Part shown: positions 1 to 64,000 of the stretch, one piece after another
How the letters are laid out: each line of letters opens with the position of its first letter
Position numbering within the stretch: the stretch's first letter is position 1
Source of the DNA: Bacteroidales bacterium
GTDB lineage: Bacteria; Bacteroidota; Bacteroidia; Bacteroidales; UBA12077
Direction of reading: 5' to 3'
NCBI GenBank assembly: GCA_963665525.1
Contig: OY762280.1
Span: 3,948,084 to 4,012,083, forward strand
DNA: 64,000 nucleotides
Position numbers and translations under genes: made by a program
Notes under the pieces: generated by a model
Databases searched by the model: none
Told to the model about the DNA's origin: nothing
The model's input: the letters and a program-made list of their open reading frames with translations, nothing else

Positions 1-1770
1 GAAACTTATAAAAGTGTATATCATAGAGATTTGTTTGAGCTTTGGGATTGGCATAGTGTAAGAGTTTATTTAAAACTGAAAGAAGATGTTGATGCTAAAG
101 TATTTGAAAATAAGATTAAGTATTTATTAGATGATTTTCTTGAAGATCGCAATGATGAAATTAAACTCACACCTGTTTGGTTATTTCACTTACGTCAAAG
201 TGACGAAGACGGTTATTGGGCAGTAGTTGTATTGTATGGATCATTAGGATTATTTACATTGCTTCTGGCAGCTATAAATTTTACAAATCTTACTACAGCC
301 TATTCATTAACACGAGCTAAAGAAATTGGAGTGAAAAAAATTGTTGGTTCTTCAAGATTAAATTTGGTGGGACAATTTATTGGGGAATCTCTTATTATGA
401 TTTTTATTTCTTTGCTAATAGCATTTACTATTACTGAAGCAGTTTTACCACTATTTAGTCGGATTGTTTCTACTCCACTTGATATAAGGTATGTCGAAAA
501 TTGGCAATTTACATTGTTCGTTCTTGGAATAACTATTTTGACTGGAATTGTGGCGGGACTTTATCCAGCCTTGGTTTTATCGTCTATTAATCCATTGTTA
601 ATTGTTAAAAATCAAATATTTGATAGTAATAGGTTTAAAAAATTCTCAATGCGTAGAGGATTAATCGTATTTCAAATGGTAATATGTATATTATTTGTAT
701 TAATAACCATAGGTATTCTTAAGCAGTTTAATTATCTACAAAACAAAGAATTAGGATTTAATAAAGAAAATCTACTTATATGTAGTATAAAAAACACAGA
801 AAAAGTAAAAATAAATGAGTTTTCGGCATTGCGCAATGAACTACTTTTGATTCCTGGTGTTGAAGAAACATCATTAGCATACAATACTCCTTTTTATGGA
901 TCAATGGCTCATACCTTGAATTGGGAGGGTGCCCCGGAAGGTGAGAAAATAAGTTGCAGATATAATAAAGCATATGCAACTTTCTTAAAAACTCTGGAAA
1001 TAGAATTATTAGCAGGTAGAGATTTTGATGAAAATAGAATTGCAGATTCCACTGCATGTATTGTAAATGAAACCTTCGTGAGAATATTAGGTTGGAATAT
1101 AGAAGAGGCTATAGGTAAGAGAGTGTGGAATTTACAATATACAATTATAGGCATAACCAAAGACTTTCATCAACAATCTCCTTTTACAAAAATAAGACCT
1201 TATTTTTTATGTAGTCATCCTGGATTTTTGACTGGAAATAAAGTTATAAGCATTCGAGTAGCAGATGCACGAAACAGAAATACTATTAAAAATATTAATA
1301 TCGTTTTGGATGATTTTTTTCCTGATAGCAATTTTGAGCTTACACTGTTCGATGAAAATGCAGATGATGATACCCAGGAAACATTTAGTGCGATAGGGAA
1401 AACTTTTGGATTCTTCTCGGTTATTTCAATTGTAATAGCAATAATTGGGATGTTTGCTTTAGTTGCTTATAGCAGTAAAAGAAAAGTAAAAGAAATAGGT
1501 ATTCGAAAAGTAATTGGAGCTAAATCAACACAAATTTTTGCCGTTATTATGAAAGAGTATCTTAAACTTGTTCTTATAGCAAATATTATTGCTATCCCTC
1601 TTGGATATTTTATGATGAATGCAGATCCTTCCTATTACAAACCAGAAGCAGATTATTCTATATTTGTTTGGGTTGGAATGCTGTCATTCGTTATAATAAT
1701 AGCTATTATTAGTATTCAAGTTCTAAAATCATCGAGGGCAAACCCAGTTGATAGTTTACGTTATGAATAA
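1..1770 (+). CDS. ABC transporter permease, FtsX/MacB-type (5' end lies upstream of the window)
   Basis: The reading frame is open from base 1 (ETYKSVYHRDLFELW...), so the codon at 31 is not the true start. Two FtsX-type motifs are present (KEIGVKKIVGSSR and KEIGIRKVIGAKS), each followed by TM helices, with a large extracytoplasmic domain between them. Confidence 0.85.
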   Translation, partial: ETYKSVYHRDLFELWDWHSVRVYLKLKEDVDAKVFENKIKYLLDDFLEDRNDEIKLTPVWLFHLRQSDEDGYWAVVVLYGSLGLFTLLLAAINFTNLTTAYSLTRAKEIGVKKIVGSSRLNLVGQFIGESLIMIFISLLIAFTITEAVLPLFSRIVSTPLDIRYVENWQFTLFVLGITILTGIVAGLYPALVLSSINPLLIVKNQIFDSNRFKKFSMRRGLIVFQMVICILFVLITIGILKQFNYLQNKELGFNKENLLICSIKNTEKVKINEFSALRNELLLIPGVEETSLAYNTPFYGSMAHTLNWEGAPEGEKISCRYNKAYATFLKTLEIELLAGRDFDENRIADSTACIVNETFVRILGWNIEEAIGKRVWNLQYTIIGITKDFHQQSPFTKIRPYFLCSHPGFLTGNKVISIRVADARNRNTIKNINIVLDDFFPDSNFELTLFDENADDDTQETFSAIGKTFGFFSVISIVIAIIGMFALVAYSSKRKVKEIGIRKVIGAKSTQIFAVIMKEYLKLVLIANIIAIPLGYFMMNADPSYYKPEADYSIFVWVGMLSFVIIIAIISIQVLKSSRANPVDSLRYE

Positions 1771-1793
1771 TATAAATCTTGTTTTTAGAATTG

Positions 1794-1823
1794 ATCCGAA
1801 GTTGTAAGGCTTCGGATTTTTTT
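1794..1823 (+). terminator. Rho-independent terminator after the permease gene
   Basis: The stem atccgaag / cttcggat (8 bp, 8-nt loop) is followed by a run of six T. Confidence 0.75.
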
Positions 1824-1880
1824 AATTATTTATGCTAGCTTTGTTAAACAAAATTGATGAACTTTTGTTTTTAAATATTT

Positions 1881-2324
1881 ATGACAGAGATTGATAATAG
1901 AATTGTTGAGTTTATTAATAAACATCACGTACTTACTCTAGCTACCTCGAAAAATAATATACCTTACTGTGCCAATTGTTTTTATGTGTATTCTGAGGAT
2001 CAAAATATGTTGGTTTTTACTACCGATCATAAAACCAAGCATGCGCAAGATGTTTCTAAAAATAGTATAGTTGCCGGATCAATTGTTTTAGAAACGAATG
2101 TTGTTGGAAAAATTCAGGGAGTGCAGTTTCAGGGAAAAATGTATGAGCCAAAAGATGAATTGTTAAAAGCTGTAAAAGCAAGATATCTAAAAAGATTTCC
2201 GGTTGCCATGTTAATGAAAACTAATTTATGGGTTGTTGAGATAAGTTTTCTTAAATTTACAGATAATCGATTGGGTTTTGGAAAGAAACTATATTGGGGA
2301 AACGAAGCTTCAGAAATAGAATAA
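1881..2324 (+). CDS. Pyridoxamine 5'-phosphate oxidase-fold protein (YhbP/UPF0306-like)
   Basis: 147 aa. The N-terminus (FINKHHVLTLATS...PYCANCFYVY) and the overall pattern resemble the YhbP-type FMN-binding split-barrel family. Confidence 0.65.
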   Translation: MTEIDNRIVEFINKHHVLTLATSKNNIPYCANCFYVYSEDQNMLVFTTDHKTKHAQDVSKNSIVAGSIVLETNVVGKIQGVQFQGKMYEPKDELLKAVKARYLKRFPVAMLMKTNLWVVEISFLKFTDNRLGFGKKLYWGNEASEIE

Positions 2325-2325
2325 T

Positions 2326-3342
2326 ATGATTTTAGTAACAGGTGGAACAGGTTTAGTAGGTTCTCATTTGCTTTTTGAATTGGCACAAAGGAATGAAGAA
2401 GTTAGGGTTATTGTTCGTAACAGGCAAAAAATTAAACTTGTAGAAAAAGTATTTTCATATTATTCCGAAGATTATAAAGAATTAGTTGAAAAGATTCAGT
2501 GGGTAAATGGAGATCTTTTCGATTTAAGTTCTTTATCAGAAGCATTTGTAGGTGTAAATAAAGTTTATCATTGTGCTGCTATTGTATCTATTGGAGGGAA
2601 AAACCCAGATCAATTGATTAATGAAAATGTTGGATTAACAGAGAATATGGTTAATTTATGCCTAGAGAATAAAATCGAAAAGCTTTGTCATGTAAGCTCC
2701 ATAGCGACAATGGGAAATTCTGTAAATGGAGAACTAATTACTGAAGGTACAACGTGGACATCTTCAAAAAATCGTTCGGCTTATTCGGTTAGTAAGTTCA
2801 AATCGGAAATGGAAGTTTGGCGTGGTGTAGAAGAAGGATTAAATGCTGTAATTGTGAATCCATCGGTTATATTGGGGCCAGGGTTCTGGAATTCGGGGAG
2901 CGGAGCTTTGTTTACTAAAGCTGCAAAAGGAATGAAGTATTATACTCAGGGGATAACAGGTTTTGTTGATGTTCGTGATGTTGTTCGTTCTATGATTAAG
3001 TTAATGGAAAGTGACATATGTTCTGAACGATTCATTTTGAATTCAGAGAATATAAGTTACAAACAGCTTTTCGATATGGTTGCCGAAGCTATGCAAGTTA
3101 ATAAACCAAAAAAAGAAGCTTCAAAATCTTTATTAAAACTTGCGGTAGGTTTAGATTCTGTGGCAAGTAGTTTAAAAATAAAAAAGCAAGAAATTACAAA
3201 AGATGTGATACGTGCAAGCACATCGATAACGAAATATTCAAATCAGAAAATTCTTGAGTCTATAGGAATAGATTTTATTCCAGTGGAGACTAGTATAAAA
3301 AAGATTGCACAATTATTTAAAGAAGATATAATAAAGAACTAA
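2326..3342 (+). CDS. NAD-dependent epimerase/dehydratase family (extended SDR)
   Basis: It has an N-terminal Rossmann motif (VTGGTGLVGSHL) and a catalytic YxxxK (YSVSK). The start is 1 nt after the upstream stop. Confidence 0.85.
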   Translation: MILVTGGTGLVGSHLLFELAQRNEEVRVIVRNRQKIKLVEKVFSYYSEDYKELVEKIQWVNGDLFDLSSLSEAFVGVNKVYHCAAIVSIGGKNPDQLINENVGLTENMVNLCLENKIEKLCHVSSIATMGNSVNGELITEGTTWTSSKNRSAYSVSKFKSEMEVWRGVEEGLNAVIVNPSVILGPGFWNSGSGALFTKAAKGMKYYTQGITGFVDVRDVVRSMIKLMESDICSERFILNSENISYKQLFDMVAEAMQVNKPKKEASKSLLKLAVGLDSVASSLKIKKQEITKDVIRASTSITKYSNQKILESIGIDFIPVETSIKKIAQLFKEDIIKN

Positions 3343-3391
3343 TTACAAATCTGTAAAAGTTGTTTATTATTATCAATTAATACAAAATATT

Positions 3392-5542
3392 ATGAGTAAA
3401 GGAAAAAATAAGACAGGAAAGAGGAAGAGCTCAAAAAGATTAAATAAACAAATTCTTACTAATAAAATAATAGGGTTATTTACTAATAACCCAAACAAGA
3501 CCTATAATTATAAGCAAATTGCTAAGCAGTTTGAAGTAAAAGACGAAGGACAAAAAGCCTTAATATCAGCCATACTTTATGAATTACACGATTATGGTAG
3601 TTTGGTGGAAATTTCGCGTGGTAAGTTTAAGTTGGTTACACAAGGTGGTTATATAGAAGGAACGGTAGATTTAACTTTAAAAGGATCAGGTTATATCGTA
3701 TCGGATGATTGTGATGAAGATATCTTTGTGTCGCAATCTAATCTTAATCATGCATTAAATGGTGATTTTGTAAAAGTATATTTATATGCTAAGAAAAGAG
3801 GTAGACAACCTGAAGGTGAAGTTGTTGAAATATTAAAAAGATCAAAAGAAAATATTGTTGGTGTTGTTCAGGTATCAAAGACTTTTGCATTTATGACAGC
3901 AAATAGTAAGCAGATGCCTTACGATGTTTTTATTCCATTACCAAAATTGAAAGGCGCAAAAAATGGTGATAAAGTGGTCGTAAAAATAACTGAATGGCCC
4001 GAAAAATATAAAAACCCTTTTGGTGAAGTAGTAAGTGTACTTGGAAAACCTGGCGAGAATGAAACAGAGATGCATGCGATATTGGCCGAGTTTGATTTGC
4101 CCTATGAATTTGATAAAAAGGTTGAAGACGCAGCGAATAAAGTTCCTGTTGAAATAACTAAAGAGGATTATAAGGCTAGAAGAGATTTTCGTGATATCAC
4201 AACTTTTACAATTGACCCAATCGATGCAAAAGATTTTGACGATGCTTTATCAATACAAAAACTGGAAAGTGGGAATTGGCAGATTGGTGTTCATATTGCA
4301 GATGTGACACATTATGTAACACCAGATTCAATTGTCGATAGGGAAGCATACGAAAGAGCCACATCAGTTTATCTGGTTGATCGTGTTGTTCCGATGATTC
4401 CTGAAAAACTATCAAATTTGGTTTGTAGTTTACGTCCAAATGAAGAGAAACTTTGTTATAGTATTGTTTTTGAATTAGATGATAAAGGTGATGTGCTTGA
4501 TCAATGGATAGGAAGAACGGTTATAAATTCTAACAGGCGTTTCAACTATGAGGAGGCACAGCAGATTATTGAAGGTGGTGAAGGGGATTTTAAAGAAGAA
4601 CTTTTAATCTTGAATGATCTTGCTCAAAAAATACGCGCTAGACGTTTTAAAAATGGTGCAATTTCATTTGAACGTGTTGAAGTTAAATTTGATATTGATG
4701 AAAAAGGAAAACCTCTTGGAGTTTTCTTTAAAGAGCACAAAGAATCGAATCAACTAATTGAAGAGTTCATGCTATTAGCTAATAAACGTGTTGCTGAGTT
4801 TATAGGTCGAGTTAAAAAAGGACAAAAAGCAAAAACTTTTGTGTATAGAATTCACGATAAACCAGATCCAGAAAAGTTAGAACGATTCGCAAGGTTTATT
4901 CAGCGATTTGGATATGGAATTAATACAAGAAACCAGAAAAACATTACAACTTCAATTAATGATTTGCTGGATGAGGTTCAAGGAAAAAAAGAACAAAATG
5001 TTATTGAAACCTTGGCTGTTAGAGCGATGGCTAAAGCAATTTATTCTACTAAAAATGTGGGTCATTATGGACTTTCATTTCCTTTCTATACTCATTTTAC
5101 TTCTCCTATTCGCCGTTATCCAGATATGATGGTTCATAGAATGTTAACGGATTATTTAGAAGATGGAAAAAGCAAAAATAAGTCTAAATACGAGGATAGA
5201 TGTAAACACTCTTCGGAAATGGAACGCAGATCTGCTGAAGCAGAAAGAGCATCCATTAAATATAAACAGGTTGAGTTTATGAAAGATCACATTGGTGAAG
5301 AGTTTGATGGAATAATATCTGGTGTAACAGAGTGGGGATTTTATGTTGAATTGAATGAAAGTAAATGCGAAGGGCTAGTTCATATTCGTGAATTGGATGA
5401 TGACTATTATTTCTTCGATGAAGATGATTATGCAATTATTGGGAAACGAAATAAGAAAACTTACCAGCTAGGTGATCCTGTAAAAATTAAGATCGTACGA
5501 GCCGATCTGGAAAAGAAACAACTTGACTACACCTTGGCTTAA
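3392..5542 (+). CDS. rnr: Ribonuclease R
   Basis: 716 aa. It has a basic N-terminus, cold-shock-like region, RNB catalytic motifs (DPIDAKDFDDALS, HFTSPIRRYPD) and a C-terminal S1 domain (FDGIISGVTEWGFYVEL). Confidence 0.95.
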   Translation: MSKGKNKTGKRKSSKRLNKQILTNKIIGLFTNNPNKTYNYKQIAKQFEVKDEGQKALISAILYELHDYGSLVEISRGKFKLVTQGGYIEGTVDLTLKGSGYIVSDDCDEDIFVSQSNLNHALNGDFVKVYLYAKKRGRQPEGEVVEILKRSKENIVGVVQVSKTFAFMTANSKQMPYDVFIPLPKLKGAKNGDKVVVKITEWPEKYKNPFGEVVSVLGKPGENETEMHAILAEFDLPYEFDKKVEDAANKVPVEITKEDYKARRDFRDITTFTIDPIDAKDFDDALSIQKLESGNWQIGVHIADVTHYVTPDSIVDREAYERATSVYLVDRVVPMIPEKLSNLVCSLRPNEEKLCYSIVFELDDKGDVLDQWIGRTVINSNRRFNYEEAQQIIEGGEGDFKEELLILNDLAQKIRARRFKNGAISFERVEVKFDIDEKGKPLGVFFKEHKESNQLIEEFMLLANKRVAEFIGRVKKGQKAKTFVYRIHDKPDPEKLERFARFIQRFGYGINTRNQKNITTSINDLLDEVQGKKEQNVIETLAVRAMAKAIYSTKNVGHYGLSFPFYTHFTSPIRRYPDMMVHRMLTDYLEDGKSKNKSKYEDRCKHSSEMERRSAEAERASIKYKQVEFMKDHIGEEFDGIISGVTEWGFYVELNESKCEGLVHIRELDDDYYFFDEDDYAIIGKRNKKTYQLGDPVKIKIVRADLEKKQLDYTLA

Positions 5543-5557
5543 TTAAATCAATTTTTC

Positions 5558-5583
5558 GAACAGACCAATTGCTGTTCTTTTTA
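5558..5583 (+). terminator. Weak rho-independent terminator after rnr
   Basis: The stem gaacag / ctgttc (6 bp, 8-nt loop) is followed by tttttatt. Confidence 0.45.
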
Positions 5584-5708
5584 TTCAAATTATTTACTGA
5601 TCTATACAGACCTACTTAAATTATAGAATTTCGAAAAAAACAGTCGAAAAATTTTGCATTCAAGTTTTCAAAACTTAAATTTGAATTAGAACTAAAAATA
5701 TTCGAAAA

Positions 5709-6314
5709 ATGATCAAAGAACATATCGTAAAGAAACAAAAAGCAATAAAACATAAAATTGTAAATATTGCATCCAACGTTTTTAGTAAATTCGGATTTAA
5801 AAAAGCAACCATGGAAGACATTGCTTATGCTGCAGGAATGGGGAAAAGTTCAATTTATTATTATTTTAAGAGCAAAGAGGAAATCTTTGAAGCGGTTGTA
5901 AAAAAAGAAGCTTATGAGTTAAGTTTAGAGATCGAAAAAAGGGTTGTAAATGTAAATGATAACCCAAAAGAGAAGATTAGGAATTATGTTTTTATTCGAA
6001 TGAAATATCTAAAAGAAATGGTCAACTTTTATGAAACTTTAAAAAATGATTATTTAGCTAACCTTGCTTTTACAGAGCGTATTCGAAAAAAGTATGATAA
6101 AGATGAACAGCAAACCATAAAAACGATTTTAGAAGAAGGTGTTAACCAAGGAATATTTAATTTAAATAATACAAAACTTGCTTCTACTGCTTTGGTAACA
6201 TTTTTAAAAGGTTTGGAGACTACAATGCTTATTGATGAAGAGTTGGACTTAAAGGGTTTAGAAAAAAACCTGGATGATATTTTGCAGATTTTATTTTATG
6301 GAATGATAAAATAA
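5709..6314 (+). CDS. TetR/AcrR family transcriptional regulator
   Basis: It has an N-terminal TetR HTH (FGFKKATMEDIAYAAGMGKSSIYYYFKSKEEIF) and sits directly upstream of an RND efflux operon. Confidence 0.85.
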   Translation: MIKEHIVKKQKAIKHKIVNIASNVFSKFGFKKATMEDIAYAAGMGKSSIYYYFKSKEEIFEAVVKKEAYELSLEIEKRVVNVNDNPKEKIRNYVFIRMKYLKEMVNFYETLKNDYLANLAFTERIRKKYDKDEQQTIKTILEEGVNQGIFNLNNTKLASTALVTFLKGLETTMLIDEELDLKGLEKNLDDILQILFYGMIK

Positions 6315-6320
6315 ATCAAA

Positions 6321-7781
6321 ATGAAATTGAGATTTCTTTTTGTACTTTTTTTACCTTCAGTTCTTTTTGCTCAAAATACTCTTAATCGAGACGATTGCAG
6401 AAAAATAGCATTAGAGCATAATCGACAAATAATAATTGCCAATGAAAACTTGTCGATGATGTCAGCATTAAATCGTTCTGCAAAAACACAATATTACCCA
6501 AGGTTTGGAGCAAATGGTGCATATATTAAAATGAGCAAAGAAATTAGCTTGCTAAGTGAGAATATGTTTTTACCTATTGTCCCTTCTGAAGCGATTGTAA
6601 ACGGTAAAATTAGTGAATTAATTTTTGCACTTAATCCTGCTTTATTAGAGGAAACCTTTGTTACGGATGGTAGTGGGAATATTGTTTATGATGAAAGTGG
6701 AAATCCTGTTTTTGAGAATTATGCTTATCTGCCAGGACAAGAGGCTACCTTAGATCTACGTGATGTATTTCTATTTAACATGAGTATGAAACAGCCAATT
6801 TATACAGGAGGTAAAATAAAAGAAATTAATCGTTTAACAGAATATGGAAAGGATTTGTTTAATGCAAAAAGATCATTAACAAAAACTGAAATAATAATTG
6901 AAACTGATCAGCGATATTGGCAGGTTATTTCGTTAAAAGAGAAAGTTAAGCTTACAACGATCTATAAACAGATGATAGAAAATCTATTAAATGATCTATA
7001 CAATATTTACGAAGAAGGAATCATTACAAATAATGAAATACTTAAGGCCAAAGTAAAATATAACGAAGTTGATTTAAAGTTGATGAAAGCAAGTAATGGA
7101 TTAAGGCTTGCGCAAATGGCTCTAAATCAAACATTGGGATTTCCCTTGGATACTATTATTTCTTTATCAGATTCTATTATCCTGGATTATGATTTAGTTC
7201 ATGAGTCGAATATGAAAGATGAGGCAATCAAGAAAAGATCAGAAATAGATATGTTAAATTCTACTATAAAAATTGCCGAATCTGCTGAAAAGATAATGAA
7301 ATCAAGATACTTGCCAAACGTTGGCCTAACAGCAAATTATTTATTTATGAATCCAAATCCATACAATGGATTCGAAAAAGAATTTGGAAGCGATTGGAAC
7401 ATTGGTTTGATAGTCAATATACCAATATGGCACTGGAACGATAAGAAACACACTTTACAAGCTTCTAAACATAAAACAGCAGCAATAAAACAGCAGTATG
7501 CAGAAGCACAGGAATTAATTGCTCTCGAAGTTCAACAATCATTATTTAAGTATACCGAGTCAATAAAAAAGGTTGAATTAACGATGGTTTCGGTACAGCA
7601 AGCAGAAGAAAATCTTAAACTTACTAAAGATAGTTTTGATGAAGGCATTTTAAAAACAACTGATTTGTTGGAAGCACAAACCTTGTGGCAAGAAGCATAT
7701 ACTGAATTTATTGAAGCGAAAACAGAGAATAAACTGTGCGAATCAGAACTATTAAAGGTTACAGGAAATCTGAATCAGTAA
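6321..7781 (+). CDS. TolC-family outer membrane efflux protein
   Basis: It has a signal peptide and two long coiled-coil/beta repeats typical of outer membrane factor proteins. It is the first gene of the efflux operon. Confidence 0.85.
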   Translation: MKLRFLFVLFLPSVLFAQNTLNRDDCRKIALEHNRQIIIANENLSMMSALNRSAKTQYYPRFGANGAYIKMSKEISLLSENMFLPIVPSEAIVNGKISELIFALNPALLEETFVTDGSGNIVYDESGNPVFENYAYLPGQEATLDLRDVFLFNMSMKQPIYTGGKIKEINRLTEYGKDLFNAKRSLTKTEIIIETDQRYWQVISLKEKVKLTTIYKQMIENLLNDLYNIYEEGIITNNEILKAKVKYNEVDLKLMKASNGLRLAQMALNQTLGFPLDTIISLSDSIILDYDLVHESNMKDEAIKKRSEIDMLNSTIKIAESAEKIMKSRYLPNVGLTANYLFMNPNPYNGFEKEFGSDWNIGLIVNIPIWHWNDKKHTLQASKHKTAAIKQQYAEAQELIALEVQQSLFKYTESIKKVELTMVSVQQAEENLKLTKDSFDEGILKTTDLLEAQTLWQEAYTEFIEAKTENKLCESELLKVTGNLNQ

Positions 7782-7791
7782 ATTATTTGTT

Positions 7792-8835
7792 ATGAAAAAA
7801 TATATACACATCTTAATGGTTACAATTTTATCCTTTAGTTGTAAAGATAAGATACATAAAACTGACATAACAGATTCAATAATCCCTGTTGTGGTTACAA
7901 AATCGAAACAAATAAAATTTATTCCAAAGCTTGAGTTTTCAGGAACGGCCTTTGCTAATAAAGAAGCAAATTTGGGAACTGCAATTCCGGGGCGAATTGA
8001 AAAAATTTATTTTAACGAAGGACAAAAAGTAAATAAGGGTGATTTATTAGTAGAACTTTCTTCAGAATTATACATGCAAGCTTTAATTGAACGTGATGCC
8101 TTAAAGAAGGATTTTGACAGGGTAAGTAGATTACGTGAGAAAGGAAGCTTAAGCGAACAAGACTTTGATCATGTGAAAGCAAAATATGATGCTTCAGTTG
8201 CTAAAACCCAGATGATGAAAAAGAACTCCGAAATTAGAGCCCCTTTTTCTGGTATTATTGTAGATCATATTGTTAAAGAAGGAGAGAATTACTTTTTTGC
8301 GCCAAGTCTTAAACCCGGGTATTCAACAACATCAGGTATTATAAAGCTAATGCAACTAAGTGAGTTAAAAGTAGAAATTGAGGTGAATGAAAAGGAGATA
8401 TCTAAAATTAAAAAAGGACAAAAAGCATTGATCATTTTTGATGCTTATCCTGAAACTACATATGAAGGCATCGTCACAAGAATTGATCCGATATTATCTA
8501 CTTTATCAAGAACTACTAAAGTTGAGATTAAGATTATTAATCGTGATTTAAAAATAAAGCCAGGCATGTATGCCAGTGTAAAAATCCAAATGCCCGAACA
8601 AAATGCAATAGTTGTTCCTGTTGAAGCAATATACCGACAAGCTGGTACTGGAAATGATTTTGTTTATGTAATAACAGATCAACTTGCTAATAAAATTCCT
8701 GTGAAAAGAAAATATACTTTAAATAATGAAGTTGTTATTGAAGGGATAGAACCCGATGAAACGATTGTTATAGCAGGCAAAAACAAACTAAACGAAAGTT
8801 CTAAGGTAGAAATTAAAGAAAATAAAAATCAATAA
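7792..8835 (+). CDS. RND efflux periplasmic adaptor (membrane fusion protein, HlyD family)
   Basis: It has a lipoprotein-like N-terminus (LSFSC), a biotinyl/lipoyl-like hairpin motif (KVNKGDLLVEL ... IRAPFSGII) and a beta-barrel domain. Confidence 0.9.
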   Translation: MKKYIHILMVTILSFSCKDKIHKTDITDSIIPVVVTKSKQIKFIPKLEFSGTAFANKEANLGTAIPGRIEKIYFNEGQKVNKGDLLVELSSELYMQALIERDALKKDFDRVSRLREKGSLSEQDFDHVKAKYDASVAKTQMMKKNSEIRAPFSGIIVDHIVKEGENYFFAPSLKPGYSTTSGIIKLMQLSELKVEIEVNEKEISKIKKGQKALIIFDAYPETTYEGIVTRIDPILSTLSRTTKVEIKIINRDLKIKPGMYASVKIQMPEQNAIVVPVEAIYRQAGTGNDFVYVITDQLANKIPVKRKYTLNNEVVIEGIEPDETIVIAGKNKLNESSKVEIKENKNQ

Positions 8836-8855
8836 TATGTTTAAATTGATTTAAC

Positions 8856-11800
8856 ATGAAATTACCCAAGATAAGTGTTAATAGACCAGTTGCTACAATC
8901 ATGGCCTTTATGGCAGTCTTATTGTTTGGATTGGTTTCTTTACAAAAGCTCCCTTTGGATATTATGCCCGAGATGGAGCTTCCTACCTTGACTATTATGA
9001 CCATTTATCCGGGAGCTTCTGCTAATGAAGTGGAAGAACAAGTAACAAAAGTGTTAGAAGAGGTTCTGGCTGGAACCGAAGGTCTAAAAGATATAACATC
9101 TGATTCGCAAGAAAATATTTCCTTCATTGCTTTACAATTTGCCTGGGGTACCAATATAACGGATGCAGCAAATGATGCGAGAGACTTAATGGAACTGGTT
9201 AAACGAAAACTTCCTGACAATTCAGAAAATCCGATTATTTATAAAATAAATTCTTCTCTTTTTCCAATATTAGTATATGGTGTAACGGCCACGGAAAATT
9301 ATTATGGGATAAATAATATTATCAAAGATGAAATTGCAGGCCCGTTAAAAAAAGTAAAAGGTGTTGGTTCTGTGGTTTATATTGGTCAGCCCGAAAGGGA
9401 AATAAAGATTAATATCGATCCACAAAAACTTTCAGCGTATAACATGTCAATTGCCCAGATAGCTAACATTTTAAAGACTGAAAATATCACTATTCCTGGA
9501 GGTAATATAAAAATTGGAATTAGTGATTTAGCCGTGAAGGTTCCTGGTAAATTTGAAAGTGTTGAACAGATTGAGAATATTGTACTGGTTAACTACCAGA
9601 ATTATATTATAAAACTTAAAGATGTAGCTAAGGTTGAAGATGGTTACAAAGAAAAGGATGAGTGGGCTCGATCAAAAAACGGCTTGGGTGTTGCGCTTTT
9701 AATTCAAAAACAATCGGGAGTAAACACCTTAGAAGTGGCTAATGCTATTCGTAGTAAAATGGAAGAGATAAAGCAAAATCTTCCGAGCGATATGGAGGCT
9801 TTTGAGATTATTAATACCGATGAGTTAATAGTGCAGTCAATAAAGAATTTAACCAGAACCTTATGGTGGGCATTGCTTTTTGTTATAATTGTAGTTTTTG
9901 TATTCTTACGCGAATGGAAATCAAGTTTAATCGTATTTCTAACCATACCATTTTCTTTAATTATTGCCTTTGTAGTAATGTTCATTATCGGATATACCAT
10001 TAATATTTTCTCGTTAATGGCTATTGTTATTGCTATAGGAATGGTTGTGGATAATGCAATTGTTGTTCTTGAAAATATTACTCAACATATCGATAAAGGA
10101 TCAAGACCAAAGCAGGCAGCTATTTTTGGATCGAGCGAGATGGGAATGGCTATTACTGCTTCTACAGCAACAACTCTAATGGTATTTATTCCTATGATCT
10201 TTGTAGGTGGAGTGGTTGGACTGTTATTTAAGCAATTGGCAATTATAACATCTGCAACCATGCTTGCATCATTGATTACTTCCTTATCGCTAACACCCAT
10301 GGCATCTGCCCAATTGCTGAAGACACAAAAGAGATCAGATAAAAAATCAAAAACTAAGATTTATCAGTGGACAGAAAACATCTTTGTTCAGCTCGAGAAA
10401 ATTTATAAAGAATCATTAAACTGGGCAATACATCATAAATTCATAGTTTTAATTTTAGCAATTTTTATATTTGCCGGAAGTCTTCTTATAGGCAAAAGCA
10501 TGGGATCAGATTATATTCCTGCCTTTGATGCTGGTGATGTTTATATTGTTTTTGAAACTGAAGTAGGAACCAGTGCAGAAGAAACTGACCGTATTGCACA
10601 GAAAGTTATGGATATCTTTCGTGAAGAGGTACCAGAAATGGTTCCCGGTTCGTTAGCTTCTATTACAGGACAAACCGAAGGAGGAACCTTAAAGTCGGTT
10701 GGTTTTTCCGAAGGAAAAAATGTAAGTACTGTAATTGCACATTTGGTGTTACCAGATGAAAGAGAGAGATCGGCAGCAGAAATTGGAGAAGTATTACGAA
10801 AAAGGTTAGGTGACATTCCAGAGATAGATAAATTTCATGTTACTGCAGGAAGTATAATTTCCGAAGCAATTACTGGTAGTATAAAACCAATTGAAGTAGA
10901 AGTGTCTGGAACGAACTACCAGGAGATGAATGAATTTGCCCGGGATGTTTATAATAATATGATTAACATTCAAGGATTAACAGATGTTCAATCAACAATT
11001 GATGATGGAAAGTTAGAAGTACAAATAGAAATTAATAAAGATAAAGCATCAGCATTAGCTTTAAATACAGCTATGATAGCATTGCAGGTTCGTCAGAGTA
11101 TTTATGGAGCCGAAGCAGGAGATTATAGTGAGATGGGAGAAGATTATAAAATAAATATCAGGTATGCACTGCAGCACAGATCACAAATAGAGAATCTTGA
11201 AAACATCATGGTTACTAATTTAAGAGGTAATCAGATTCCTATTTCTGCAGTTGCTACTATCAAACTAGGAACCGGACCTTTAGCAATAAATCATAAGTCG
11301 CAACAGAGAATTGTGAAAGTTACAGCTAATTTAGAACAAATATCCTTAGGAGAGGCGGCTAATAAGGTTCAATCGTTCATTGATACCATGAATATTCCAG
11401 ATGGTATAGAAGTTCATTTAGCAGGACAAATTTCAGAGCAGGGGGAATCATTCTCAGACCTGTACACCATTCTTATCATTGGTATTTTATTAGTATATAT
11501 GGTGATGGCAGCACAATTCGAATCCATTAAAGATCCATTTATTATTATGTTTGCAATTCCTTTTACCTTGGTAGGTATCATATTAGCATTTTGGATAACA
11601 GGAATAACCCTGAGTGTTACCACTTTTATTGGTGTAATAATGCTAATGGGAATAGTTGTAAACAATGGAATTGTATTAGTTGATTATACCAACTTGTTAA
11701 GAAAGAGAGGATATAAATTACAGGAAGCAGTTTTAGAAGCAGGAAGATCTCGTATGCGTCCGGTGTTAATGACTTCGTTTACAACCATGTTAGGAATGTT

Positions 11801-11951
11801 GCCTATGGCATTAAGTAAAGGAATGGGTCGCGAAATGTATTCTCCACTTGGGGTTACCATTATTGGAGGTTTATTGGTGTCAACAGTAATTACACTTATT
11901 TTAGTGCCAACCATTTACAGTATTTTTCATCAGTCAAAAGTTAAAAATTAA
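8856..11951 (+). CDS. RND efflux transporter permease (AcrB/HAE1-like)
   Basis: 1031 aa with a 12-TM architecture, two large periplasmic loops and conserved RND blocks (GMVVDNAIVVLENI, GIVVNNGIVLVDY). Confidence 0.95.
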   Translation: MKLPKISVNRPVATIMAFMAVLLFGLVSLQKLPLDIMPEMELPTLTIMTIYPGASANEVEEQVTKVLEEVLAGTEGLKDITSDSQENISFIALQFAWGTNITDAANDARDLMELVKRKLPDNSENPIIYKINSSLFPILVYGVTATENYYGINNIIKDEIAGPLKKVKGVGSVVYIGQPEREIKINIDPQKLSAYNMSIAQIANILKTENITIPGGNIKIGISDLAVKVPGKFESVEQIENIVLVNYQNYIIKLKDVAKVEDGYKEKDEWARSKNGLGVALLIQKQSGVNTLEVANAIRSKMEEIKQNLPSDMEAFEIINTDELIVQSIKNLTRTLWWALLFVIIVVFVFLREWKSSLIVFLTIPFSLIIAFVVMFIIGYTINIFSLMAIVIAIGMVVDNAIVVLENITQHIDKGSRPKQAAIFGSSEMGMAITASTATTLMVFIPMIFVGGVVGLLFKQLAIITSATMLASLITSLSLTPMASAQLLKTQKRSDKKSKTKIYQWTENIFVQLEKIYKESLNWAIHHKFIVLILAIFIFAGSLLIGKSMGSDYIPAFDAGDVYIVFETEVGTSAEETDRIAQKVMDIFREEVPEMVPGSLASITGQTEGGTLKSVGFSEGKNVSTVIAHLVLPDERERSAAEIGEVLRKRLGDIPEIDKFHVTAGSIISEAITGSIKPIEVEVSGTNYQEMNEFARDVYNNMINIQGLTDVQSTIDDGKLEVQIEINKDKASALALNTAMIALQVRQSIYGAEAGDYSEMGEDYKINIRYALQHRSQIENLENIMVTNLRGNQIPISAVATIKLGTGPLAINHKSQQRIVKVTANLEQISLGEAANKVQSFIDTMNIPDGIEVHLAGQISEQGESFSDLYTILIIGILLVYMVMAAQFESIKDPFIIMFAIPFTLVGIILAFWITGITLSVTTFIGVIMLMGIVVNNGIVLVDYTNLLRKRGYKLQEAVLEAGRSRMRPVLMTSFTTMLGMLPMALSKGMGREMYSPLGVTIIGGLLVSTVITLILVPTIYSIFHQSKVKN

Positions 11952-11955
11952 CACA

Positions 11956-12255
11956 ATGAAAATAGTATATCTGACATTTAATGTGAGTATTCGTGAACCT
12001 TTAATTAAAGTGCTTGAAGAAAATGCTGTAACAGATTTTCAGGTTATCGATCAGGTAATAGCAAAAAGTTCAAAAGGAGAGGCAAGATTTAATACTCCTG
12101 TTTGGCCGGGATATAATAATTCTATTTTTATGCAATTTATCGAAGATGACAAAGCCAGAGAGATTATTCAGAAAATTAAGGATTTTAATAAAAACATGAT
12201 CAATGAAAATGAACAAGTTACTGCCTGTTCGTGGACTTTGGATGATATATTTTAA
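11956..12255 (+). CDS. Small P-II-fold-like transporter-associated protein (PG0541-type, from memory)
   Basis: 99 aa. It starts 4 nt after the RND stop. The sequence pattern and position match the small accessory protein commonly found behind Bacteroidota RND pumps. Confidence 0.6.
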   Translation: MKIVYLTFNVSIREPLIKVLEENAVTDFQVIDQVIAKSSKGEARFNTPVWPGYNNSIFMQFIEDDKAREIIQKIKDFNKNMINENEQVTACSWTLDDIF

Positions 12256-12265
12256 TATAGATAAG

Positions 12266-12289
12266 AAACCCGGCATAAAGCCGGGTTTT
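12266..12289. terminator. Bidirectional terminator between convergent genes
   Basis: The stem aaacccggc / gccgggttt is perfect with a 5-nt loop. A/T runs flank both sides. Confidence 0.75.
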
Positions 12290-12298
12290 CTATAGTTA

Positions 12299-15166
12299 TT
12301 AATCGTTAAATAATTGTTTTTCTTTAATTTCAATTATTTTACCATATTTTTTTAATTCGTTAAGATCAATCCTCTTTTTATCTCCTACAATTGCAATAAC
12401 CATAGGCTTGTTTTTAAGATTCTTGTTGTTAAACTCCACAATGTCTTTAAAATTCAGATTCTCGTAGGTTTTAGCTTTAAATTTAGCAGGATCTACCTTA
12501 AAGCCTTTATTATCCCATTCTACAATTTTAGTACTTAAATTTCTAAAATTTGGTTTATCAATGATTGATGATTGTAATAAATAATCTTTTATCATCGGCA
12601 TTCTGTCTGCTTTTTCTGGCATCTCACGAACCAAAGTGTTAAATGTTTCTAAGGCAATGAGTGTTTTATCTGCTTGTGTACCAATATAACCAATAAAGTA
12701 ACTTTGATTGCCTTTGTTTTTTGGAGTTCTAATTCCTGCTCCAGCAGAATATGCTAATGATCGGTATTCTCTTATTTCCTGTAATACCAAACCTGAAAAT
12801 CCTCCCCCAAAATACATATTAAAAGCATCGATATATGCCTGTTGATCCGGATTGTATTGCTCCTGGTTAGTATAAAAATATATCTTACTTTGTAAAGCTT
12901 TTTTCTTATTTACAAGGTAAATAGTATTTTCAGAGTATTGATTTAGCTCAAGATCAAAAGGAGATTTAGATGTTTTATATTCTGATTTAAAATCAAGTTT
13001 TTCCTGAATAGTACTTAGTGCTTTTTGGGCGTCAATCTTACCAGTATAATGAATTTCTGTTTCAAATTCTGTTGCATTTATAAAAGCAGAAACTAATTGT
13101 TCCGTCGATAACTTTTTAATTTCTTTTAAGGTAAGGCGGTCAATGTATTCAGATTTATCACCATATTTAACATATTCAAAAAGAGCATCGGCAATACCAT
13201 CAGCATCTGACTTTTCCATTTTTCGATCACCTTTTGTATTATCAATGATATTAGCAAGTTTGTTTTCTTCTAAAACCGGCTCATTAATAAGTTCATTAAT
13301 TAATGCCAGGGCTTGTGGAAATGATTCTTCTACGCCTTCAATGCTTATTTCTGTATAATCATCATTTGAGTAAATAGAATAAGAACAAGCTATTTTGCTA
13401 AACTCACGTTTAAGTTCTTTGGTAGTTTTTGTCTTGGTACCTGCATAATTCATAATATCTCCTGCATATCTCATTAGTGGAATTTCTGTTTCTCCTGCAC
13501 CAAATTTAATTTCTAATGAGAAGATATCATTTACTGGATTTTTAGTATAATAAAAATGTACATTTTCTTGCAGATTTTTAGAGATTACATCTTTATGAAT
13601 ATCAATGTAGTTAGGCTCGGTTTTTGTTGCTGGTAAAGACTCAAGGTATTTGGCAAACTCCGATTTGGCATTTGTGTTGGAAACAACAGCTTCGTATTCG
13701 GGTTTATCAATTTTTTCCGGTTTAGAGAATCCCATTTTAGAATAGAAAGCTAAAAAGTCGTTACCATAATATTGGTTTGCTACACGAATAACATCTTCTT
13801 TTGTCACTGATTTTATTTTTTCGGGATAACTAAAAACTTCTTCAACAGAAACTCCCCTAATAAATGCTTCCGAAATCAGGTAAGATCTTCCTTCTGGTTC
13901 TTCAACAGATAATTGATGTTCGGTATATAGATCTTTTTTAGAAGCTTCAACAAGCCAATCTTCAAATTCACCTTTTTTTAATTTATTAACTTTTTCAAGC
14001 ACCAATTCTTCTGCTGATTCTAACTTCTGACCAATAATTTTAGGCACAAAAAAGATGATGGTCGCTCCATGATCCTGATAAGGTAATGGAATTACACCGG
14101 CATACATAATTTTATTGTCGATACTTAATTCGTCTAATAATCCTGACTGATTATAGTTGGATAATATGTTATTTGCAATATCTAAGGCTTCTTTGTCTGG
14201 ATGCCCTGCTGTAACTGTTCTAAATCCTAATAAACCCAGCTTTACCGGACTAAGTTTTGCTTCTACAAATTCACGACCATGAAAGGCTTCTTCTTCCCAA
14301 ATTTTTGGTTCGGGCACTTTACCATTTTCTAGTTTACCAAATGTTCTTTCAATGATAGGTTTTGCTATTGTAGGATCAAAATTTCCAGAAAGTACTAAGG
14401 CCATATTGTTAGCAACATAATAGGTTTTAAAAAATTCATACATTTTAGTTAATGACGGATTTTTTAAATCATCAATAGTACCTATGGTCGTTTGTTGTCC
14501 ATATGGATGATTCTTAAAAAAGCTTTTTTGAAATTGCTCTAATAAGTTCGACATAAACATATCAGAATACATATTCTTTTCTTCGTAAACAACTTCAAGT
14601 TCAGATTGGAATCCTCTGAAAACAGGTTCTTTAAGCCTATGTGCATAAAGTTCTAACCATTTTTCAAGTTGATTTGGAGGAAATGAATTATAATATACCG
14701 TTTCATCAGCTCCTGTACCTGCATTAATATTTTTACTACCCATGCTATTAAGTACATTACTAAACTCATTTGGGATAGCATATTGATTAGCTTTAACAGA
14801 TTCTTCGTTAATTTGTTTTTGAATCGATTTACGTTCTTCTTCGTTTTCTGTTTGTCCTAGTTTATCATATAACTCAAAGATCTTATCAATATGTATTTTT
14901 TCTTTTCCCCAATCTGTAGTTCCTAATTGAGTAGTTCCTTTAAAGAGCATATGTTCCTGGTAGTGTGCCATTCCTGTTGCATCGGCAGCGTCGTTTTTTG
15001 AGCCTGCTCGTGTTATGGTCATTCCAAAAACTTCTGATGCTGTTGGATCCTGATTTAAGTATACAGTTAATCCATTTTGTAGTTTGTATACTTCAATATT
15101 TTGGCCATTCGTATTTATAAAGAATGCCAAGCAAAGATTAATAAGTAAGAGATGTTTTAATTTCAT
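12299..15166 (-). CDS. M16-family zinc peptidase (insulinase/pitrilysin-like, double-module)
   Basis: 955 aa with a signal peptide, the inverted zinc motif HxxEH (AHYQEHMLFKG) and a duplicated M16 module length. Confidence 0.9.
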   Translation of the reverse strand: MKLKHLLLINLCLAFFINTNGQNIEVYKLQNGLTVYLNQDPTASEVFGMTITRAGSKNDAADATGMAHYQEHMLFKGTTQLGTTDWGKEKIHIDKIFELYDKLGQTENEEERKSIQKQINEESVKANQYAIPNEFSNVLNSMGSKNINAGTGADETVYYNSFPPNQLEKWLELYAHRLKEPVFRGFQSELEVVYEEKNMYSDMFMSNLLEQFQKSFFKNHPYGQQTTIGTIDDLKNPSLTKMYEFFKTYYVANNMALVLSGNFDPTIAKPIIERTFGKLENGKVPEPKIWEEEAFHGREFVEAKLSPVKLGLLGFRTVTAGHPDKEALDIANNILSNYNQSGLLDELSIDNKIMYAGVIPLPYQDHGATIIFFVPKIIGQKLESAEELVLEKVNKLKKGEFEDWLVEASKKDLYTEHQLSVEEPEGRSYLISEAFIRGVSVEEVFSYPEKIKSVTKEDVIRVANQYYGNDFLAFYSKMGFSKPEKIDKPEYEAVVSNTNAKSEFAKYLESLPATKTEPNYIDIHKDVISKNLQENVHFYYTKNPVNDIFSLEIKFGAGETEIPLMRYAGDIMNYAGTKTKTTKELKREFSKIACSYSIYSNDDYTEISIEGVEESFPQALALINELINEPVLEENKLANIIDNTKGDRKMEKSDADGIADALFEYVKYGDKSEYIDRLTLKEIKKLSTEQLVSAFINATEFETEIHYTGKIDAQKALSTIQEKLDFKSEYKTSKSPFDLELNQYSENTIYLVNKKKALQSKIYFYTNQEQYNPDQQAYIDAFNMYFGGGFSGLVLQEIREYRSLAYSAGAGIRTPKNKGNQSYFIGYIGTQADKTLIALETFNTLVREMPEKADRMPMIKDYLLQSSIIDKPNFRNLSTKIVEWDNKGFKVDPAKFKAKTYENLNFKDIVEFNNKNLKNKPMVIAIVGDKKRIDLNELKKYGKIIEIKEKQLFND

Positions 15167-15332
15167 AATGGTAATTTATTATTTAGTAACAATACTACAA
15201 TATTTAACTTTATAAAGCTACAAATATTTATTGTTTTTCGATAAAACATAAAATCAAAATGCCTAAATTAAATTATAACAATTATTATAAAATTAGTATC
15301 TTGGCAAATACTAAAAACTAAAAATTTGTATT

Positions 15333-15800
15333 ATGAAAATTAGATTATTCATTATTTCTCTGCTATTAGGTATTTTTTTTATTCCAGATTTAATAGCTCA
15401 AGATGCCGATAAAGTCTTAGGTTATTGGTTAACCCAGTATGAGGACTCGCAGGTTAAAATCTTCAAAACAAAAGATGGTAAATATTATGGAAATGTCAAG
15501 TGGCTCGAAAAACCAAATAATGATGATGGAACACCTAGACTTGATAAAGAAAATGAAGATGAGAAATTAAGGAGCCGTACAATACTTGGCTTGCAAATAT
15601 TAAAGTCGTTTGAATACGATGCAGATGATAAAGAATGGGTCGATGGTACCATTTATGATCCTAAAAATGGAAAAACATATAAATGTTTTATGTGGTTTGA
15701 AGATGGCGATGATCAAACACTACATGTAAAAGGTTTTATTGGATTTTCTTTGTTAGGAAGAGAGGTTGAATGGACCAGGGAAGAAAGTTTAAGAGAGTAA
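15333..15800 (+). CDS. DUF2147-domain secreted protein
   Basis: It has a signal peptide and the characteristic blocks GYW...QVKIFK..GKYYG and DGTIYDPKNGKTYKC. Confidence 0.8.
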   Translation: MKIRLFIISLLLGIFFIPDLIAQDADKVLGYWLTQYEDSQVKIFKTKDGKYYGNVKWLEKPNNDDGTPRLDKENEDEKLRSRTILGLQILKSFEYDADDKEWVDGTIYDPKNGKTYKCFMWFEDGDDQTLHVKGFIGFSLLGREVEWTREESLRE

Positions 15801-15844
15801 TTGAAATAAACATACTTATAAATAGACTTATCATAAGTCTTAGT

Positions 15845-15891
15845 TGTCATCCCCAACTTGCTCCGATGAATATCGGGAGGGGATTTTTTTA
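15845..15891 (+). terminator. Compound hairpin plus T-run (terminator; head resembles the REP-like motif at 37985)
   Basis: In tgtcATCCCCaacttgCTCCGATgaatATCGGGAGGGGATtttttt, the outer stem is atcccc/ggggat and the inner stem is ctccgat/atcgg(g)ag, followed by a run of T. The listed ORF start at 15844 lies inside this structure. Confidence 0.55.
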
Positions 15892-15900
15892 TTTCAACGT

Positions 15901-16551
15901 ATGAGTAAAGAACAAATTATACAACAAACAATAGGATTTGTAAAAAATAAATTGGATGGTGATAGCTCGGGTCACGATTGGTGGCATATTAGCCGGGTAT
16001 GGAATTTATCCAAGCAAATTCAAAAAGAAGAAGGGGGTGATTTATTCATAATTGAAATGGCTGCATTATTACACGATGTGGCAGATTGGAAGTTTTATAA
16101 AAACGAAGATGAAGGTTTAAGAGTAATTGTTGATTGGTTAAAAGAAATGAAAATTGAGAAGGTTTATAGCGAGTATATTATTGACATCATTCAAAATGTA
16201 TCGTTTAAAGGTGCTGGTGTGGATGATTGTATGAATAGTTTAGAGGGAAAGATTGTTCAAGATGCAGATCGATTGGATGCGATAGGAGCAATAGGTGTGG
16301 GTAGAGCATTTGCATTTGGAGGTAAGTTTCAAAGAGAAATGCATAATCCAAATCAGGAAAAACGGATGCATAAGAATTTTGAAGAATATAAATCTGCAAA
16401 GGGAACAACCATTAATCATTTTTATGAAAAATTACTTCTGTTAAAAGATCGTCTGAATACACAAACAGCAAAAGAAATTGCAGAAAAACGTCATGCATTT
16501 ATGGAAACTTTCTTAAAACAATTCTACAATGAGTGGAATAATCTAAAATAG
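15901..16551 (+). CDS. HD-domain phosphohydrolase
   Basis: It has the HD motif (LLHDVADWK) and a metal-binding H (DWWHISRV). I moved the start to the ATG at 15901, because the upstream extension overlaps a terminator hairpin. Confidence 0.85.
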   Translation: MSKEQIIQQTIGFVKNKLDGDSSGHDWWHISRVWNLSKQIQKEEGGDLFIIEMAALLHDVADWKFYKNEDEGLRVIVDWLKEMKIEKVYSEYIIDIIQNVSFKGAGVDDCMNSLEGKIVQDADRLDAIGAIGVGRAFAFGGKFQREMHNPNQEKRMHKNFEEYKSAKGTTINHFYEKLLLLKDRLNTQTAKEIAEKRHAFMETFLKQFYNEWNNLK

Positions 16552-16578
16552 TATGCTTAACTTAGAGTTAAGAATTTC

Positions 16579-17277
16579 ATGAAAATGAGAAGATTAACTC
16601 CGTATTTCAACGATTTTTTCAACTTATTCTTTCCTGATCTTTGTGTTGTTTGTAATACACATCTTATCAGTCAGGAAGATTTAATTTGTACCAGGTGTTT
16701 ATATAATTTACCAAAAACAAATTACCATAAAGAAGTTAACAACCCCGTATCACAATTATTCTGGGGAAGAACAAGTATTGAGTTTGCTACGGCATATTTT
16801 ACTTTTAAAAAAGGAAGCAAATACCAGCATATGATGCATAAGTTTAAATATCACGGCAAGAAGGAAATTGGGTATGTGTTGGGAAAATCTTTTGGGAATC
16901 AATTACGAAATAGCAATTTTGAAAAAATAGATATCATCATTCCTGTACCTTTACATAAAAGTAAATTAAAGAAACGAGGATATAACCAAAGTGAATGGAT
17001 AGGAAAAGGTTTATCAGAAACTTTGAATAAACCTTTAGATACAACATCATTTATTCGTTCTATAGCTACTGAAACACAAACCCGCAAATCGAGATTTGAA
17101 CGATGGAAGAATGTTGAGAATATTTTTAAGATTACGGATAAGAATGCAATTCAGGGAAAACATATTTTATTGGTAGATGATGTGGTTACAACAGGTTCAA
17201 CACTTGAGGCTTGTGCAAATATTTTACTCGAAATGGAAGGAACGATAGTGAGTATAGCAACATTGGCAGTTGCTTAA
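16579..17277 (+). CDS. ComF-family phosphoribosyltransferase-domain protein
   Basis: It has an N-terminal double Cys pair (CVVC...CTRC) and a C-terminal PRTase motif (ILLVDDVVTTGSTL). Confidence 0.85.
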   Translation: MKMRRLTPYFNDFFNLFFPDLCVVCNTHLISQEDLICTRCLYNLPKTNYHKEVNNPVSQLFWGRTSIEFATAYFTFKKGSKYQHMMHKFKYHGKKEIGYVLGKSFGNQLRNSNFEKIDIIIPVPLHKSKLKKRGYNQSEWIGKGLSETLNKPLDTTSFIRSIATETQTRKSRFERWKNVENIFKITDKNAIQGKHILLVDDVVTTGSTLEACANILLEMEGTIVSIATLAVA

Positions 17278-17309
17278 AGAGGATACTATTTTATTATGCG
17301 AGCAATTAA

Positions 17310-17876
17310 CTAAATACCTCCCCAACGTTTAGTATCAATATTAAAATCGGCTAAATCTAGCACCCTGTTTATAACAGTTAAAACAGTTTCATGAATATTC
17401 TGAGGTCGAGAGTAAAACGATGGACTGGCAGGACAAATGATTCCACCTGCAAGTGTGATTGTTTCCATATTTTGAATATGAATTAAATTATATGGAAGTT
17501 CTCGAGGGACAAGTATCAATTTTTGTTTTTCTTTTAAAATAACATCTGCTGCCCTTGTAATTAGATCGTCTGAAATTCCGTGAGCAATTCTACCAACAGT
17601 TCCCATAGAGCATGGGCAAATTATCATGGTATTAAACTGTGCTGATCCAGAAGCAAAGGGAGCATAAAAATCGTTGATAGCATAGAATTTAAAAGGATAA
17701 TTTTTATATGAATCGTTTTCAAGTTCATATTCCCAAATTTCTCTGGCATTTTTAGAGAATACTAATCCAACTTCATCAATTTGATCTTTAATTTGAATTA
17801 AAGAATCAAGTAATAACTTCGCATATATTGATCCGCTTGCTCCACTTACAGCAACGATTAGTTTATGTTTTTTCAT
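17310..17876 (-). CDS. ubiX: Flavin prenyltransferase UbiX
   Basis: 188 aa with a flavoprotein fold and the motifs VAVSGASGSIY, MIICPCSMGTVGRIAHG and LILVPRE. Confidence 0.9.
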   Translation of the reverse strand: MKKHKLIVAVSGASGSIYAKLLLDSLIQIKDQIDEVGLVFSKNAREIWEYELENDSYKNYPFKFYAINDFYAPFASGSAQFNTMIICPCSMGTVGRIAHGISDDLITRAADVILKEKQKLILVPRELPYNLIHIQNMETITLAGGIICPASPSFYSRPQNIHETVLTVINRVLDLADFNIDTKRWGGI

Positions 17877-17881
17877 TGATT

Positions 17882-18493
17882 TTATTTTTTACCAAAGCTG
17901 GCAATTTCATAATAAACAGCAAATGTTAACACATTGTTGTATTGTCCACGGTTTAAAAAATAAGTTTGATCTCCTGGATGATCTCTAACCGGTAATATAG
18001 AGTAGTTAAAACGCACATTGATAAAAAGCTTGTCTATAATTTGATATTCAACTCCAGCTAATCCGGAGAGTTCAAACTCATCAAATGGAGGATCAGCAGG
18101 TTCATCTCCTGCCTCATTTTTATTTTCTGTTGATTTTTGTAGATAACCGGCAGCTAATCCAACATTAGCTGAAAATCTGTTTAAAAAATGGTATTTTAAA
18201 AATATGGGGATTTCAATATAATTTAACTTAGATTGGTAAAATGTACCTTGATCGTCATCATTTGATTTACTGCCCTTTTGAACGTACTTTAGCTCCAATT
18301 GTGCATCAATGTATTTATTTAGTTTTGCATTGGTATAAATCCCAAAAGCCAAACCTGCTTTACTATATCCTCCCCAGTTATCACCATCGAGTTGCGAAGC
18401 CGATAATCCGGCAAATACTCCTCCACCAAAAGTTTGAGAAAAACTATAATTGTTGATAACTAATAAAATAAGTATAATGATTATTTTTTTCAT
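17882..18493 (-). CDS. Small outer-membrane beta-barrel (porin-family) protein
   Basis: It has a signal peptide, an alternating amphipathic beta-strand pattern and an aromatic-rich C-terminal strand. Confidence 0.7.
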   Translation of the reverse strand: MKKIIIILILLVINNYSFSQTFGGGVFAGLSASQLDGDNWGGYSKAGLAFGIYTNAKLNKYIDAQLELKYVQKGSKSNDDDQGTFYQSKLNYIEIPIFLKYHFLNRFSANVGLAAGYLQKSTENKNEAGDEPADPPFDEFELSGLAGVEYQIIDKLFINVRFNYSILPVRDHPGDQTYFLNRGQYNNVLTFAVYYEIASFGKK

Positions 18494-18646
18494 ATCTTTA
18501 ATAGTTAACTAGGAGCTAAAATACATAAAAAGAAGAAAGGCCTCTTAAATAAATTAAGGTTTATTAGCAAACTTTAACATTTAAGGTCCGTATAGTAAGG
18601 TATAGTTTTTGTTTATTTGTATTAGTAACAACAAACACCCCTTGGC

Positions 18647-19012
18647 ATGAGAAAGATTTTACTTTTAATACTAGTTACTTTTACTATTGGAACCTCATCT
18701 GTAAGATCAGAAAATTCTGAACAGATTCAACCCGATTCTTCGATTATTAATATTCAAGAGATACAAAAATTGAAATTGTATCCCAATCCAGCATCAACAT
18801 ATTTATTTATTGATTATGATGTTCTTTTTGTAAAAGAGGCAAAACTTCAAATTTATAATTCAATTGGAGCTGTTGTTTATACTAAGAAACTGGAAGAAAA
18901 GAAAGGTAATATAAAAGTGTCCGTTTCTGATTTTAAGAACGGACTGTATTTCTGTTCGCTTCAAATTGACGGAAAGCTATTAAATACTCGTAAGATATTA
19001 ATTAATCATTAA
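18647..19012 (+). CDS. Small secreted protein consisting mainly of a T9SS C-terminal sorting domain
   Basis: It has a signal peptide followed by LKLYPNPASTYLFIDY...GLYFCSLQIDGKLLNTRKILI, the typical Por-secretion tail. Confidence 0.7.
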   Translation: MRKILLLILVTFTIGTSSVRSENSEQIQPDSSIINIQEIQKLKLYPNPASTYLFIDYDVLFVKEAKLQIYNSIGAVVYTKKLEEKKGNIKVSVSDFKNGLYFCSLQIDGKLLNTRKILINH

Positions 19013-19697
19013 GATAATCACTTTTTAAGATATCAATAAGCTGGCGAACTCCAACGCTGGCTTTTTCTTTTATAAAATGTACATTTTTATTTGAAGTATA
19101 AACATCGTTAGGATCAATAAGAAATATGGGAATTCCAGATGGAGCATAATCAATTAACCCGGCGGCAGGATATACATTCAGTGAAGTTCCTACTACAATA
19201 AATATATCAGCTGTTTGACTAATGCTTGCAGCTTCAGAGATGGCAGGGACAGCTTCTCCAAACCAAACTATATGAGGACGTAGCTGAGAACCTTTCTCAC
19301 AAGTATCGCCTAATTTTAGTTCCCAATCCTTTAATTCATAAATTAAATCCGGATCGATAGTGCTTCGTGCTTTTTTTAATTCACCATGTAAGTGCAAAAC
19401 ATTGGTGCTTCCGGCACGTTCGTGTAAGTCATCCACATTTTGGGTTATGATTTGCACTGTAAAATAGTTTTCTAACTCAACTAATCCTTTGTGTCCTTCA
19501 TTAGGAGATGCCTCAAATAGTTTTCTACGACGCTCGTTATAAAAACGCATAACCAATTCAGGATTAGAATCCCAGGCTTGAGGACTTGCAACTTCCATAA
19601 CATCATATTCTTCCCAAAGACCACCCATTTCACGAAATGTTTTAATGCCACTTTCGGCACTTATTCCTGCTCCGGTTAATACTACGATTTTTTTCAT
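19002..19697 (-). CDS. cobB: NAD-dependent protein deacylase (Sir2 family)
   Basis: It has the motifs GAGISAESGIKTFR, QNVDDLHERAG and HG.., plus the C-terminal Rossmann part. I chose the ATG at 19697 rather than the TTG at 19718. Confidence 0.9.
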   Translation of the reverse strand: MKKIVVLTGAGISAESGIKTFREMGGLWEEYDVMEVASPQAWDSNPELVMRFYNERRRKLFEASPNEGHKGLVELENYFTVQIITQNVDDLHERAGSTNVLHLHGELKKARSTIDPDLIYELKDWELKLGDTCEKGSQLRPHIVWFGEAVPAISEAASISQTADIFIVVGTSLNVYPAAGLIDYAPSGIPIFLIDPNDVYTSNKNVHFIKEKASVGVRQLIDILKSDYLND

Positions 19698-19853
19698 TAG
19701 ATAAATTTTAGAGTCCAAATTACTTATTATTAGTGTAATTTGAAAGAAGTTCGTTTTTTAAATCCGTATTCAAAAAATCACATTTTTATTTTTAGTATTT
19801 TAGCCAATGCTCTTAGCTTTTTTAAAGGTGCTGGAATACTGTATAATAGATTT

Positions 19854-21803
19854 ATGATAGATTATAATACCATACAAAGAATAATTGATACTGCTGAAAT
19901 TACGGAAGTAGTTCAGGATTTTGTGAATCTTAAAAAACGTGGTGTTAACTATCTTGGTTTATGTCCTTTTCATAACGAAAAAACACCTTCATTTATCGTT
20001 TCCCCATCCAAAGGAATATACAAATGCTTTGGTTGTGGCAAAGGAGGAAATGCAGTAAACTTTATTATGGAGCATGAGCATTTGGGTTATCCCGAGGCAC
20101 TTAAATATCTTGCTAAAAAATATAATATTGAAGTTGTTGAAAAAGAGCTTACTGCAGAGGAAATTCAACAGCAGAACGAACGCGATAGTTTATTGGTTGT
20201 AACCAAATTTGCGAACACTTATTTCCAGGATAAACTTCATAAAAATACTGATGGGCGTGCTATTGGATTAAGCTATTTTAAAGAAAGAGGTTTTCGTGAA
20301 GATATCATCGAAAAATTTGAGCTGGGGTATAGCCTGGATGTTCGTGATGCTTTTACAAAAGCAGCTAAGGAAAAAGGATTTAAAATTGATTTCCTGGAGA
20401 AAACAGGTCTAACCATAGTTAATGAAAATGGCCAATATGATCGCTTTCGTGGAAGGGTAATTTTTCCTATTCATGGATTATCAGGAAATGTGATTGGTTT
20501 TGGTGGGCGTATTCTGAAAAAAGATACTAAAACTGCGAAATACCTTAATTCGCCTGAATCGGATATTTATCATAAGAGTCGTGTGTTATATGGAATGTTT
20601 CAGGCAAAGAAATCTATTACACAGCTCGACAAATGTTATTTGGTGGAGGGCTATACTGATGTTATCTCCATGCATCAATCGGGAATTGAAAATGTAGTAG
20701 CTTCTTCGGGAACATCTTTAACGGTTGAGCAGATAAGACTGATTAAACGATTTACGCCAAACGTGACTATAATTTATGATGGCGATGCTGCTGGGATTAA
20801 AGCTTCGTTACGTGGAATTGATTTGATTTTGGAACAAGGGCTGAATGTTAGGGTATTATTATTACCCGATGGTGAAGATCCTGATTCCTTTGCTAAAAGT
20901 CATAGTGCTGCAGAATTAGTAGAGCATATTGAGAAGAACGAAGAGGATTTTATTACATTTAAAACACGTTTGCTTTTTAATGAAGCGAAAAACGATCCGG
21001 TTAGAAAAGCAAATCTTATAACCGATATTGTTCGATCAATAGCAGTTATTCCGGAAACTATTGTTCGTACTGTTTATATTAAAGAGTGTAGTGATATATT
21101 GGAGATCGATGAAAAAGTTCTTTATGGTGAAATCAATAAAATCAGAAGAAAGAATTACGAGAAAGAGTATAAAAGAACTTTATCACCAGATGCCAGCTTA
21201 AAAACGGGTTCTCCTTCTCTTCCTTCATCGCTTGAGGGATATTATGCAGAACCTCAGGAGAAGGAAATTATTAGGTTATTATTGCATTATGCCGATCACA
21301 CTTTGTATACTTACCAGGAAAATAAATATGATGAACCACGAAGTGTTACTGTTGCAGAATATACCATAGGTGAAATTTTGAATGATGATTTAGAGTTTAA
21401 GAATCTAATTTATAAACAGATTTTTCAGGAGTATTTAGAATCGGTAAATTCAGGGTCGAAGCTCAACGATAAACATTTTATTTATCACTCCGATCCAGAG
21501 ATTAGTAAACTGGCAGCTGATTTATTAAGTACATCTTATACCTTAAGTAAAATTTTCAAAAAAGGAGGGGCTTATATCGAAACAGAAGAGCAGAAATTGA
21601 AAAATCTGGTTCCGGAAACCATCATTGCATATAAAAGAAAAATCCTCGAAATAGCACAAAGTAGTGCAAAAGAAAAGCTAAAAGAAGCACAAGAAAAGAA
21701 ATCCTCAAATGAGGAACTTGAGCATCTTCAAAAAGAGTTTATGCAAATTACCTCTGTGATAAGTGCTATTGCAAAAGAACGTGGTTGGATTGCATTTAAG
21801 TAA
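19854..21803 (+). CDS. dnaG: DNA primase
   Basis: It has a zinc ribbon (CPFHNEKTPSF...CFGCGKGG), the TOPRIM motif (LVEGYTDVIS ... IIYDGDAAG) and a C-terminal helical domain. I chose the ATG at 19854 rather than the TTG at 19740. Confidence 0.95.
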   Translation: MIDYNTIQRIIDTAEITEVVQDFVNLKKRGVNYLGLCPFHNEKTPSFIVSPSKGIYKCFGCGKGGNAVNFIMEHEHLGYPEALKYLAKKYNIEVVEKELTAEEIQQQNERDSLLVVTKFANTYFQDKLHKNTDGRAIGLSYFKERGFREDIIEKFELGYSLDVRDAFTKAAKEKGFKIDFLEKTGLTIVNENGQYDRFRGRVIFPIHGLSGNVIGFGGRILKKDTKTAKYLNSPESDIYHKSRVLYGMFQAKKSITQLDKCYLVEGYTDVISMHQSGIENVVASSGTSLTVEQIRLIKRFTPNVTIIYDGDAAGIKASLRGIDLILEQGLNVRVLLLPDGEDPDSFAKSHSAAELVEHIEKNEEDFITFKTRLLFNEAKNDPVRKANLITDIVRSIAVIPETIVRTVYIKECSDILEIDEKVLYGEINKIRRKNYEKEYKRTLSPDASLKTGSPSLPSSLEGYYAEPQEKEIIRLLLHYADHTLYTYQENKYDEPRSVTVAEYTIGEILNDDLEFKNLIYKQIFQEYLESVNSGSKLNDKHFIYHSDPEISKLAADLLSTSYTLSKIFKKGGAYIETEEQKLKNLVPETIIAYKRKILEIAQSSAKEKLKEAQEKKSSNEELEHLQKEFMQITSVISAIAKERGWIAFK

Positions 21804-21829
21804 AAATCCGGATATTTCTACCCGGATTT
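21804..21829. terminator. Hairpin between convergent dnaG and creD
   Basis: The stem aaatccgg / ccggattt is 8 bp with a 10-nt loop. A T-run lies a few nt downstream. Confidence 0.5.
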
Positions 21830-21843
21830 AATACTTTTTTGTC

Positions 21844-23166
21844 TTATTCATTTAAATCATTTGATTCTAAATTTGAATACCAATCAATTCTTTTTGATAG
21901 ATACATAACAATTGCTAAAGCTATAAATAAACCAATACTTCCTAATAGTAAGGAATAATCTTGTAATTGGAGTATTACAAATAAAAATGAATATAATATG
22001 ATCAGCACAAAAGCAATGATGGCTGTCAGTTTTTTACTTTTGAAAATGCTGTGTGAATATACTGTTATTAAACTAATAATGGAGATACCAGCTATAAGGT
22101 AAGCCAAATTAAAATTGATTTGTTCCGATAATGAAACAAGTAAAGTATAGAAAATACTTAATCCAAGACCTACCAGAAGATATTGAATTGGATGTATTCT
22201 TTTTTTGTTTAAAATTTCTGAAAAGAAAAATACCATAAAGGTCAAAGCGATAAACATAATGGCATATTTTACCGATCGCTCTGATTTTAGATAATGATCG
22301 ACAGGAAGTAATAGTTTAACTCCAAATGATGATTCATTTAAGGAGTATTTGTTCCCAATCCATTGTTGTGGATAAGAACGATTTACATGCAATACCTTCC
22401 AGTTTGCTTCAAATCCATGTTCAGATATTTTATGATTATTTGGTAAAAATGCACCATCGAAACTAGGATTAGTCCAATCTGATGTTATATTGATGTTTGT
22501 TTCTTTACCGAGAGGAATGAAATTTAAATATTCACTTCCATTTAAGTTTAAATCAAATGCAAAGGTATATTTATTTTCATCTGTAATATTAATAAAAGAT
22601 GATACTCCGCTATGGTCAGTCTGATAACTAATTCCGGGATTTACATCATATGTTTCCTTATTCCATTTTACTTTTATTACATCTTTTATTCCTCGCATAT
22701 CAGGAATCCGAATTGAAAGTGTTGCCTGATCCCATAAAATATTTTTTTCTTGAATTTTCCAATCTTGAAAATTAGGTTTATTAAAACTTCCGCTGAAATT
22801 TAGGTTGGTTTTATATACTATTACCTTATAAATACCTCTTTTTCTTTCTTCTGGTGATATTTTTCCTTTAATATTTAATTTTTCAGGCAGAAAATGAGCA
22901 TAACGGATTTCTTCAATAATTTCTTTATCCTTTTTATAATAGGATTTGTAAGGAACTGTTATAATGGGTCCACCAATGGTTTGAGGATTTCCCCATTTAA
23001 AACTTACTTCAGAAATTGCAGAATTGCGTAAAGAATTTCTTTCTTGAATAAGGTTCTTGATCATTCCTGCAGGTATAAGAAGAACAAGAATCAATAAACC
23101 AACTATTATTGATTTAATCGTAATTGAATTTTGGAACCAGTTCTTGGATGATTGTTTATCAGTCAT
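21844..23166 (-). CDS. creD: Cell envelope integrity protein CreD
   Basis: 440 aa. One N-terminal TM helix, then IQERNSLRNSAISEVSFKWGNPQTIGGPIITVPY, a large periplasmic region and five C-terminal TM helices, as in CreD. Confidence 0.8.
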   Translation of the reverse strand: MTDKQSSKNWFQNSITIKSIIVGLLILVLLIPAGMIKNLIQERNSLRNSAISEVSFKWGNPQTIGGPIITVPYKSYYKKDKEIIEEIRYAHFLPEKLNIKGKISPEERKRGIYKVIVYKTNLNFSGSFNKPNFQDWKIQEKNILWDQATLSIRIPDMRGIKDVIKVKWNKETYDVNPGISYQTDHSGVSSFINITDENKYTFAFDLNLNGSEYLNFIPLGKETNINITSDWTNPSFDGAFLPNNHKISEHGFEANWKVLHVNRSYPQQWIGNKYSLNESSFGVKLLLPVDHYLKSERSVKYAIMFIALTFMVFFFSEILNKKRIHPIQYLLVGLGLSIFYTLLVSLSEQINFNLAYLIAGISIISLITVYSHSIFKSKKLTAIIAFVLIILYSFLFVILQLQDYSLLLGSIGLFIALAIVMYLSKRIDWYSNLESNDLNE

Positions 23167-23454
23167 TTTAACTTGTTTTGGTTAGTAATTTAAATACTCC
23201 AGGATTGGGAAAATATTGTTAAATAAGGAGTTAATTAATGTTAAAAGAGGTGTTTTAAAATGATAACTTGCTTTAAAGTAGGTCAGGTGAAGAATCTGTT
23301 TTTTTTCGGATATGCTAATAAGGAAAGTAATTTTGATGTGAAACCTGAACCTACCAGCAAGCATTTTGTAATGTTGAACTATATTAAATACTCGAATTTT
23401 TGCTAAAAATTGCTTCAGTTGTAGTTAAGAAAAGTTAAAAGGTGTAAAGATGTC

Positions 23455-26400
23455 TTAAGAAGAATGTTTCTTTAAGGTGAATTCAATGTTAGTTCCTTTT
23501 TGTGGTTCACTTAAAATTGAAATGATTCCACCATTTTTCTCGATAAATTCTTTACAAAGAATAAGCCCTAATCCGGATCCTTTTTCATTTGCGAGGCCTG
23601 GAGTTGTATGGTGTGTGTCAATTCTAAATAGTTTATTCTGATCTTCTTTTTTAATGCCAATTCCAGAATCTTTCACCGAATATTTAAGAAACTCTGTGTC
23701 ATCTGAGCAGGTAATTTCTATAATGCCATTTTCAGGAGTAAATTTAACGGCATTTGAAAGGAGGTTACGAATAACAGTTTTGATCATATTTTCGTCTGCA
23801 TAAGCGATAGTTCCTTTTTTTACATTTACTTTAAGGTCAATGTTTTTAGAGCCTAGTTTTCGTTTTATAAGTTCAATGCTTTCGTTTGTTAAAGAGTGAA
23901 TGTCAATAAGTTTAGGGAAAAACTTGATTTCACCCATTTGTGTCGACGACCAATCGAGAAGATTTTCAAGTAAGTTAAAAGTTGTTTGCGAAAGTTTATT
24001 TAATTCTCCAATAAATCCTTTGGTTTGCTCTTTATTATATTCGTCAAAATCATTAAATATTAAATTTGTTGAACCTGCCAGTGTACTTATCGGGTTTCTT
24101 AAATCATGCGCAATAATTCTAAAAAATTTGTTTTTAGTGGCATTACTTTTAGCCAATTTATCTCTTTGTTCTTCAATTTCCTGTTTTTGATCGAGAATTT
24201 CTCTTTCTGCTTGTTTTATCTTCGTGATATCAGAATCAATGGCGATTAAATTTATCGTATCACCATTTTTATCGATTACATGTGTAAGTGTTGTTTGTGC
24301 CCACAGTTCTTTCCCATCACGAGTTCTGGTTTTAAACTGATAAACTACAGATTTTTTATCATTTATGCATGATTTAACAGCCTCTCTGATATTTGGATTA
24401 TCGCTACCGTCAATAATATTGATATTTTTTTCTTTGATGTACTGGTCTTGAGTATATCCATACATTCTGGTAAATCCATCATTGATCCATTCAAGGTTTC
24501 CATCTTTATCGAATATCGTAATGGCATTATCTGTTTCGCTGGCAACTTTCGATAACTTTATTAATTCTACATTTGCTTTCTTTAATTTTAAGGCCTGGTT
24601 GGTAATCTCCCATTTTTGTTTCTCAAGTTCTTCGTTTTTTGCACTTATCCGTTCATTGGCATCTTTAAGGTGTTCGGCTTGTACCAGAATCTCTTCCTTT
24701 TGCATTAGAATTTCCTGAGTTCTTTCAATAACAATTTTTTCAAGTTTCTCTTTTTCTTTAATTAATCGGTAGGTATACAAGCGAACAATAAGAATGATTA
24801 AAAAGATACCTATAACAATATATCCTAAAACAGCAGCAAATCTTCTATACCATGGAGGAAGAATAGTAAATTTAAATTCAGCAGCAGGGCTTTCAAGCAT
24901 ATATAAGTTGCGTGATTTAACTTTGAAAGTATAATTACCTTCTTTTAAATTGGTGTATTCTTTTTTTGTTTCAGCACTCCAAGGTGACCATTCTTTATCG
25001 AAACCGTCTAAATAAAAACTAAATTCATTTTTTAACTCATCTTCATAAAACGGAAGTGAATATTTAAAGATTAGTGAATTGTCTTTGTATTCAAGAATGG
25101 TATTGACATCAATAATTGAACTCGTATCTATTGATAAGATATCGGCAGAATCTCTATAATAATTTGTTCCACTATAAATAATTGAATCATTAGCTCTTAT
25201 TTCACGAATTACTGCAGGACGAAGATTAAAGTAGTCTTTTTCTTCCAGAACTTGATATCTAAAAATTGCATCTGTAGTACTAAACCATTCTGATGGATCG
25301 GCATAGGTTGTAATATATCGTGTTGATGTTACATCTTTATATATTTTATACCATGCCAGTGTATCGTAATACATAGTTAAAGCTTCTTCCTCTTCTTCTT
25401 GATCATTAGATACAACAAGATTTTCAAATCTGTTGGTTGAGTCGTTAAATATTTGGTAAGTATTGTTGTTAATATATACAAGTTTGTTTTTATAAGTGCT
25501 AAAAAGAACTGATTGTTCTGAGCTTAATCCGTTTTCTTTATTGTAAAAGGATATCTCATTGATATCATTTTTCGGATCTTCAACTTTATAAACTCCTTTA
25601 TATCTGGCACTAAGCCATAAATCACCAACGGAGTCTTCTATAATGTCTCGTATTTGATCAGTAATATGATATTTTAAACCATGATCAATCCACTTTCCTT
25701 TAGTATAGCTCAGATGCGCAATCCCATTCGTTAAACCTAGAAAAATTTGAGATGGGTCATGTTTGTACTGATAGATATCAAATATAGCTTTATAATCAGA
25801 TATTTTTATGGATCGTCCTCCAATAATTTGATAAAGACCATTGCTAGAAGCTACTAATAATAATATTTTATCGGAGGTAGGAGCGAAGTATTTTTCTCTA
25901 CTGTATAATAAAGCTTCGGTTTTTTCAAAATCAGTATTAGGTAAAATAAAATATAAAAAACTCCAGGCTTGTTCAAAGTTTCCTTCTACAGGCTTAAAAT
26001 TATTAATGGTATAATTGACATTTTCATTTTTCCTGGAAGTATAGTATACTCCAGATACGGTAGATATATATAAATTATTGTCTAAGCACGATATATCAGA
26101 AATATTCCCATTAATTCCTTTATCGTTGTTCCAAAACCTAAAAGGAGAAAAAATATCTATTTGGCTAATTCCATTGGCAAGTGCAATCCATAAATTTTGA
26201 TCTTTATCAAGATATAGATATTGTGCAGAGCTTACCGTTCCTGTTGTTTCTTCATTGATAACATCTATTACATTCCATGTTTTATCTACTATGAGCACAT
26301 CTCCTGAGATACTTCCCATTGCATATAGTGAATCAGAAATTGGAATGCCATGATAAAATGGATTATTTAAAAAGTAGTTATTTAAATTTTTAGCATTAGC

Positions 26401-27132
26401 AGATAATACAGAAACAGGAATAATCTTACCATGATCATATATATACAAACCCTTAGTTCTGGTACAGATGAGTAGCTTGTCATCATAAGGTAGAATAGAA
26501 TGAATTCTCTTATTTGCAAAGTATTCACCTTTTTCTATTAAAAGTAAAGAATCGTTTTCAAATTTGAGTAAACCATTTCCCATTTCCTGCACATACAGTT
26601 GAGAATTAACCTTGTGGCTTAAATAAAATCTCTCTTTGGATTTTTTCCAGAAATCTATTTTTTGATTTTTGTATCGAAACAGATAATAATCAGACAGAAA
26701 GAATACCTGTCCATTGATACAGTTAATGTCCCAAATATCACCAAAATTAGCACAAGAAGAGTCAATTAAATGTGTTAAGGAGTGATAATTTAAAGATCCA
26801 TTTTTATCAGGTAGTAATTGTCCAAGTTCTTCATAAGCTCCGGCATAAATATGATTATCTTGATCTATTGCCAACGTTCTTACTGCTGAACTATTAGGGA
26901 TATATATTTTTCTCCACTCAATACCGTCGTATTCTAAAATACAACTAGCATTCCCAAAATACATGATTCCTCTTTGATCTTGAATAATAGACCAGTTTTG
27001 TGATGAAGCTTTGTAATCTTTTGAAGTATAATGTTTCGAAATTAGTAATCCTCGTTCTTGACCATATAGCCATAGGGAACTAAATAAGAAAGAAATAAAA
27101 ACAATGATATATTTGTGTTTGGGTATAAGCAT
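23455..27132 (-). CDS. Sensor histidine kinase with periplasmic beta-propeller/Y_Y_Y domains, PAS domain and HisKA-HATPase core
   Basis: 1225 aa. It has a long N-terminal repeat region, a Y_Y_Y-like block (YSLPFYEDE...YTFKVKS), one TM helix, a coiled coil and a PAS domain. The kinase core has the H-box FFRIIAHDLRNP and the N and G boxes (NLLSNAVKFT, DSGIGI, GSGLGL). Confidence 0.9.
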   Translation of the reverse strand: MLIPKHKYIIVFISFLFSSLWLYGQERGLLISKHYTSKDYKASSQNWSIIQDQRGIMYFGNASCILEYDGIEWRKIYIPNSSAVRTLAIDQDNHIYAGAYEELGQLLPDKNGSLNYHSLTHLIDSSCANFGDIWDINCINGQVFFLSDYYLFRYKNQKIDFWKKSKERFYLSHKVNSQLYVQEMGNGLLKFENDSLLLIEKGEYFANKRIHSILPYDDKLLICTRTKGLYIYDHGKIIPVSVLSANAKNLNNYFLNNPFYHGIPISDSLYAMGSISGDVLIVDKTWNVIDVINEETTGTVSSAQYLYLDKDQNLWIALANGISQIDIFSPFRFWNNDKGINGNISDISCLDNNLYISTVSGVYYTSRKNENVNYTINNFKPVEGNFEQAWSFLYFILPNTDFEKTEALLYSREKYFAPTSDKILLLVASSNGLYQIIGGRSIKISDYKAIFDIYQYKHDPSQIFLGLTNGIAHLSYTKGKWIDHGLKYHITDQIRDIIEDSVGDLWLSARYKGVYKVEDPKNDINEISFYNKENGLSSEQSVLFSTYKNKLVYINNNTYQIFNDSTNRFENLVVSNDQEEEEEALTMYYDTLAWYKIYKDVTSTRYITTYADPSEWFSTTDAIFRYQVLEEKDYFNLRPAVIREIRANDSIIYSGTNYYRDSADILSIDTSSIIDVNTILEYKDNSLIFKYSLPFYEDELKNEFSFYLDGFDKEWSPWSAETKKEYTNLKEGNYTFKVKSRNLYMLESPAAEFKFTILPPWYRRFAAVLGYIVIGIFLIILIVRLYTYRLIKEKEKLEKIVIERTQEILMQKEEILVQAEHLKDANERISAKNEELEKQKWEITNQALKLKKANVELIKLSKVASETDNAITIFDKDGNLEWINDGFTRMYGYTQDQYIKEKNINIIDGSDNPNIREAVKSCINDKKSVVYQFKTRTRDGKELWAQTTLTHVIDKNGDTINLIAIDSDITKIKQAEREILDQKQEIEEQRDKLAKSNATKNKFFRIIAHDLRNPISTLAGSTNLIFNDFDEYNKEQTKGFIGELNKLSQTTFNLLENLLDWSSTQMGEIKFFPKLIDIHSLTNESIELIKRKLGSKNIDLKVNVKKGTIAYADENMIKTVIRNLLSNAVKFTPENGIIEITCSDDTEFLKYSVKDSGIGIKKEDQNKLFRIDTHHTTPGLANEKGSGLGLILCKEFIEKNGGIISILSEPQKGTNIEFTLKKHSS

Positions 27133-27842
27133 TAGGTTATATTATTTAAGTTAGCTAATGCTTCATTTACTTCTTCTTTATATTTTCTTCCAATTGGTAA
27201 TTCAGTATTGCCAATATCAATTCCTGATAAGCTATATGCATCTACTTTATTTAGTGCAACAATAAAAGATCTGTGGATGCGTAAAAAAAAGGTGTTATTT
27301 AAAATTGACTCAAAATAACTAAGTTGTTGCTTTGTGACAACAGTTTTACATGTTGTAACAACTTTAACATAGTCTTTAACACTTTCAAGATATAATATAT
27401 TTTTAAGATAAACCTTAACCATTTTTTTATTTTCTTTTAAATAAATAAAATCATCATTGTTTGAGACCTTATTATTAATAGATGGCTTAAGTTTTTCATA
27501 AACTCTATTTACAGGTTTTAGTAACCTTTCTAAAGTTACAGGTTTTAAAATATAATCTTCAACATTTAACTCAAACCCATCAATAGCATAGTTTTTATTA
27601 GCTGTAGTAAATATTACTGAAGGAGCATTAGGTAAGCTTCTTAAAAAATCAACACCAGTTAAATTTGGCATTTCAATATCAAGAAAAAGTAAATCAACCG
27701 TATTCTTTTTGATAAACTCATATACAGGCAAAGCATTATCGAATTTTCCAATGATTTCTACATATGGAATTTTCTTTAAGTAACCTTCAATAATAGTTAT
27801 AGCCAATGGTTCATCATCTACTATAACGCACTTCAGTTTCAT
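27132..27842 (-). CDS. LytTR-family response regulator
   Basis: It has a receiver domain (VIVDDEP, LFLDIEMP, T..A..K) and a C-terminal LytTR DNA-binding domain. Its TAA overlaps the kinase ATG by 1 nt. Confidence 0.9.
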   Translation of the reverse strand: MKLKCVIVDDEPLAITIIEGYLKKIPYVEIIGKFDNALPVYEFIKKNTVDLLFLDIEMPNLTGVDFLRSLPNAPSVIFTTANKNYAIDGFELNVEDYILKPVTLERLLKPVNRVYEKLKPSINNKVSNNDDFIYLKENKKMVKVYLKNILYLESVKDYVKVVTTCKTVVTKQQLSYFESILNNTFFLRIHRSFIVALNKVDAYSLSGIDIGNTELPIGRKYKEEVNEALANLNNIT

Positions 27843-28065
27843 AAATGTTTTTAAGTTAGGTGGTTAGGCTTTCCCTTTAGTTAAAATTAACGAGCAATTT
27901 AAAAATTATTTTTAAAAAACAATAACACTAACTAAATAAAAATATAAGAAAACTGAGAAATAGTGTTTTTATAGGTAGCAAATTGTTGTTTGTCTATATG
28001 CAAAAAATATTATAAAAATATGTAATATTTTGAGCAAGATTTATTTAACCCTAAAACTATTTACT

Positions 28066-31000
28066 ATGAAAAAATTTACTCTACTAACTTTAACCTTAAC
28101 TTTAATATTGAGTTTTACGTTATGGGCTCAAAAGGGTTACATTAACCCTGCCGCCAAGTATAGTGAAATGCTTGGTTATCGATACGAAATTCAAAATACA
28201 AAAGCTGGTGGTGAAGTAGGTATGGTGCATCTTCCCGATGGACAAATTGTTAATGCCTGGGATTTCTATAAAGGAAAAGTAGCTCAGGAATTTTCTTATG
28301 CAGCAAAGTTAGGCTTTGATCTGGAAACAGAAGTGGTTAAGAAAAATGGTTTCACAACCGAACGAGCTGTTTGTATAAGAATGAATAAAGGTATTGAAGA
28401 AAGAATTCCTTTATTAGAACTAATGGAACTTAATGGAGAGCCTTTAAATGCAGAGGTTCAAAGAACTGCTCCTTCAATTTATGAGAAGGCAACAGTTGAT
28501 CCTTCATTCTCTGCATCAAAAAGTTTACCTACAGAGTTTGATTGGAGAGATTATAATGGGCATGCTTATATAGGAGAAGCTCGTGATCAAGGTGGATGTG
28601 GTTCTTGTTATTCTTTTGGAGCTACTGCTTGTGCTGAAGGTACTTATAACTATGCAACAGGTAGTTATGATAGTAATGCAGCTGATTTTTCTGAAGGTTG
28701 GATTGCTTTTTGTTTAAGTGAAATGTCTGCTTATAGCAGTCACTTTAGTGGTTGTAATGGTGCTGATTATGAATACATGGAATTACAAGCATTAGTTGAT
28801 GTAGGACATATTGATGAATCATATTTCCCATATTCAGATGCAAATAATCAATCTTGTCCTTCTACTACAGACAATGCACCAAAAATTCAATTTGAAGGAT
28901 GGTACAGAGTTCCAAGCAGCGACGTAGATGCTATTAAAACAGCGATCATGACATATGGAGTTGTGGATGCTGCAGTATATGTTACAACTTCATTCCAAAA
29001 CTACAGTGGTGGTGTTTGGTCTGATTCTAATAGCGGATGTAGCAATGGAGCTTATACTACAACTAACCACGCTATTGCTTTAGTAGGTTGGGGCCATGAT
29101 GCAACCGAAGGTGATTATTGGATCTTAAGAAACTCTTGGGGAACAAGTTGGGGAGAGAATGGTTATATGAGAATCTCTGTGAATTCTGCAGCGGTTGACT
29201 GTGCCGTTTGTTATATGGTATATCAAAATGTTCCACAACCTCCAGTTGCTGGATTTAGTGCTGATGCTACAACAGTAGTTGCTGGAAGTACTGTTAACTT
29301 TACTGATGAGTCGGCTAATAACCCTACTTCTTGGTCTTGGTCATTCGAAGGTGGAACTCCATCAACAAGTACAACTCAAAACCCATCTGTTACTTATAAT
29401 ACTTTAGGAACATATAATGTTACTTTAACTGCTACAAATGCTGAAGGTAATGATACTGAAACAAAAACAGCTTATATCAATGTAGTTGATGAAATCATTA
29501 ATTACTGCGAATCTGCAGGAAATAATTTCTCATATGAATGGATTGCTGGTGTTCAGGTTGGTGATTTCTCTAATACATCAGGTGCAGCAGGTTATACTGA
29601 CTTTACTAATTTAACAGCAAACTTAACTGCTGGTCAAACATACAATATTACATTAACTCCTGATTTCAGTGGTTCTACTTATGATGAATATTGGAAAATC
29701 TGGATTGATTTAAATCATGATGGTGATTTTGATGATGCTGGTGAAAATGTATTCGATCAAGGTGGAATGAGTAAAACAACAGTTACAGGAACAATTACTA
29801 TTCCTTCAGGAACAGCTTCAACAACAACTCGTATGCGTGTTACTATGAAATATAATGGAGAACCTACTGCTTGTGAAACTTCATTCAGCTATGGTGAGGT
29901 TGAAGATTACACAGTATTTATTGGTGGTGGTGATGATGAAGCTCCAACTGCTCCATCTGGATTAGCAGCATCTAATATTACTATGACAAGTGTAAGTTTA
30001 AGCTGGAATGCAGCTACTGATAATGTTGGTGTTACAGGGTATCAAGTATATCAAAACGGATCATTATTAGCAAACACAACTGGTACTTCTTATAATGTAA
30101 CCGGATTAAATTCAGGAACAAATTATTCTTATTATGTAATTGCTGAAGATGCTGCTGGTAACGAATCAGCACAAAGTAATACAGTTAACATAACTACTTT
30201 AACTGATACTGAAGCTCCAACTACTCCAACAGGATTAGCTAGCTCTGGTATTGCTCAAACAAGCTTTACTTTATCATGGAATGCATCAACAGATAATGTT
30301 GCTGTAACAGGATATAATGTATATCAAGATGGTACTTTATTAACAAATACATCAGCAACTTCATTTAGTGTTACCGGATTATCTCCTGCTACTACATATG
30401 CATATTATGTTACTGCTGAAGATGCTGCTGGAAATATTTCAGGAGTAAGCGGAACGTTAAATGTAACAACTACCGATGAGGTTATTGTAGTTGATTATTG
30501 TGATCTTTATGCTACAAATACTGTCTTTGAATGGATAGATTTGGTAGGATTAAATGACCTTTACAATGAATCTAGCAAAAATGGTGGATATGCTGATTTC
30601 ACTAATCTGGTAGCAAATGTATCACAAGGTACAAGTTATACAGCTTATATAAGTGCTGGATTTAGAAGAAGAACTTATACTGAATATTGGAATGTATGGA
30701 TTGACTTTAATATTGATGGTGAATTTACAAGCGATGAAATTGTAGTTCAAGGTAGTGTTGCCGATGGAGATGTTTATACTGCAACTGTTGATATTCCTGC
30801 TACAGCTACAATTGGTCAAACAAGAATGAGAGCTGCTATGTGGGATACTGACTATCCTTCTTCTTGTGGATCTTATAAATATGGTGAAGTAGAGGATTAT
30901 ACTGTAAATATTACAGCTAAGTCTGCTCCATCAGGAAGATTGGTAAGTGGCAAACAATTAGGTAATGATGAAGTTGCAGGTATTAAGTTATTCCCTAATC

Positions 31001-31200
31001 CTGTTAAAGATGAATTAAATCTTGAAATTTCATATGACAATGCTAAAGTTAAAATTTTCAATGCTACAGGTGCAGTTGTTAAAGAAGTGGAACTTAATGG
31101 AGAGAAAATAATTAATGTTTCTGATCTGGCAACTGGTTTATATATTCTTACTGTTGAGGATGAAAAAGGTCCTATTACAGAAACATTTGTAAAACAATAA
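28066..31200 (+). CDS. Multidomain secreted C1 (papain-like) cysteine peptidase with PKD, two GEVED-type, two FN3 domains and a T9SS C-terminal domain
   Basis: Catalytic residues are QGGCGSCYSFGA, NHAIALVGWG and NSWGTSWGENGYMRI. It also has a PKD-like block (FTDES...WSWSFEGGTPSTS), two YGEVEDYTV motifs, two FN3 repeats and a KLFPNPVKDELNL...GLYILTV tail. I set the start at the ATG at 28066. Confidence 0.9.
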   Translation: MKKFTLLTLTLTLILSFTLWAQKGYINPAAKYSEMLGYRYEIQNTKAGGEVGMVHLPDGQIVNAWDFYKGKVAQEFSYAAKLGFDLETEVVKKNGFTTERAVCIRMNKGIEERIPLLELMELNGEPLNAEVQRTAPSIYEKATVDPSFSASKSLPTEFDWRDYNGHAYIGEARDQGGCGSCYSFGATACAEGTYNYATGSYDSNAADFSEGWIAFCLSEMSAYSSHFSGCNGADYEYMELQALVDVGHIDESYFPYSDANNQSCPSTTDNAPKIQFEGWYRVPSSDVDAIKTAIMTYGVVDAAVYVTTSFQNYSGGVWSDSNSGCSNGAYTTTNHAIALVGWGHDATEGDYWILRNSWGTSWGENGYMRISVNSAAVDCAVCYMVYQNVPQPPVAGFSADATTVVAGSTVNFTDESANNPTSWSWSFEGGTPSTSTTQNPSVTYNTLGTYNVTLTATNAEGNDTETKTAYINVVDEIINYCESAGNNFSYEWIAGVQVGDFSNTSGAAGYTDFTNLTANLTAGQTYNITLTPDFSGSTYDEYWKIWIDLNHDGDFDDAGENVFDQGGMSKTTVTGTITIPSGTASTTTRMRVTMKYNGEPTACETSFSYGEVEDYTVFIGGGDDEAPTAPSGLAASNITMTSVSLSWNAATDNVGVTGYQVYQNGSLLANTTGTSYNVTGLNSGTNYSYYVIAEDAAGNESAQSNTVNITTLTDTEAPTTPTGLASSGIAQTSFTLSWNASTDNVAVTGYNVYQDGTLLTNTSATSFSVTGLSPATTYAYYVTAEDAAGNISGVSGTLNVTTTDEVIVVDYCDLYATNTVFEWIDLVGLNDLYNESSKNGGYADFTNLVANVSQGTSYTAYISAGFRRRTYTEYWNVWIDFNIDGEFTSDEIVVQGSVADGDVYTATVDIPATATIGQTRMRAAMWDTDYPSSCGSYKYGEVEDYTVNITAKSAPSGRLVSGKQLGNDEVAGIKLFPNPVKDELNLEISYDNAKVKIFNATGAVVKEVELNGEKIINVSDLATGLYILTVEDEKGPITETFVKQ
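29938..30480 (+). repeat. Intragenic tandem duplication (2 x 273 nt) encoding two FN3 modules
   Basis: EAPTAPSGLAASNIT...YYVIAEDAAGNES is matched by EAPTTPTGLASSGIA...YYVTAEDAAGNIS. The repeat period is 273 nt (29938 and 30211). Confidence 0.8.
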
Positions 31201-31222
31201 TTGTTAATTTCTAGGATAATTG

Positions 31223-31255
31223 AAAGAGCTCCAATTTGGAGCTCTTTCTTTTTTT
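31223..31255 (+). terminator. Strong rho-independent terminator after the peptidase gene
   Basis: The stem aaagagctcc / ggagctcttt is 10 bp with a 5-nt loop, followed by cttttttt. Confidence 0.85.
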
Positions 31256-31447
31256 AAATTTCTACGAAAATGACTTTTTAGGGGTCAATCTTTGTCGTTT
31301 ATCGATAAACAGTAAATAATTAAAAAAGTAATGTTACTTTTCGGGTGTTAATTTCATGGTTATCCAAAATATTAATTTGTAATTTTTTAGGCCTCTTGGT
31401 CTAACACTCTATTTAACCCAAACATTCTAATTTATTAGTCTTAACCC

Positions 31448-31472
31448 AAAAGAGCCAACGGCTCTTTTTTTC
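31448..31472 (+). terminator. Second, orphan terminator-like hairpin about 200 nt downstream of the first
   Basis: aaagagcc aac ggctcttt followed by ttttttt. No annotated CDS ends here. Confidence 0.5.
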
Positions 31473-31528
31473 TTTTGATAACCTCTATTAATCTTTTTCG
31501 TATTTATATTGTCTTATAAAGAAAACTT

Positions 31529-32911
31529 ATGAAAAAGATAATCTTATTATTACTGGCAACTTTTACATTATTAACATGTAATAACAATTTATCAGACAAA
31601 TTAAGTGATAAAGAGGTGGTTGATTTAATTTTTGAATCATCCAAAACAAATTACGAAGCATATAATAACTTACAATACTTAACAGAAAATTTTCCAAAAC
31701 GTTTAGCGTGTTATCGTCAGGGTATTGAAGCTGCAGAGTGGACCAAAGCAGTAATGGAACAGATGGATTTGGATGAAGTGTTTTTGCAAGAAGCTAATGT
31801 AATGAACTGGAAAAGAGGAGATGCGGAAATCGGGAAAATAATTGTAGGTGAAGAGGAAATTAATGTGAACGTTTGTGCTTTAGGTCGAGGAATAGGAACA
31901 GGGGATGCAGGTATTGAAGCTGAGGTATTAGAAGTTGACGGTTTAGAAGCTTTACAAAAGCTGTCAAAATCAGAAGTGAAAGGTAAAATAGTTTTTTTTA
32001 ATGGAGCAATGAATCCAGAATATGAAAACCCGTTTAAAGCTTACGGAGAAACTGCAGGACAAAGATTTACAGGACCAATTTTAGCTGCTGAATATGGAGC
32101 AGTAGGGACTGTTATTAGATCATTAACAACTTCAATTGATGAATTTCCTCATACCGGAACAACGCGTAAAGCAAATGATGAAGAAACAGTTCCTGCCGTT
32201 TGTATAGCAACAAAACATGCTAATTTATTAAGTGAACAGCTTAAGACCAATCCTAAATTGAAATTCTATTTTAGAACAACTTGTGAGAATCTTCCAGACA
32301 CAATTTCTTATAATGCAATTGGTGAAATTACAGGATCAGAATTTCCGAATGAGTATATTACCGTGGGAGGTCATTTAGATTCCTGGGATAACAGCCCGGG
32401 AGCTCATGATGATGGAGGAGGATGTATGCAAGCAATGGAGATGCTTCGAATTTTTAAAGAGATTGGATATAAACCGAAACATTCCATAAGAGCCGTTATG
32501 TTTATGGACGAAGAAATATCGCAAGGCGGAGGCAGGGCATATGCTGAACAAGCTAAATTGAAAGGTGAAAAGCATATTCTTGCCATCGAAAGTGATAGGG
32601 GTGTAACTCAACCGCGTGGTTTTACTATGGATGCAAATTCCCAAGTTATTGAAAAATTAACTTCATACAAGTATTTGTTTGAACCATATGATATTACTGT
32701 TTTTGAGGCAGGTTATGGTGGTGTTGATATTAGTCCTTTAAAAGAATTTGGGACGCCTGTTCTTGGACTTGATGTGGATGCAACTAACTATTTTAAATGG
32801 CATCATTGTGCCAATGATACTTTTGATCAGGTTAAAAGAGAAGAAATGCAAAAAGGAGCAGCTACTATGGCTGCCCTTATATATTTAGTAGATAAATATG
32901 GTTTAGAATAG
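31529..32911 (+). CDS. M28-family aminopeptidase with PA domain
   Basis: It has a signal/lipoprotein N-terminus and the zinc-binding blocks GGHLDSWDNSPGAHDDGGG and MFMDEE. Confidence 0.9.
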   Translation: MKKIILLLLATFTLLTCNNNLSDKLSDKEVVDLIFESSKTNYEAYNNLQYLTENFPKRLACYRQGIEAAEWTKAVMEQMDLDEVFLQEANVMNWKRGDAEIGKIIVGEEEINVNVCALGRGIGTGDAGIEAEVLEVDGLEALQKLSKSEVKGKIVFFNGAMNPEYENPFKAYGETAGQRFTGPILAAEYGAVGTVIRSLTTSIDEFPHTGTTRKANDEETVPAVCIATKHANLLSEQLKTNPKLKFYFRTTCENLPDTISYNAIGEITGSEFPNEYITVGGHLDSWDNSPGAHDDGGGCMQAMEMLRIFKEIGYKPKHSIRAVMFMDEEISQGGGRAYAEQAKLKGEKHILAIESDRGVTQPRGFTMDANSQVIEKLTSYKYLFEPYDITVFEAGYGGVDISPLKEFGTPVLGLDVDATNYFKWHHCANDTFDQVKREEMQKGAATMAALIYLVDKYGLE

Positions 32912-33043
32912 ATATATTCTATTTTTAAAATTTTATTCTGTGATTTTTATAAAATCAGGTTTTAAATAACAGGATTGTATAAAGAATAATATTAATTTCG
33001 TAGAAGTATCGTTTTATGGTTAATTTACGAAAGAGTATTATTC

Positions 33044-36000
33044 ATGAAAAAACTATTCAAAGTATTTATATGGTTCGTATTTACAATACTTGTTTTAATT
33101 ATTGTATTAATCAGCGTAGCTAAATTAGCTGAAAATAAGATTGCAAATATTGCCCTACAGAAAGTGAGCGAAAGTATAGAAGCTCCGGTTGCAATGGATG
33201 AGGTGTCGTTTACTTTATTGCGACGATTTCCTTTAGCAACTATCGAACTGAATAATGTAAAACTTGGCTCGTCAGTTATTAAGAATAGTAAAGATTCATT
33301 AGACTACAATACAGATACCATTGTTAGTATCGACAAAATTTATGTTTCGGTAAAATCAAGACCTCTTATAAAAGGTATTATCGAAATTATGAAAGTTGAT
33401 GTTGAAGGGGCTAATATAAACTATCATGTAGACACGAGTGGTGTTACAAATATTGATTTTTTAATGAGTTCTACTGATTCAACTGAAGTTGATACAAGCT
33501 CTTCGAGCCCTTTAAATTTAACCTTAACAGATTTAACACTTAGTAATGTTATTTGTAATTATAATGATGAATTACTTGGAGCAAAGGCAAGAGTTACAAT
33601 TCCTGATTTAAAGTTAGATGCTAAACTTCTAGGTGATGATATGAAGGCCTCTGTAAAAGGAGACATTTTATTTGATAAATGTTCATACGATCAAACAAAT
33701 CTATATTTAATGAATCAGCTAAGTATAGGATTGGATGCTGATTATGAGAACGATTCAGTGCAAATACACGAATTGTTAATAAATACCGATGGTGCATTGT
33801 TAAATGTATTGGGAAGTGTTAAGTTGGGAGATATTATTAAAACCGATGTGTCGGTTAATGGTTCGTATTTTATACTTGAAGATTTAATTAAATATGTACC
33901 GGCAGAAATGCAGAAAGAATTTAGTTTAAATGATATTTCTGGAAAGTTAAACTTGGATGCTAAGATAGCAGGAAATTATTCCGAAGTTGAAATACCGCGA
34001 GTGGATGCTACAATTCAGTTACTCGAAGGAAATGTCAAAACGAAAGATTATCCTGAGTTAAAAAATATTGAATTAAAAGGGAGTGTGAGTAATGGAATCT
34101 TAAAGAATAATCAGTCTACCCAGGCTAAATTTGATAAAGTACATTTCGAAACAGCAAAGAGTAAATTTGATATTGTGTTTTCAATATTAGATATTGATCA
34201 TCCAAAATATAATGTGACAACTAATTTAGATATTAATCTAGCAGAATTTAGACAATTCATTCCCGATTCACTTATTGAGCACATTGATGGAAATATTATT
34301 GCAAGTTTATCTACAAAAGGAGAGCTTCCAGATTCCATAGGTGATGATTTTATTGATCAGGTAATGGCAAATAGTAAATTGAATGTTCAACTGAATGGGT
34401 TGAATGTTGATATGACATCATCCTTATCAATAGAAAATTTGTCAACAGCTTTTACATATAAACCGAATAATTTTTCAGTAAGTAACTTAAATATCGATGT
34501 TCCTGCATATAATTTTGAATTAAGAAACACATCCTTAAATACCGACTTTTACGGTAGTATAAATAATCTTGCTGCTTTAAGATTAAATGTTAAAGATTAT
34601 CATATTGAAACAAAAGGAGCTGAGATATCAGGTTATGTTAAAGTAAAAAACCTTGAACAACCAAGTTATGACACTCATACTAAATTAGTTTTTGCACTTG
34701 ATGAAACAAAAGCCTTACTTCCCGATTCATTGCTTTCCGAATTGAAAGGAAAATTAATGGTCGATATTAAATCAAAAGCTACATTAAATTTAGATTCAAT
34801 TGCCGATCAGGCTATTGATGCTGCATTTAATAAAAGTGTGGTTAAAGTAAATATGGATCAAATCACAGCGGTTTTACCTGATAATCCATACACAATAGAG
34901 AATTTGTCGGGAAATATTCAAATGAGTCCTGAGGCTGTGAAAATAGATAAAATGTCGGGAGTGGCAGCAGGAATTACCTTTAATATTGACTCAACAGAAG
35001 TGTGGAATTCTTATGAGACATTTGTAATGGGAAGTAAAAAAGAGATTTTTACTTTACAAACAAATATTACTATTGATGAGATTAATAATGATCTTCTTCA
35101 AACATTTATGCCTACTGATACAACAAGTGAGTTAATTTCAGAACAAGTTGAAGAATCTGATGTGCCAGATCGAACCGATGGAGCTAATCCTGATAATAAA
35201 GAGCCTGCTGATACAACAATTAAATATTTACTTCCTGATTTAAGTCAGTTTGGATTACCTCATTTCTTAGTTCGCGGGAAACTAGCTATAAAAAGGGTAG
35301 AGTATGGTAAAAATATTGTGGATGATATTTCAGTGAAATTCCGTTTTGCTGACAGTTTGTATGTTATCGATCAATTTAAATTGAAAACTTGTGAGGGCGA
35401 ATTAAATACTTCGTTAAAAGTGGATGCTCGTAATTGGGAAAACCCGGTGATTGATGTTAAAAATTATATCAGCAACCTTAATGTAAAAACTCTGCTAATG
35501 GCCAACGATAATTTTGGAGATTCATCGTTAACTTACGAAAAAGTAACAGGATTATTAACCAGCGAATTACATGTAAGGGCATTTTATGAAAACGGAGAGT
35601 TTCCAACTAATAAAGTAAAAGCTCAGGGAGACTTTACCTTAGAAGATGGAAGTATTCATGGATATGAACCTTTAGTAGAGTTATCAAAAAATAAAATTGT
35701 AGGAGGATTAAAAGAGTTGGATGAGCTCGATTTTAATACTTTAAAAACGGCCATCTTTATGAGAAAAGGAAAAATCTTTATTCCTAAAACCAATATTATT
35801 ACTTCATCGATGGATATTACTGCTTTTGCAATGCATGGCTTAGAAGGAGATTACGAATATCACTTAAAGTTAAATTTAGGAGATGTATTAACAGGTAAGA
35901 ACGATGAAATTATGAAGGAACAGGCCAAGCAGAATAAAGCAGACGGCAGTACTGTTGAAAGAAGTGGAATTAAGTTATATTCTATGGAATATAATGGGAA

Positions 36001-36178
36001 TAGGAAAAATGGTTTCGATAATGATAAATTGGAGAAGAAATTTAAACAAGAATTAAATAAGCAGGATGGACTGTTAAGATTATCATTTAAACCCGAATTG
36101 GTTAACTTTAGCACGGATCTTGATAGAACAAAAAGGAATCAAGATATTATTGATGAATACGGAAAGAAAAGTGAGTAA
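33044..36178 (+). CDS. AsmA-family / TamB-like large envelope protein
   Basis: 1044 aa with a single N-terminal TM anchor, a long beta-rich repetitive body and a C-terminal AsmA-like region. Confidence 0.75.
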   Translation: MKKLFKVFIWFVFTILVLIIVLISVAKLAENKIANIALQKVSESIEAPVAMDEVSFTLLRRFPLATIELNNVKLGSSVIKNSKDSLDYNTDTIVSIDKIYVSVKSRPLIKGIIEIMKVDVEGANINYHVDTSGVTNIDFLMSSTDSTEVDTSSSSPLNLTLTDLTLSNVICNYNDELLGAKARVTIPDLKLDAKLLGDDMKASVKGDILFDKCSYDQTNLYLMNQLSIGLDADYENDSVQIHELLINTDGALLNVLGSVKLGDIIKTDVSVNGSYFILEDLIKYVPAEMQKEFSLNDISGKLNLDAKIAGNYSEVEIPRVDATIQLLEGNVKTKDYPELKNIELKGSVSNGILKNNQSTQAKFDKVHFETAKSKFDIVFSILDIDHPKYNVTTNLDINLAEFRQFIPDSLIEHIDGNIIASLSTKGELPDSIGDDFIDQVMANSKLNVQLNGLNVDMTSSLSIENLSTAFTYKPNNFSVSNLNIDVPAYNFELRNTSLNTDFYGSINNLAALRLNVKDYHIETKGAEISGYVKVKNLEQPSYDTHTKLVFALDETKALLPDSLLSELKGKLMVDIKSKATLNLDSIADQAIDAAFNKSVVKVNMDQITAVLPDNPYTIENLSGNIQMSPEAVKIDKMSGVAAGITFNIDSTEVWNSYETFVMGSKKEIFTLQTNITIDEINNDLLQTFMPTDTTSELISEQVEESDVPDRTDGANPDNKEPADTTIKYLLPDLSQFGLPHFLVRGKLAIKRVEYGKNIVDDISVKFRFADSLYVIDQFKLKTCEGELNTSLKVDARNWENPVIDVKNYISNLNVKTLLMANDNFGDSSLTYEKVTGLLTSELHVRAFYENGEFPTNKVKAQGDFTLEDGSIHGYEPLVELSKNKIVGGLKELDELDFNTLKTAIFMRKGKIFIPKTNIITSSMDITAFAMHGLEGDYEYHLKLNLGDVLTGKNDEIMKEQAKQNKADGSTVERSGIKLYSMEYNGNRKNGFDNDKLEKKFKQELNKQDGLLRLSFKPELVNFSTDLDRTKRNQDIIDEYGKKSE

Positions 36179-36191
36179 GAGTAAAATCATA

Positions 36192-36803
36192 ATGCGTTTT
36201 TTAATTGTACTGGTACTAATTGTTGTTGCTGTAGTATTGTTTCAAAAGAAGAAGGATAACCGGGTTGAAGCTAATATTTTTCAGAATGAGATGGATATTG
36301 TGCATGGTTCTGATAGCGCTGATTTAACTATTTACTTGTTTTCGAATTATACTTGCGCTTTTTGCAGGAAGTTTTTCAATAATGTATATCCTGAATTAAA
36401 AAAAGAATATATCGATAGTGGAAAAGTAAAATTAGTAATAAAACCTATTGCTTTAACAAATAATGAAGCCGTTATTAATTCATTAAAAATTGTAGTTTGT
36501 TTAAATAAATACGGAAACATGGAAAAGCTTCATGAATTATTATTACTAGAACCTAAAGTAATATATTCGGGTAAGTTTGAACAGGTTGTTGATGAGTTAA
36601 CTGCAAAAGATGAATTTGTTGCTGAATGTATGTTAGGAGGTGAAGCAGAGGTGTATTTATCGAGAAACTTAATTGACTTTAAAAGATTAAATTGTACAGG
36701 TACCCCAACTTTTGTTATCAATAATAAAATATATAAAGGTTACGTTGAATATGAAAGGTTTAAAAAAGTAGTTGAAAAAGAACGTCAATATGCTTTACAT
36801 TAG
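36192..36803 (+). CDS. DsbA-like thioredoxin-fold protein
   Basis: It has an N-terminal TM anchor, the CxxC motif CAFC and a C-terminal GTPTFVINNK cis-Pro-type block. I set the start at the ATG at 36192, because the longer ORF overlaps the AsmA gene. Confidence 0.75.
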   Translation: MRFLIVLVLIVVAVVLFQKKKDNRVEANIFQNEMDIVHGSDSADLTIYLFSNYTCAFCRKFFNNVYPELKKEYIDSGKVKLVIKPIALTNNEAVINSLKIVVCLNKYGNMEKLHELLLLEPKVIYSGKFEQVVDELTAKDEFVAECMLGGEAEVYLSRNLIDFKRLNCTGTPTFVINNKIYKGYVEYERFKKVVEKERQYALH

Positions 36804-36861
36804 CCGTATTATTCATTAATTTGCACTTTTAAATAGAATTAATTTTAAACTCAGATATAAG

Positions 36862-37242
36862 ATGAAAGTAAAGAAGTATTTAGTTTGGATGATGATGGTT
36901 CTTGCAGTTGCTATTGTAGCTTGTGAAGATGATGAACCAACCGAATCTTGCGATAGCGAAGATTTGTCTGCTGATTTTCAATGCCCTGAAGATGTTGATG
37001 CAATAGCTACTTTTTGTAGTGATGGTACAAATAGATCATACTATACTTTTGGTGGTACCGATTATTATTGTACAGGAGTGGAGGCATCAACTTGCGACGC
37101 TGCTTTAAATACGATAAGTAATTTATTACTTGAGGCAGGATGTAGTTCAAAAAAGAAATCAATGGAGGCTGGACTAATTAAGTTAACTACTATGGCAGAA
37201 AACTTGCTCGAAGAAGTGAGAACAGGTTCTGTTTGTGAGTAG
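36862..37242 (+). CDS. Cys-rich acidic lipoprotein, unknown function
   Basis: The lipobox AIVAC is followed by EDDEPTE. The mature part has eight further Cys. I recognise no family. Confidence 0.55.
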   Translation: MKVKKYLVWMMMVLAVAIVACEDDEPTESCDSEDLSADFQCPEDVDAIATFCSDGTNRSYYTFGGTDYYCTGVEASTCDAALNTISNLLLEAGCSSKKKSMEAGLIKLTTMAENLLEEVRTGSVCE

Positions 37243-37263
37243 TACTTACTCTAAAGATAAAAG

Positions 37264-37293
37264 AAAACGGACAAATTTTATTTGTCCGTTTTT
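37264..37293. terminator. Bidirectional terminator between convergent genes
   Basis: The stem aaaacggacaaa / tttgtccgtttt is 12 bp with a 5-nt loop, and A/T runs flank both sides. Confidence 0.8.
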
Positions 37294-37313
37294 ATATTGT
37301 TAGTTTTTACTTT

Positions 37314-37844
37314 TTAGTCTTTTGAAGAGAAAGAAAACTTTTTTTTTTGCTTCTTAAGTTTTGCTTCAAGCTTTTCACCACGTAAGTTAACTCCAATAAT
37401 AGTACCTTCACCATCAATTAAATAACTGACAGGAATACTTTTTACTCCATAGGCCTGGGCAGCAGCATTTTTCCACCCTTTTAAATCGCCAACATGGTAA
37501 GGCCAATCTAGCTTATCGTCTTGAATTGCTTTTTCCCAAAAAGCTTTATGAAAATCAAGAGAAACACTAAGAACCGTAAATCCATTGCCGTTTTTAAATT
37601 TTGCATCCTTGTATTCATGGTAAGCTTTAACAATATTTGGATTTTCTTTTCGACATGGCTTACACCATGCAGCCCAAAAATCAATTAAAACCAATTTACC
37701 TTTTAAGTCCGATAATTGAAACTCTTCACCTGAAATTAAATTTAAGTTTATTTCTGGTGCTTTATCACCAACTTTAAAATCTTGACTAAAAGAATTAAAT
37801 GCTATTAAACTAAGCGCAAAAAGAATAATCTGTTTTGTTCTCAT
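37314..37844 (-). CDS. TlpA/ResA-family thiol-disulfide oxidoreductase
   Basis: It has a signal peptide and the motif LIDFWAAWCKPCRKENP, with thioredoxin-fold length. Confidence 0.9.
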   Translation of the reverse strand: MRTKQIILFALSLIAFNSFSQDFKVGDKAPEINLNLISGEEFQLSDLKGKLVLIDFWAAWCKPCRKENPNIVKAYHEYKDAKFKNGNGFTVLSVSLDFHKAFWEKAIQDDKLDWPYHVGDLKGWKNAAAQAYGVKSIPVSYLIDGEGTIIGVNLRGEKLEAKLKKQKKKFSFSSKD

Positions 37845-37930
37845 TATAAAAAACTTCTAAAAATTATCACCTTGCTAAGATACATAATATATGAATAACG
37901 CTTGTATCAATATTTTGTTTTAGAAAGAAA

Positions 37931-37962
37931 AACCCTGTCAAGGTTTAAACTCTGACAGGGTT
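37931..37962. repeat. Palindromic intergenic hairpin
   Basis: aaccctgtca - 12 nt - tgacagggtt, a perfect 10-bp inverted repeat. Confidence 0.5.
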
Positions 37963-37984
37963 GGCAATATTATACTGTTTCTTT

Positions 37985-38050
37985 TGTCACTCTGAGCTTG
38001 TCGAAGAGTGAGTTAGTATTTGTTAATCCTTCGATAAACTCAGGATGACA
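37985..38050. repeat. REP-like element: two inverted copies of a ~25-nt motif (TGTCAyyCTGAG..TCGAAGrr)
   Basis: tgtcactctgagcttgtcgaagagtga and the reverse complement of atccttcgataaactcaggatgaca share the motif. Each copy is itself a small hairpin (tcactct/agagtga and atcct/aggat). Confidence 0.6.
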
Positions 38051-38067
38051 AAAACTAAATAGTAATA

Positions 38068-40119
38068 TTAGTTATATGTTGGTAAGAAAGAATATTCTTC
38101 ACCATACTTTAACATTTGTTTAGTATAGTTATCAGGATATTCAACTTTAATGTCCACGATTTTATCATTTTCCATTACTGGAATTAATTCAGGATTTACA
38201 AAACCACCAAATACAGCACGGTTCAATTTTGCATATCTCTCTAATAATTCTTTATGTAAATCATAATCAATTTGTACTCCATAATCTTCAACAAGAGCTT
38301 CACCAGCTGCATAATCACCTTCTGATTTGATTCGTTGAACTTCAGCTAATAATTCACCGAAAATAATTCTTAGTTTTTCGTAATCGTTAATTCTAATATA
38401 AGTTTTATCATTACTGGTATACATTTCAATTACGTTTTCAGCTTTCCCTTTTTCATAAGCCCATTTCGAAATCATTTGACGACCACGCATATGAGCTTGC
38501 TCAACATTTTTACCAAGCTTGATTCTTGCCAACTGACCCATTAATCCATTTAAGATATACGAATCGTATTGTGCTTTGTATGCTTCAGCATCAGGTAATA
38601 ATCCTAATTCAACCATTTTAGCATCTGGTAAATAGTACAGACCAAACAAGTCAGCACGTGATTCTTCAAGAGGTGTTTGATATCCTTTTAATGCTCCAGG
38701 ATCTGTTCCTGGTAATAATTGACCACTACCATGACCTACAACCTCATGTAAATCGGTATGTAACATTCCAGTAATGTCAATATATTTTTTGTAACGTTCT
38801 TTTACCTCTTCCGATTCAACAAACTCGTCAAGATAACCTGAACGTCCTCCCTGGCTGTATGAGAAACCAATATTTTTTAAAGTAACAGATTTCGATCCAT
38901 GATCTTTACGAATCCAATCAGCATTTGGCAAGTTAATTCCTAATGGAGAATTTGGATAACAAGCGCCGCCTAACTGCACAACATCAATTACTTTTGCTGT
39001 AACACCAGTAACTTTTTCTTTCTTAAATTGCTTAGCAACCGGAGAATGATCTTCGAACCATTGTGCTTGTTGACCAATAACTTCAGTTAATTCTGTAGCT
39101 TTTTCATTTTTAACATTTACCACTGATTCCCAAGCTGCTTTCATTGCCATTGGATCGTCGTAAACTTCAATAAATCCATTAACATAATCAATTTTTACAT
39201 CGGTATTACCAGCCCAAAGAACATTGTATTCGTCCCAAATTTCCAAATCACCAGTTTTATAATATTCAATCAATAATTCAAATTCTTTCGCTTGAGTTTC
39301 GTTTTCAGCAACAGTTTTAGCTTTTTCTAACCAATAAATTATTTTTTGGATAGCAGCTCCGTACATTCCATCAGCAGTGTAAGCAATTTCTTTTACTTTA
39401 CCATTCTCTTTAACAACTTTAGTATTTAAACCATAGCTAATAGGAGTTGGGTCGTTTTTATCAACTATAGCATCGTAATATTTATTAACTTCTTCAAGAT
39501 TGACACCTTCGTAGAAATTACTTGCCGAATTAGCAACAATATCAGTTCCTTTTTCGGATGCTACTTTTTTAGCATATAAATTAGGATCAAACATAATTGG
39601 AGTTGCTTTAGTTATTAATTCTTCAACAGTTTGATTTTCTTCTAACGGAAGTTTTGATGCATCAGAATTAAGAACTAAATTCTTGAAATACTCTTCGCTA
39701 AATTCAGGTAAAAACTTATCGGTTGAATAGTGATGATGAATACCTGCCGAGAACCAAACACGTTTGGTATAGTTCATAAATTTGGTAAAATCTTCACTTG
39801 TTTTATCGCCAGTATAAGAAGCAACTATTGCATCTAATGTTCTACGGATAAATAAATTGTGTTTAAAGTTTTGATCAAAAGTAATATCTCTACCACATTT
39901 TGCCGCTTCGCTTAAATAATATAAGAGCTCTTTTTGGCGTAAATCTAAACTTTCGAAATCAGGAATTTGATAGCGTAAAATTCTGATCTCTTCAAAACGA
40001 TCAATTTCGTATTGGAATTCTCCTTCTTCTGTTTGTGCAGGTTTTTCAACACAACCAGAAATAAATAAACTTGTCATTAATATAAAAATTAAAGAAATGA
40101 ATGATAAATACTTTTTCAT
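38068..40119 (-). CDS. M49-family metallopeptidase (dipeptidyl-peptidase III-like) lipoprotein
   Basis: It has the lipobox ISGC, the zinc motif HEVVGH and the second motif EESRAD, about 50 residues apart as in DPP III. Confidence 0.85.
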   Translation of the reverse strand: MKKYLSFISLIFILMTSLFISGCVEKPAQTEEGEFQYEIDRFEEIRILRYQIPDFESLDLRQKELLYYLSEAAKCGRDITFDQNFKHNLFIRRTLDAIVASYTGDKTSEDFTKFMNYTKRVWFSAGIHHHYSTDKFLPEFSEEYFKNLVLNSDASKLPLEENQTVEELITKATPIMFDPNLYAKKVASEKGTDIVANSASNFYEGVNLEEVNKYYDAIVDKNDPTPISYGLNTKVVKENGKVKEIAYTADGMYGAAIQKIIYWLEKAKTVAENETQAKEFELLIEYYKTGDLEIWDEYNVLWAGNTDVKIDYVNGFIEVYDDPMAMKAAWESVVNVKNEKATELTEVIGQQAQWFEDHSPVAKQFKKEKVTGVTAKVIDVVQLGGACYPNSPLGINLPNADWIRKDHGSKSVTLKNIGFSYSQGGRSGYLDEFVESEEVKERYKKYIDITGMLHTDLHEVVGHGSGQLLPGTDPGALKGYQTPLEESRADLFGLYYLPDAKMVELGLLPDAEAYKAQYDSYILNGLMGQLARIKLGKNVEQAHMRGRQMISKWAYEKGKAENVIEMYTSNDKTYIRINDYEKLRIIFGELLAEVQRIKSEGDYAAGEALVEDYGVQIDYDLHKELLERYAKLNRAVFGGFVNPELIPVMENDKIVDIKVEYPDNYTKQMLKYGEEYSFLPTYN

Positions 40120-40344
40120 GGTATAAGGGTTTAGTTATTTAATTTGTTCAATGTTTATAAGACACTATTTTAATTCATTCGTTTAATAGAATAAGATTAT
40201 ACAAAAATAAGGGTTTTATTTAAATCTGGTGGTCATAAAAAGAATTGATCTAAAACAGTTTTTTAGTTGATCTATTGAATGTGCAAAAATATGTTTAATA
40301 ACACATTATAGTTTAAATTTGATATAGATTAAAAATGGAAAGTT

Positions 40345-40737
40345 GTGACATTAAAAGTTTCTGATATAAAAAAATATTCGATCCGTTTAGCAGAAAAGGG
40401 AGAGGTTCTTACCTGGGTGGGTCCATGCTCTGTTAAAAAAATTGAGAGTAATGAGATTCCACTAGATGGAAGAAAATACGAATGTGGTGGTACTATTTAT
40501 TTAGCTAATGGATTGGATTTACAAGCAAGTTTTAGAATTAAAAAATCAAATGATCCTATGCTTATTGAAGATACCATTTATACTAAGATTGATGAAGTAT
40601 GGTATAAATTAGGGGAACCTGATTTTTATTCTAAAACAGAACTGGATAAAGAAGATGTTTTTCCGATAGAATGGGAACCTGATACGCCAATTGAAAATTT
40701 AGGTAAGGGTCCATTTAAAATGGATTTTAAGGGTTAG
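40345..40737 (+). CDS. Hypothetical protein (GTG start)
   Basis: The 130-aa ORF has no in-frame ATG upstream and an in-frame TAA at 40330. I recognise no family. Confidence 0.45.
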   Translation: MTLKVSDIKKYSIRLAEKGEVLTWVGPCSVKKIESNEIPLDGRKYECGGTIYLANGLDLQASFRIKKSNDPMLIEDTIYTKIDEVWYKLGEPDFYSKTELDKEDVFPIEWEPDTPIENLGKGPFKMDFKG

Positions 40738-40794
40738 CAAATTCTTAGAATAAAAGAAGATCTCTGTAATTAAGAAATCTTCTTTTTTTTTATT

Positions 40795-41187
40795 TTATTC
40801 TAATGTCTTGATTTTATTCCTGAATAAGAACCAAATAAGACAGGTAACTAAGAATAGAAATAAAGCATAAAGTGGTGCAATAAGAGAAACTCTTAATCCT
40901 CCAACAACCAAAGCTGGTGAAATATCTCCTGCATTTTGAATGGCTAAAAATGCTCCATACATTCCTAACATTCGATAAAACCACGAAAAAAGAAATCCAA
41001 AGGCACCAATAAAAAGGATAGTAGAATTAAATTTATTAAGTTTTTTTAAATCTTTATTATCTGACTTATAAACTTGCATGAATCTTACAATACAGAAGAT
41101 AACCAATATCCACATGATATAATGTAGTGTCATGAAGAATGGTCCTCCTTCCATAAAATGTCCTTTAAATAAACTTGCTACTGACAT
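40795..41187 (-). CDS. Small 3-TM membrane protein, MotA/TolQ/ExbB-like channel segment
   Basis: The C-terminal region GMYGAFLAIQNAGDISPALVVGGLRVSLIAPLYALFLF resembles the conserved ExbB/TolQ helix pair. The assignment is tentative. Confidence 0.45.
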   Translation of the reverse strand: MSVASLFKGHFMEGGPFFMTLHYIMWILVIFCIVRFMQVYKSDNKDLKKLNKFNSTILFIGAFGFLFSWFYRMLGMYGAFLAIQNAGDISPALVVGGLRVSLIAPLYALFLFLVTCLIWFLFRNKIKTLE

Positions 41188-41260
41188 AATTTTTAGTTTT
41201 AGATATGTAGTCTACTTAAAACGTAGACCACAGAATGGTTAATAATAAGGTAATTTTAAA

Positions 41261-42148
41261 TTATTTTGCTTCGTTGGTTTTGGCTAGAGATACTAAACCT
41301 CCCATAGCTCCAAGGTTCATTGAATCAAGAGCTGAACTAGGAACAATAACCATTGATCCTTTTTCTTTTAAACCTTCGAATAACATATTCATTCCACGAA
41401 GTTGCAATGCAACAGGATTATCTGCATATTGCTCACTTGCTTTGGCAAATTTTTCTGCGATCTCTGTTTCGGCAGTTCCCAGAATAACTCTTGCTCTGCG
41501 TTCTCTTTCTGCTTGTGCTTCTTTACTCATGGCATCAGCTAGGGCTTGTGGAATAACAATATCTTTTATACCAACAGTTTGACAGGTTATTCCCCAAGGA
41601 TTGGTGTTGTGATCAAGAATTTTTTGCAAATCATCGGCTATTTTATCTCTCTCCTGAAGTAAATCGGCTAACTCGTGTTTCCCAATAATATCGCGCAATC
41701 CGGTTTGTGCAATATAAGATATGGCTTTAACATATTCTTGTACTTCAAGAGCAGCTTTTTCTACATCCCAAACAGTCCAGTAAACTACAGCATCAACATT
41801 TACAGGAACTGTGTCTTTGGTTAAGGTTTGATCGGCCATAAAATCGGTTACCCGAACACGTTGGTCAATGTAGGTGTCAATTTTATCTACAATAGGAATA
41901 ATCATGAAAGGACCTGGACCTTTTAAGCCCTGATATTTACCAAGACGCAATACAACAGCTTTTTCCCATTGATCTGCAATGTGAATGGAGCATGCAATGA
42001 ACAAAGAAAGTAGGATTGAGGGAACCAAAATAGAAATATTAATAATCTCTAAAAAATATAATCCAAACGATACAGTCAATAAAATAATAAGTACTGTAAT
42101 AGAAATTGGATTAAGAAAGCTTTTAGTAATCGTTTGTTTCGTTTTCAT
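41261..42148 (-). CDS. SPFH/Band 7 (stomatin-like, slipin) membrane protein
   Basis: It has N-terminal TM helices, an SPFH core (VRVTDF...VPVNVDAVVYW...IKDIVIP) and an Ala/Glu-rich coiled coil (EAQAERERRARV). Confidence 0.9.
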   Translation of the reverse strand: MKTKQTITKSFLNPISITVLIILLTVSFGLYFLEIINISILVPSILLSLFIACSIHIADQWEKAVVLRLGKYQGLKGPGPFMIIPIVDKIDTYIDQRVRVTDFMADQTLTKDTVPVNVDAVVYWTVWDVEKAALEVQEYVKAISYIAQTGLRDIIGKHELADLLQERDKIADDLQKILDHNTNPWGITCQTVGIKDIVIPQALADAMSKEAQAERERRARVILGTAETEIAEKFAKASEQYADNPVALQLRGMNMLFEGLKEKGSMVIVPSSALDSMNLGAMGGLVSLAKTNEAK

Positions 42149-42195
42149 AATTTTTAGATTTAACTTGCTTGTAAAATAATTACGGGCATTGTCTC

Positions 42196-42564
42196 TTATT
42201 TTTGTTTTTGTAGTTCGTTTATAATATCGTTTACTGAGAATCCATAGCTATACGCTATTGTACAAAACTCATGACATATTTCTTTTAGTTTTTCATTTCT
42301 TTCTTTTTCGGAAATTTGAATTTCTATTGTAGAAATAAAAGTGCCTGTGCCTTGTTGGGTTTCAAGAATATTTTGTATTTCAAGCTCTTTATAAGCTTTT
42401 GCGACTGTATTTAAGTTAACTTTTAAATCAACAGCCAAAGCTCGTACTGTAGGTAGTTGCTCTCCAATTTTTAAATTACCACTGGCAATACCAAATTTTA
42501 TCTGATCGATAATTTGTCGGTAAAATGGAGTTCCTGCTTTTGGGTCTAATTTAAATTGAATCAT
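42196..42564 (-). CDS. GntR-family transcriptional regulator, YtrA subfamily
   Basis: 122 aa. It has the GntR wHTH (PFYRQIIDQIKFGIASGNLKIGEQLPTVRALAVDLKVNLNTVAKAY) and a short C-terminal helix pair. Confidence 0.9.
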   Translation of the reverse strand: MIQFKLDPKAGTPFYRQIIDQIKFGIASGNLKIGEQLPTVRALAVDLKVNLNTVAKAYKELEIQNILETQQGTGTFISTIEIQISEKERNEKLKEICHEFCTIAYSYGFSVNDIINELQKQK

Positions 42565-42752
42565 TGTTCTATTATATTATTGTCATATAAGAATAGTACA
42601 AACATACAAGATAAATTAATTCATGTCAAGTTTTTTTGAATGTTTTTTTGATTAAGATTCTGAGGATACTATAGATAGAGGTGTTTAAAAAAAGAAATCA
42701 CCACTAAATTATTGTGATGATCTCCTTTTAACTAAATAAACAACTAAATTAA

Positions 42753-43802
42753 TTATGTGGTTTTAATTAATTTATCGAAATACATTGCAAACGAGCGATA
42801 TAAAAAGTGAGTCCATTTACCAAACGGAACTATTATTACAGCCCACTGTACAAGAACTATTAAATGGAATAAATACATCCAAAGGTTGTTTTCGATAATA
42901 TTTAAATCGATAAAAACTCTTACAATAAATGCTGTTAATCCCATTAAGAATAGCCAGATTACAAAAAACCAGTCCGATGGTTGTGAGAACTTGTTTACTT
43001 CTCTGTTTTTTCTAATTCTTCCAATCATAAATATGAATGTAATTGCAAAAATTGCAATACTTTCAATATATCCTAAAAGAATAATAAACATGTTTTCTGT
43101 CCCAAACCAATCTAGAACAACGGTAGTAAAAAGTAAAGCCAGATAACCAAATACAAGTATCATATGCATTAGCCAACGTCTATAACTATCGTCGCAACCC
43201 AAAGTTCGCTTTTGAGTAAACATATGAATAAACAGTTCTTTGGCTGTTAACAGATAGGTTTTAAATTTTACTTTTTTGCCTGGTTTTAATATTACAAACC
43301 ACCACATTCGTGCTAAGTTAGGAATAAGTATAACTGCAAAAACAGCAGCAATAGCAAGCATTTCGAATGTATGTCCAAAGTGCATAATTGCTTCGGTATT
43401 AAAATTTAGTTTAAAACTAAACCAAATAACTGCGATAGCAGTAGCAATAAATGCAAACAGACTAAAAAATAATGATTTGTATAATAGACCCGATAAACCG
43501 GTCCAGTCGTATTTTGCAGTAAGCCATCTTCTTAACGACATCATTAATTCGCCAGGATTAGCTTCTCGCGGACAAGTACTTGCACAATCGCCGCAATAAT
43601 AACATAACCAAGGATCTAATGATGATGTAATTTTCTGATCTAACCCAAGAACACTGGCACGCACCATTTTTCGTGGGAAAGAATTGTCTTTATCAGATAA
43701 GCTGCATACAGCAGTACAATTCCCGCAATTATAACACGCATTAAAATCGTTGTTACCGTATTTGAAGATTTCTTTTGCAAATTTAGGATTTATTCTTGCC
43801 AT
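42753..43802 (-). CDS. QmoC-like subunit: HdrC-type 2x[4Fe-4S] domain fused to a 6-TM cytochrome-b-like (HdrE/NarI-type) membrane domain
   Basis: It has two ferredoxin-type motifs (CYNCGNCTAVC and CYYCGDCASTCP). About six hydrophobic helices follow, carrying candidate haem-ligand His residues (HFGH, MHMIL, FHLIV, WTHF). Confidence 0.8.
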   Translation of the reverse strand: MARINPKFAKEIFKYGNNDFNACYNCGNCTAVCSLSDKDNSFPRKMVRASVLGLDQKITSSLDPWLCYYCGDCASTCPREANPGELMMSLRRWLTAKYDWTGLSGLLYKSLFFSLFAFIATAIAVIWFSFKLNFNTEAIMHFGHTFEMLAIAAVFAVILIPNLARMWWFVILKPGKKVKFKTYLLTAKELFIHMFTQKRTLGCDDSYRRWLMHMILVFGYLALLFTTVVLDWFGTENMFIILLGYIESIAIFAITFIFMIGRIRKNREVNKFSQPSDWFFVIWLFLMGLTAFIVRVFIDLNIIENNLWMYLFHLIVLVQWAVIIVPFGKWTHFLYRSFAMYFDKLIKTT

Positions 43803-43807
43803 ATGAT

Positions 43808-44086
43808 TTACTTTTTCAATTTGTAAAAATAGTATTCATCCATATCATCAATTTCCCCGGTTTCAATACTTCCGTATTTTTGCAAAGTCATTAAATGATA
43901 GGTGACTATATCAAAAGGAATACCTGTTTCTTTAGCAATTTGAGGAATGGTTTTATCTTCCGCTTCGAGAGCTTTCAGGATTTGTTTTTTTATCCTGTTA
44001 AACTCTTTCATTTTTTCTTTTACTTCATCGGAAACTTTCCTCGTTTTCTTAATAATGTCTATTGTTTTTTCCATAATATCTTGCAT
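43808..44086 (-). CDS. Small winged-helix DNA-binding-like protein (Cys-free)
   Basis: 92 aa. The pattern RIKKQILKALEAEDKTIPQIAKETGIPFDIVTYHLMTLQKYGSIE looks like an ArsR/MarR-type wHTH. The gene lies 2 nt and 5 nt from its neighbours inside the operon. Confidence 0.55.
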   Translation of the reverse strand: MQDIMEKTIDIIKKTRKVSDEVKEKMKEFNRIKKQILKALEAEDKTIPQIAKETGIPFDIVTYHLMTLQKYGSIETGEIDDMDEYYFYKLKK

Positions 44087-44088
44087 TA

Positions 44089-46023
44089 TTAATCAATTAA
44101 AGCTTCAATCATACTTTCCATTTCTTTGTCTGTGTATCCAATTAAGTCAATTGCATTTTCAGGACAAACAGGTAAGCACATTCCGCATCCTTTACATAAT
44201 GATTTATTTACAACAGCAACCTCTTTACCATCGGTTGTAGTTTTTGAAATAGCATCGTACGGACAAGCGTTAGAGCAGTTATCACACCACGAACATTTAT
44301 CGTTATGAATAACGGCCATGGTTGGTTCAAGTTCAATTTCGCCTAAGCTAACCAAAGAGTTTGCTTTAGATGCAGCCGATAGTGCCGATTTTACCGATTC
44401 GGTAATATTTAAAGGAGCCTGACAAGCACCTGAAATTAATACTCCATCGATAACGGTTTCTACAGGACGTAGCTTAGGATGTATTTCGTTAAAGAATTTA
44501 TCTCTACCAACAGGAACTTTAAGTAAGTTAACAATGCCTTCGTATTCTCTAGGAACCATTCCGGTTACTAAAACAACTAAATCAGCATTAATTTCTACTT
44601 CTTCGTTGTCGGTTAAAATATCTTTAATTTTAACTATAGTTTCGTTGCCAACATATTGAACTTCCGGAGGAGAATCTTCGAAAGATTGTAAGAAAATATC
44701 GCCAGCTTCGGATGCTTGATGATAAAGTTTCTCTTGCTTTCCGTAAGTTCTTATTCCACGGTTAAAATGGAAGTTATTAATGTTTGGATATTTTTCTTTA
44801 ACAAGAATCGCGGTATGAATTGCTGATGTACAGCAATAACGCGAGCAATATTTATTAGGCCCATCAACCTGACGACTACCAACACAATAGATGTAAGCTA
44901 TATTTTTAACTTCTTGATGATTGTATAATAATTTATCATTATTAAGTTCAATTAATCGCTTAAATTGCTGAAGTGTAATTACATTACTTACCTCATGGTA
45001 TCCAAATTCGCCTTTTTCAGGTTCATAAGGGTTAAATCCGGTACAAAGCTGAATAGCTCCAACAGTAATTTCTGTTTCGGTTTCAGTTTGTTCAAGATCA
45101 ATATCATCGCATATGGCCACACATTCGCCACATTTAGTACAAGCTTTATAATCAATTGCAGGAATTTCAGGAAACTCACTACAGTAGTTTTTAAAAATAG
45201 CTTTACGTTTTGTGATGTTAAAATTGAAATCGTCATCAACCTCAACAGGGCATACTTCAATAGCTTTTTGGAACTTCTCTTTATCAAGTTTGCAATCGGG
45301 TTTAATATAGCGTGGAATAGTTTTTAATTTAAGACTATATTCTCCAACACTACCTTTTTTCTCAGCAATTTCGGTTCCGGTATAAAGCGTAATTTTTGGA
45401 TGAGAAATAATTTCATTGTATAAACGAGATACTACTTCTTGTCCGGTTTCATTAGTTGTAAACAATACGTTCCATTGAGAGGTACGACCACCAACAAAAT
45501 GTTCGCGCTCAATTAAATGAACAGTCGTTCCCATTTCGGCAAGTTCCAAAGCAGCACGCATTCCTGCAATACCAGCACCAACAACAGCAATGGCATTTTG
45601 CGATGGAATTTTAACAGGAGTAAGTTCTTTTGAATATTTTACTCTTTCAATTCCTCCCTGAACTAATTTTATGGCCTTTTCGGTTGCCATTGGGGCATTA
45701 TCGGAATGTGCCCAGGAGCCTTGTTCACGGATATTAACCTGAACGTAATTGTAAGGATTTAACCCGGCGCGTATCGCTACATTTCTAAATGTAAACAAGT
45801 GTAATTTTGGAGAACAAGATGCAACAACTATAGCATCCAAACTTTGTTCTTTGATATCGTTAGCAATTTCTTGTTGTGTGGAATCGGCACAGGCAAACAT
45901 GGTTGTTTTTGCCAGTGTAACTCCTTCAACTTTTGCGGCAGCTTCTTTTACTTTTTCAACATCTACATAGTCGGAAATATTCGAGCCGCACATGCATACA
46001 TATACTCCAATTTTATTTTTCAT
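44089..46023 (-). CDS. HdrA-like FAD/FeS oxidoreductase (QmoB-like but lacking the MvhD domain)
   Basis: It has an N-terminal CMCG motif, the dinucleotide fold VVGAGIAGMRAALELAE, the HdrA signature CVGSRQ...YCSRYCC and a C-terminal 2x4Fe-4S (CSWCDNCSNACP, CKGCGMCLPVCP). It overlaps the upstream gene by 11 nt. Confidence 0.85.
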   Translation of the reverse strand: MKNKIGVYVCMCGSNISDYVDVEKVKEAAAKVEGVTLAKTTMFACADSTQQEIANDIKEQSLDAIVVASCSPKLHLFTFRNVAIRAGLNPYNYVQVNIREQGSWAHSDNAPMATEKAIKLVQGGIERVKYSKELTPVKIPSQNAIAVVGAGIAGMRAALELAEMGTTVHLIEREHFVGGRTSQWNVLFTTNETGQEVVSRLYNEIISHPKITLYTGTEIAEKKGSVGEYSLKLKTIPRYIKPDCKLDKEKFQKAIEVCPVEVDDDFNFNITKRKAIFKNYCSEFPEIPAIDYKACTKCGECVAICDDIDLEQTETETEITVGAIQLCTGFNPYEPEKGEFGYHEVSNVITLQQFKRLIELNNDKLLYNHQEVKNIAYIYCVGSRQVDGPNKYCSRYCCTSAIHTAILVKEKYPNINNFHFNRGIRTYGKQEKLYHQASEAGDIFLQSFEDSPPEVQYVGNETIVKIKDILTDNEEVEINADLVVLVTGMVPREYEGIVNLLKVPVGRDKFFNEIHPKLRPVETVIDGVLISGACQAPLNITESVKSALSAASKANSLVSLGEIELEPTMAVIHNDKCSWCDNCSNACPYDAISKTTTDGKEVAVVNKSLCKGCGMCLPVCPENAIDLIGYTDKEMESMIEALID

Positions 46024-47311
46024 GAGTACCTCCTCTCAAGTAGCCTGCAGTTTCTGAGGAAGCTGCTCCGGCCGATAATATTGAATCTGGGATATCCATT
46101 GGCCCTGATGCTGTTCCTGCTACATAAACCCCATCAATATTGGTTTGTGCAGGGTTGGCAAGTAAATCTCTTTGTTGAACATAATTAAATTGATCTAACT
46201 CAAGATTGTTGTTAAACATTGATTTAACACCATCGTTGGCTAAAATACCAGTCGATAAAACAACCATATCGTGATTCGCTTCTTTAACAGTTCCACTTTC
46301 AATATCCTCGTATCTTAACTTAAGGTCTCCATCTTCAATTTCTTCTATTTTACCAATCTTACCTTTAATAAAGCTTACACCCATATCTTTTGCTTGTTGG
46401 TAAAACTCGTTAAATCCTTTACCAAACGACCGTATGTGTAAGTAATAAATTGTGATATCGGCCATAGGTAATGCTCCCATTAAAAGCTGGGCTTGCTTAA
46501 TTGAATACATACAGCAAACTTGTGAACATATTGGATTTCCAACAGTTTCGTCGCGCGAACCAGCACATAATACATAAGCAATATTGTCGGGCATTTTACC
46601 ATCTTTAGGTCTTAGAACAGTATTGTATGGACGTGTTGGAACTAGCTGACGTTCCATTTGCATGGCTGTAAGTACATTTTTGAATTTTCCAAAACCGTAT
46701 CTTGGAATATTTTCTGCATCGAATAGTTTATATCCGGTTGCAATAATTACCGATTTTGCCTGAATAGCTATGTCTTGCTTTTCTTGAGTAAAATCGATAC
46801 AGTTTGCAGGGCAGGCTTTTTCACATGCTCCGCATAAGCTACAGTTTTCAATATCTATTGCAGCAACCCTGGGATTGGCAATACTAAAAGGTACATAAAC
46901 AGCTTTACGGCCAACTAAATCCCATTGATATTGGTCTTTTACCACTACAGGGCATTTGTCTTCGCAAATCTGGCATCCTGTGCATGATTCTTCATCAACA
47001 TAGCGTGGATACTTGGTTAAGGTAGCGCGAAAATCAAATTCAGACTTTTTATCAATATTACTTACCTGGCTGTTGGTATAAATAGTTATATTTGGATGTC
47101 TTGCTGTTTCGGATACTTTAGGTGTTGTAATACATGCAGAACAATCTAATGTTGGAAAAACCTTACTTAAGTGGATCATTTTACCACCCAGGGATAAGTC
47201 TTTTTCAACAATAATGACTTTATAACCTTGGTTTGCAAGGTTAAGAGCTGCTTCTTCTCCAGAAATTCCTCCACCAATAACAAGAACATCGTATTCTTCT
47301 GATTTTGTCAT
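46013..47311 (-). CDS. HdrA-like FAD/FeS oxidoreductase (QmoA-like)
   Basis: It has VLVIGGGISGEEAAL, FPTLDCSACITTPK and CAGSRDE...CSQVCCMY, matching HdrA signatures, plus two inserted ferredoxin motifs (CTGCQICEDKCP, CSLCGACEKACP). Confidence 0.9.
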   Translation of the reverse strand: MTKSEEYDVLVIGGGISGEEAALNLANQGYKVIIVEKDLSLGGKMIHLSKVFPTLDCSACITTPKVSETARHPNITIYTNSQVSNIDKKSEFDFRATLTKYPRYVDEESCTGCQICEDKCPVVVKDQYQWDLVGRKAVYVPFSIANPRVAAIDIENCSLCGACEKACPANCIDFTQEKQDIAIQAKSVIIATGYKLFDAENIPRYGFGKFKNVLTAMQMERQLVPTRPYNTVLRPKDGKMPDNIAYVLCAGSRDETVGNPICSQVCCMYSIKQAQLLMGALPMADITIYYLHIRSFGKGFNEFYQQAKDMGVSFIKGKIGKIEEIEDGDLKLRYEDIESGTVKEANHDMVVLSTGILANDGVKSMFNNNLELDQFNYVQQRDLLANPAQTNIDGVYVAGTASGPMDIPDSILSAGAASSETAGYLRGGTHEK

Positions 47312-47327
47312 ATTGAGTAATTTTTAG

Positions 47328-47729
47328 TTAATTCTCCGAAGCTTTAGATAATTGCTCATGAAATGTTTTCATGTGCTTTACAAAAGCTTCTGCACAAACG
47401 GAACATATAGCAGCCATTTTTAATCGGGCAGGATCCATATTTTTTTCTTTCATGATAGCATGAGTCGCTTGCACTATTTTTGATGTTTTTTCAGAACAAG
47501 TATCGCTATAAGGACAGTCGGTTCCGTCAGCAGCAATAAAAACACCATCGAATCCTTTTTCGAAAGCATGTAAAATCCATTGTGGTTTTACCGAGCTAGA
47601 ACAAGGAACATTAACAGTATAAACTGTTGCAGGATAATGTTTTTTAAGGAGCCCCGCCATATCGATCGCGGGGTCCGAAATTTTCTCAGTTGAAAAAACC
47701 AGAATCTTTGGATTCTTTAATTTTTCCAT
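47328..47729 (-). CDS. MvhD/FlpD-like iron-sulfur protein (hydrogenase delta-subunit family)
   Basis: 133 aa. The layout ILVFST...VPCSS...FDGVFIAADGTDCPYSDTC...AICSVCAEAF is typical of MvhD-type [2Fe-2S] proteins that partner HdrA. Confidence 0.8.
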   Translation of the reverse strand: MEKLKNPKILVFSTEKISDPAIDMAGLLKKHYPATVYTVNVPCSSSVKPQWILHAFEKGFDGVFIAADGTDCPYSDTCSEKTSKIVQATHAIMKEKNMDPARLKMAAICSVCAEAFVKHMKTFHEQLSKASEN

Positions 47730-47732
47730 CGT

Positions 47733-47984
47733 TTATCCTTTCTTCATGTAAATTTTGAAGTATCCTGACTCTTCTACTGTACCTAAGTAGTCGTGGCCTT
47801 TTTTAGCAGCCCACTTAGGGATATCTTTTTTAGTTCCTTCGTCGGCAGAAAGAACTTCCATAATTTGACCTGAAGTTATTTCGCCAATTGCTTTTTTAGC
47901 AGCTAAAAGTGGTCCTGGACATGCTGTTCCTCTTGCGTCGACTGATTTGTCAACATTTAATGCTTGTAATTCTTCTGTTGTCAT
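47733..47984 (-). CDS. TusA-family sulfurtransferase (second copy)
   Basis: 83 aa with the CPxP active-site motif in VDARGTACPGPLLAAKKAI. Confidence 0.9.
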   Translation of the reverse strand: MTTEELQALNVDKSVDARGTACPGPLLAAKKAIGEITSGQIMEVLSADEGTKKDIPKWAAKKGHDYLGTVEESGYFKIYMKKG

Positions 47985-48004
47985 AACTATATCTCCTTTA
48001 AATT

Positions 48005-48418
48005 TTAAATAAATAAATTAACGTCTGTTTCTTGAATAGACTCAATGTATTCTCCAATTCCACAAATGTCATCAACCACATCAATGAAATCTTCGATTTT
48101 TTCTCCACCGGCAATTTTACCTGCTAAACTGCAGATATGGATTTTTACTTCGGTCATTTCTTTTGCCATTTCGAAAAACTCAATCCACGATGGTGTTGAT
48201 AAGCTTTCGAGAGCAGCTTTAAATTCGTCGGGTGTTTGAACATCTTCGCTCATATTTGATATATCGGCAGCTTTACTTTTTAAGAATGCATGACCTGCAT
48301 TTACCAGAACAAATAAATCTACTTCCATATCGTCGGCAGCAGCACCACTTAAAATAACGCCAACACTTGTTAATTTATCGATGCTTGATGTGCTCAAACC
48401 TATTGTCATTTTTGCCAT
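48005..48418 (-). CDS. DsrE/DsrF-like sulfur-relay family protein
   Basis: 137 aa with an alpha/beta pattern (VGVILSGAAADD...DLFVLVNAGHAF...KIHICSLAG) typical of the DsrE_2/COG2210-type relatives of DsrE. The candidate active Cys is in HICS. Confidence 0.75.
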   Translation of the reverse strand: MAKMTIGLSTSSIDKLTSVGVILSGAAADDMEVDLFVLVNAGHAFLKSKAADISNMSEDVQTPDEFKAALESLSTPSWIEFFEMAKEMTEVKIHICSLAGKIAGGEKIEDFIDVVDDICGIGEYIESIQETDVNLFI

Positions 48419-48443
48419 AATAATTCAATTTTTGTATTAAAGA

Positions 48444-48947
48444 TTAACCTCCACAGCCTCCGCTCGATTCTTCTTTTTTAGGTTCTGCAACAGGTGCAGC
48501 TTCACCCATTCCTTGTTCAACTAATTCAGGATAAGTTGCTTCCCAATCGAACCAGCTAAAATCAAGCAAATAACAATCGGAATATTTTAATAATTCCAGA
48601 GATTGAACAGCTAATGCACCGCTACCCATTTCGTTACCAATTACTAAAGTTTTTATTCTACGATTTGATATTTTACCCGAGAATTCCAGTAATCCGCGAG
48701 GAATATGAATTGATCCCGGAATGTGGCCAAGTATAAAATCATAATCTTCGCGACAATCAACAATTTGAATCTCAGTGTGATTATCAATTAGATTTTTTAA
48801 TTCTTCCATGCCCAATGTTTTGATTTCTGCTTTTGCAGCAGCTATCATATCATCTACATTTTCATAAACTGTATTATCTTTCTGAACACAGCTTGATAAT
48901 AAGATGATTGACAATAAGGTCGGAAAAATGAATTTTATAAATCTCAT
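48444..48947 (-). CDS. Rhodanese-domain lipoprotein without active-site Cys, ending in GGCGG
   Basis: It has the lipobox LLSSC and a rhodanese core (IVDCREDYDFILGHIPGSIHIPRG). The active-site loop reads LVIGNEMGSGALA, with no Cys. A Pro/Glu/Ala linker follows, then the C-terminal SSGGCGG and a stop. Confidence 0.8.
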   Translation of the reverse strand: MRFIKFIFPTLLSIILLSSCVQKDNTVYENVDDMIAAAKAEIKTLGMEELKNLIDNHTEIQIVDCREDYDFILGHIPGSIHIPRGLLEFSGKISNRRIKTLVIGNEMGSGALAVQSLELLKYSDCYLLDFSWFDWEATYPELVEQGMGEAAPVAEPKKEESSGGCGG

Positions 48948-48958
48948 AATTACTTATT

Positions 48959-49765
48959 TTATAATTTCCATTCGTTGTATGCTCCGTCGTAAACTTTTAC
49001 GTTAGGATACTCAAGAACTGAAGTTAATGCAAGATATACTATCCCGGCTCTTACGCTGGTTGCACAGTAAAGAATAATTTCTTTGTCTTTGGTAATACCT
49101 GCACCATTAAATAATGCTTGTAAATCTTCTTTTGATTTAAGTTTACCGCCATCGGCTAAAACATTTTTATACTCTAAGTGCTTAGCACCTTCGATGTATC
49201 CTTCTGCCCATTCTGTATCGTCTCTAACATCAACAAGAATAGCCGACTTTAATTTAGATTTTACATAAGCTTTATCGGCAAAGATTTTAGCATTTACTTT
49301 AGGAGTAAATGTTACAGCAGCTTTTTTTGTTGCAGCATTTGTAACTGGACCTCTTGCGGTTCTCCATGCTTGCATATGACCATCCATAACTTTCACATCG
49401 TTGAATCCTAAATATTTTAGAATCCAGTATAAACGGCCTGCACCTTTATTTGAACCTGTATCGTAAATGATGATTTTTTTAGCTGGATCAATTCCTTTTT
49501 CTCCTAAGATAGTAGCTAGTTCAGCTGGAGATTTAAGAATTCCTTTAGGATCAGTTGTGCTTGCTAAGTCGTTAATGTTCACATTAACCGCATTTCTGAT
49601 ATGCACTTTTGCATAATCGGCTGGAGTTCTAGTAGATACAATAACAGCATCTTTGCTATTCACTAATTTCTTAGCTTCGGCAGCAGAAATTAAATCCTGA
49701 GCAAAAGAAAGATTTGCGAATATAGCTACTAATAAAAGACTAAATAATATGTTTTTTAATTTCAT
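48959..49765 (-). CDS. Secreted two-domain rhodanese (thiosulfate sulfurtransferase type)
   Basis: It has a signal peptide (LSFA|QD). The N-domain loop IYDTGSNKGAGR is inactive (Asp in place of Cys). The C-domain loop LYCATSVRAG is active. Confidence 0.9.
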   Translation of the reverse strand: MKLKNILFSLLLVAIFANLSFAQDLISAAEAKKLVNSKDAVIVSTRTPADYAKVHIRNAVNVNINDLASTTDPKGILKSPAELATILGEKGIDPAKKIIIYDTGSNKGAGRLYWILKYLGFNDVKVMDGHMQAWRTARGPVTNAATKKAAVTFTPKVNAKIFADKAYVKSKLKSAILVDVRDDTEWAEGYIEGAKHLEYKNVLADGGKLKSKEDLQALFNGAGITKDKEIILYCATSVRAGIVYLALTSVLEYPNVKVYDGAYNEWKL

Positions 49766-49776
49766 AATTTCGTTTA

Positions 49777-50823
49777 TTAAAATTTAACCTGAACTTGCAA
49801 TACAACCTGATCGTTAGGAATTTCTAAAGCTTGTTCTGCTTTGTATCTGTAATTTAATTGAACACGTGTCCAATCGTTTAAGAAATAGTTTAATCCAAAT
49901 GTCATGATTGTTTCAGAGTTGTCGTCGATATCTACGTCAGAATCAAAGCATTCAAATTTGAATACTGGTTGTAAATTCCATCTTGTAGTATACATTGCCT
50001 GTGCAAAATAACCGCTACGAGTTACACCACCAGTATGATATTCGATTGGTGTACCATCGCAACCACCACCAGTTGTGTAATCGCCAGTATCATCGGCCCA
50101 AAGATATTCTGCCTGAAATAAGAAATTTCCGGTTTTTATTTGTACTTCGCCACCTAAACGAGTTTTCTCGTTATCTTCTTCGGCACCTGTTTTACCATAG
50201 GCAAAACTACCGCCTACCTGAAGAAAATCAACAGGAGCAAATGTTAATCTTCCTTTTATACTTTTAGCTTTGTTTTCATCTTCGAAACCTTTTTCATAAT
50301 CATTCATTAAAGCTAAATAGTAGTTGATTTTAGAGTCGAGAAGACTACCAAAAACCATAGCTCCCATATCGCGTTGCGGACCTGCTAGTTCGTCAACAGC
50401 TTTTGAACGATAGATAGTATGAAGAGACTGACAAGGTGTGTTTTGCTCTAAACTTAATGGCGATTTAAACTGACCAAAGCTTATTTTGGCAAAATCGTAT
50501 CGTGAATAAGTCACAAATGCATCTAGTAACCATGGCGATCCTGATTTGAATCGAGAGAAATCAACCATGAAGAAATAACTTACATCGTAAGGAATATTTC
50601 CAACTGCAGCTATTCTTGCACGGTTAAAGGTAAAGCTGTTAGCATCTTTACCATCGGTAGTTTGATAATATTCCCACTGTGGCTGAATGTAACCTTTAAT
50701 GCTTACTCCTTCGTCGGAAGAAGCTTCCATACATCCTTGTGCAGAAACAAGCTGTGTAGATGTTAATACCACAAGAATTGAGAGGCTAAATATTGATAAT
50801 ATCTTTTTAATCATTTTTTTCAT
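49777..50823 (-). CDS. Outer-membrane porin, phosphate-selective porin O/P-like family
   Basis: It has a signal peptide (LVSA|QG), an N-terminal FTFNRARIAAVGNI block like the porin O/P family, a beta-strand periodicity and the C-terminal ...VLQVQVKF. Confidence 0.75.
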   Translation of the reverse strand: MKKMIKKILSIFSLSILVVLTSTQLVSAQGCMEASSDEGVSIKGYIQPQWEYYQTTDGKDANSFTFNRARIAAVGNIPYDVSYFFMVDFSRFKSGSPWLLDAFVTYSRYDFAKISFGQFKSPLSLEQNTPCQSLHTIYRSKAVDELAGPQRDMGAMVFGSLLDSKINYYLALMNDYEKGFEDENKAKSIKGRLTFAPVDFLQVGGSFAYGKTGAEEDNEKTRLGGEVQIKTGNFLFQAEYLWADDTGDYTTGGGCDGTPIEYHTGGVTRSGYFAQAMYTTRWNLQPVFKFECFDSDVDIDDNSETIMTFGLNYFLNDWTRVQLNYRYKAEQALEIPNDQVVLQVQVKF

Positions 50824-50832
50824 ATTTTTAAT

Positions 50833-50866
50833 TAAAAAATAAGCTAAGTAGCTTTTGCTACCCAGC
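50833..50866 (-). terminator. Intra-operon terminator/attenuator-like hairpin (minus strand)
   Basis: The minus-strand RNA reads gcugggtagc-aaaa-gcuacuuagc, a 10-bp stem with two G-U pairs, followed by uuauuuuuu. On the plus strand the same positions would be A-C mismatches. Confidence 0.45.
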
Positions 50867-50877
50867 TTAAATATTTT

Positions 50878-51843
50878 TTATTCTAATGGTAAGTCAGTAA
50901 TTGCTGTAGCATCCCACTTGTGTGAAGTAAGATTATCATAAATCATACTATTAACACCATTTTTTAAACTGTGTGGAGTATAACCTAATACATATAAATA
51001 AGCTGTTACCATTGAAGAAGTTTGTCCTGTCCAGCAATATGTTACCACATCTTTTGATGGATCAAGATACATATATTCTCCACCAGCTAATGTTAAAGGC
51101 TTAATTCGGTATGCACCAGAAATGTGTCCGTAAGTTGTAACATCAGCCGCATCCCAGAAATTATTTACATAGTAACTTCCTGGACTAGCTAATACGTCAG
51201 ACCCAGCAACACCTTGGAAACCAGCTGTTAATAATGCAGTAACTCTTGCGGCAAGAATTTCAGCACCTGTTCCTGTAGTTGTAATATCAGGATCGTCGAA
51301 TTGAGTAGTTTGAGTACTTACAGCACCAGGAGCAGCAATCCAGTTAGGGCTATCAATTGTATTACATGAACCACTCCATGAGTCAAGGCTGGTATGCCAT
51401 CCACTCATTCCCCATTTTAATACTTTGGCATCAGTATAACCGCTTAAACGTAAAGCAACGGTTCCATGTCCTGCTCCTTGTCCGCTATAACAAACAACAA
51501 TAATTGGTTTTCCGGCAGCATTACCTGCTTCGGTAACAATATTACCTAAAGTTGAATTTACTGCTCCAGGAATATGACTTGTGTTATATGCGTCAGAAGA
51601 TCTGATATCAATTATATAATAAGAGCTTAGGTTATCTTTTATAGCATCAGCAGTAGTGATCCAGTCAGTTAGTATATTATCCAAATCCAAATCGTTAGCT
51701 ACTAAGTACTCTTTTAGAATCTGAAATTCAGTGTCGGTTTGACGGTCTGGAGTTGCATCGTCATCACTGTCGTCTTTACAAGATGTTAAAACAAATGCAG
51801 GAATAATTAAAATTAATAATGCGTACTTTAAAAACTTTTTCAT
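50878..51843 (-). CDS. Lipoprotein with two rhodanese-like domains and an acidic post-Cys tract
   Basis: The lipobox VLTSC is followed by KDDSDDDATPD. Two rhodanese modules carry the loops VVCYSGQGAGHG and TYCWTGQTSS. I chose the ATG at 51843, because the longer ORF overlaps the upstream gene. Confidence 0.8.
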   Translation of the reverse strand: MKKFLKYALLILIIPAFVLTSCKDDSDDDATPDRQTDTEFQILKEYLVANDLDLDNILTDWITTADAIKDNLSSYYIIDIRSSDAYNTSHIPGAVNSTLGNIVTEAGNAAGKPIIVVCYSGQGAGHGTVALRLSGYTDAKVLKWGMSGWHTSLDSWSGSCNTIDSPNWIAAPGAVSTQTTQFDDPDITTTGTGAEILAARVTALLTAGFQGVAGSDVLASPGSYYVNNFWDAADVTTYGHISGAYRIKPLTLAGGEYMYLDPSKDVVTYCWTGQTSSMVTAYLYVLGYTPHSLKNGVNSMIYDNLTSHKWDATAITDLPLE

Positions 51844-51878
51844 AGTATTATAAATTTTGGTTAGTATTTTCTTATTTA

Positions 51879-52355
51879 TTATCCTCCACAACCACCTGAC
51901 TCAGGTTGCTTAGTAATAGCAGGGGCTCCGCCTGAAAATTTCATCCAACCACCTTTAAGGTTAGATATATTTTCGAATCCCAATTTTTGAAGTGATTTTG
52001 CAGCAAGAGCACCACGGCCACCTACTTTGCAATACACAATAATTTTATCAGTTTTTAGAGGGGTGTACATGAATTGCTCTTCCCAGAAATATTCATCAAG
52101 AATAAGGAATTCTAATTCACCACGAGGAATAGAGAATGATCCCGGAATATTTCCTGCTTCGTATTCGGAAGGTTGTCTTACATCTATTAAAAGGAATTCT
52201 TCTCCATTATCAATCATCGATTTTAAAGTATCGACAGATATTTCATTTATTTCGGTTGCAACAACACTAGCTAATTCTTTACCATCTTCATATATGGCAG
52301 TACAAGAAGAAAACAAGAAGATGAGCAGTGCTGCGATTGATATATTAAATTTCAT
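51879..52355 (-). CDS. Rhodanese lipoprotein with intact active-site Cys, ending in GGCGG
   Basis: It has the lipobox LFSSC, the core LIDVRQPSEYEAGNIPGSFSIPRG and the active loop IVYCKVGGRGALA. The C-terminus reads ...APAITKQPESGGCGG followed by TAA. Confidence 0.85.
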   Translation of the reverse strand: MKFNISIAALLIFLFSSCTAIYEDGKELASVVATEINEISVDTLKSMIDNGEEFLLIDVRQPSEYEAGNIPGSFSIPRGELEFLILDEYFWEEQFMYTPLKTDKIIVYCKVGGRGALAAKSLQKLGFENISNLKGGWMKFSGGAPAITKQPESGGCGG

Positions 52356-52381
52356 AATTTTGTTTTTAATAGTTTCAATAA

Positions 52382-53596
52382 TTAAAAAGCACTGAATTTT
52401 CCTGTGCGTTCATTCCACTTAACAAATACATACCATATTAGTATTACTACAAGAACTAGAATAAAAGCTCCAGCATAGCCTAAATAGTCAGGCAAATAAT
52501 TTTTGAACTTCATTGTATGAGGGAGTGCATCAACGATTGCAGGAACAATATATTTTTTAGAAATAGGGGATACAAGTAAGAATCCTAATGCAGCCATCCA
52601 TAATTTAACCTGCCCTTCGCCTACACGCCAAAGTGTTCCAACGGCACATCCTCCGGCAACAGTCATTCCTAATCCAAAAATAAATCCTCCTAAAAGACCA
52701 CGTAACCAGAAATGTCCAAAAACCCAGGTCATTTCACGAGCACGAATAGTAGCATCGCCTGCACCAATACCAAAATATTTAATGGCAGTGAAACCTATTA
52801 ATGTAATAACTAAACCGGCCATTACTCCAACAGAACCATCGCTTTCGCCTGTCATAAAAGGATCGCGGAATGCTTTAACGATACAAAAGCGTGATCGTTG
52901 GCAAATGAGTCCCATTAATAATCCTGAAATTATAAACCAGGCTAATACGCCATTGGTTCCGGCAACTCTATATGCAAGAACAAAAGTTCCGATAGAAACG
53001 ATCCATCCTAACCAGATTTGCCATTTTCCTGTTTTTTCTGATGCAGCAAGGAAAGTAAAACTTTTACCTGTGCTAAAAGAAGGGAACTTTTCCATTTCCC
53101 AAAGCAAGTATTTAAGAGCAATTATAGTACCAGCAAAAAGTCCTATAGTAAAAATAATTGCTCCACCTGATAATGCTGGGACACCCGAGAAAAATGAACC
53201 AATTGTACAACCTAATCCCAGAGTTGCTCCAATAGCCATTAATGCACCTCCAATAAATCCTTTTATTAATTCTCCTTTAGGAGGTATTCGTAAGGCAAAT
53301 TCTTTTGAGAAGAGAGCTCCGGCAAATGATCCTAAAACCAGTATCAGGCAAAGCATACCATAAAGACTGGTACTTGTAGGTGCAGCATTTTCAAAAGCAG
53401 AAATACCCAGGAGCTTAAAAATATTCTCACCCCAGTTATTAATACCACCACTAGCACCCCAAGGACTTTTTACGGTAAATAGTAAAATGTTTAGTAGTCC
53501 CAGAGTAACACCACCAACCCATACTGGCCAGTGTTTGGCGAAAAAAATATTAAATAATTCGCGAAGTATTCCTGGCTCTTTTTGTTGATCAGCCAT
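52382..53596 (-). CDS. YeeE/YedE-family sulfur-compound (thiosulfate-type) transporter
   Basis: 404 aa and polytopic. It has the repeated Cys-containing motifs LGLGCTIGSFFSG, GLICQRSRFC and VAGGCAVGTLWRVGEG that are characteristic of YeeE/YedE. Confidence 0.9.
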   Translation of the reverse strand: MADQQKEPGILRELFNIFFAKHWPVWVGGVTLGLLNILLFTVKSPWGASGGINNWGENIFKLLGISAFENAAPTSTSLYGMLCLILVLGSFAGALFSKEFALRIPPKGELIKGFIGGALMAIGATLGLGCTIGSFFSGVPALSGGAIIFTIGLFAGTIIALKYLLWEMEKFPSFSTGKSFTFLAASEKTGKWQIWLGWIVSIGTFVLAYRVAGTNGVLAWFIISGLLMGLICQRSRFCIVKAFRDPFMTGESDGSVGVMAGLVITLIGFTAIKYFGIGAGDATIRAREMTWVFGHFWLRGLLGGFIFGLGMTVAGGCAVGTLWRVGEGQVKLWMAALGFLLVSPISKKYIVPAIVDALPHTMKFKNYLPDYLGYAGAFILVLVVILIWYVFVKWNERTGKFSAF

Positions 53597-53605
53597 TTTT
53601 ACCTC

Positions 53606-53836
53606 CTACTTTTTTTGTATTAGAAACCTGAAAACACCATTTTCAACTTCACCTTCTTCAAGTAAAGCGTTTCCTGTTTTTTCACACCATTTTGGTAGGT
53701 CTGATTTTGTTCCAGGATCGGTTCCTAACATTTCAAGCACATCTCCAGAACCTAATCCTTTAATTGCTTTTGCCAGTTTCATCATTGGCATAGGACATGA
53801 AAGCCCTTTTACGTCTAATGTTTCTTTAATTTCCAT
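53606..53836 (-). CDS. TusA-family sulfurtransferase (first copy, paired with YeeE)
   Basis: 76 aa with the motif LDVKGLSCPMPMMKLAKAI (CPxP). It lies 9 nt upstream of the YeeE gene. Confidence 0.9.
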   Translation of the reverse strand: MEIKETLDVKGLSCPMPMMKLAKAIKGLGSGDVLEMLGTDPGTKSDLPKWCEKTGNALLEEGEVENGVFRFLIQKK

Positions 53837-53954
53837 ATCAATAAAATTTAGTGATTATTTCGTTGGAGTAAAGGTTGTTAATTAATTAACACAAGTAAAG
53901 AAAACCTTTGTGATGTTCATCCAGTATAAATCATGAGATTGGGTAGCAAGAAAA

Positions 53955-53968
53955 CTGATTTAGATCAA
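53955..53968. promoter_or_regulatory. Candidate Crp/FNR-type operator (cTGAT-N4-ATCAA)
   Basis: CTGATTTAGATCAA matches 9 of 10 positions of TTGAT-N4-ATCAA. It lies in the divergent region between the sulfur operon (ATG at 53836) and the Crp/Fnr gene (ATG at 54026). Confidence 0.4.
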
Positions 53969-54025
53969 CTTTTTTGCTGATTTATTGTTATATTTATATC
54001 ATTAAAGCCTATTAATGTTGTACTT

Positions 54026-54721
54026 ATGGAAAAGATATCTGCTTTAAATAGTTGTACAGTAAGCAATGCAAAATGTATTTGTTTTGATTTATTGACGCCA
54101 GAACAAAGAGAATTGATTGAAAAAAATTCGATTGATGTTCGATATAAGAAAGGTGAAGTAATTTGTAAACATGGTACTTTTGCTCCACATGTTATTCTAC
54201 TTAAAGAGGGCTTGGCAAAAATTTATTTAGAGGGTTTAAATGATTCCTTAATCTTAAAAATAATTACTTCGGGTAATTTAATTGGGTTAACTTCTGTTAT
54301 GGAAGATAATAATGTGTTTCATTATTCAGCATCGGCATATGTTGATTCTTCTGCCAGCTTAATAGATATCAATATCTTTAGAAAAATTCTTAAAGAAAAT
54401 GCCGAATTTGCAAATTCGGTAATAAATATTTTATGTGAAAATTCCTTACAAACTTTCGGAAGATTTTTCTGCTTAACACATAAACAACTATATGGTAGAA
54501 TGGCAGATATTATCTTATGTTTATCTGAAAGAATCTTTAAAGAAAAAAGTTTTGTTTTAAATCTTACAAGAAAAGAGCTGGCTGAATTAACAGGGATGTC
54601 AACGGAAAGCGTTATACGAATGCTTAAGAAATTTAAAGATGACGGAATAATAGAACTGCAAGGAAAGGAAGTCGTTATTTCAAATTATGATTTATTGCGT
54701 AAGATTAGCGAATATGGATAA
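54026..54721 (+). CDS. Crp/Fnr-family transcriptional regulator
   Basis: It has a cNMP-binding-like beta-barrel and a C-terminal HTH (TRKELAELTGMSTESVIRMLKKF). The N-terminus carries the Cys residues CTVSNAKCIC. Confidence 0.9.
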   Translation: MEKISALNSCTVSNAKCICFDLLTPEQRELIEKNSIDVRYKKGEVICKHGTFAPHVILLKEGLAKIYLEGLNDSLILKIITSGNLIGLTSVMEDNNVFHYSASAYVDSSASLIDINIFRKILKENAEFANSVINILCENSLQTFGRFFCLTHKQLYGRMADIILCLSERIFKEKSFVLNLTRKELAELTGMSTESVIRMLKKFKDDGIIELQGKEVVISNYDLLRKISEYG

Positions 54722-54724
54722 TAT

Positions 54725-55417
54725 CTATCCATTTTTACTTATCTCTTTTAGTAGTTCCAGGTTTAAGATCTTTATTTTTTTACCCTTTAGCTGAATAATT
54801 TTTTCATCATTAAATTCTGATAATATTCGGGCAACACTTTCAATGGCCATTCCGGAAAGCTCGGCTAAATCTTTTCGATTAACATATGAAAATACATCAA
54901 TTGATTTAAACTCTTCTCTGTTTAAGTATAATAATACATTAGCTAATTTTCCATTTAATTGTTTTAAACCAAGGTTTAAACATTTGGTTAACATAATATT
55001 GTAGTTTTTACAATACCAACTTGCTAATTCGCGAGAAAAATCGCAGCTCATAGAGATTAAGTCTTTAATGGCATTTTGATTAATTGCACATACTTTTGTT
55101 TCAGTAATTGCAGCTGCTGAGAAATAATAGGAATCGTCGCCGTATAAAGAGGTTAATCCAATAAAATCATGCGGTTTTAGTAGTTTGATGATAATATTTT
55201 TACCGGGACCTTCGATGTATACTTTTACTAATCCATTAAGAACATATAAAATATCAGATACACGTGTGCCTTCTTTAATTATTGTTTCTCCTTTGTTATA
55301 TGTAACATGGGTTTTGACTAGATTATTAAACTCATCAATTATTTCAATATCCTGGATAAAACATTCCGATTTTCTGTTGCAATCTGTACAGTTAGTTTTT
55401 ATTAAATATCTGTCCAT
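54725..55417 (-). CDS. Crp/Fnr-family transcriptional regulator (paralog, convergent)
   Basis: It has the same architecture, with the HTH NRKDLAELSGMAIESVARILSEF and the N-terminal Cys cluster CTDCNRKSEC. Confidence 0.9.
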   Translation of the reverse strand: MDRYLIKTNCTDCNRKSECFIQDIEIIDEFNNLVKTHVTYNKGETIIKEGTRVSDILYVLNGLVKVYIEGPGKNIIIKLLKPHDFIGLTSLYGDDSYYFSAAAITETKVCAINQNAIKDLISMSCDFSRELASWYCKNYNIMLTKCLNLGLKQLNGKLANVLLYLNREEFKSIDVFSYVNRKDLAELSGMAIESVARILSEFNDEKIIQLKGKKIKILNLELLKEISKNG

Positions 55418-55494
55418 TTTAACAGTGGGGTTTAAATAATAAATTGATAGTTGCAGTATATAAAGATATAAAATATTATGAAAAAATATGGAAG

Positions 55495-55529
55495 GGAATA
55501 AAAAATGGAAATCTATCTGATTTCCATTT
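55495..55529 (-). terminator. Rho-independent terminator after the 160-aa hypothetical gene
   Basis: The perfect 10-bp stem aaatggaaat / atttccattt has a 7-nt loop and is followed on the minus strand by a T-run. Confidence 0.6.
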
Positions 55530-55558
55530 AATATAAAGATTAAAAACAGGGAATTCTA

Positions 55559-56038
55559 CTACAGAGTGAATTCTAGCGGAATATCTTTTTTTGAATTAGA
55601 AAGCATTTTGTTTAAGATCGCTTCTTCTTGGTGAGTTTTTTTCAGCATATAGTAGAAAACATTAGCTACAGTTTCGCTTAATTCATTTTCCGAAGCTAAG
55701 ATATTGTAAAGCTTGATTAGACAATTATCAAAATGCAATTTAATATCGATTAATTCTGTCATGGATAAATTTGGTCCTGTTTTGATGTTTGTAAAACATT
55801 CATTTATTTGATCCGATAATTTTTCACAGGGGAAACATAACCAGCAGTTCATTACTTCCGCTACTTTTTTATGTTTTTCTAAATAGATTTCTCGAGATTT
55901 CTCATGTTGAAACAAATCATAAATCAATGATTTCATTTCTTGGTCCTCTATCTTTTCATAAATATTAAGATATAAATTAGCTAATTGTTTATGATAAGAT
56001 TGGATTTTTTCTATAATCTTACTTTTTTGTTTATACAT
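55559..56038 (-). CDS. Hypothetical helical protein
   Basis: The ORF has good coding character. I chose the ATG at 56038 (MYKQKSK...). It contains CWLCFPCEK. I recognise no family. Confidence 0.5.
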   Translation of the reverse strand: MYKQKSKIIEKIQSYHKQLANLYLNIYEKIEDQEMKSLIYDLFQHEKSREIYLEKHKKVAEVMNCWLCFPCEKLSDQINECFTNIKTGPNLSMTELIDIKLHFDNCLIKLYNILASENELSETVANVFYYMLKKTHQEEAILNKMLSNSKKDIPLEFTL

Positions 56039-56352
56039 AGTTCTTATTGTTTTAAGGTTGCTAAAATTCAGAAAATCAACTATTGAGTAGTTGTTGTTCT
56101 TATAAATAAAGGTAGTAAGATTAATGTTTAAAATCATTTGATGATAGTGTTTTTATATCAAGAAAAACTTTGAGATTTATCAAATTATTTGATTTGTACT
56201 GAGATATTTTAATTCAAATTGGTCAGAAATAAATTATAGGTTCATAAGAATTAAACCTTTATAAAAAATCAATATCAAATTAACAGATTGATAATTAGAG
56301 TTACTTTATTTAAGAATGTTTATATTTACATCTCTTTGTATTAACCGATTTG

Positions 56353-56733
56353 ATGAAAAATAGTGCGCGATTAAATAAAATCATTGTATTCATTGTTCTT
56401 CCGGCAATTAGCTGGCTATTCTTTAATTCAGTTTATTACAGACATTTACATGAGCTTCCTTCGGGAATAACAATTTCACATGCTCATCCATACGATAAAA
56501 CATCTGATAATAATTCAACTTGTCCTTTTTCTTCTCATGATCATACAGAAGATGAGTACTTACTTTACGATGTGATGTCGAATTTAATTGTTCCGATTGT
56601 ATTTGTATTGTTTGCCATTGCTACTTTTTTTACTGCCATTATACAAGATTATAGATTCGAATTAAAAGAATCTATTTATCAATCTGAGTTTTACCTCTAC
56701 AAAAACTATCGGGGACCACCAGCAAAATTCTAA
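56353..56733 (+). CDS. Small 2-TM membrane protein with a His-rich loop
   Basis: The loop HLHELPSGITISHAHPYDKTSDNNSTCPFSSHDHTEDE lies between two hydrophobic helices. It is the first gene of the metal-uptake cluster. Confidence 0.55.
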   Translation: MKNSARLNKIIVFIVLPAISWLFFNSVYYRHLHELPSGITISHAHPYDKTSDNNSTCPFSSHDHTEDEYLLYDVMSNLIVPIVFVLFAIATFFTAIIQDYRFELKESIYQSEFYLYKNYRGPPAKF

Positions 56734-56835
56734 ATCATACAATCAAGCTATATGTTCATATAGTGCCTTTTACAATTAGAATTTTATGTAATATAATCCA
56801 TGTATTAGCTACAGGGGTGGTAATAACTAATCATC

Positions 56836-58113
56836 ATGAAAATAAAAATATTTTTGGTACTGATATTCCTAATTAATATCAGTTTATCTTATGCACAGTC
56901 CGAAGGTGAATTGGCAACACGTATCGATTCTTTAGAGTTTCAATTAAAACAACTGCAAAATAAAATTGAGAAGAAAGAAAAGAAAGATGAATTAAAAGAG
57001 CTGATGGACAGGGCAAAGCATCTTTCATCACAAGAGAAAAAAGAGAGTAGTGATATTTCTAAAAAATTCCATAGTGGTATACGTCAACAACAAGGATTAA
57101 ATCCAAACATTAGTGTTAGTGGCGATTTTTTTACTTCGTACAGCACAGCCGAAAATGATATTATTAATGAACCAAGTGAGTTTTCATATGGAAATAATAA
57201 TTTTTATATGCGAGAACTTGAGTTGGCTTTAGTGGCACCACTCGATCCGTTTACTCGTGGAAAAACATTCTTAAGCATTACTGATGAAGGTCTTGAGTTA
57301 GAAGAAGCTTATATGGAGTTAATAAACCTGCCATTAAATATGAATTTAAAAGCAGGTATTTTTCATGCAGAGTATGGATTATTAAACAGATATCATCCTC
57401 ATGCTTTACCTCAGTTCGATAAACCAAAGGCTTTGATGTATCATTTTGGAGAAGGAGGATTAGGAGGTGCAGGTTTAGCAGTTAATTTTATGTTTCCAAA
57501 ACCTATTTTAGCTGATGCCAGCTCGTTCGATTTTACTGTTGTTGATGGAGGCAATGGAATGAGCTATACTACCGACCGAGATATTAATCTGCTTTATATT
57601 GGTAATTTTAAAAACTATTATGATATTAACGATGATAGTTACTTCGAATTTACCTTAGCTGGTGTAACAGGACAAAATGATAGTACTGGAAATTATAATT
57701 CTCATATTGGAAGTTTAGGTTTGCACTACAAATGGTCTCCGGTAGGCAGATCAAAGTACAGAACATTCGACTGGAAAACGGAGTTTATTTATGGATATCA
57801 CGAGGGAGCTTTAAAAGATATAGAAACTTTTGGTTGTTATACATCGCTTCAAAATAAATTGAATGCACGATTTTGGATTAGTGGTAGAGTAGGATACACA
57901 GAACTTCCTTATAATAAATCTGAATACGAAATCGACTATTCTATTTGTTTGGACTTCTGGCAAAGTGAATTTGTGTTTTTCCGATTTCAATATCAATATA
58001 ACGACAGGCATATTGATAATATGATGGGCTATATGGGAAAAATGCCAAGCGATCATGTATTTACATTACATGTTAACTGGGCTATGGGACCACATAAACA
58101 TGAGGCATATTAA
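56836..58113 (+). CDS. Putative outer-membrane beta-barrel/porin with N-terminal coiled coil
   Basis: It has a signal peptide (SYA|QS), a Lys/Glu coiled-coil segment, a beta-strand-rich body and an aromatic C-terminal residue. Confidence 0.6.
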   Translation: MKIKIFLVLIFLINISLSYAQSEGELATRIDSLEFQLKQLQNKIEKKEKKDELKELMDRAKHLSSQEKKESSDISKKFHSGIRQQQGLNPNISVSGDFFTSYSTAENDIINEPSEFSYGNNNFYMRELELALVAPLDPFTRGKTFLSITDEGLELEEAYMELINLPLNMNLKAGIFHAEYGLLNRYHPHALPQFDKPKALMYHFGEGGLGGAGLAVNFMFPKPILADASSFDFTVVDGGNGMSYTTDRDINLLYIGNFKNYYDINDDSYFEFTLAGVTGQNDSTGNYNSHIGSLGLHYKWSPVGRSKYRTFDWKTEFIYGYHEGALKDIETFGCYTSLQNKLNARFWISGRVGYTELPYNKSEYEIDYSICLDFWQSEFVFFRFQYQYNDRHIDNMMGYMGKMPSDHVFTLHVNWAMGPHKHEAY

Positions 58114-58138
58114 AATAGAAACATATAAAAAATTAGAT

Positions 58139-59164
58139 ATGAAAAAATTAAAAATTTTATTAGCTGTTTTACTGATTTCATCAGGAACATTATTTGCCGA
58201 TAATGGCAAAATTAAAGTGATTTGTTCATTTTCCGATTATGCTACTATAGTAGAGCAAATCGCAAAAGATAAAGCTGATGTTGAGTTTATTGCATCGGGA
58301 GAACAAGATCCTCACTTTGTAGCTCCAAAGCCAAGTTATGCCATGATGCTTAATAAAGCAGATATGTGGGTAACAACAGGATTAGATTTAGAAGTTTGGT
58401 CGACTACCTTATTAGATAAAGCAAGAAATAAGAAAATCATTGATGGAGCCAATGGTTTTGTTGCAGTATCCGATGGAGTAAAAATATTACAGAAAGTAAC
58501 AAAAGGAGATAGAACAGATGGCGATGTACACTTAATGGGGAATCCTCACATTAATACAAGTCCTGTTAACTGGAAAATTATAGCTAAAAATGTTACCATT
58601 GGACTAAAGAAAGTTGATCCTGCAAATGCAGCATTTTATGAGAATAATCGCGACGAGTATATTCAACGTGTTGATAATGCTTTATTCGGAGAAGCTTTAG
58701 TTGAAATGTTTGGTGGCGAAACATTAACGGAAATGTTATTAAATCACACCTTATTTGAGTTTCTGGAAAGTGATTACGAAGGTCAAAAATTAGTTGATTT
58801 ACTTGGTGGATGGTTAAAAGAAGCATCATCATTTCGAGGTAAAAAAATTATTGCTTACCATAAAAACTGGGCTTATTTTGCGGATGTTTTTGGTTTAAAT
58901 ATCATTGGTTTTATTGAGCCAAAACCGGGAATTCCACCTTCAGCAAAACATGTTCAGTATATGACAAATCTTATCGAAGAACAAAATATTAAGTTAATGC
59001 TTGTGGCAAGTTATTTCGAAAAGAAATCACCTCAAATGATTGAATCAAAAACAGGAGTGAAAGCAGTTTATCTTCCTTTATTCTCTAAGAGTATTGAAGG
59101 AGTTGATGATAACTTCGCTTTAATGGATTATTGGATTAAGCAGGTAAAAAGTAATATCAAATAG
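58139..59164 (+). CDS. Metal ABC transporter substrate-binding protein (ZnuA/TroA cluster A-I)
   Basis: It has a signal peptide and metal-ligand blocks (GEQDPHF, DVHLMGNPH, YHKNWAYF, and a C-terminal lobe). I chose the ATG at 58139. Confidence 0.9.
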   Translation: MKKLKILLAVLLISSGTLFADNGKIKVICSFSDYATIVEQIAKDKADVEFIASGEQDPHFVAPKPSYAMMLNKADMWVTTGLDLEVWSTTLLDKARNKKIIDGANGFVAVSDGVKILQKVTKGDRTDGDVHLMGNPHINTSPVNWKIIAKNVTIGLKKVDPANAAFYENNRDEYIQRVDNALFGEALVEMFGGETLTEMLLNHTLFEFLESDYEGQKLVDLLGGWLKEASSFRGKKIIAYHKNWAYFADVFGLNIIGFIEPKPGIPPSAKHVQYMTNLIEEQNIKLMLVASYFEKKSPQMIESKTGVKAVYLPLFSKSIEGVDDNFALMDYWIKQVKSNIK

Positions 59165-59166
59165 TT

Positions 59167-60006
59167 ATGATCGATAATTTGATTTTTTTAGGTCCGGCAT
59201 TAACGGCATGTATTATTCTGGCAGGAATCCTGAGTTATTTTGGGAATCACATATTAACGCGTGGAATTATATTTATTGATATAGCCATTGCACAGGTTGC
59301 AGCTCTGGGAACTATGATAGGTTTACTGTTGGGTTTTGCCGAGGAGTCTGCTGCTGTGCAGGTAATATCATATTCATTTACAGTGCTTATTATCATTTTC
59401 TTTGTGATGCTCCGATCAAAAAAGATGGAAATATCGCAAGAAACCATTATTGGAATTATTTACTGTGTGGCACTAGGAACCGCATTGTTATTAGCAGAAA
59501 GTATACCGGGAGGTTCGAATTACATTACAAAAACCATTACAGGTAATATTCTTTGGGTAACGTGGAAGCAAGTAATAATTACTCTTTTAGTGGTTTTAGT
59601 GGTAGGAATAATACATGTTTTTTATGCTAAGAAGTTTATAGAGATTTCAGAAGCAATTCGAGATAAGAAACCAATGCAATCATATAGATTTCAAGAATTG
59701 ATTTTTTTCATAACATTTGGTTTTGTAATTGTAAAAGCCGTGTTTATTCAAGGTATATTTTTAGTATTTATTCTATTAATAGCTCCTGCTGCTATCGCAC
59801 GATTATTTACTCAAAATTGGAAACAGAGATTTATATGGAGTTGGATTATTGGCATTTTGGGATCGGCTATTGGAATTTACATTTCGTATGATTTTAATAT
59901 TTCGAACGGACCAGCTATTGTTTGCCTGTTAGGTACTTTTGTGTTTCTGGCTGCTTTTATAAAAGCATTTCAGCGAATTTTTGCTAAAAAGGCTTTAACT
60001 AAATAA
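59167..60006 (+). CDS. Metal ABC transporter permease (ABC-3/ZnuB family)
   Basis: 279 aa with 8-9 TM helices and the motifs FIDIAIAQVAALG and LLIAPAAIARL. Confidence 0.9.
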   Translation: MIDNLIFLGPALTACIILAGILSYFGNHILTRGIIFIDIAIAQVAALGTMIGLLLGFAEESAAVQVISYSFTVLIIIFFVMLRSKKMEISQETIIGIIYCVALGTALLLAESIPGGSNYITKTITGNILWVTWKQVIITLLVVLVVGIIHVFYAKKFIEISEAIRDKKPMQSYRFQELIFFITFGFVIVKAVFIQGIFLVFILLIAPAAIARLFTQNWKQRFIWSWIIGILGSAIGIYISYDFNISNGPAIVCLLGTFVFLAAFIKAFQRIFAKKALTK

Positions 60007-60025
60007 ACGGATAAAATTATTAAAT

Positions 60026-60886
60026 ATGACAATATTAGAATTTATGTTAGCGCCTTTAATGGCCTGTATATTACTAATTCTTATCAATGTATATTTCGGA
60101 ATACATGTATTAAAACGTGAGATTATATTTATTGATATTGCTCTTGCACAAATAGCAGCATTTGGAACTTCTGTAGCTGCAGTTATTGAACATATTATGC
60201 ACGAAGGACATGCTCATAGTCACGATCATTCGGAACATTCTATGATGGCTTATTTGTTGTCTTTGGCATTTATTACTTTTTCGGCACTGGTGTTTTCATT
60301 TTTGAAGAACAGAAAACTAAGTATTCCTTTAGAAGCTATTATAGGTATATCCTATGCTTTTGCCACAACAGCAGCTGTAATTATTCTGGATAAAGGCGCT
60401 GGTGGTGATGTTCATATTCATGATATGCTTGTAGGTTCAATATTATGGGTTTCGTGGGCTCAGGTTATTAAATTAGCGATAGTTGTTGGTTTGGTGGGAG
60501 TAATACATTTTGTTTTCCGTAAGAAGTTTACCCAACTTTCCGATAATTATCATAACAAAGAGTGTAAAATGAAAGGTTCAATACTCTGGGATTTTCTATT
60601 TTACTTAACTTTTGGTGTGGTCATTATCGAAGCTGTAAATATCAGTGGAATATTAACGGTGTTTGCATTTCTGATTTTACCGGCAGCATTTTCTGCTATG
60701 TTTAGTAAAAATTGGACTCACAGAATCATTATAGGAGCTGTTTTAGGAACCTTGGTTTCTGCATTCGGGCTATATTTTTCATGGAATATGGATGTTCCGG
60801 TTGCTCCGCTAATTATTATTATGCTTGGAGTGTTTTTATTGCTAGGAGCTTTATATAAACGTCTTATTAACTTAAAAAAGAGTTAA
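60026..60886 (+). CDS. Metal ABC transporter permease (ABC-3/ZnuB family) with a His-rich loop
   Basis: It is a paralog of the previous gene (FIDIALAQIAAFG, LILPAAFSAMF) and carries the insert HIMHEGHAHSHDHSEHS. Confidence 0.9.
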   Translation: MTILEFMLAPLMACILLILINVYFGIHVLKREIIFIDIALAQIAAFGTSVAAVIEHIMHEGHAHSHDHSEHSMMAYLLSLAFITFSALVFSFLKNRKLSIPLEAIIGISYAFATTAAVIILDKGAGGDVHIHDMLVGSILWVSWAQVIKLAIVVGLVGVIHFVFRKKFTQLSDNYHNKECKMKGSILWDFLFYLTFGVVIIEAVNISGILTVFAFLILPAAFSAMFSKNWTHRIIIGAVLGTLVSAFGLYFSWNMDVPVAPLIIIMLGVFLLLGALYKRLINLKKS

Positions 60887-60904
60887 TAAATTTTGGTTTT
60901 TAGG

Positions 60905-60938
60905 AGAGAGTCATCAAGAAATTGATGACTCTCTTTTT
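60905..60938. terminator. Bidirectional terminator between convergent genes
   Basis: agagagtcatcaa-gaa-attgatgactctct, a stem of about 13 bp, followed by tttt. Confidence 0.8.
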
Positions 60939-61419
60939 AATTAGCAGGATATGAAAAATGCATTTGAACCATTCGCCAGCTTCCTTGACGTTTTTCAAGT
61001 ACTCCTGTCCAACGGGTATTTTCCCAATTAACTTCTTGATCTTCCCAACGATTCAAATCGTTCAGCATACAATAGTACCATGCAACAGTACCATCTTGTG
61101 AAATATTAATATGCATATCCCAGGTTTCAAATCCTATATGTTTAAATCTTGGGTCTAACCAAAATTTTTCAGCTTGCTTAAATTGGTTAATACCAATTAC
61201 AACGTTATTGCTAGGATGCACCTCAAGATAGTTTGAATCATTGGCAATGATGCTGTATAGCAATGTGGTATCCTTATCTTTAGCCCAGCGGATCGTATTT
61301 TTAATGGTTTCTTCAACAAGGATTTTCTCGGTTGCAAAATCAATTTCTTGTGCTGGTTTTTCTTTTTTACATGAAAAAAGAATTAAGCTTAATAATAAAA
61401 TTATTAGTGTTTGTTTCAT
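60937..61419 (-). CDS. Lipoprotein, NTF2-like (SnoaL/DUF4440-like) fold, paralog A
   Basis: It has the lipobox ILFSC and the C-terminal pattern NWENTRWTGVLEKRQGSWRMVQMHFSYP, typical of NTF2-like cone folds. I chose the ATG at 61419. Confidence 0.55.
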   Translation of the reverse strand: MKQTLIILLLSLILFSCKKEKPAQEIDFATEKILVEETIKNTIRWAKDKDTTLLYSIIANDSNYLEVHPSNNVVIGINQFKQAEKFWLDPRFKHIGFETWDMHINISQDGTVAWYYCMLNDLNRWEDQEVNWENTRWTGVLEKRQGSWRMVQMHFSYPAN

Positions 61420-61441
61420 TTTAATGTAATTTAAGTTTTTG

Positions 61442-61939
61442 TTATTTATTGGTAAATGAAAAATGTTGCTGAACAACTTTCCACTCATTATTTCTTTTTT
61501 CTAGAATACCTGTCCATCTTACTTTCTCCCAATTAATCTCTTGATCTTCCCATTTGTTGTAATCGTCTATAATACAAAAAAACCAAGCATAACTTCCAGA
61601 TTGAGAGAGATTGATTTCTAAATCACAAATTTCATGACTAATCGCTTTAAATCTTTCGTCTAACCAGAACTTTTTATTTTGTTCGATTCCTTCGGGATAA
61701 TACACGACTCTATTGTATGGTGTAATACTTCTAAATATACTATCTGAAGAAATACTGTTAAGAAAAAGGTCAATATTTTTGGTTTTTGCCCAGCCAAAAA
61801 CATTATTTAATGTTTTCTCAATGAGTAGTTTTTCTTTTTCTGTACTGTTAGTACTTTTATCAATGTTCACTAAAATGATTATTAGCAGTATTAATGAGAA
61901 AAGGAAAACATACCAGGTTGCTTTTGGAATTTTCTTCAT
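61442..61939 (-). CDS. Membrane-anchored NTF2-like protein, paralog B
   Basis: It is clearly homologous to the adjacent gene (NWEKVRWTGILEKRNNEWKVVQQHFSF; FWLDERFK versus FWLDPRFK). Confidence 0.55.
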   Translation of the reverse strand: MKKIPKATWYVFLFSLILLIIILVNIDKSTNSTEKEKLLIEKTLNNVFGWAKTKNIDLFLNSISSDSIFRSITPYNRVVYYPEGIEQNKKFWLDERFKAISHEICDLEINLSQSGSYAWFFCIIDDYNKWEDQEINWEKVRWTGILEKRNNEWKVVQQHFSFTNK

Positions 61940-62108
61940 GGTTAAAATATTTTATTATTGGAATGCAAGGTAAGAGATTAAGAAATAGCTTAAGTCTTAA
62001 CTTATCGGGATGGATTACAAGTTTACATTTATTGAAATTATGAATTAAAATAGTCCGAATATCTCGGGAAAGACTTCTTAATCATAAAAAAATATGTAAT
62101 TTGTAATT

Positions 62109-63278
62109 ATGAAAGAACTTGCATTAATTGGACTTGTACAAACAGTATATTTTTCGCTCATTGTTTTTATGAAGAAAAGAAAAGAACTAAAAGACTATTT
62201 CTTGATTCTATTTCTTCTTTTAGTTGGCTCAGAATTATTTTATCGATATTATTCACAAATTAACACAAGTGCAGAGAATAAATGGATAGCCATTTTTGAT
62301 ATCATATATTGGGCAATTCTAGGTCCTGTAATACTACTTTATGTTCAATCTGTTATTAATAAAACGAAAAAGTTAGAGTTAATACATTTATTACATCTAA
62401 TCCCATTAATTATTAGTATCATTCCCTTTATTGATTATATTTTAATTAGTAATCATGAAAGTTTCTTGTATTATTATTTTAGTACGCAAGGATTCATGAA
62501 GTTTGCTATAGCTTACGTTTGGGAGTATACTTCGTTTTTTTATATTGTATATTCAATAGTTGTTTTAATTAAGCACAGAAATAATGTTAAAGAGTTTTAT
62601 TCTACAACCGAAAATAAAAAATTACTTTGGCTACTTTATTTAACAGGAGGATTTGGCTTTTATATTTTTATATCCTATTTATCGTGGGTATTGAAAGATT
62701 TAGCTATTATTGAAACATCATTTAAATTTATTCAGATTATTGTTCCAGTTTTAGTAGTTTATGTTTTTGGTGTTGGACTTTATGGTTACAAACAAGAAGG
62801 TGTTTTTACGAATATTGAATTAAAACAAACTAAAATTATTACTTCTAATAAAACGAAACTAAGAAAACGGAATACTAAATATGCTAAATCGGGTTTAGGC
62901 GAAATAGAAAGTGAAGAGTTAAAAGAGAAGTTGCGTAAAGTAATGAAAAACGAAAAACCATTCCTGGATTGTGACCTAACCATATCGGTTTTAGCTAATA
63001 AGATTGAAACAACAACACATAAATTATCACAAGTTATTAATGAAACTTATCATAAGAATTTCTTTGATTTTATTAACTCATATCGAATCGAGGAGGTTAA
63101 AAATCAGCTTATGGATTCTGAAAATGATCATTATAAAATTATGGCTGTAGCTTATGATTGTGGGTTTAATTCAAAATCTACCTTTTACTCAATATTTAAA
63201 AAACATACAAGATTAACACCTTCAGAATACAAAAGCGAAATGCTTAAGCAATTAAAAGAAAAAGAACTTATTAACTAA
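62109..63278 (+). CDS. AraC-family transcriptional regulator with an N-terminal multi-TM domain
   Basis: About 230 aa with 6-7 hydrophobic helices are followed by the AraC HTH pair (LTISVLANKIETTTHKLSQVIN ... IMAVAYDCGFNSKSTFYSIFKKHT). Confidence 0.85.
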   Translation: MKELALIGLVQTVYFSLIVFMKKRKELKDYFLILFLLLVGSELFYRYYSQINTSAENKWIAIFDIIYWAILGPVILLYVQSVINKTKKLELIHLLHLIPLIISIIPFIDYILISNHESFLYYYFSTQGFMKFAIAYVWEYTSFFYIVYSIVVLIKHRNNVKEFYSTTENKKLLWLLYLTGGFGFYIFISYLSWVLKDLAIIETSFKFIQIIVPVLVVYVFGVGLYGYKQEGVFTNIELKQTKIITSNKTKLRKRNTKYAKSGLGEIESEELKEKLRKVMKNEKPFLDCDLTISVLANKIETTTHKLSQVINETYHKNFFDFINSYRIEEVKNQLMDSENDHYKIMAVAYDCGFNSKSTFYSIFKKHTRLTPSEYKSEMLKQLKEKELIN

Positions 63279-63282
63279 TTAA

Positions 63283-63474
63283 TTACTTAATTGCATAACA
63301 TCTCGATGGTCTTTGTGTTATTGGTGCTAAAGTTGTTTTCTTATTGCTTAACTTTTTAGTCTTATCTTCTATATTTTTTGTGTTTGAAACATTATTTGTA
63401 ATGCAGATCACAATTAGCATAACAATTGAAATAATAAAGATAAAAATGGCAGCTAAAGGAGTTTTTATTTTCAT
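63283..63474 (-). CDS. Possible small single-TM protein
   Basis: The 63-aa ORF has one hydrophobic helix and a basic tail. There is no further support. Confidence 0.3.
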   Translation of the reverse strand: MKIKTPLAAIFIFIISIVMLIVICITNNVSNTKNIEDKTKKLSNKKTTLAPITQRPSRCYAIK

Positions 63475-63633
63475 TACAATATAGTTTTATTAATATGAAA
63501 TCAAATTTATTGATTCAATCTATAAGTTAAGTACTGTTCTATCGGTTTGGATATTTTACTTATGAATCATGTGTCCGAATAGATCGGCAAAGACCATATT
63601 CTTTATGTATCCTATATTTTTACATAAAAAATT

Positions 63634-64000
63634 ATGTTTATGCTAACACAAAATTTCAGGATTAGGAAATGTAAGATAAAAGATTTTGAATCAATTTTTA
63701 GATTGCTTAAACAACTATGACCTGATAAAAATCTTAACATACATGATTTAAAGAAGGTTTTTAGAAAAGGTTTAGAGTCAAGTTTTCAAGAGTACTTATG
63801 TGTCGAGCGTGAAAATAATTTAATAGGATTTGCTTCTTTATCCATAAAAAATAATTTGTGGCAGGCAGGAAATCTTGGGCATATTGATGAATTAGTTGTT
63901 GATTCATTTTACCGGGGAAGCGGAATAGGCAAGAAGCTTCTTACAAGCTTAATTAATAAAGCACAAAAATTAAAGTGTAAACGAATAGAATTAGATACTG
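63634..64000 (+). pseudogene. GNAT-family N-acetyltransferase interrupted by an in-frame TGA (3' end outside the window)
   Basis: The ATG at 63634 gives MFMLTQNFRIRKCKIKDFESIFRLLKQL, then TGA at 63718-63720. The same frame continues PDKNLN...LVVDSFYRGSGIGKKLLTSLINKAQKLKCKRIELDT, which contains the GNAT acetyl-CoA motif R/Q-x-x-G-x-G/A. Confidence 0.7.

Follow-up and report, generated by a model that had tools for sequence, protein, structure and literature searches.

A modular gene cluster of a Bacteroidales bacterium that may import zero-valent sulfur and reduce it at a Qmo-like complex

Fourteen adjoining genes in a 64,000-nucleotide stretch of a Bacteroidales genome (the window, in what follows) encode sulfur carriers, a sulfur channel, a porin and Hdr- and Qmo-like subunits, which raises the question of what sulfur compound they handle and in which direction. 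A check of the open reading frames placed all 14 on the minus strand between positions 42753 and 53836, as in the initial annotation, with intergenic gaps from gene 1 to gene 14 of 9, 26, 35, 54, 11, 11, 25, 20, 3, 16, -11, 2 and 5 nt, values that assume gene 4 to start at ATG 51843 and not at TTG 51891 as in the mechanical ORF list [Table 1]. The families initially assigned to the 14 proteins were borne out by Pfam, NCBIfam and structure matches, with small corrections only. Elsewhere in the window, genes for Dsr, Apr, Sox, Psr/Phs or SQR were not found, in agreement with the earlier claim that known terminal sulfur enzymes are absent from it. Nor did the literature searched describe a pathway combining a surface sulfur relay with a Qmo-like complex; the initial annotation could not name one either. 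In a comparison set of about 160 related loci, the same gene order returned many times, in species genomes as well as metagenome contigs, and the arrangement therefore exceeds chance.

That the 14 genes form one transcription unit is more doubtful: their tight same-strand spacing was confirmed, but a terminator-like hairpin with a T-run lies between genes 4 and 5, and a single unit is therefore not assured. Hairpins are also present at this junction in loci L005, L009, L010, L028 and L032. The element could act as a terminator within the cluster, in attenuation or in stabilizing the mRNA, and may uncouple genes 1-4 from the remaining genes.

Table 1 Features of the cluster and its surroundings (positions in the window)
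Feature	Position	Strand	Basis
Gene 1, TusA-like (CPMP)	53606..53836	-	PF01206, 86.7 bits
Gene 2, YeeE/YedE-type inner-membrane sulfur channel	52382..53596	-	PF04143 (Sulf_transp)
Gene 3, lipoprotein rhodanese, active-site Cys109 and C-terminal GGCGG arm	51879..52355	-	PF00581; lipobox visible
Gene 4, double-rhodanese lipoprotein	50878..51843	-	two rhodanese domains
Gene 5, porin O/P-like outer-membrane protein	49777..50823	-	PF07396/PF13609 (Porin_O_P)
Gene 6, secreted periplasmic two-domain rhodanese	48959..49765	-	PF00581 twice; signal peptide visible
Gene 7, lipoprotein, dead rhodanese fold and GGCGG arm	48444..48947	-	PF00581
Gene 8, short soluble DsrE2-like protein	48005..48418	-	PF13686 (DrsE_2), 34 bits
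Gene 9, TusA (CPGP)	47733..47984	-	PF01206
Gene 10, stand-alone MvhD-like iron-sulfur protein (FlpD/MvhD)	47328..47729	-	PF02662, 104 bits
Gene 11, HdrA-core flavoprotein, QmoA position	46013..47311	-	HdrA structures, residues 146-566
Gene 12, full-length HdrA-like flavoprotein, QmoB position	44089..46023	-	5odc_A
Gene 13, 92-aa winged-helix protein without cysteine	43808..44086	-	weak HTH_5/HTH_Cmi2_C matches
Gene 14, QmoC-like, HdrC-like 2x[4Fe-4S] domain fused to 6-TM domain	42753..43802	-	NCBIfam qmoC, HdrC structures
Crp/Fnr-family regulator, divergent	54026..54721	+	Pfam cNMP_binding and HTH_Crp_2
Second Crp-family paralogue	54725..55417	-	Pfam
TGAT-N4-ATCA palindrome CTGATTTAGATCAA	53956..53967		exact palindrome recurring in regulator-operon intergenic regions
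13-bp hairpin, then T-run, in the gap between genes 4 and 5 (54 nt)	50840..50869	-	MFE -18.6 kcal/mol, z -5.3
Terminator-like hairpin and T-run, starting 25 nt past the gene 14 stop codon	42686..42728	-	MFE -16.3 kcal/mol, z -6.2

The reading that we prefer, at a probability of about one half, is that the cluster imports zero-valent sulfur at the cell surface, moves it through both membranes along a chain of cysteines and finally reduces it in the cytoplasm, three modules being joined under a dedicated Crp/Fnr-type regulator. The products of genes 4, 5 and 6, an outer-membrane cassette, would acquire sulfane sulfur, with polysulfide, elemental sulfur or polythionates as its source, and bring it into the periplasm, and those of genes 3 and 7 would carry it as persulfide on SoxY-like GGCGG arms to the three-Cys YeeE channel (gene 2). 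TusA (gene 1), the predicted partner of YeeE, would accept it on the cytoplasmic side; the DsrE2-like protein and the second TusA (genes 8 and 9) would then hand it to a membrane-anchored complex of the MvhD-like protein, an asymmetric HdrA/HdrA heterodimer and the QmoC-like subunit (genes 10-12 and 14). This complex would be fed by menaquinol and, probably, by reduced ferredoxin as well, through flavin-based confurcation of the kind put forward for QmoABC. It counts against the model that menaquinol on its own is not reducing enough for sulfur, so that a putative second donor is needed. Carrier-bound sulfur would be reduced to sulfide, as an electron sink or as respiration in a fermentative anaerobe.

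The key cysteine of each predicted relay protein is retained in its orthologues, with an invariant cysteine at each proposed hand-over point. Cys14 of the gene 1 TusA is invariant (88/88). The gene 2 channel aligns with the YeeE of S. thermophila (6leo), its two halves being in swapped, YedE-like order, and its Cys238, Cys317 and Cys130, conserved in 32/33, 34/34 and 31/31 cases, match the cysteines of the corresponding GC motifs. Channel and adjacent TusA-like partner resemble the YeeE/YeeD (TsuA/TsuB) and YedE/YedF pairs; however, the scores lie below the TsuA and YedE cut-offs, and gene 2 is preceded by genes for periplasmic carriers with cysteine arms, an arrangement that, to our knowledge, is not known for YeeE. 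The tail cysteine of gene 3 is conserved in 45/46 sequences, 64 of 120 homologues ending in GGCGG and most others bearing a glycine-flanked cysteine at or near the C-terminus. Gene 7, initially described as lacking cysteine, does lack one in its active-site loop but has four in all, and that of its tail is kept in 47/47 cases. It looks like a pure carrier and, in the loci examined, accompanies only the DsrE2-like/HdrA core or YeeE genes, never OTR or Phs partners. GGCGG is the motif of the SoxY carrier arm, and SoxYZ likewise has a sulfur-binding cysteine on a flexible C-terminal arm, with partner enzymes acting on the bound sulfur (PMC6067878). Here, in contrast, the arm is carried by lipid-anchored rhodanese folds and not by a SoxY fold, SoxZ is missing, and the context appears reductive or import-related rather than oxidative; the likeness looks like convergence, not homology.

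At the outer membrane, mature gene 4 lipoprotein begins C-KDDSDDD, an acidic stretch follows the lipobox cysteine in many of the orthologues listed, and both active-site cysteines are invariant (76/76 and 82/82); the protein is probably surface-exposed. The N-terminal domain of gene 6 is inactive, with Asp at the active site, and its C-terminal domain carries an invariant Cys234 (77/77). The gene 5 porin has invariant Cys31 (92/92) and Cys131 (93/93), and a third position, in the GGGC255 loop, which is Cys in 75 orthologues and an in-frame TGA in 14, all 14 with a SECIS-like hairpin 3' of the TGA. The rhodanese tail cysteine is also TGA in 5 of these 14 loci. Some orthologues of the cluster proteins are thus probable selenoproteins, and the replacement of Cys255 suggests that this residue is reactive. 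A parallel is found in Geobacter sulfurreducens, where a rhodanese lipoprotein and a porin (ExtH/ExtI) are encoded beside a polysulfide reductase needed for sulfur respiration, although an outer-membrane sulfur route is not established in that organism (PMC13510729, PMC5877670). The present cluster resembles ExtH/ExtI-MccSep (ExtKL) in pairing a rhodanese-like lipoprotein with a phosphate-porin-like protein, there near a polysulfide reductase with quinol-side cytochrome b. NCBIfam similarity to ExtH and ExtI is weak, however, with scores far under the respective cut-offs; against the single cysteine of ExtI, the gene 5 porin has three invariant ones, including that of its GGG(C/U) loop; and the cassette here adds a periplasmic double-rhodanese and armed rhodaneses, its terminal enzyme being cytoplasmic and of the HdrA type.

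Among the cytoplasmic proteins, the gene 9 TusA is the most conserved of the cluster (69-95% identity across 80 species), with an invariant Cys22; gene 8 lacks TM segments and its Cys96 is 100% conserved. Gene 10 matches the C-terminal MvhD domain of HdrA2 and has five invariant cysteines. Gene 11 matches HdrA structures over their core (E 1e-104 to 1e-109) with an FAD domain, an inserted ferredoxin domain, an FPTLDCSAC motif and a conserved cysteine pattern. Gene 12 aligns end to end with HdrA (E 6e-123, residues 4-638 against 5-645), with a 4-Cys domain at its N-terminus and a 2x[4Fe-4S] domain at its C-terminus but no fused MvhD domain. One of the two proteins has the N-terminal cluster domain and the other retains the FPT-DC-xC motif, a pattern that would fit a heterodimer resembling the HdrA dimer of 5odc. 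Gene 13 sits between HdrA and QmoC in every locus whose contig extends that far. Gene 14, with six TM segments predicted from hydropathy, aligns over its full length with the NCBIfam qmoC model at 159.5 bits, about half the cut-off of 300, and its eight cysteines and His144, 193, 213 and 332 are conserved at no less than 97%. No HdrB/CCG domain or other recognized S-S-cleaving site was found in the window, which counts against the model, and the cleavage site of the complex is putative.

Paired HdrA-like flavoproteins, an MvhD-like module and an HdrC-like 2x[4Fe-4S] subunit with several TM segments and conserved histidines make the complex resemble QmoABC, known from sulfate reducers and green sulfur bacteria. 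It differs in that MvhD is encoded by a separate upstream gene instead of forming part of the large subunit, both flavoproteins closely resemble methanogen HdrA, a wHTH gene is inserted, and the conserved neighbours are TusA and the DsrE2-like protein instead of Sat/AprAB. Type II Qmo is reported to lie closer to true HdrA and to be found without Apr/Dsr, and has no established role (PMC10504309). The full-length HdrA with all cluster-binding cysteines, MvhD and the HdrC-like domain are shared with the Mvh/Fdh-HdrABC complexes of methanogens, which, unlike the present one, have an HdrB/CCG catalytic subunit; the fusion of the HdrC domain to a membrane domain indicates that the high-potential partner is likely menaquinone, not heterodisulfide. 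Cytoplasmic TusA and DsrE-family carriers encoded beside Hdr-like genes recall the sulfur-oxidizing sHdr-LbpA system and its relay of TusA, DsrE3, DsrE2B and rhodanese, but LbpA, HdrB1/B2 and HdrC1/C2 are lacking here, and the complex is membrane- and quinone-linked and predicted to work reductively. Some related loci carry a trio of DsrE (PF02635), DsrE2-like protein and TusA, resembling the dsrE3A-dsrE2B-tusA cluster (PMC4175335; PMC11094781).

The 14 genes do not make up a single indivisible unit but are assembled from modules that can occur apart. The core, counted in 80 Bacteroidota species, (divergent Crp/Fnr regulator, DsrE2-like protein, TusA, MvhD, two HdrA-like proteins, wHTH and QmoC-like protein) keeps its order in the 80 species genomes, usually without the envelope genes: about 45 of the 80 have the core alone with no adjacent import genes, and the core may therefore act on internally formed sulfane sulfur, while in others the envelope genes are rearranged or displaced. 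Conversely, orthologues of genes 3-6 (tail-bearing rhodanese, surface double-rhodanese lipoprotein, porin and periplasmic double-rhodanese), 40-50% identical and in the same order, occur beside three other kinds of partner: an octahaem tetrathionate-reductase-family (OTR) cytochrome, which scores 559 bits in TIGR04315 (cut-off 375) and matches PDB 1sp3 at E 8e-117, accompanied by a cytochrome b; PhsABC-like molybdoenzyme genes; and other HdrA modules, among them one in L104 that comprises HdrA-MvhD/HdrC/HdrB with a CCG domain and one in L099 made up of FrhB-like/HdrA/NuoE/NuoF. QmoC is directly followed in four species by PhsABC-like genes together with a split YeeE and rhodaneses bearing tails. 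Since OTR and Phs are known reductase families, such partners favour a reductive use of imported oxidized or zero-valent sulfur, the Qmo-like complex acting as terminal enzyme. Conserved key cysteines and cassette partners thus support the initial proposal of capture outside the cell, a persulfide relay and a quinone-linked HdrA/MvhD/QmoC-like terminal complex.

The direction of electron flow, which the initial annotation left undecided, leans to reduction on this genomic evidence, and the opposite is unlikely. In that case the HdrA/QmoC-like complex would oxidize sulfide, or sulfur bound to carriers, and pass the electrons to menaquinone, substituting for SQR, and YeeE, the armed rhodaneses and the porin would export sulfane sulfur, protecting the cell in millimolar sulfide. 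In nature Qmo complexes work either way, which counts against the reductive model, and that of green sulfur bacteria works oxidatively. With the S0/HS- potential about halfway between those of menaquinone and ferredoxin, bifurcation is conceivable, and in many species the core stands without import genes. Carrier genera withstand 7 mM sulfide without sqr, and the authors of that study suspected an 'Hdr system' in detoxification, yet their isolates showed no sulfide oxidation (PMC11129491). The description of Black Sea isolates of genera with the QmoC-like gene as fermenters also weighs against our model (PMC11129491); fermenters, on the other hand, hold surplus reductant, which hardly suits an oxidative role, and elsewhere the cassette is paired with reductase families (OTR, PhsABC-like) and NADH-linked HdrA modules. 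YeeE, moreover, for which solved structures exist, is known as an importer.

It is quite unlikely that the carriers bind thiosulfonate instead of sulfane sulfur, as with Metallosphaera TusA/DsrE3A or the YTD cluster, and that the complex takes part in reducing or disproportionating thiosulfate, with release of sulfite and sulfide. The pair YeeE/YeeD takes up thiosulfate (6leo, 8k1r), DsrE3A and TusA carry thiosulfonate (PMC4175335), YedE-TusA-DsrE clusters mark disproportionation (PMC12998232), and the cassette's partner enzymes at other loci are members of the tetrathionate and thiosulfate reductase families; yet neither the window nor the related loci hold a sulfite-handling enzyme, rhodaneses and GGCGG arms are typical for sulfane sulfur, and the TsuA and TsuB scores are far under the NCBIfam cut-offs. 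A role in handling selenium or tellurium, in which the cassette and the YedE/YedF-like pair would take up and reduce selenite or supply selenium, is very unlikely: the top-scoring NCBIfam models are those of ExtI (selenite/tellurite-operon porin), ExtH (rhodanese) and YedE/FdhT (selenium protein), and some orthologues are themselves probable selenoproteins, but the scores are well below curated cut-offs (46.6 against 150, 64.6 against 200 and 136 against 350) and the neighbouring ext product ExtKL is a polysulfide reductase preferring polysulfide over selenite. Selenocysteine in a protein says nothing of its substrate, and the DsrE2/TusA/HdrA context and Phs and OTR partners indicate sulfur. 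YeeE/YeeD serves thiosulfate assimilation in E. coli and TusA has biosynthetic roles, so the import of sulfur for cysteine, Fe-S clusters or thio-cofactors, the Qmo-like complex only freeing sulfide from carrier persulfides, was also weighed. We hold it the least probable reading of all, given that the apparatus is large, quinone-linked and under a Crp/Fnr-type factor, that the cassette is interchangeable with respiratory-type reductases, and that carriers, judging by the names of contigs and isolates, apparently come from habitats rich in sulfide, which is there in ready supply (PMC11129491).

A homologue of the regulator, divergently oriented, adjoins the cluster in most loci compared, and its Cys10 is invariant in the family (63/63 and 35/35). 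The exact TGAT-N4-ATCA palindrome is present in 24/48 and 22/36 regulator-operon intergenic regions, at a density of 2.9 per kb compared to 0.087 per kb across loci, and is a candidate operator of this regulator. The same regulator and candidate operator precede all partner types of the envelope cassette. The second Crp-family paralogue is kept only in close relatives (L002, L003 and L006).

The 14 same-strand genes recognized in the initial annotation were recovered as 14 consecutive ORFs on the minus strand, and the family names given to their products there were all borne out by Pfam and NCBIfam searches of the 14 proteins [see table]. Intergenic gaps range from 2 to 54 nt, and the single overlap, of 11 nt, lies between the two HdrA-like genes (genes 11 and 12). 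These figures assume that gene 4 starts at the ATG at position 51843, as opposed to the TTG of the ORF list, the former being preferred because it yields a normal lipoprotein signal peptide. Products encoded elsewhere in the window include peptidases, a zinc ABC transporter, an efflux pump, a primase and a two-component system. The claim that terminal sulfur enzymes are absent likewise held, no Dsr, Apr, Sox, Psr/Phs or SQR genes being annotated in the window.

Features of the cluster and of related loci (L-numbers), with positions where available.
Feature	Position	Strand	Description	Basis
Cluster	window 53836 down to 42753	minus	genes 1-14
Gene 1		minus	TusA (CPMP)	Pfam/NCBIfam
Gene 2	window 52382-53596	minus	YeeE/YedE-type Sulf_transp protein	Pfam/NCBIfam
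Gene 3		minus	lipoprotein rhodanese, C-terminal SGGCGG	Pfam/NCBIfam
Gene 4		minus	double-rhodanese lipoprotein	Pfam/NCBIfam
Gene 5	window 49777-50823	minus	porin O/P-like	Pfam/NCBIfam
Gene 6		minus	secreted double-rhodanese	Pfam/NCBIfam
Gene 7		minus	second lipoprotein rhodanese, C-terminal SGGCGG, without active-site Cys	Pfam/NCBIfam
Gene 8		minus	DrsE_2 protein	Pfam/NCBIfam
Gene 9		minus	TusA (CPGP)	Pfam/NCBIfam
Gene 10		minus	MvhD/FlpD protein	Pfam/NCBIfam
Genes 11 and 12		minus	HdrA-like proteins	Pfam/NCBIfam
Gene 13		minus	small winged-helix protein	Pfam/NCBIfam
Gene 14		minus	QmoC-like; full-length alignment to qmoC at half the curated cut-off	NCBIfam
Gene 4/5 junction hairpin with T-run	window 50840-50869	minus
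Palindrome	window 53956-53967		TGAT-N4-ATCA
Thiol-disulfide oxidoreductase genes	window ~36100-37850; L001 18180-19871
Post-QmoC sulfur genes	L048 9380-15631
Cassette in octahaem cytochrome context	L084 6734-12428; L085 6757-12524
Cassette with other HdrA modules	L104 5950-14173; L099 4747-8608; L119 12186-21059
TGA-porin loci	L099, L100, L101, L104, L108, L115, L117, L118, L130, L149, L155, L160, L162, L164		in-frame TGA at the Cys255 codon

Genes 10-12 and 14 encode the predicted electron-transferring part of the cluster. Gene 12 aligned end to end with the solved Methanothermococcus HdrA (5odc_A; E 6e-123) and has the features of a full-length HdrA with FAD, its cluster-binding cysteines being 90-100% conserved; it covers positions 1-640 of the 777 of the HdrA2 profile and stops past the C-terminal ferredoxin domain. 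Gene 11 aligned with the HdrA core (residues 146-566). The pair of neighboring HdrA-related flavoproteins typical of QmoABC is thus present, as judged from HdrA models and structures. The FPT-DC-xC motif is retained in gene 11, from which the N-terminal cluster domain is missing; gene 12 has that domain but not the motif, a pattern which would fit an asymmetric heterodimer imitating the HdrA homodimer. Gene 10 matches the MvhD domain found fused in HdrA2, a domain also fused to QmoB; in contrast to the C-terminal fusion of QmoB, MvhD is here a separate upstream gene. Gene 14 aligned with positions 4-360 of the 360 of the qmoC model NF038018, with a score of 159.5 bits (cut-off 300). Its N-terminus matches solved HdrC subunits, its eight cluster cysteines are invariant, and six transmembrane segments are predicted by hydropathy; His144, His193, His213 and His332 are at least 97% conserved, His141 92% and His313 82%. 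The AlphaFold model of gene 14, built from 35 sequences, reached a pLDDT of 74, and a fold search of the PDB returned weak matches only (EtfD and NarI; all E > 0.001), so that a dihaem cytochrome b fold of the predicted membrane domain is at most plausible.

A CCG domain, two of which form the disulfide-reducing site of HdrB, was found in none of the 14 proteins, and the set therefore has a Qmo-like architecture and an HdrA-like sequence. It shares a full-length HdrA (gene 12) with HdrABC but is missing HdrB and its non-cubane clusters, and it differs from QmoABC in having no link to Sat/AprAB within the window, neither Apr nor Sat being annotated there; among the flanking genes annotated in the 80 related loci, the conserved ones are Crp, DsrE2-like and TusA genes. 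LbpA and the HdrC1B1-A-hyp-C2B2 set of the sHdr-LbpA system were also missing from the window. That a sulfur relay may feed an Hdr-type complex is a principle familiar from sHdr systems. Orphan Qmo-type (type II) complexes devoid of APS reductase have been reported, with no role assigned to them (PMC10504309).

Scanning species-representative genomes (one for each species) revealed 325 places encoding relatives of gene 12, the best 80 of which were analyzed. Cultured species, Labilibaculum euxinus and Ancylomarina longa among them, also carry the core, and related sequences with a named source are assigned to Bacteroidales. The majority of these best 80 were from Bacteroidales metagenome assemblies, many with names suggestive of sulfidic or anoxic habitats. 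Wherever the contig allowed, all 80 loci displayed the order MvhD, HdrA-432, HdrA-644, wHTH, QmoC. Upstream of this set lies TusA, with the highest identity in the cluster (69-95%), preceded in most of the 80 loci by a DsrE2-like gene, to which some loci add a fuller DsrE2-like protein (181 aa) or a PF02635 DsrE; a divergent gene of the Crp/Fnr family is located upstream of the core as a whole. The initial description of the 14 genes as one unit was upheld in part: the full envelope set in the style of the window is found in 11 loci, but in about 45 the core stands straight behind the regulator with the envelope genes absent, and further loci are rearranged. L016 and L028 have the rhodanese-porin genes placed elsewhere within the locus, and L025 and L037 harbor only TusA, YeeE and both armed rhodaneses (those ending in the glycine-cysteine tail, as in genes 3 and 7), in inverted orientation. 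Four loci (L034, L041, L048 and L069) carry additional sulfur genes immediately after QmoC, encoding a PhsA-like molybdoenzyme with a TAT signal (469 bits, where the PhsA model requires 694), subunits of the Fe-S and NrfD/PsrC types, a YeeE split in two genes, and a pair of membrane-anchored rhodaneses with a lysine/arginine-rich linker and the C-terminus AASGGC. The cluster is modular, its core and envelope genes being separable.

Other contexts of the envelope cassette (the set of gene 3 to gene 6 type) were retrieved by looking up distant homologues of gene 3 and by a metagenome scan with an alignment of the porin, and 82 porin-anchored loci were examined. The recurring order is tail-bearing rhodanese, double-rhodanese lipoprotein, porin and periplasmic double-rhodanese, with 40-50% identity to genes 3-6. 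The cassette adjoins PhsABC-like genes in 13 of the 82 loci, accompanies TusA-YeeE and an HdrA module in 14, and stands alone, with a readable context, in another 13. In eight (L084, L085, L105, L116, L121, L126, L131 and L166, from other Bacteroidota), it lies behind a PhsC-like cytochrome b and an octahaem cytochrome of the tetrathionate reductase family (OTR) that scored above the curated cut-off (TIGR04315, 559 vs 375 bits; PDB 1sp3, E 8e-117); no mention of this context of the rhodanese-porin cassette was found in the literature searched. The HdrA module of the window type includes wHTH and QmoC. Elsewhere, the TusA-YeeE-rhodanese-porin set precedes other HdrA modules (L104, L099 and L119). 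In that of L104, an HdrA-MvhD fusion is accompanied by HdrC, by a genuine HdrB with a CCG domain and by a 1482-aa fusion of pyridine-nucleotide-disulfide-oxidoreductase-type domains and an HdrA-like part; that of L099 consists of an FrhB-like protein, HdrA, NuoE and NuoF; and L115 and L119 display more sets of HdrA, MvhD and FrhB-like proteins, one variant having two of the latter. The type of tail tracks the partner: loci of the window type (YeeE plus the Qmo-like core) have GGCGG or a tail differing from it by one residue, cassettes beside the periplasmic enzymes have GGC, and other YeeE/HdrA variants have GGCG or GG-TGA-D. Of the systems studied so far, Geobacter ExtH/ExtI comes closest to the cassette, with which it has the gene pairing and the logic of the neighborhood in common; scores of the window proteins stayed below the curated cut-offs of the two families (porin, 46.6 vs 150 bits; rhodanese lipoprotein, 64.6 vs 200). 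Next to the ExtH/ExtI genes is encoded MccSep (ExtKL), a polysulfide reductase required in sulfur respiration, and the route of polysulfide across the Geobacter outer membrane was declared unknown by the authors (PMC13510729, PMC5877670).

Among orthologues, both active-site cysteines of gene 4 are invariant (76/76 and 82/82), as are Cys31 (92/92) and Cys131 (93/93) of the porin, Cys234 of gene 6 (77/77), Cys14 of the gene 1 TusA (88/88), and Cys96 of the DsrE2-like gene 8 and Cys22 of the gene 9 TusA (both 100%); the tail cysteine is found in 45/46 orthologues of gene 3 and 47/47 of gene 7. The cysteine of the rhodanese active-site loop is invariant or nearly so in gene 3, in either domain of gene 4 and in the gene 6 C-domain; gene 7 and the N-domain of gene 6 lack it. 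Three cysteines of gene 2, Cys130 (31/31), Cys238 (32/33) and Cys317 (34/34), align with the GC-motif cysteines of the solved S. thermophila YeeE, and the Sulf_transp channel, conserved pore cysteines and adjacent TusA-like partner of the YeeE/TsuA-TsuB system are all present. NCBIfam scores of 93-95 bits for TsuA (cut-offs 400 and 645) and 136 for YedE/FdhT (cut-off 350) make gene 2 a relative of these proteins, not an equivalog. The homologous halves of gene 2 and S. thermophila YeeE are swapped, 222-341 corresponding to 6-115 and 78-156 to 240-319.

In genes 3 and 7, the GGCGG tail is conserved and follows a linker that varies in sequence and has a high content of Ala, Pro, Glu and Lys, as would be expected of a flexible arm. 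At the level of the motif, both proteins appear to share this C-terminus and its cysteine with SoxY, GGCGG being the SoxY carrier motif whose cysteine binds the sulfur substrate (PMC6067878). In contrast, the fold is not shared, since Pfam gives genes 3 and 7 a rhodanese domain only; neither SoxZ nor any other Sox family was annotated within the window. The mature gene 4 protein starts with C-KDDSDDD, and many of the orthologues listed likewise have an acidic stretch after the lipobox. Owing to the likeness of this stretch to the lipoprotein export signal of Bacteroidota, the gene 4 protein is probably surface-exposed. Gene 8 matched PF13686 with 34.1 bits (cut-off 25) over profile positions 70-156 only and had no NCBIfam match; with no transmembrane helices, compared to two N-terminal ones in the A. 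vinosum type, it resembles a soluble, shortened DsrE2B-like form.

Cys255 of the gene 5 porin is located within an invariant GGGC loop, and its codon is replaced by an in-frame TGA in 14 metagenome loci [see table]; two more loci (L125 and L128) have a TGA within a few residues of this position. A hairpin whose loop contains G(G)U starts ~13-17 nt after the porin TGA, its stem varying in sequence with pairing kept, and is absent from the Cys-encoding porin gene of the window. In a tblastn search with 28 query proteins, no other cysteine position was found to coincide recurrently with a stop. A recoded genome reading TGA as Gly or Trp was rejected, no other recurrent in-frame TGA being found among the homologues of the 28 query proteins in the TGA-porin loci. 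From this sequence pattern, the TGA porins probably contain selenocysteine. In five of these loci (L099, L100, L101, L104 and L118), the gene 3 orthologue ends in ...SGG-TGA-Asp-stop; its arm cysteine may be a selenocysteine as well, or the TGA could be an ordinary stop codon. Exchange of Cys and Sec classically marks residues that are redox-active or nucleophilic, for which reason we take porin Cys255 and the tail cysteine to be reactive. A 2026 review of prokaryotic selenoproteins includes rhodanese forms and one MtrB/PioB-type outer-membrane barrel, the word 'porin' being absent from it, and a selenocysteine porin family was not found in selenoprotein reviews. The single-sequence AlphaFold model of gene 5 was unusable (pLDDT 32).

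Most likely, the cassette acquires sulfane sulfur for cytoplasmic reduction by the Qmo-like complex. At the cell surface, sulfane sulfur would be taken from polysulfide, elemental sulfur or polythionates and passed through the porin; the periplasmic rhodaneses would load it on the cysteine arms, which would hand it to YeeE for TusA to pick up in the cytoplasm, and the DsrE2-like protein and second TusA would offer it to the HdrA/HdrA/MvhD/QmoC complex, yielding sulfide. Menaquinol by itself is too weak to reduce the sulfur/sulfide couple, which is why we assume that ferredoxin or another low-potential donor acts alongside it by flavin-based confurcation, a proposal made earlier for QmoABC. A more specific version, to which we tentatively assign a probability of about 0.3, would have sulfur remain protein-bound across the whole envelope, with a catalytic Cys or Sec in the porin, until its reduction by an HdrB-less HdrA/MvhD/QmoC complex merging electrons from menaquinol and ferredoxin. 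Sulfur would then move from a surface rhodanese to the reactive Cys/Sec in the glycine loop of the porin and on to the periplasmic rhodaneses, and SoxY-like swinging arms would dip into the YeeE channel to reach the cytoplasmic TusA/DsrE carriers.

The reductive direction is argued for by the OTR and Phs partners of the cassette, which belong to reductase families, by the NuoEF- and HdrBC-linked variants and by the Crp/Fnr-type regulator; Qmo complexes are reversible, and it is possible that the complex works oxidatively. Since most species carry the core alone, the basic task of the core may be the handling, in sulfidic water, of sulfane sulfur made inside the cells, in a detoxification-like role of the kind briefly proposed by the authors of Black Sea isolates (PMC11129491). 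It is also possible that the carriers engage in thiosulfonate chemistry, or that the cluster handles selenium or supplies sulfur for assimilation. Under the preferred reading, that of acquisition for cytoplasmic reduction, common fermenters would join the reductive sulfur cycle, invisible to surveys of dsr, apr, psr and sqr markers.

No description of the cluster was found in the full-text literature searched, in which an 'Hdr system' in the Black Sea isolates (PMC11129491) and, separately, type II Qmo (PMC10504309) are the subject of passing remarks only. Every part of the cluster is a member of a known family. Undescribed in the literature searched are a quinone-linked Qmo/HdrA complex with TusA and DsrE2-like partners in place of AprAB, the joining of such a core with YeeE import and a rhodanese-porin cassette of the outer membrane, rhodanese folds bearing SoxY-like arms, and a porin with a Cys/Sec site. 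The passage of zero-valent sulfur, in insoluble or polymeric form, through the outer membrane of bacteria is explicitly described as unsolved in a 2026 study of the Geobacter polysulfide reductase (PMC13510729). The cluster provides concrete candidates for this passage and for the role of orphan Qmo complexes, and singles out the GGCGG arms, porin Cys255 or Sec and the YeeE cysteines as residues of interest. Were sulfur indeed protein-bound across the envelope, this would represent a new mode of elemental-sulfur respiration and would explain how insoluble sulfur passes the outer membrane.

The same divergent Crp/Fnr-type regulator was found upstream of all locus types, whatever the partner module. 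An exact TGAT-N4-ATCA palindrome, often extended to GTGAT-N4-ATCAC, occurs in 24 of 48 and 22 of 36 regulator-operon intergenic regions (L003-L081 and L084-L166), a rate ~34 times that elsewhere in the loci. An FNR-type four-cysteine oxygen sensor was considered for the regulator and rejected, only Cys10 being invariant. The G+C content is 0.34-0.37 across the cluster (window 44000-54000) vs ~0.28-0.33 in both flanks. A sigma-70 promoter scan, whose model does not cover Bacteroidota promoters, gave fewer matches than shuffles, and terminator-like signals in total were at chance level; an Rfam search of the window found no RNA family, and an exact-sequence look-up of one flanking gene found no match in the collection. 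A 13-bp hairpin followed by a T-run (MFE -18.6 kcal/mol, z -5.3) lies within the 54 nt that separate genes 4 and 5, and equally strong hairpins, unrelated to that of the window, recur at this junction in L005, L009, L010, L028 and L032; genes 1-4 and genes 5-14 may thus be unequally expressed. A second strong hairpin with a T-run downstream of gene 14 (z -6.2) is probably the end of the unit. Thiol-disulfide oxidoreductase genes, namely an AhpC-TSA/Redoxin gene and one of the Thioredoxin_4 family that matches DsbA faintly, are located ~5 kb past the end of the cluster, and a Redoxin gene is also found near the cassette in L085.

Follow-up and report, generated by a model that had tools for sequence, protein, structure and literature searches.

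In QmoABC of type I (for example in Desulfovibrio; PMC3333476), one short and one long HdrA-like flavoprotein are accompanied by an MvhD module and by a membrane subunit in which an HdrC-like Fe-S part is joined to a cytochrome b with two haems; a link to menaquinone is predicted. Confurcation with a low-potential partner has been proposed for the QmoABC of sulfate-reducing and green sulfur bacteria. Neukirchen et al. (2023, PMC10504309) defined a ‘type II’ Qmo as nearer to hdrA than to bacterial qmoAB and noted it in organisms that lack Dsr and Apr. In the methanogen MvhADG-HdrABC complex (PDB 5ODC), MvhD is a separate polypeptide and HdrA a homodimer, accompanied by HdrB and a hydrogenase. 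DsrMK(JOP)/DsrC and HdrDE couple quinol or methanophenazine to the cytoplasmic reduction of protein- or cofactor-bound S-S through a membrane cytochrome b and an Fe-S module; a CCG-domain subunit (DsrK, HdrD) is the catalyst, and both flavoproteins and a bifurcation module are missing. Sulfur oxidisers have sHdr-LbpA, a cytoplasmic Hdr-like complex served by a TusA/DsrE3/rhodanese relay and SoxT/YeeE transporters (PMC11094781, PMC11582611), and PMC11582611 presents the characterised YeeE and SoxT proteins as importers. Wolinella PsrABC with periplasmic Sud and Geobacter ExtH/ExtI capture chalcogen outside the cytoplasm with exported rhodanese-type proteins and a dedicated porin.

Here we describe a conserved, uncharacterised gene set that joins DsrE/TusA to a membrane-anchored Hdr/Qmo-like complex, found in a 64-kb window (the whole stretch of DNA analysed) of a Bacteroidales bacterium; our literature search found no description of a TusA-linked membrane Hdr/Qmo-like gene set. 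The cluster has the subunit inventory of type I QmoABC, but without aprBA/sat linkage, with MvhD as a separate gene carrying a different cysteine set, with an extra winged-helix gene and with TusA as the invariant neighbour. Its QmoC-like subunit has its closest Apr-linked relative found (37% identity) in Desulfofundulus thermobenzoicus (L087; sat-aprBA-qmoA-qmoB-hdrD-qmoC), where, unlike in the window, QmoB keeps a fused classical-type MvhD domain without CxxC, HdrD (CCG) and aprBA/sat are adjacent, and TusA, DsrE and the winged-helix gene are missing. As in MvhADG-HdrABC, the long flavoprotein is HdrA from end to end, the short one matches the HdrA core, MvhD is separate, and the HdrA cluster motifs and Cys197 logic are all kept; unlike there, HdrB and hydrogenase are missing, HdrC forms one protein with a membrane cytochrome b, a putative heterodimer replaces the homodimer and the classical cluster cysteines are gone from the MvhD-like protein. 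The ties to TusA, a DsrE-type protein, rhodaneses and a YeeE-family transporter recall sHdr-LbpA, but sHdr has HdrB1/B2 (CCG), HdrC1/C2, a single small sHdrA and lipoate-binding proteins and no membrane anchor or MvhD, whereas the window has neither HdrB nor LbpA. The membrane cytochrome b and Fe-S module is shared with DsrMK and HdrDE, although the carrier of DsrMK is DsrC rather than TusA. Reduction in Wolinella is periplasmic and by a molybdoenzyme, whereas in the window the sulfur apparently enters the cytoplasm and is handled there; the likeness to Geobacter ExtH/ExtI is weak.

Gene content and cofactor motifs

The genes of the cluster and its flank, in order of transcription of the cluster, are:

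54725..55417, minus strand: second Crp/Fnr-family regulator (Pfam; NCBIfam)
54026..54721, plus strand: Crp/Fnr-family regulator (Pfam cNMP_binding and HTH_Crp_2)
53606..53836, minus strand: TusA family, 76 aa (Pfam TusA; NCBIfam TusA 59 bits, YedF 33 bits)
52382..53596, minus strand: YeeE/YedE-family (Sulf_transp) inner-membrane sulfur transporter, 404 aa (Pfam PF04143)
51879..52355, minus strand: exported rhodanese lipoprotein, 158 aa (Pfam Rhodanese; lipobox ‘LFSSC’)
50878..51843, minus strand: exported rhodanese-domain lipoprotein, 321 aa as called (Pfam Rhodanese; signal/lipobox ‘FVLTSC’)
49777..50823, minus strand: outer-membrane porin, 348 aa, weakly ExtI-like (Pfam Porin_O_P and Porin_4)
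48959..49765, minus strand: exported tandem-rhodanese protein, 268 aa, weakly ExtH/SseA-like (Pfam Rhodanese twice, 134.8 bits)
48444..48947, minus strand: exported rhodanese-domain lipoprotein, 167 aa (Pfam Rhodanese; lipobox ‘LLSSC’)
48005..48418, minus strand: DsrE-like sulfurtransferase, 137 aa (Pfam DrsE_2, 34 bits)
47733..47984, minus strand: TusA sulfur carrier, 83 aa (Pfam TusA, 79.9 bits)
47328..47729, minus strand: MvhD/FlpD-family protein, 133 aa (Pfam FlpD/MvhD, 104.5 bits)
46013..47311, minus strand: short HdrA-type flavoprotein, 432 aa (HdrA2 model positions 140-564)
44089..46023, minus strand: long HdrA-type flavoprotein, 644 aa (HdrA end to end, 5odc_A residues 5-645)
43808..44086, minus strand: small winged-helix protein (wHTH), 88-92 aa (weak ArsR/HTH_5 matches)
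42753..43802, minus strand: QmoC-like membrane anchor, 349 aa (NCBIfam qmoC, full length, 159.5 bits)

The five ORFs from MvhD-like to QmoC-like were recovered where the first-pass annotation had placed them, as were the DsrE-like and TusA genes as direct upstream neighbours and the 11-nt overlap of the two HdrA ORFs (46013-46023). The QmoC-like assignment also stands on its full-length alignment, although the score is below the curated cut-off of 300 bits. This subunit fuses an HdrC-like 2x[4Fe-4S] domain to a six-helix NarI/HdrE-like cytochrome b and has eight invariant cysteines in two 4-Cys motifs; His213, His313 and His332 are kept in 94-99% of 84 superfamily members (His141 in 57%), and the conserved histidines are located on transmembrane helices. 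Its AF2 model (pLDDT 82.9) gives Foldseek matches to HdrC and NarI. QmoC homology, the 4-Cys motifs, the histidines and the predicted HdrC and NarI folds thus support a membrane anchor with a quinone link.

The short HdrA covers PDB HdrA residues of about 146-566, with an FAD domain, a complete 2x[4Fe-4S] inserted ferredoxin domain and the HdrA-type CxGxRDx7CSxxCC cluster. It carries Cys57 and Cys60, the latter aligning with Cys197 of methanogen HdrA (5odc_A). The long HdrA has an N-terminal Cys domain, an FAD domain, a partial inserted ferredoxin domain, the HdrA-type cluster and a C-terminal 2x[4Fe-4S] ferredoxin domain; no Cys197 motif was found in it and, as first annotated, it has no MvhD part. 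The pair looks like an asymmetric heterodimer, and such complementarity in heterodimeric HdrA has been described (PMC9012536). The short subunit groups with methanogen HdrA (42% identity, against 36% to the Apr-linked QmoA of Desulfofundulus), and a split QmoB was therefore rejected. The initial description of a ‘split’ canonical Qmo has to be given up: the long subunit is a full-length HdrA and, since a separate MvhD is native to full-length HdrA, MvhD as its own gene is no splitting.

The MvhD-like protein is a separate FlpD/MvhD-family gene, as annotated, but not a classical MvhD: the CCxxC and GGC motifs of solved MvhD/VhuD are gone, and a CxxC pair is present instead. This pair, C109xxC112 (‘AICxVC’ motif), occurs in all TusA-linked homologues and in no others examined, and in one homologue (L089) it provides the only two cysteines. 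We propose it as a dithiol/disulfide site and candidate catalytic site; three further cysteines, conserved in most homologues, may form an unusual Fe-S site.

The wHTH ORF spans 92 aa (88 aa from Met5, where gene callers start), has zero cysteines and an invariant acidic wing DDMDE, and is modelled with an ArsR/SmtB fold (AF2 pLDDT 89.6; Foldseek matches SmtB, CzrA and HlyU). The first annotation regarded it as an insert, but it is a cluster component that is conserved across phyla and closely packed with its neighbours, occurring in 81/81 loci and in the four non-Bacteroidales clusters.

Conservation, sulfur carriers and uptake block

The core order TusA-MvhD-HdrA-HdrA-wHTH-QmoC is kept on the same strand in each of the 66 Bacteroidales loci whose flank is long enough and in four of five sampled non-Bacteroidales loci (L084, from Anaerolineae of the Chloroflexota, L086, L089 and L090). 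Six genes in the same order in every related locus with enough flank are not due to chance and, since the order is kept although core subunits of the window and the non-Bacteroidales clusters are only 31-55% identical, the linkage is ancient and maintained by selection. Close relatives of the QmoC-like protein are encoded in at least 595 species-level genomes; the carriers identified to date are fermentative members of the Bacteroidales and Anaerolineae. In L084 and L090, an ArsR-type regulator with a Cys pair comes before the cluster.

TusA is the invariant first gene of the core and the only invariant non-redox neighbour of the redox genes. Its Cys22, in DARGxACPGP, is invariant across 66 orthologues, and the window protein is 53-55% identical to TusA of L084 and L086. 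The DsrE-like gene lies at most about 770 nt upstream of TusA in 44/66 Bacteroidales loci and is present in 4/4 TusA-linked clusters sampled outside the order; its Cys96 is invariant in 31 orthologues.

That no apr, sat or dsr gene lies within 64 kb, as claimed at first, was borne out by Pfam (context for 17-64 kb, scan for 0-17 kb) and, for apr/sat, by tblastn with Desulfofundulus Sat, AprA and AprB. Apr/sat are also absent from 83 related loci (1.36 Mb in total), and no genes of sulfur-to-sulfite oxidation (HdrB/CCG, LbpA, Dsr, Apr) were found in the window or these loci. Given the lack of a local Apr, the invariant TusA and the usually adjacent DsrE-like gene, TusA/DsrE-bound sulfur is the best candidate partner of the redox complex. 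This keeps one part of the earlier proposal of a protein persulfide or di/trisulfide substrate; a di-/trisulfide reductase of the DsrK/HdrB kind is not encoded here, because no CCG/HdrB-type catalytic domain was found near the core.

Upstream of the core, the window has an 8-gene uptake block with the porin, four exported rhodaneses, the YeeE-type transporter and the second TusA. This 76-aa TusA is the first gene of the extended cluster, has the CP motif ‘GLSCPMP’ and is the likely cytoplasmic partner of the transporter, which matches NCBIfam YedE/FdhT (136 bits) and TsuA (95 bits) below the cut-offs. All four rhodaneses have export signals (signal peptide or lipobox by sequence reading); those of 158 and 167 aa end in ‘ESGGCGG’ and ‘SSGGCGG’, and the ORF of the 321-aa lipoprotein reaches 51891. 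The matches of the porin to ExtI (46.6 bits) and of the tandem-rhodanese protein to ExtH/SseA-type models are also below cut-off. Only about a dozen related loci have the block, most core loci lacking it, and it is hence no guide to the direction of the reaction across the family. The Crp/Fnr protein at 54026..54721, divergent from the cluster and with NCBIfam matches below cut-off, is a possible regulator of it; the second Crp/Fnr protein also lies upstream.

Proposed reaction and alternative readings

Building on the observed gene content, cofactor motifs, conserved synteny and cysteine patterns, we tentatively propose that the core is a menaquinone- and probably ferredoxin-coupled flavin enzyme reducing TusA-carried sulfane sulfur. 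The six genes would encode one membrane-bound redox complex, in which the QmoC-like subunit would exchange electrons with the menaquinone pool via two b-type haems and two [4Fe-4S] clusters and feed an asymmetric heterodimer of the two HdrA-type flavoproteins, the short subunit contributing the Cys197-equivalent ligand. By analogy with MvhADG-HdrABC, the heterodimer would split or merge electron pairs, with menaquinone as the high-potential and ferredoxin as the low-potential partner; the third branch, elsewhere a hydrogenase, formate dehydrogenase or APS reductase, would be the sulfur carriers. Sulfane sulfur would pass from the DsrE-like protein to Cys22 of TusA and the CxxC pair of the MvhD-like protein and leave as H2S, so that menaquinol, reduced ferredoxin and 2 TusA-S-SH would yield menaquinone, oxidised ferredoxin, 2 TusA-SH and 2 H2S. 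In the window, sulfur would be supplied by the porin, the four exported rhodaneses, the YeeE-type importer and the second TusA. The S0/HS- couple lies at about -270 mV. With menaquinone at -75 mV (PMC3333476) and ferredoxin at about -450 to -500 mV (PMC9304861), their mean is near -270 mV, close to that couple, and confurcation would thus make the otherwise uphill transfer from menaquinol to sulfur feasible, the same energetic argument that Ramos et al. made for QmoABC. Homology to bifurcating HdrA is the one argument for ferredoxin coupling; sHdrA is an HdrA homologue without a need to bifurcate. The reductive direction is suggested by the porin, exported rhodaneses and YeeE-type transporter of the window, which look like hardware for importing sulfane sulfur that H2S would not need, and by the missing sulfur-to-sulfite oxidation genes.

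The same complex might run in the opposite direction, which we consider rather unlikely: electrons from sulfide, leaving a persulfide on the CxxC protein or TusA, would be split downhill to menaquinone and uphill to ferredoxin, sulfide would be detoxified with a gain of menaquinol and reduced ferredoxin, and sulfane sulfur would pass via DsrE and the rhodaneses to be exported or stored. The bifurcating-HdrA architecture with a quinone-linked high-potential branch would suit this, the midpoint-potential argument is equally valid, most core loci lack the uptake block and carriers inhabit highly sulfidic water and sediment. Yet the window porin, exported rhodaneses and transporter resemble import hardware, the characterised YeeE and SoxT proteins being described as importers; strict fermenters require a sink for menaquinol rather than an extra source, and no export or sulfur-globule genes were seen. 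Labilibaculum, Ancylomarina and Lentimicrobiales carriers have been discussed as sulfide-tolerant, not sulfur-reducing, and a role in mitigating the toxicity of sulfide has been suggested for the ‘Hdr system’ of such strains (PMC11129491). Selenium rather than sulfur, such as selenite or Se(0) uptake and reduction, is very unlikely: the best NCBIfam matches of the transporter (YedE/FdhT, selenium metabolism), the porin and one rhodanese (ExtI and ExtH, selenite/tellurite reduction operon) and the YedF match of the 76-aa TusA point that way, but the scores are far below curated cut-offs (136 vs 350, 46.6 vs 150 and 64.6 vs 200 bits), the core mostly occurs without the uptake block, DsrE and TusA are established sulfur carriers and Pfam showed no selD or sel genes in the window.

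TusA proteins are multifunctional, and TusA/DsrE might not be the redox substrate at all but supply sulfur for cofactors or clusters, regulate or act as a chaperone, the module being of a ferredoxin/NADH:menaquinone or other type with its third partner encoded elsewhere. No recognised disulfide- or persulfide-reducing domain was found in the cluster (no CCG/HdrB, no Npsr-type Cys-FAD site), in keeping with this reading, and an Aminicenantes MAG, in which the neighbours of a related QmoC-like protein are a fused double HdrA, a classical MvhD and a [NiFe] hydrogenase and TusA is missing, illustrates that the scaffold can serve other partners. We nevertheless regard it as improbable: TusA is kept directly upstream of the MvhD-like gene across phyla at 31-55% identity of the other subunits, the MvhD-like cysteine pattern shifts exactly where TusA appears, the DsrE-like protein co-occurs and Cys-pair ArsR-type regulators precede two clusters. 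That the cluster is an ordinary Qmo, working in sulfate reduction or sulfite oxidation with an APS reductase from another part of the genome, can be nearly discounted. The QmoC-like identity to a true sat-aprBA-qmoAB-hdrD-qmoC cluster would fit it, but apr/sat are absent from the window and the 83 loci, and the named carriers are all from fermentative groups that are not known to reduce sulfate. With Apr-linked QmoA/B, the HdrA subunits share only 28-36% identity, figures that refer to Desulfofundulus Qmo only and not to type I QmoABC, and they are closer to methanogen HdrA; Qmo-type genes have also been recorded in genomes without Dsr or Apr (PMC10504309).

The recurrence of this gene set in hundreds of fermentative anaerobes without nearby sulfate-reduction genes points to overlooked sulfur handling. 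If reduction of TusA-carried sulfane sulfur is indeed its function, a fermenter could dispose of electrons in its cytoplasm by passing them to polysulfide, elemental sulfur or the sulfane atom of thiosulfate.

Gene content and subunits of the module

Fourteen closely spaced genes run from 53836 to 42753 on the minus strand of the window, which has a G+C content of ~32% and elsewhere encodes efflux pumps, peptidases, regulators, DnaG, a Znu transporter and similar functions. The first-pass annotation had reported an MvhD-like, two HdrA-like, a winged-helix (wHTH) and a QmoC-like gene in this region, and their order, sizes, coordinates and domains are confirmed here.

Genes of the core module and the adjoining DsrE-like gene
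48005-48418, minus strand: DsrE_2-family protein, adjoining TusA upstream
47733-47984, minus strand: TusA, directly 5' of the MvhD-like gene
47328-47729, minus strand: FlpD/MvhD-family protein, 133 aa (Pfam FlpD, 104.5 bits)
46013-47311, minus strand: short HdrA-like protein, 432 aa (HdrA2 model positions 140-564)
44089-46023, minus strand: long HdrA-like protein, 644 aa (HdrA2 model positions 1-640 of 777)
43808-44086, minus strand: winged-helix ORF, 92 aa
42753-43802, minus strand: QmoC-like protein, 349 aa (full-length alignment to NCBIfam qmoC; N-terminus matches HdrC)

The two HdrA genes overlap by 11 nt, and the long protein covers all of the HdrA2 model except the MvhD domain. The reported absence of apr, sat and dsr from the 64 kb also stands: the Pfam context contains none of them, and tblastn queries from a genuine sulfate reducer, Desulfofundulus (Sat, AprA, AprB), matched nothing in the window or across 83 related loci, which together span 1.36 Mb.

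The 644-aa HdrA aligns end to end with methanogen HdrA (5odc_A residues 5-645, E = 6e-123) and has four conserved N-terminal cysteines, the FAD motif, a partial inserted ferredoxin domain, the HdrA-specific CxGSRx8CSxxCC cluster and two C-terminal 4-Cys motifs. The 432-aa HdrA corresponds approximately to HdrA residues 146-566, with a complete inserted ferredoxin domain (two clusters), and keeps the motif PTLDCSAC, the second cysteine of which aligns with HdrA Cys197; this motif is missing from the 644-aa protein. All motifs of electron-bifurcating HdrA are found, shared out over the pair so that the subunits complement each other. The N-terminal cluster of an HdrA protomer is completed by Cys197 from its partner protomer, and tandem HdrA genes that encode an N-terminal domain without Cys197 and Cys197 without an N-terminal domain have been interpreted as obligate asymmetric heterodimers (PMC9012536). 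Judged by its motifs, the window pair fits this pattern exactly.

A neighbour-joining tree built on 399 core columns places the short HdrA and its orthologues as sister to methanogen HdrA (42–48% identity), with the Apr-linked QmoA and QmoB of Desulfofundulus on a separate branch. Identity to methanogen HdrA is 42% for the short and 35% for the long subunit, compared with 36% (short HdrA to QmoA) and 28% (long HdrA to QmoB) for Desulfofundulus, the sole Apr-linked Qmo compared. The idea of a split canonical QmoB that has lost its MvhD domain is not borne out, given that the pair is nearer to methanogen HdrA than to these QmoA and QmoB proteins; tree placement and identities argue instead for an HdrA/MvhD-type pair on a QmoC-type anchor. 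The window has no CCG domain or HdrB, and an HdrD tblastn query matches in any locus only via its ferredoxin part.

The QmoC-like protein has the architecture of QmoC, in which an HdrC-like part with two [4Fe-4S] motifs (eight invariant cysteines) is fused to a cytochrome b of six predicted hydrophobic helices, itself predicted to be di-haem. Conservation among 84 proteins of the wider superfamily is 94–99% for His213, His313 and His332 and 57% for His141. His332 lies 19 positions after His313, the two being on transmembrane helix 6 and its extension, a spacing that resembles the ligation of two haems by one helix in NarI. In an AlphaFold (AF2) model (pLDDT 82.9), Foldseek matches the N-terminal part to HdrC and the membrane part to NarI, and the protein likely binds two haems. 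The PDB contains no Qmo structure. Against NCBIfam NF038018 (qmoC) the protein scores 159.5 bits, below the curated equivalog score of 300 bits, although this cut-off discriminates poorly, given that the Apr-linked Desulfofundulus QmoC fails it too (201 bits); no sampled representative reached it. In the related locus L001 (12222-13271) the protein differs by one residue (…DDSYSRWLMH…, compared with …DDSYRRWLMH… in the window), and the contig is otherwise identical.

Of all its parts, the MvhD-like protein sets the module furthest apart from its relatives. An N-terminal CCxxC (or its selenocysteine version), MCS and GGCHxGDC are common to solved MvhD and VhuD proteins. Despite its strong Pfam match, the window protein does not have this classical MvhD/FlpD cysteine set: together with all 67 Bacteroidales orthologues it is without the CCxxC and GGC cysteines, and two of the classical positions are retained in the window protein and none in its homologue from the metagenome contig L089. 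Invariant in Bacteroidales are Cys43, Cys72, Cys78, Cys109 and Cys112. Of these, the four clusters sampled outside Bacteroidales all retain just the AIC-x-V-C pair (Cys109/Cys112), and in L089 its equivalents are the sole cysteines. The pair is missing in the hydrogenase-linked MvhD of an Aminicenantes MAG, in the C-terminal domain of Desulfofundulus QmoB and in all solved MvhD/VhuD. Because the motif appears exactly where TusA appears, we infer that this CxxC is the leading candidate for the missing site of sulfur chemistry; the alignment suggests a position between a strand and a helix.

TusA (Pfam, 79.9 bits) carries the carrier motif D-x-R-G-x-x-C-P-x-P as DARGTACPGP, with Cys22 invariant in 66 orthologues, and its PDB relatives include Ta1170 and E. 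coli TusA. The wHTH gene, earlier regarded as an insert, proved to be a constant part of the module, present in 81 of 81 loci and always within a few bases of its neighbours; it overlaps qmoC by 4 nt in the Anaerolineae locus L084 and in the TusA-linked clusters L086 and L089. Its AF2 model (pLDDT 89.6) shows an ArsR/SmtB-like fold that lacks the C-terminal dimerisation helix (Foldseek: SmtB, CzrA, HlyU), and the protein has zero cysteines and an invariant acidic wing, DDMDE. A DsrD-like role was considered and rejected, as it finds no sequence support and the fold is ArsR/SmtB-like. The protein may be a regulator or a subunit.

Distribution and gene order

More than 120 database clusters are ≥67% identical to the QmoC-like protein, and every named one is from Bacteroidales (Tenuifilaceae, Prolixibacteraceae, Labilibaculum, Ancylomarina, Lentimicrobium, Mariniphaga, Mangrovibacterium). 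A scan of one genome per species found relatives in at least 595 genomes, the best 80 of which are all Bacteroidota except for one bin labelled Chlorobiota. With the window proteins as tblastn queries against these best 80 loci, TusA, MvhD-like, HdrA432, HdrA644, wHTH and QmoC occur in one order and orientation wherever the flank suffices, and 66 loci run from TusA through QmoC. A DsrE-like gene lies within ~770 nt 5' of TusA in 44 of these 66.

Beyond Bacteroidales, the next QmoC relatives are merely 36–42% identical (exhaustive search of 50%-identity representatives). A profile of these relatives retrieves mainly Anaerolineales/Chloroflexota proteins, plus others, and four of the five contexts sampled from this search have the TusA-linked core. 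The Desulfofundulus context was looked up separately, via the QmoC representative P0130.

Related loci outside Bacteroidales
L084, Anaerolineae: ArsR-TusA-FlpD-HdrA442-HdrA686-HTH90-QmoC-DsrE
L086, metagenome contig: DsrE-TusA-FlpD-447-680-104aa-QmoC
L089 and L090, metagenome contigs: same core, DsrE-like gene 3' of the core
L085, 4697-12424, Aminicenantes MAG (fifth sampled context): QmoC-like, 1091-aa fused double HdrA, classical MvhD, [NiFe] hydrogenase small and large subunits; without TusA
L087, 48-10149, Desulfofundulus thermobenzoicus: sat-DUF6955-aprB-aprA-qmoA-qmoB(+MvhD)-hdrD-qmoC

Orthologues outside Bacteroidales are 53–55% (TusA), 52% (short HdrA), 40–44% (long HdrA), 40% (QmoC), 36–41% (wHTH) and 31% (MvhD-like) identical to the window proteins. 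That the core order is kept despite subunit identities of 31–55% indicates an ancient and maintained linkage. As a conserved genetic unit the module is well supported; its function is inferred. The partner module varies, being a hydrogenase, APS reductase or, in the window, TusA/DsrE, which argues for a modular scaffold.

The Aminicenantes locus seems to encode an Hdr that is membrane-anchored and hydrogenase-linked but has no HdrB, a further uncharacterised version of the scaffold. The Gram-positive sulfate reducer D. thermobenzoicus has an HdrD-like CCG protein and QmoC together; Gram-positive sulfate reducers are usually described as being without qmoC. Cys/Met-metabolism PLP enzymes (PF01053) lie within a few kb of the TusA-linked cluster in L089 (1-1042) and L090 (12610-13821), whose genomes are unrelated, perhaps by coincidence or perhaps as a sign that sulfur assimilation is involved.

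The uptake block and candidate regulatory features

Upstream of the DsrE-like gene, the order in the 5' direction is a rhodanese lipoprotein, a tandem rhodanese with a signal peptide, a porin, two rhodanese lipoproteins, a YeeE/YedE-family transporter and a second TusA (TusA76). All four rhodaneses are predicted from their signals to be exported, and the block looks like a system for sulfane-sulfur capture outside the cell and import into the cytoplasm. It is found in only about a dozen loci, mostly those of the nearest relatives. The rhodanese lipoproteins at 51879-52355 (…ESGGCGG) and 48444-48947 (…SSGGCGG), both on the minus strand, share a glycine-flanked cysteine tail, SGGCGG, which suggests a flexible C-terminal Cys arm that might serve periplasmic sulfur hand-off. 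The 167-aa one of the two (48444-48947) appears to be without the usual active-site Cys loop (VIGNEMGSG). The best NCBIfam matches of the porin (49777-50823) and the tandem rhodanese (48959-49765) are, below threshold, ExtI and ExtH of the Geobacter selenite/tellurite reduction operon, and for the YeeE-family transporter (52382-53596) YedE/FdhT is a better match than TsuA.

Two Crp/Fnr-type regulators flank the block (54026-54721, plus strand; 54725-55417, minus strand). An FNR/CRP-like half-palindrome beside both of them, TTGATCTAAATCA (53956-53968, minus strand), ~120 nt 5' of the first gene, was rejected as chance-level; the FNR-type pattern occurs six times in the window against 2.2 expected and is not statistically enriched. 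A sigma-70 promoter scan gave fewer matches than in shuffled sequence and is uninformative for Bacteroidota. In the 54-nt gap between a rhodanese gene ending at 50878 and the porin gene is a 13-bp terminator-like hairpin with a T-run (50840-50869, minus strand), so that the 14 genes may form two transcription units; alternatively, the hairpin may be an attenuator. Directly 5' of TusA, L084 (3227-3511) and L090 (2199-2540) have an ArsR-type regulator with one N-terminal and one or two C-terminal cysteines (Cys16 and Cys86/89 in L084). By this cysteine arrangement they resemble persulfide-sensing SqrR/BigR/sHdrR-type repressors, which would fit induction by sulfane sulfur.

Relation to known systems and possible function

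Complexes of the Hdr and Qmo types have key roles in methanogenesis and in sulfate reduction; which electron partner Qmo uses is still under debate. The module has its scaffold in common with QmoABC and HdrABC-MvhD and its sulfur relay in common with sHdr. QmoABC likewise pairs a short HdrA-like protein (QmoA) with a long one (QmoB), but QmoB carries MvhD at its C-terminus, whereas in the window MvhD is a separate gene with another cysteine pattern, and the aprBA/sat association is found neither there nor in the 83 related loci. MvhADG-HdrABC uses HdrB (CCG, non-cubane clusters) as its disulfide-reducing site, which is missing in the window. Among defining features, the module is without Apr linkage, HdrB, classical MvhD and a score above the QmoC cut-off, the last being a weak test. 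Type II Qmo occurs with or without Dsr/Apr, and its qmoAB, in a clade with Ammonifex degensii and Vulcanisaeta moutnovskia proteins, is nearer to typical hdrA than to bacterial type I qmoAB (PMC10504309). The window pair is nearer to HdrA than to Apr-linked QmoA/B, with Desulfofundulus as the sole reference.

With sHdr (shdrC1B1AHC2B2 plus a lipoate-binding protein) the window has the accompanying TusA, DsrE and rhodaneses in common, but HdrB, HdrC1/C2 and LbpA are missing, and the module has a membrane anchor and two large HdrA proteins instead. The uptake block follows a logic similar to that of the SoxT/YeeE-TusA-DsrE relay known from the sHdr pathway (PMC11094781, PMC11582611), although the end point in the window has no HdrB or lipoate-binding protein. 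A full-text literature search yielded no paper on a Qmo/Hdr cluster with TusA linkage in Bacteroidales or Anaerolineae, nor on the CxxC MvhD, the conserved wHTH or the uptake block. In one sentence, a Black Sea cultivation study mentions for Labilibaculum, Ancylomarina and Lentimicrobiales strains an 'Hdr system, maybe sulfide detoxification' (PMC11129491).

By analogy with MvhADG-HdrABC, the HdrC-like branch would be the high-potential exit from the flavin, leading via two haems to menaquinone, the ferredoxin-domain and N-terminal-cluster branch would be the low-potential exit to ferredoxin, and the MvhD site would be the docking place of a mid-potential partner. The S0/HS- couple lies at ~-270 mV. 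The mean of menaquinone (-75 mV; PMC3333476) and ferredoxin (~-450 to -500 mV; PMC9304861) is near this value, which makes a sulfane/sulfide couple a thermodynamically natural third partner.

In the reductive direction, menaquinol and reduced ferredoxin would together reduce TusA-bound sulfane sulfur to H2S. We favour this direction, while holding it to be somewhat short of probable, because the window contains sulfane-sulfur import hardware, no sulfite-forming enzyme is nearby and fermenting hosts would profit from an electron sink. Its main rival is the reverse, in which sulfide oxidation drives the reduction of menaquinone and ferredoxin; the same potentials would serve it, and we consider it unlikely. 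That TusA, for all its conserved linkage, is not the substrate of the complex seems improbable to a similar degree. Selenium handling would draw on the sub-threshold ExtI/ExtH matches and on a transporter nearer to YedE/FdhT than to TsuA, and is very unlikely. Service to a distant APS reductase, the role of the otherwise similar QmoABC scaffold, is the least credible reading for a cluster with no Apr or Sat around it in any locus searched. Returning to the sulfur-carrier reading in its full form, the CxxC MvhD-like protein might act as catalytic module in a persulfide reductase (or sulfide dehydrogenase) of a new, HdrB-independent type that works by menaquinone/ferredoxin confurcation or bifurcation in a cytoplasmic respiration of TusA-bound sulfur; so specific a proposal is possible, though we hold it with considerable doubt.

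Here, an Hdr/Qmo scaffold is tied to a sulfur carrier rather than to APS reductase, without the catalytic HdrB, in very abundant fermentative anaerobes. If its proposed function is true, it would be a new intracellular route for reducing (or oxidising) zero-valent sulfur, and metagenomic 'qmo' or 'hdr' matches in non-sulfate-reducers would need rereading. Given that cultured carriers exist, the module is directly testable, and Labilibaculum euxinus and Ancylomarina longa would then offer a cultivable test system for quinone-coupled flavin-based confurcation, already proposed for Qmo (PMC3333476). Hundreds of Bacteroidales and Anaerolineae species from sediments, sulfidic waters and digesters carry the cluster; hence, if the CxxC reading is true, these 'plain fermenters' would form a large and hidden sink or source in the cycling of zero-valent sulfur.

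Follow-up and report, generated by a model that had tools for sequence, protein, structure and literature searches.

Fourteen minus-strand genes, all present as open reading frames, occupy positions 42753-53836 of the window (the whole 64,000-nt stretch of DNA that was analysed), which comes from the genome of an anaerobic marine member of the Bacteroidales. Pfam and NCBIfam searches bear out the family given to each of the 14 proteins in the first-pass annotation, and both of the GGCGG tails that it had reported are present. The genes are listed here in the order in which the minus strand is read, followed by the features upstream of them:

53606..53836, minus strand: TusA1 (CPMP), first gene of the inner-membrane module (PF01206, 86.7 bits)
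52382..53596, minus strand: YeeE/YedE-family membrane transporter, 404 aa (PF04143, Sulf_transp, 178.7 bits)
51879..52355, minus strand: Rhd1, single-domain rhodanese lipoprotein with active-site Cys C109 and C-terminal GGCGG (PF00581)
50878..51891, minus strand: Rhd2L, double-rhodanese lipoprotein, likely true start ATG at 51843 (two PF00581 stretches)
50840..50869, minus strand: terminator-like hairpin, 13-bp stem and T run, in the 54-nt gap ahead of the porin gene
49777..50823, minus strand: OprP/ExtI-like porin, 16-strand (PF07396, Porin_O_P; NCBIfam ExtI 46.6 bits, cut-off 150)
48959..49765, minus strand: secreted two-domain rhodanese, signal peptidase I type (PF00581 twice, 134.8 bits)
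48444..48947, minus strand: rhodanese-fold lipoprotein without active-site Cys, with GGCGG tail (PF00581, 51.7 bits)
48005..48418, minus strand: DsrE-like protein, first core gene (PF13686, DrsE_2, 34.1 bits)
47733..47984, minus strand: TusA2 (CPGP), core gene (PF01206, 79.9 bits)
47328..47729, minus strand: MvhD/FlpD-like [2Fe-2S] protein, core gene (PF02662, FlpD, 104.5 bits)
46013..47311, minus strand: HdrA432, HdrA-like flavoprotein, 432 aa (E = 4.6e-109 to chain 9sfi_A)
44089..46023, minus strand: HdrA644, full-length HdrA homologue, 644 aa (E = 6.3e-123 to 5odc_A, residues 4-638)
43808..44086, minus strand: small Cys-free winged-helix (wHTH) protein (weak ArsR-type wHTH match)
42753..43802, minus strand: QmoC-like protein (NF038018, 159.5 bits, cut-off 300)
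53955..53968, minus strand: Crp/FNR-type palindrome TTGATCTAAATCAG, within a 189-nt divergent intergenic region
54026..54721, plus strand: divergent Crp/FNR-family regulator (Pfam cNMP_binding and HTH_Crp_2)
54725..55417, minus strand: second Crp/FNR-family regulator (FNR-like CxxCx5C spacing)

The recomputed intergenic spacings are 9, 26, 54, 11, 11, 25, 20, 3, 16, 2 and 5 nt, and the HdrA432 and HdrA644 genes overlap by 11 nt. At the Rhd1/Rhd2L junction, a mechanical TTG start gives a 13-nt overlap; the homologues place the start of Rhd2L at an ATG 16 codons downstream, which leaves a gap of 35 nt. The arrangement is well past chance expectation, and related clusters have been found in dozens of genomes. 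The proposal of a single transcription unit fares less clearly: contigs from marine-sediment RNA libraries, 95-100% identical, span most of the genes and bridge six gene junctions, which is short of proof for one transcript, and the hairpin, terminator-like in its sequence, would split the cluster. Expression would probably answer to a dedicated Crp/FNR-type regulator. Crp-family genes are present in 36 of 55 long related loci (29 of them divergent and directly upstream of the cluster), and of the 29 equivalent intergenic regions of related loci 12 contain an exact TGAT-N4-ATCA, where shuffles give 0.2 on average and never more than 3; the N-terminal Cys C10 of the divergent regulator is invariant. 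FNR-like control appears likely.

The cluster was first taken as one 14-gene unit. It consists instead of three separable modules with separate distributions, the core and the outer-membrane trio each being found without the other. The seven-gene core encodes the DsrE-like protein, TusA, MvhD, the HdrA-like proteins of 432 and 644 aa, the small wHTH protein and the QmoC-like protein; the inner-membrane module encodes TusA, YeeE and a pair of rhodanese lipoproteins whose GGCGG tails are conserved and SoxY-like; and the trio is made up of a double-rhodanese lipoprotein bearing a signal for surface export, an OprP-like porin and a double rhodanese that is secreted. Predicted locations agree with the proposed span from cell surface to cytoplasm. 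In the co-occurrence survey that the first-pass annotation had called for, the core gene order is kept in about 50 of the 55 long loci, over five phyla (the core-bearing loci come from Bacteroidales, Krumholzibacteria, Aminicenantes, Clostridia and Archaea), with the trio and import genes distributed separately. The majority of loci have the core without envelope genes; import genes, where present, are mostly contiguous with it. About 20 sampled genomes have the trio by itself, with no QmoC-like gene detected, and that gene is undetected in half of the porin-positive genomes; the coupling of capture modules to redox complex is thus optional. The core is frequent within the order Bacteroidales, a full-length QmoC-like gene (identity at least 33%) being present in about 72 of 300 sampled genomes, and it is carried by fermenters or by MAGs from anoxic habitats. 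As stated in the first-pass annotation, known terminal sulfur enzymes are absent from the window; in the flanks of the 55 long loci no further conserved enzyme and no conserved terminal enzyme was found, nor does an Apr, Dsr or CCG partner adjoin the Hdr/Qmo-like set in any of the 55.

Within the core, the DsrE-like protein (closest solved chain, 2qs7) and TusA2 (65-95% identity over the loci) each keep one invariant Cys, which in the former is its only invariant one, C96, in 49 of 49 sequences. The MvhD-like protein has five conserved Cys. HdrA432 corresponds to the HdrA core, approximately residues 146-562 of methanogen HdrA. Its FAD motif and CxxC are in place, together with a CX12CX3CC cluster and a 2x[4Fe-4S] domain that forms an insertion. 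In the alignment with 9sfi_A the CxxC is ancestral to HdrA and no new catalytic disulfide. HdrA644 has neither the CxxC motif nor a fused MvhD domain; all FeS and FAD motifs are retained in the two proteins. The QmoC-like protein has an HdrC-like 2x[4Fe-4S] domain, then six hydrophobic segments with conserved His; eight Cys and H213, H313 and H332 are invariant. Identities with the source genome's own QmoA, QmoB and QmoC are 33% for HdrA432, about 30% for HdrA644 and 29% for the QmoC-like protein. The wHTH gene, whose product ends in a conserved acidic DDMDEYY, keeps its position in 49 of 55 long loci, archaea included. At least six lineages have it as a natural fusion to the C-terminus of HdrA (fusions P0003, P0059, P0062, P0075, P0065 and P0070), so its product is probably a subunit rather than a regulator, attached to the C-terminal ferredoxin domain of HdrA644.

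In methanogen Hdr, electron bifurcation is the work of the HdrA subunit. A precedent for a quinone-linked bifurcating enzyme is provided by Fix (PMC6085437). No HdrB/HdrD CCG domain or other known S-S-cleaving site was found in the cluster, and the source genome's sole CCG protein (268-aa frame) is distant from it. The absence of an S-S-cleaving subunit would suit an improbable role outside sulfur metabolism, with HdrA/MvhD/QmoC-like as a ferredoxin/NAD(P)H:menaquinone bifurcating module and TusA and the DsrE-like protein serving cofactor maturation, regulation or protection. So would the lack of import genes at most core loci, and the core variants with added NAD(P)H modules: one HdrA carries a GltD-like (GltD/NfnB-like NAD(P)-binding) insertion, and a class-I pyridine-nucleotide disulfide oxidoreductase adjoins the core in four loci, so that redox partners may differ from the scheme proposed below. 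Such a role fits poorly with the DsrE-like and TusA genes, which equal the redox subunits in tightness of synteny and in conservation, both in bacteria and in archaea, and with the usual contiguity of import genes and core.

In the inner-membrane module, C14 and the second Cys, C51, of TusA1 are conserved in 15 of 15 sequences. The YeeE protein has seven hydrophobic segments, with C130, C238 and C317 conserved in at least 95% of sequences, and falls below the NCBIfam cut-offs for YedE/FdhT (136 vs 350) and TsuA (95 vs 400). The lipobox, active-site and tail Cys of Rhd1 are each kept in at least 96% of sequences, its GGCGG tail being kept across homologues. The other lipoprotein had been called Cys-less; the active-site Cys is indeed absent, with Gly at the catalytic-loop position, but the lipobox Cys, the tail Cys (C165, in 100% of sequences) and two others are retained. 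Tails of the GGCGG type are found on 43 of the 44 single-domain rhodaneses of the cluster loci; in SoxY, GGCGG is the sulfur-carrying arm (PMC6067878).

Both active-site Cys of Rhd2L, C134 and C286, are invariant. Its mature N-terminus, C-K-D-D-S-D-D-D, is consistent with the Bacteroidota lipoprotein export signal (PMC5080379), most of the 14 sequences of the family have a polar or Lys residue and then a stretch of acidic ones, and the protein is predicted to lie on the cell surface. The AF2 model of the porin (pLDDT 74.9) has OprP/OprO as its top PDB matches, at TM 0.71-0.73. Three of its Cys are conserved: the mature N-terminus (AQG|C) supplies C31, the long L3-like loop holds C131, and C255 sits in a loop of invariant sequence GGGC(G/D). 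Five genomes, all SelA-positive, have an in-frame TGA as the C255 codon, and the residue in them is therefore probably selenocysteine; the source genome, in which SelA was not found, has the Cys form. The secreted rhodanese, with an invariant active Cys (C234) in its C-terminal domain, partially matches ExtH (64.6 bits, cut-off 200) and 3-mercaptopyruvate sulfurtransferase. In G. sulfurreducens, extH/extI precede ExtKL/MccSep, a polysulfide reductase essential for S0 respiration (PMC5877670, PMC13510729).

The top NCBIfam names for the transporter (YedE/FdhT), porin (ExtI) and secreted rhodanese (ExtH) are all selenium-related, ExtI is implicated in selenite reduction (PMC5877670), and SelD is encoded in the source genome. 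That the cluster serves selenium or tellurium instead of sulfur, by selenite uptake and reduction or by selenium acquisition, is nevertheless very unlikely: the three matches are far under their cut-offs, SelD lies 2.9 Mb from the cluster in this genome without detected SelA, the Geobacter ext region is now linked to polysulfide respiration (PMC13510729), and bulk sulfur chemistry is where SoxY-like tails, DsrE and a quinone-linked complex of several subunits belong.

Elsewhere in the source genome, 3.5 Mb from the cluster, lies a canonical aprBA-qmoABC, so the description of the Qmo/Hdr complex as an orphan is true of the locus but not of the genome. Among the 300 sampled genomes, 14 of the 16 that are AprA-positive hold a QmoC-like gene, as against the overall frequency given above, in counts made on related genomes that are not independent samples; the core accompanies AprA in Bacteroidales nearly always. 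Here the cluster could be the reductive half of a disproportionation of thiosulfate or sulfur in aprBA-qmoABC carriers, the source genome included, with the released sulfite oxidised by AprBA and canonical QmoABC and the two Qmo-type complexes sharing electrons via menaquinone. YeeE/YeeD, according to work cited in PMC13047784, splits thiosulfate to sulfite and sulfide. Given that AprA is absent from most core carriers, and that neither a dissimilatory Sat nor DsrA (CysD alone) was found in the source genome, we assign this role a low probability. SoxZ or SoxB was not found either, and the genome has no [NiFe] hydrogenase able to feed MvhD.

The reading that we prefer, still tentatively, is import of sulfane sulfur in the form of protein persulfide, followed by its reduction at an HdrA-type complex linked to menaquinol and ferredoxin. 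The three modules, joined, would give sulfane sulfur from polysulfide, S0 or thiosulfate a path from the cell exterior to a cytoplasmic redox complex. The surface double-rhodanese lipoprotein would capture it and pass it on via the OprP-like anion porin, which may use a reactive Gly-flanked loop Cys (probably Sec in some relatives) along with Cys at a constriction-type loop and the N-terminus. The secreted double rhodanese and the two lipoprotein rhodaneses, the latter bearing putative SoxY-like GGCGG swinging tails, would ferry sulfur over the periplasm, and YeeE with TusA1, by homology to YeeE/YeeD and SoxT, would move it into the cytoplasm. There the DsrE-like protein and TusA2 would offer protein persulfide to a membrane complex that may comprise MvhD, a heterodimer of the two HdrA-type flavoproteins, the small wHTH subunit and the QmoC-like protein. 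This complex would couple the menaquinone pool (through QmoC-like haem b and FeS) to the persulfide/sulfide couple, with ferredoxin probably also linked via the HdrA ferredoxin domains. Its most likely direction would be reductive and electron-confurcating, menaquinol and reduced ferredoxin yielding H2S.

With potentials of about -75 mV for MK, -450 to -500 mV for Fd and -270 mV for S0/HS-, the MK/Fd mean is close to S0/HS- and fits confurcating reduction and the reverse equally well. HdrA-type enzymes are reversible bifurcators, and Bacteroidales can re-oxidise menaquinol on fumarate. The complex might thus oxidise sulfide or protein persulfide to the sulfane (S0) level, bifurcating electrons to menaquinone and ferredoxin, while the envelope modules would move the sulfane sulfur so formed out of the cell or otherwise handle it, or bring sulfane sulfur in for oxidation; in sulfur oxidisers the YeeE-like SoxT takes up sulfur that is to be oxidised (PMC11582611). 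We consider this opposite direction unlikely, as the cluster has no enzyme taking sulfur past the sulfane level, its carriers are fermenters or from anoxic habitats with FNR-like control likely, and a surface-exposed capture protein suits uptake more than export. If reductive import is correct, fermenting anaerobes could use external sulfur as an electron sink.

No description of the 14-gene composition was found in the literature searched, nor had the first-pass annotation been able to name one, and the pairing of a quinone-linked HdrA-type complex with TusA and DsrE is widespread and uncharacterised. Like the canonical ("type I") QmoABC of sulfate reducers and sulfur oxidisers, the cluster has two HdrA-like flavoproteins, an MvhD-type module, a membrane subunit in which an HdrC-like 2x[4Fe-4S] domain is joined to a multi-helix haem-b-type domain, and a predicted link to the menaquinone pool. 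It differs in that MvhD is separate rather than the QmoB C-terminus, in the extra wHTH subunit gene, and in having TusA and DsrE in the place of an adjoining aprBA. Methanogen HdrA is a far nearer relative of its Qmo-like proteins than the source genome's QmoAB is. The Qmo-like proteins probably belong to "type II" QmoABC, whose description they match; in the available text of Neukirchen et al. 2023 (PMC10504309) the type II proteins resemble typical HdrA more than bacterial QmoAB, occur in organisms with or without Apr and Dsr, and have their role left open, the TusA/DsrE/wHTH context and envelope modules seen here not being described there. With methanogen MvhAGD-HdrABC the cluster shares a full-length HdrA whose domains and clusters are the same (about 50% identity in the core), a separate MvhD and an HdrC-like domain. 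In contrast to it, the cluster lacks MvhAG and HdrB (CCG, whose non-cubane clusters carry out heterodisulfide cleavage), the genome as a whole has no [NiFe] hydrogenase, the HdrC-like domain continues into a membrane domain, and the predicted HdrA heterodimer pairs a full-length copy with a trimmed one. The sulfur-oxidising sHdr-LbpA system, with its TusA/DsrE3/rhodanese cascade, likewise ties an Hdr-like complex genetically to TusA, a DsrE-family protein and rhodaneses (PMC11094781, PMC6067878), whereas the present cluster lacks sHdrB1/B2 or sHdrC pairs and a lipoate-binding protein, retains the HdrA ferredoxin domains and adds the QmoC-like membrane anchor.

The envelope genes have relatives of their own. 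As in YeeE/YeeD (TsuAB) thiosulfate uptake and SoxT, a TusA-family gene directly precedes that of a YeeE-family transporter with conserved Cys; the transporter here, with its 404 aa and seven hydrophobic segments, differs from TsuAB in scoring under the TsuA and TsuB equivalog cut-offs, and periplasmic carrier rhodaneses lie on both sides of it. The C-terminal GGCGG with its carrier Cys resembles the SoxY arm, though borne by rhodanese-fold lipoproteins and not the SoxY fold. In the ExtH-ExtI-ExtJ-ExtKL(MccSep) locus of G. sulfurreducens, which serves polysulfide/S0 respiration and to which the ExtI and ExtH profile matches are weak, a rhodanese lipoprotein gene also adjoins that of a phosphate-porin-like outer-membrane channel; the present cluster has no multihaem cytochromes, its sink would be cytoplasmic rather than periplasmic, and its porin has three conserved Cys where one is reported for ExtI. 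Finally, the YTD cluster of sulfur disproportionators also brings YedE-like, TusA and DsrE-like proteins together (PMC13047784); the Bacteroidales cluster lacks its DsrEFH-like partners Chp1/Chp2 and has the Hdr/Qmo-like complex and the envelope modules in addition.

The 14 minus-strand genes that the first-pass annotation placed at 42753-53836 are all present as ORFs in the order it listed, with the claimed spacers of 2-54 nt and the single 11-nt overlap, which lies between the genes for HdrA432 and HdrA644 (the HdrA-like proteins of 432 and 644 aa). Profile searches with all 14 proteins have upheld each of the claimed families: two TusA proteins (TusA1, CPMP, and TusA2, CPGP), a YeeE (Sulf_transp), four rhodanese proteins, one Porin_O_P, one DrsE_2, an MvhD (FlpD), two HdrA-like proteins, a weak ArsR-like winged helix (wHTH) and a QmoC-like protein. 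The DsrE-like protein matches PF13686 at 34.1 bits (cut-off 25), and its C96 is invariant in 49 sequences. Called mechanically, the double-rhodanese lipoprotein gene starts at a TTG and overlaps its neighbour; its homologues start at an ATG 16 codons further in. The relevant features are as follows.

42753-53836 (-): the 14-gene cluster
49777-50823 (-): porin gene
50840-50869 (-): terminator-like hairpin, 13-bp stem and T run, between the double-rhodanese lipoprotein and porin genes
53955-53968: TTGATCTAAATCAG, a candidate Crp/FNR operator in the divergent intergenic region
54026-54721: divergent Crp-family regulator gene
Upstream flank: two Crp/FNR-family regulators, one of them the divergent one
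Downstream flank: a GntR regulator and an SPFH protein

With HdrA432 as the query, 80 related loci were recovered. Most are from Bacteroidales MAGs; others come from Krumholzibacteria, Aminicenantes, Clostridia, Thermoplasmata and Acidilobaceae. ORFs were clustered on the 55 loci that are 12 kb or longer.

Occurrence of cluster families in the 55 long related loci
HdrA pair: 55/55
MvhD: 54/55
wHTH: 49/55
QmoC-like: 49/55
DsrE-like: 48/55
TusA: 46/55
Crp regulator: 36/55
Single-domain or secreted rhodaneses: 22/55
YeeE: 20/55
Lipoprotein double rhodanese: 13/55
Porin: 13/55

The order of the core, DsrE-TusA-MvhD-HdrA-HdrA-wHTH-QmoC, is fixed in these loci, and no further family recurs in more than four of them. 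The one combined unit described in the first-pass annotation is real as a gene order in the window, but across the related loci it falls into separable modules. The TusA-YeeE-rhodanese-rhodanese set lies 5' of the core or on the opposite strand, and the trio of lipoprotein, porin and secreted rhodanese has three placements: between the two tailed rhodaneses (the window's arrangement), after QmoC, or on the other strand. Among 300 genomes sampled across the order, the QmoC-like gene is found at 56% identity or more in 40, and full length at 33% or more in about 72; roughly one quarter of the sampled Bacteroidales genomes carry the core, as do several other phyla including Archaea. The porin profile has 43 full-length matches in the 300 genomes, about 21 of them in core carriers and about 20 in genomes with no detected QmoC-like gene, where the trio stands alone, often next to the same kind of Crp regulator. 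A few MAG loci have split HdrA ORFs, at sites that are not conserved Cys positions.

Residues 4-638 of HdrA644 align end to end with methanogen HdrA (5odc_A, E = 6e-123), keeping the N-terminal cluster, the FAD motif, the CX12CX3CC cluster and both the inserted and the C-terminal (2x[4Fe-4S]) ferredoxin domains, with conserved Cys motifs. HdrA432 is an HdrA core that contains an inserted ferredoxin domain and retains the ancestral CxxC. The C57xxC60 of HdrA432 can be dismissed as a new catalytic disulfide, since the motif aligns with methanogen HdrA. Both proteins are about 50% identical to methanogen HdrA versus 30-33% to the QmoA and QmoB of their own genome, and the HdrA2 profile gives the pair 468 and 567 bits but that QmoA and QmoB 356 and 423. 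The QmoC-like protein has an HdrC-like 2x[4Fe-4S] domain with eight invariant Cys followed by six hydrophobic segments, with putative haem-ligand His residues (three invariant and one at 71%); it is 29% identical to the genome's other QmoC and reaches 159.5 bits with the QmoC equivalog NF038018 (cut-off 300), where the other QmoC reaches 388.9. Profile searches detected no CCG domain (HdrB/HdrD) in any of the 14 proteins, there is no lipoyl/GcvH-type match in the cluster proteins or immediate flanks, and Apr homologues are absent both from the window and from the families that recur in the 55 long loci. By homology, the core would form a complex with an HdrA-type flavin site, ferredoxin-type domains and a quinone-facing membrane subunit replacing HdrBC.

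A variant core is seen in L093, a groundwater-metagenome locus whose genes recur in L094. The HdrA432 position is taken there by a 915-aa HdrA (L093:3238-5985) with an inserted GltD/NfnB-like NAD(P)-binding module (HdrL-like), and L093:6028-8226 encodes a 732-aa fusion of an HdrA644 homologue to wHTH. In four loci, bacterial and archaeal, a class-I pyridine-nucleotide disulfide oxidoreductase of about 450 aa adjoins the core:

L068:7499-8851
L083:378-1745
L085:5962-7350
L039:14789-16135

These neighbours recall archaeal hdr-dsrE-tusA clusters, which have dihydrolipoamide-dehydrogenase-like genes on their flanks.

The genome itself is complete (4.6 Mb), and profile searches were run across all of it. 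It holds a canonical aprB-aprA-(four-helix-bundle protein)-qmoA-qmoB-qmoC set at C1:494540-501900 (L003:9520-16901; 0.49-0.50 Mb), 3.5 Mb from the cluster, with no Sat-like or other sulfur enzyme among the genes beside it. CysD is present; DsrA and dissimilatory Sat were not found in this genome, and SoxB does not exceed its cut-off anywhere in it. Its single CCG match is 3.5 Mb from the cluster, and its three molybdopterin enzymes all lie outside the window. There is no [NiFe] hydrogenase in the genome, which rules out an H2-driven Mvh-type function in it. AprA occurs in 16 of the 300 sampled genomes, 14 of which (related genomes, not independent samples) also carry the core's QmoC-like gene, and is absent from most of the core carriers in that sample.

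The wHTH protein is free of Cys and has a conserved acidic end, DDMDEYY. Its family comprises 452 representatives at E <= 0.001 in a search of 1.84 billion proteins, and no fewer than six distinct representatives join it to the C-terminal ferredoxin domain of HdrA:

P0003: HdrA-wHTH fusion, full length
P0059, P0062, P0075, P0065, P0070: HdrA-wHTH fusions, fragments

In P0046 the module is instead carried by a NuoG/HydA-type N-terminal 2Fe-2S/4Fe-4S protein, which suggests that the module may be attached quite generally to FeS electron-transfer proteins. Because of these natural fusions, with HdrA and with a further FeS protein, wHTH is probably a subunit of the HdrA-type complex. That it is a persulfide-sensing ArsR-type repressor is unlikely given the absence of Cys, the acidic wing and the same fusions. 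Complex prediction for HdrA644 with wHTH returned a score of 0.00, which is no answer and weighs neither for nor against binding.

Both single-domain rhodanese lipoproteins of the cluster end in GGCGG, and 43 of 44 single-domain homologues end in GGCGG, GCGG or GGCG. GGCGG is the motif of the sulfur-carrying arm of SoxY (PMC6067878). The first-pass annotation called one of the tailed pair Cys-less; its catalytic Cys is indeed absent, but that residue alone is missing and not every Cys, and with this loss the protein would be a pure sulfur carrier. The mature double-rhodanese lipoprotein begins C-K-D-D-S-D-D-D, and the majority of the 14 sequences in its family show a similar acidic run. Since this run fits the Bacteroidota lipoprotein export signal (PMC5080379), the protein is predicted to face outward at the cell surface. 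The porin is modelled as a 16-strand barrel (pLDDT 74.9) whose closest resemblance is to OprP and OprO, both anion-specific, and has invariant Cys directly after the signal peptide, in a long L3-type loop and in an invariant GGGC(G/D) loop, the loop placements being inferred from standard porin topology.

At the GGGC position (C255), five genomes of four families have an in-frame TGA, with the frame conserved beyond it; in the window's genome the porin is in the Cys form.

TGA-form porin loci: L106, L107, L108, L109, L102
Their genomes: G238, G118, G283, G093, G263

SelA is over its cut-off in all five, GGCGG-type tails are kept in genomes with the TGA form, and one of them, G093, has the entire 14-gene order. 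The position of the TGA and the presence of SelA in all five suggest an outer-membrane porin with selenocysteine in these relatives, and the Sec/Cys alternation would make the loop residue a reactive one. It would be the first selenoprotein porin known to us. In the search for a SECIS element, hairpins were seen to begin 14-20 nt 3' of the TGA, but their folding does not stand out from that of shuffles (z of +0.3 to -2.0); two of the minus-strand ranges were trimmed at the wrong end. In the window's genome SelA was not found and SelD is present (C1:1043297-1044223) inside a 738-aa open frame, apparently fused to another domain; selenium may serve a purpose other than selenocysteine in this genome.

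Of 29 intergenic regions equivalent to the divergent one, 12 contain an exact TGAT-N4-ATCA palindrome (shuffle mean 0.2). In the window and related loci, the divergent Crp-family regulator has one invariant N-terminal Cys, often as CxxC, and does not have the full four-Cys set of FNR; one possibility is that it senses sulfane sulfur or redox state instead of O2. The second regulator has an FNR-like CxxCx5C spacing. Contigs 95-100% identical to 41000-56500 of the window were found in four metatranscriptome runs (X7, X9, X10, X11) from one marine-sediment study, so that the organism or a close strain lives in marine sediment. They cover most of the cluster genes, leaving gaps such as 42034-43067 and the part beyond 54442, and are compatible with expression of the cluster in situ. 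They bridge six junctions (wHTH/HdrA644, DsrE/tailed rhodanese, tailed rhodanese/secreted rhodanese, secreted rhodanese/porin, lipoprotein/tailed rhodanese and YeeE/TusA1), which falls short of proving the proposed single transcription unit. The terminator-like hairpin, a strong one that could be an attenuator or RNA-stability element, lies inside the cluster. The metatranscriptome matches also include small-share runs, one joint and loose ends.

In the mechanism proposed, sulfur would pass from the surface rhodanese to a porin with a catalytic Sec/Cys on its Gly-rich loop and on to the SoxY-type swinging-arm rhodaneses, to be taken from this relay by a CCG-less, HdrA-based, electron-confurcating complex with a novel winged-helix subunit. 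The persulfide/sulfide couple is proposed as the mid-potential partner of the complex because MvhD has no adjacent hydrogenase or dehydrogenase and its sole conserved companions are two sulfur carriers. From the potentials, reduction of two persulfides by menaquinol plus reduced ferredoxin, or the reverse, is roughly isoenergetic. Fix provides a precedent for a quinone-linked bifurcating enzyme (PMC6085437). The reductive direction would be favoured, since it is anaerobic fermenters that carry the system, its regulators resemble FNR, and its capture protein is predicted to be surface-exposed. The S-S cleavage site is the weakest point of this scheme. That the cluster represents a new, widespread anaerobic sulfur-respiration or electron-sink pathway, joining an envelope protein-persulfide relay to a CCG-less HdrA-based confurcating menaquinol plus ferredoxin:persulfide oxidoreductase, is put forward tentatively, as a reading with the balance of probability against it.

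Each protein family is already known, and the combination appears new as far as the literature covered here, mainly non-subscription papers, extends. In that literature we found no HdrA/MvhD/QmoC-like complex that lacks CCG and Apr and is accompanied by TusA, DsrE and wHTH as a subunit, no SoxY-type tails on rhodaneses, and no Sec/Cys porin, whether or not paired with a surface rhodanese. Reduction of S0, polysulfide or thiosulfate in non-specialist anaerobes that have no Psr/Phs/Sre or Dsr is poorly understood, as is the passage of insoluble or anionic sulfur through the outer membrane, and the cluster supplies candidate parts for every step from capture to reduction. Defining its function would assign the type II Qmo proteins a role, provide a route by which an HdrA-type enzyme reaches sulfur independently of CCG, and extend the known outer-membrane channel types by a porin with a reactive residue; because the core is common in Bacteroidales and found in other phyla, it would also alter the interpretation of sulfide production in sediment and gut-type metagenomes.

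Among known systems, the trio recalls the Ext proteins of Geobacter: the cluster's porin matches ExtI (NF040900) at 46.6 bits (cut-off 150) and its secreted rhodanese matches ExtH (NF040901) at 64.6 bits (cut-off 200), both partial matches that amount to resemblance and not membership. In G. sulfurreducens, extH-extI-extJ precede extKL (PMC5877670), now identified as MccSep, a polysulfide reductase essential for S0 respiration; according to the 2026 MccSep paper, how polysulfide crosses the outer membrane is an open question (PMC13510729). The YeeE matches YeeE/YeeD at the Pfam family level but scores only 95 and 93 bits with the TsuA models (cut-offs 400 and 645), while TusA2 reaches 27 bits with TsuB/YeeD (cut-off 147.5) and TusA1 has no TsuB match. 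The tailed rhodaneses share the C-terminal GGCGG of SoxY, which has its own fold, a SoxZ partner and SoxB, whereas the cluster's tailed proteins are rhodanese domains. sHdr-LbpA is encoded with sHdrB1/B2 (CCG) and the lipoate-binding LbpA, neither of which is in the cluster. Methanogenic HdrABC shares the full-length HdrA domain set with HdrA644 but cleaves disulfides at the non-cubane [4Fe-4S] sites of the CCG domains of HdrB, of which the cluster has none. Canonical QmoABC, like the core, has a membrane subunit of HdrC-like 2x[4Fe-4S] and multi-helix domains; it differs in its linkage to aprBA, which the core does not show, and in the MvhD-like domain fused at the C-terminus of QmoB (as in this genome's own QmoB), where the cluster has a separate 133-aa MvhD gene and HdrA644 stops after its C-terminal ferredoxin domain. 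Type II Qmo is described by Neukirchen et al. as occurring with or without Apr and Dsr, with its function left open (PMC10504309). Its QmoAB are closer to HdrA than to bacterial QmoAB, as are the HdrA pair here, and the core, on this published description, would fit type II Qmo.
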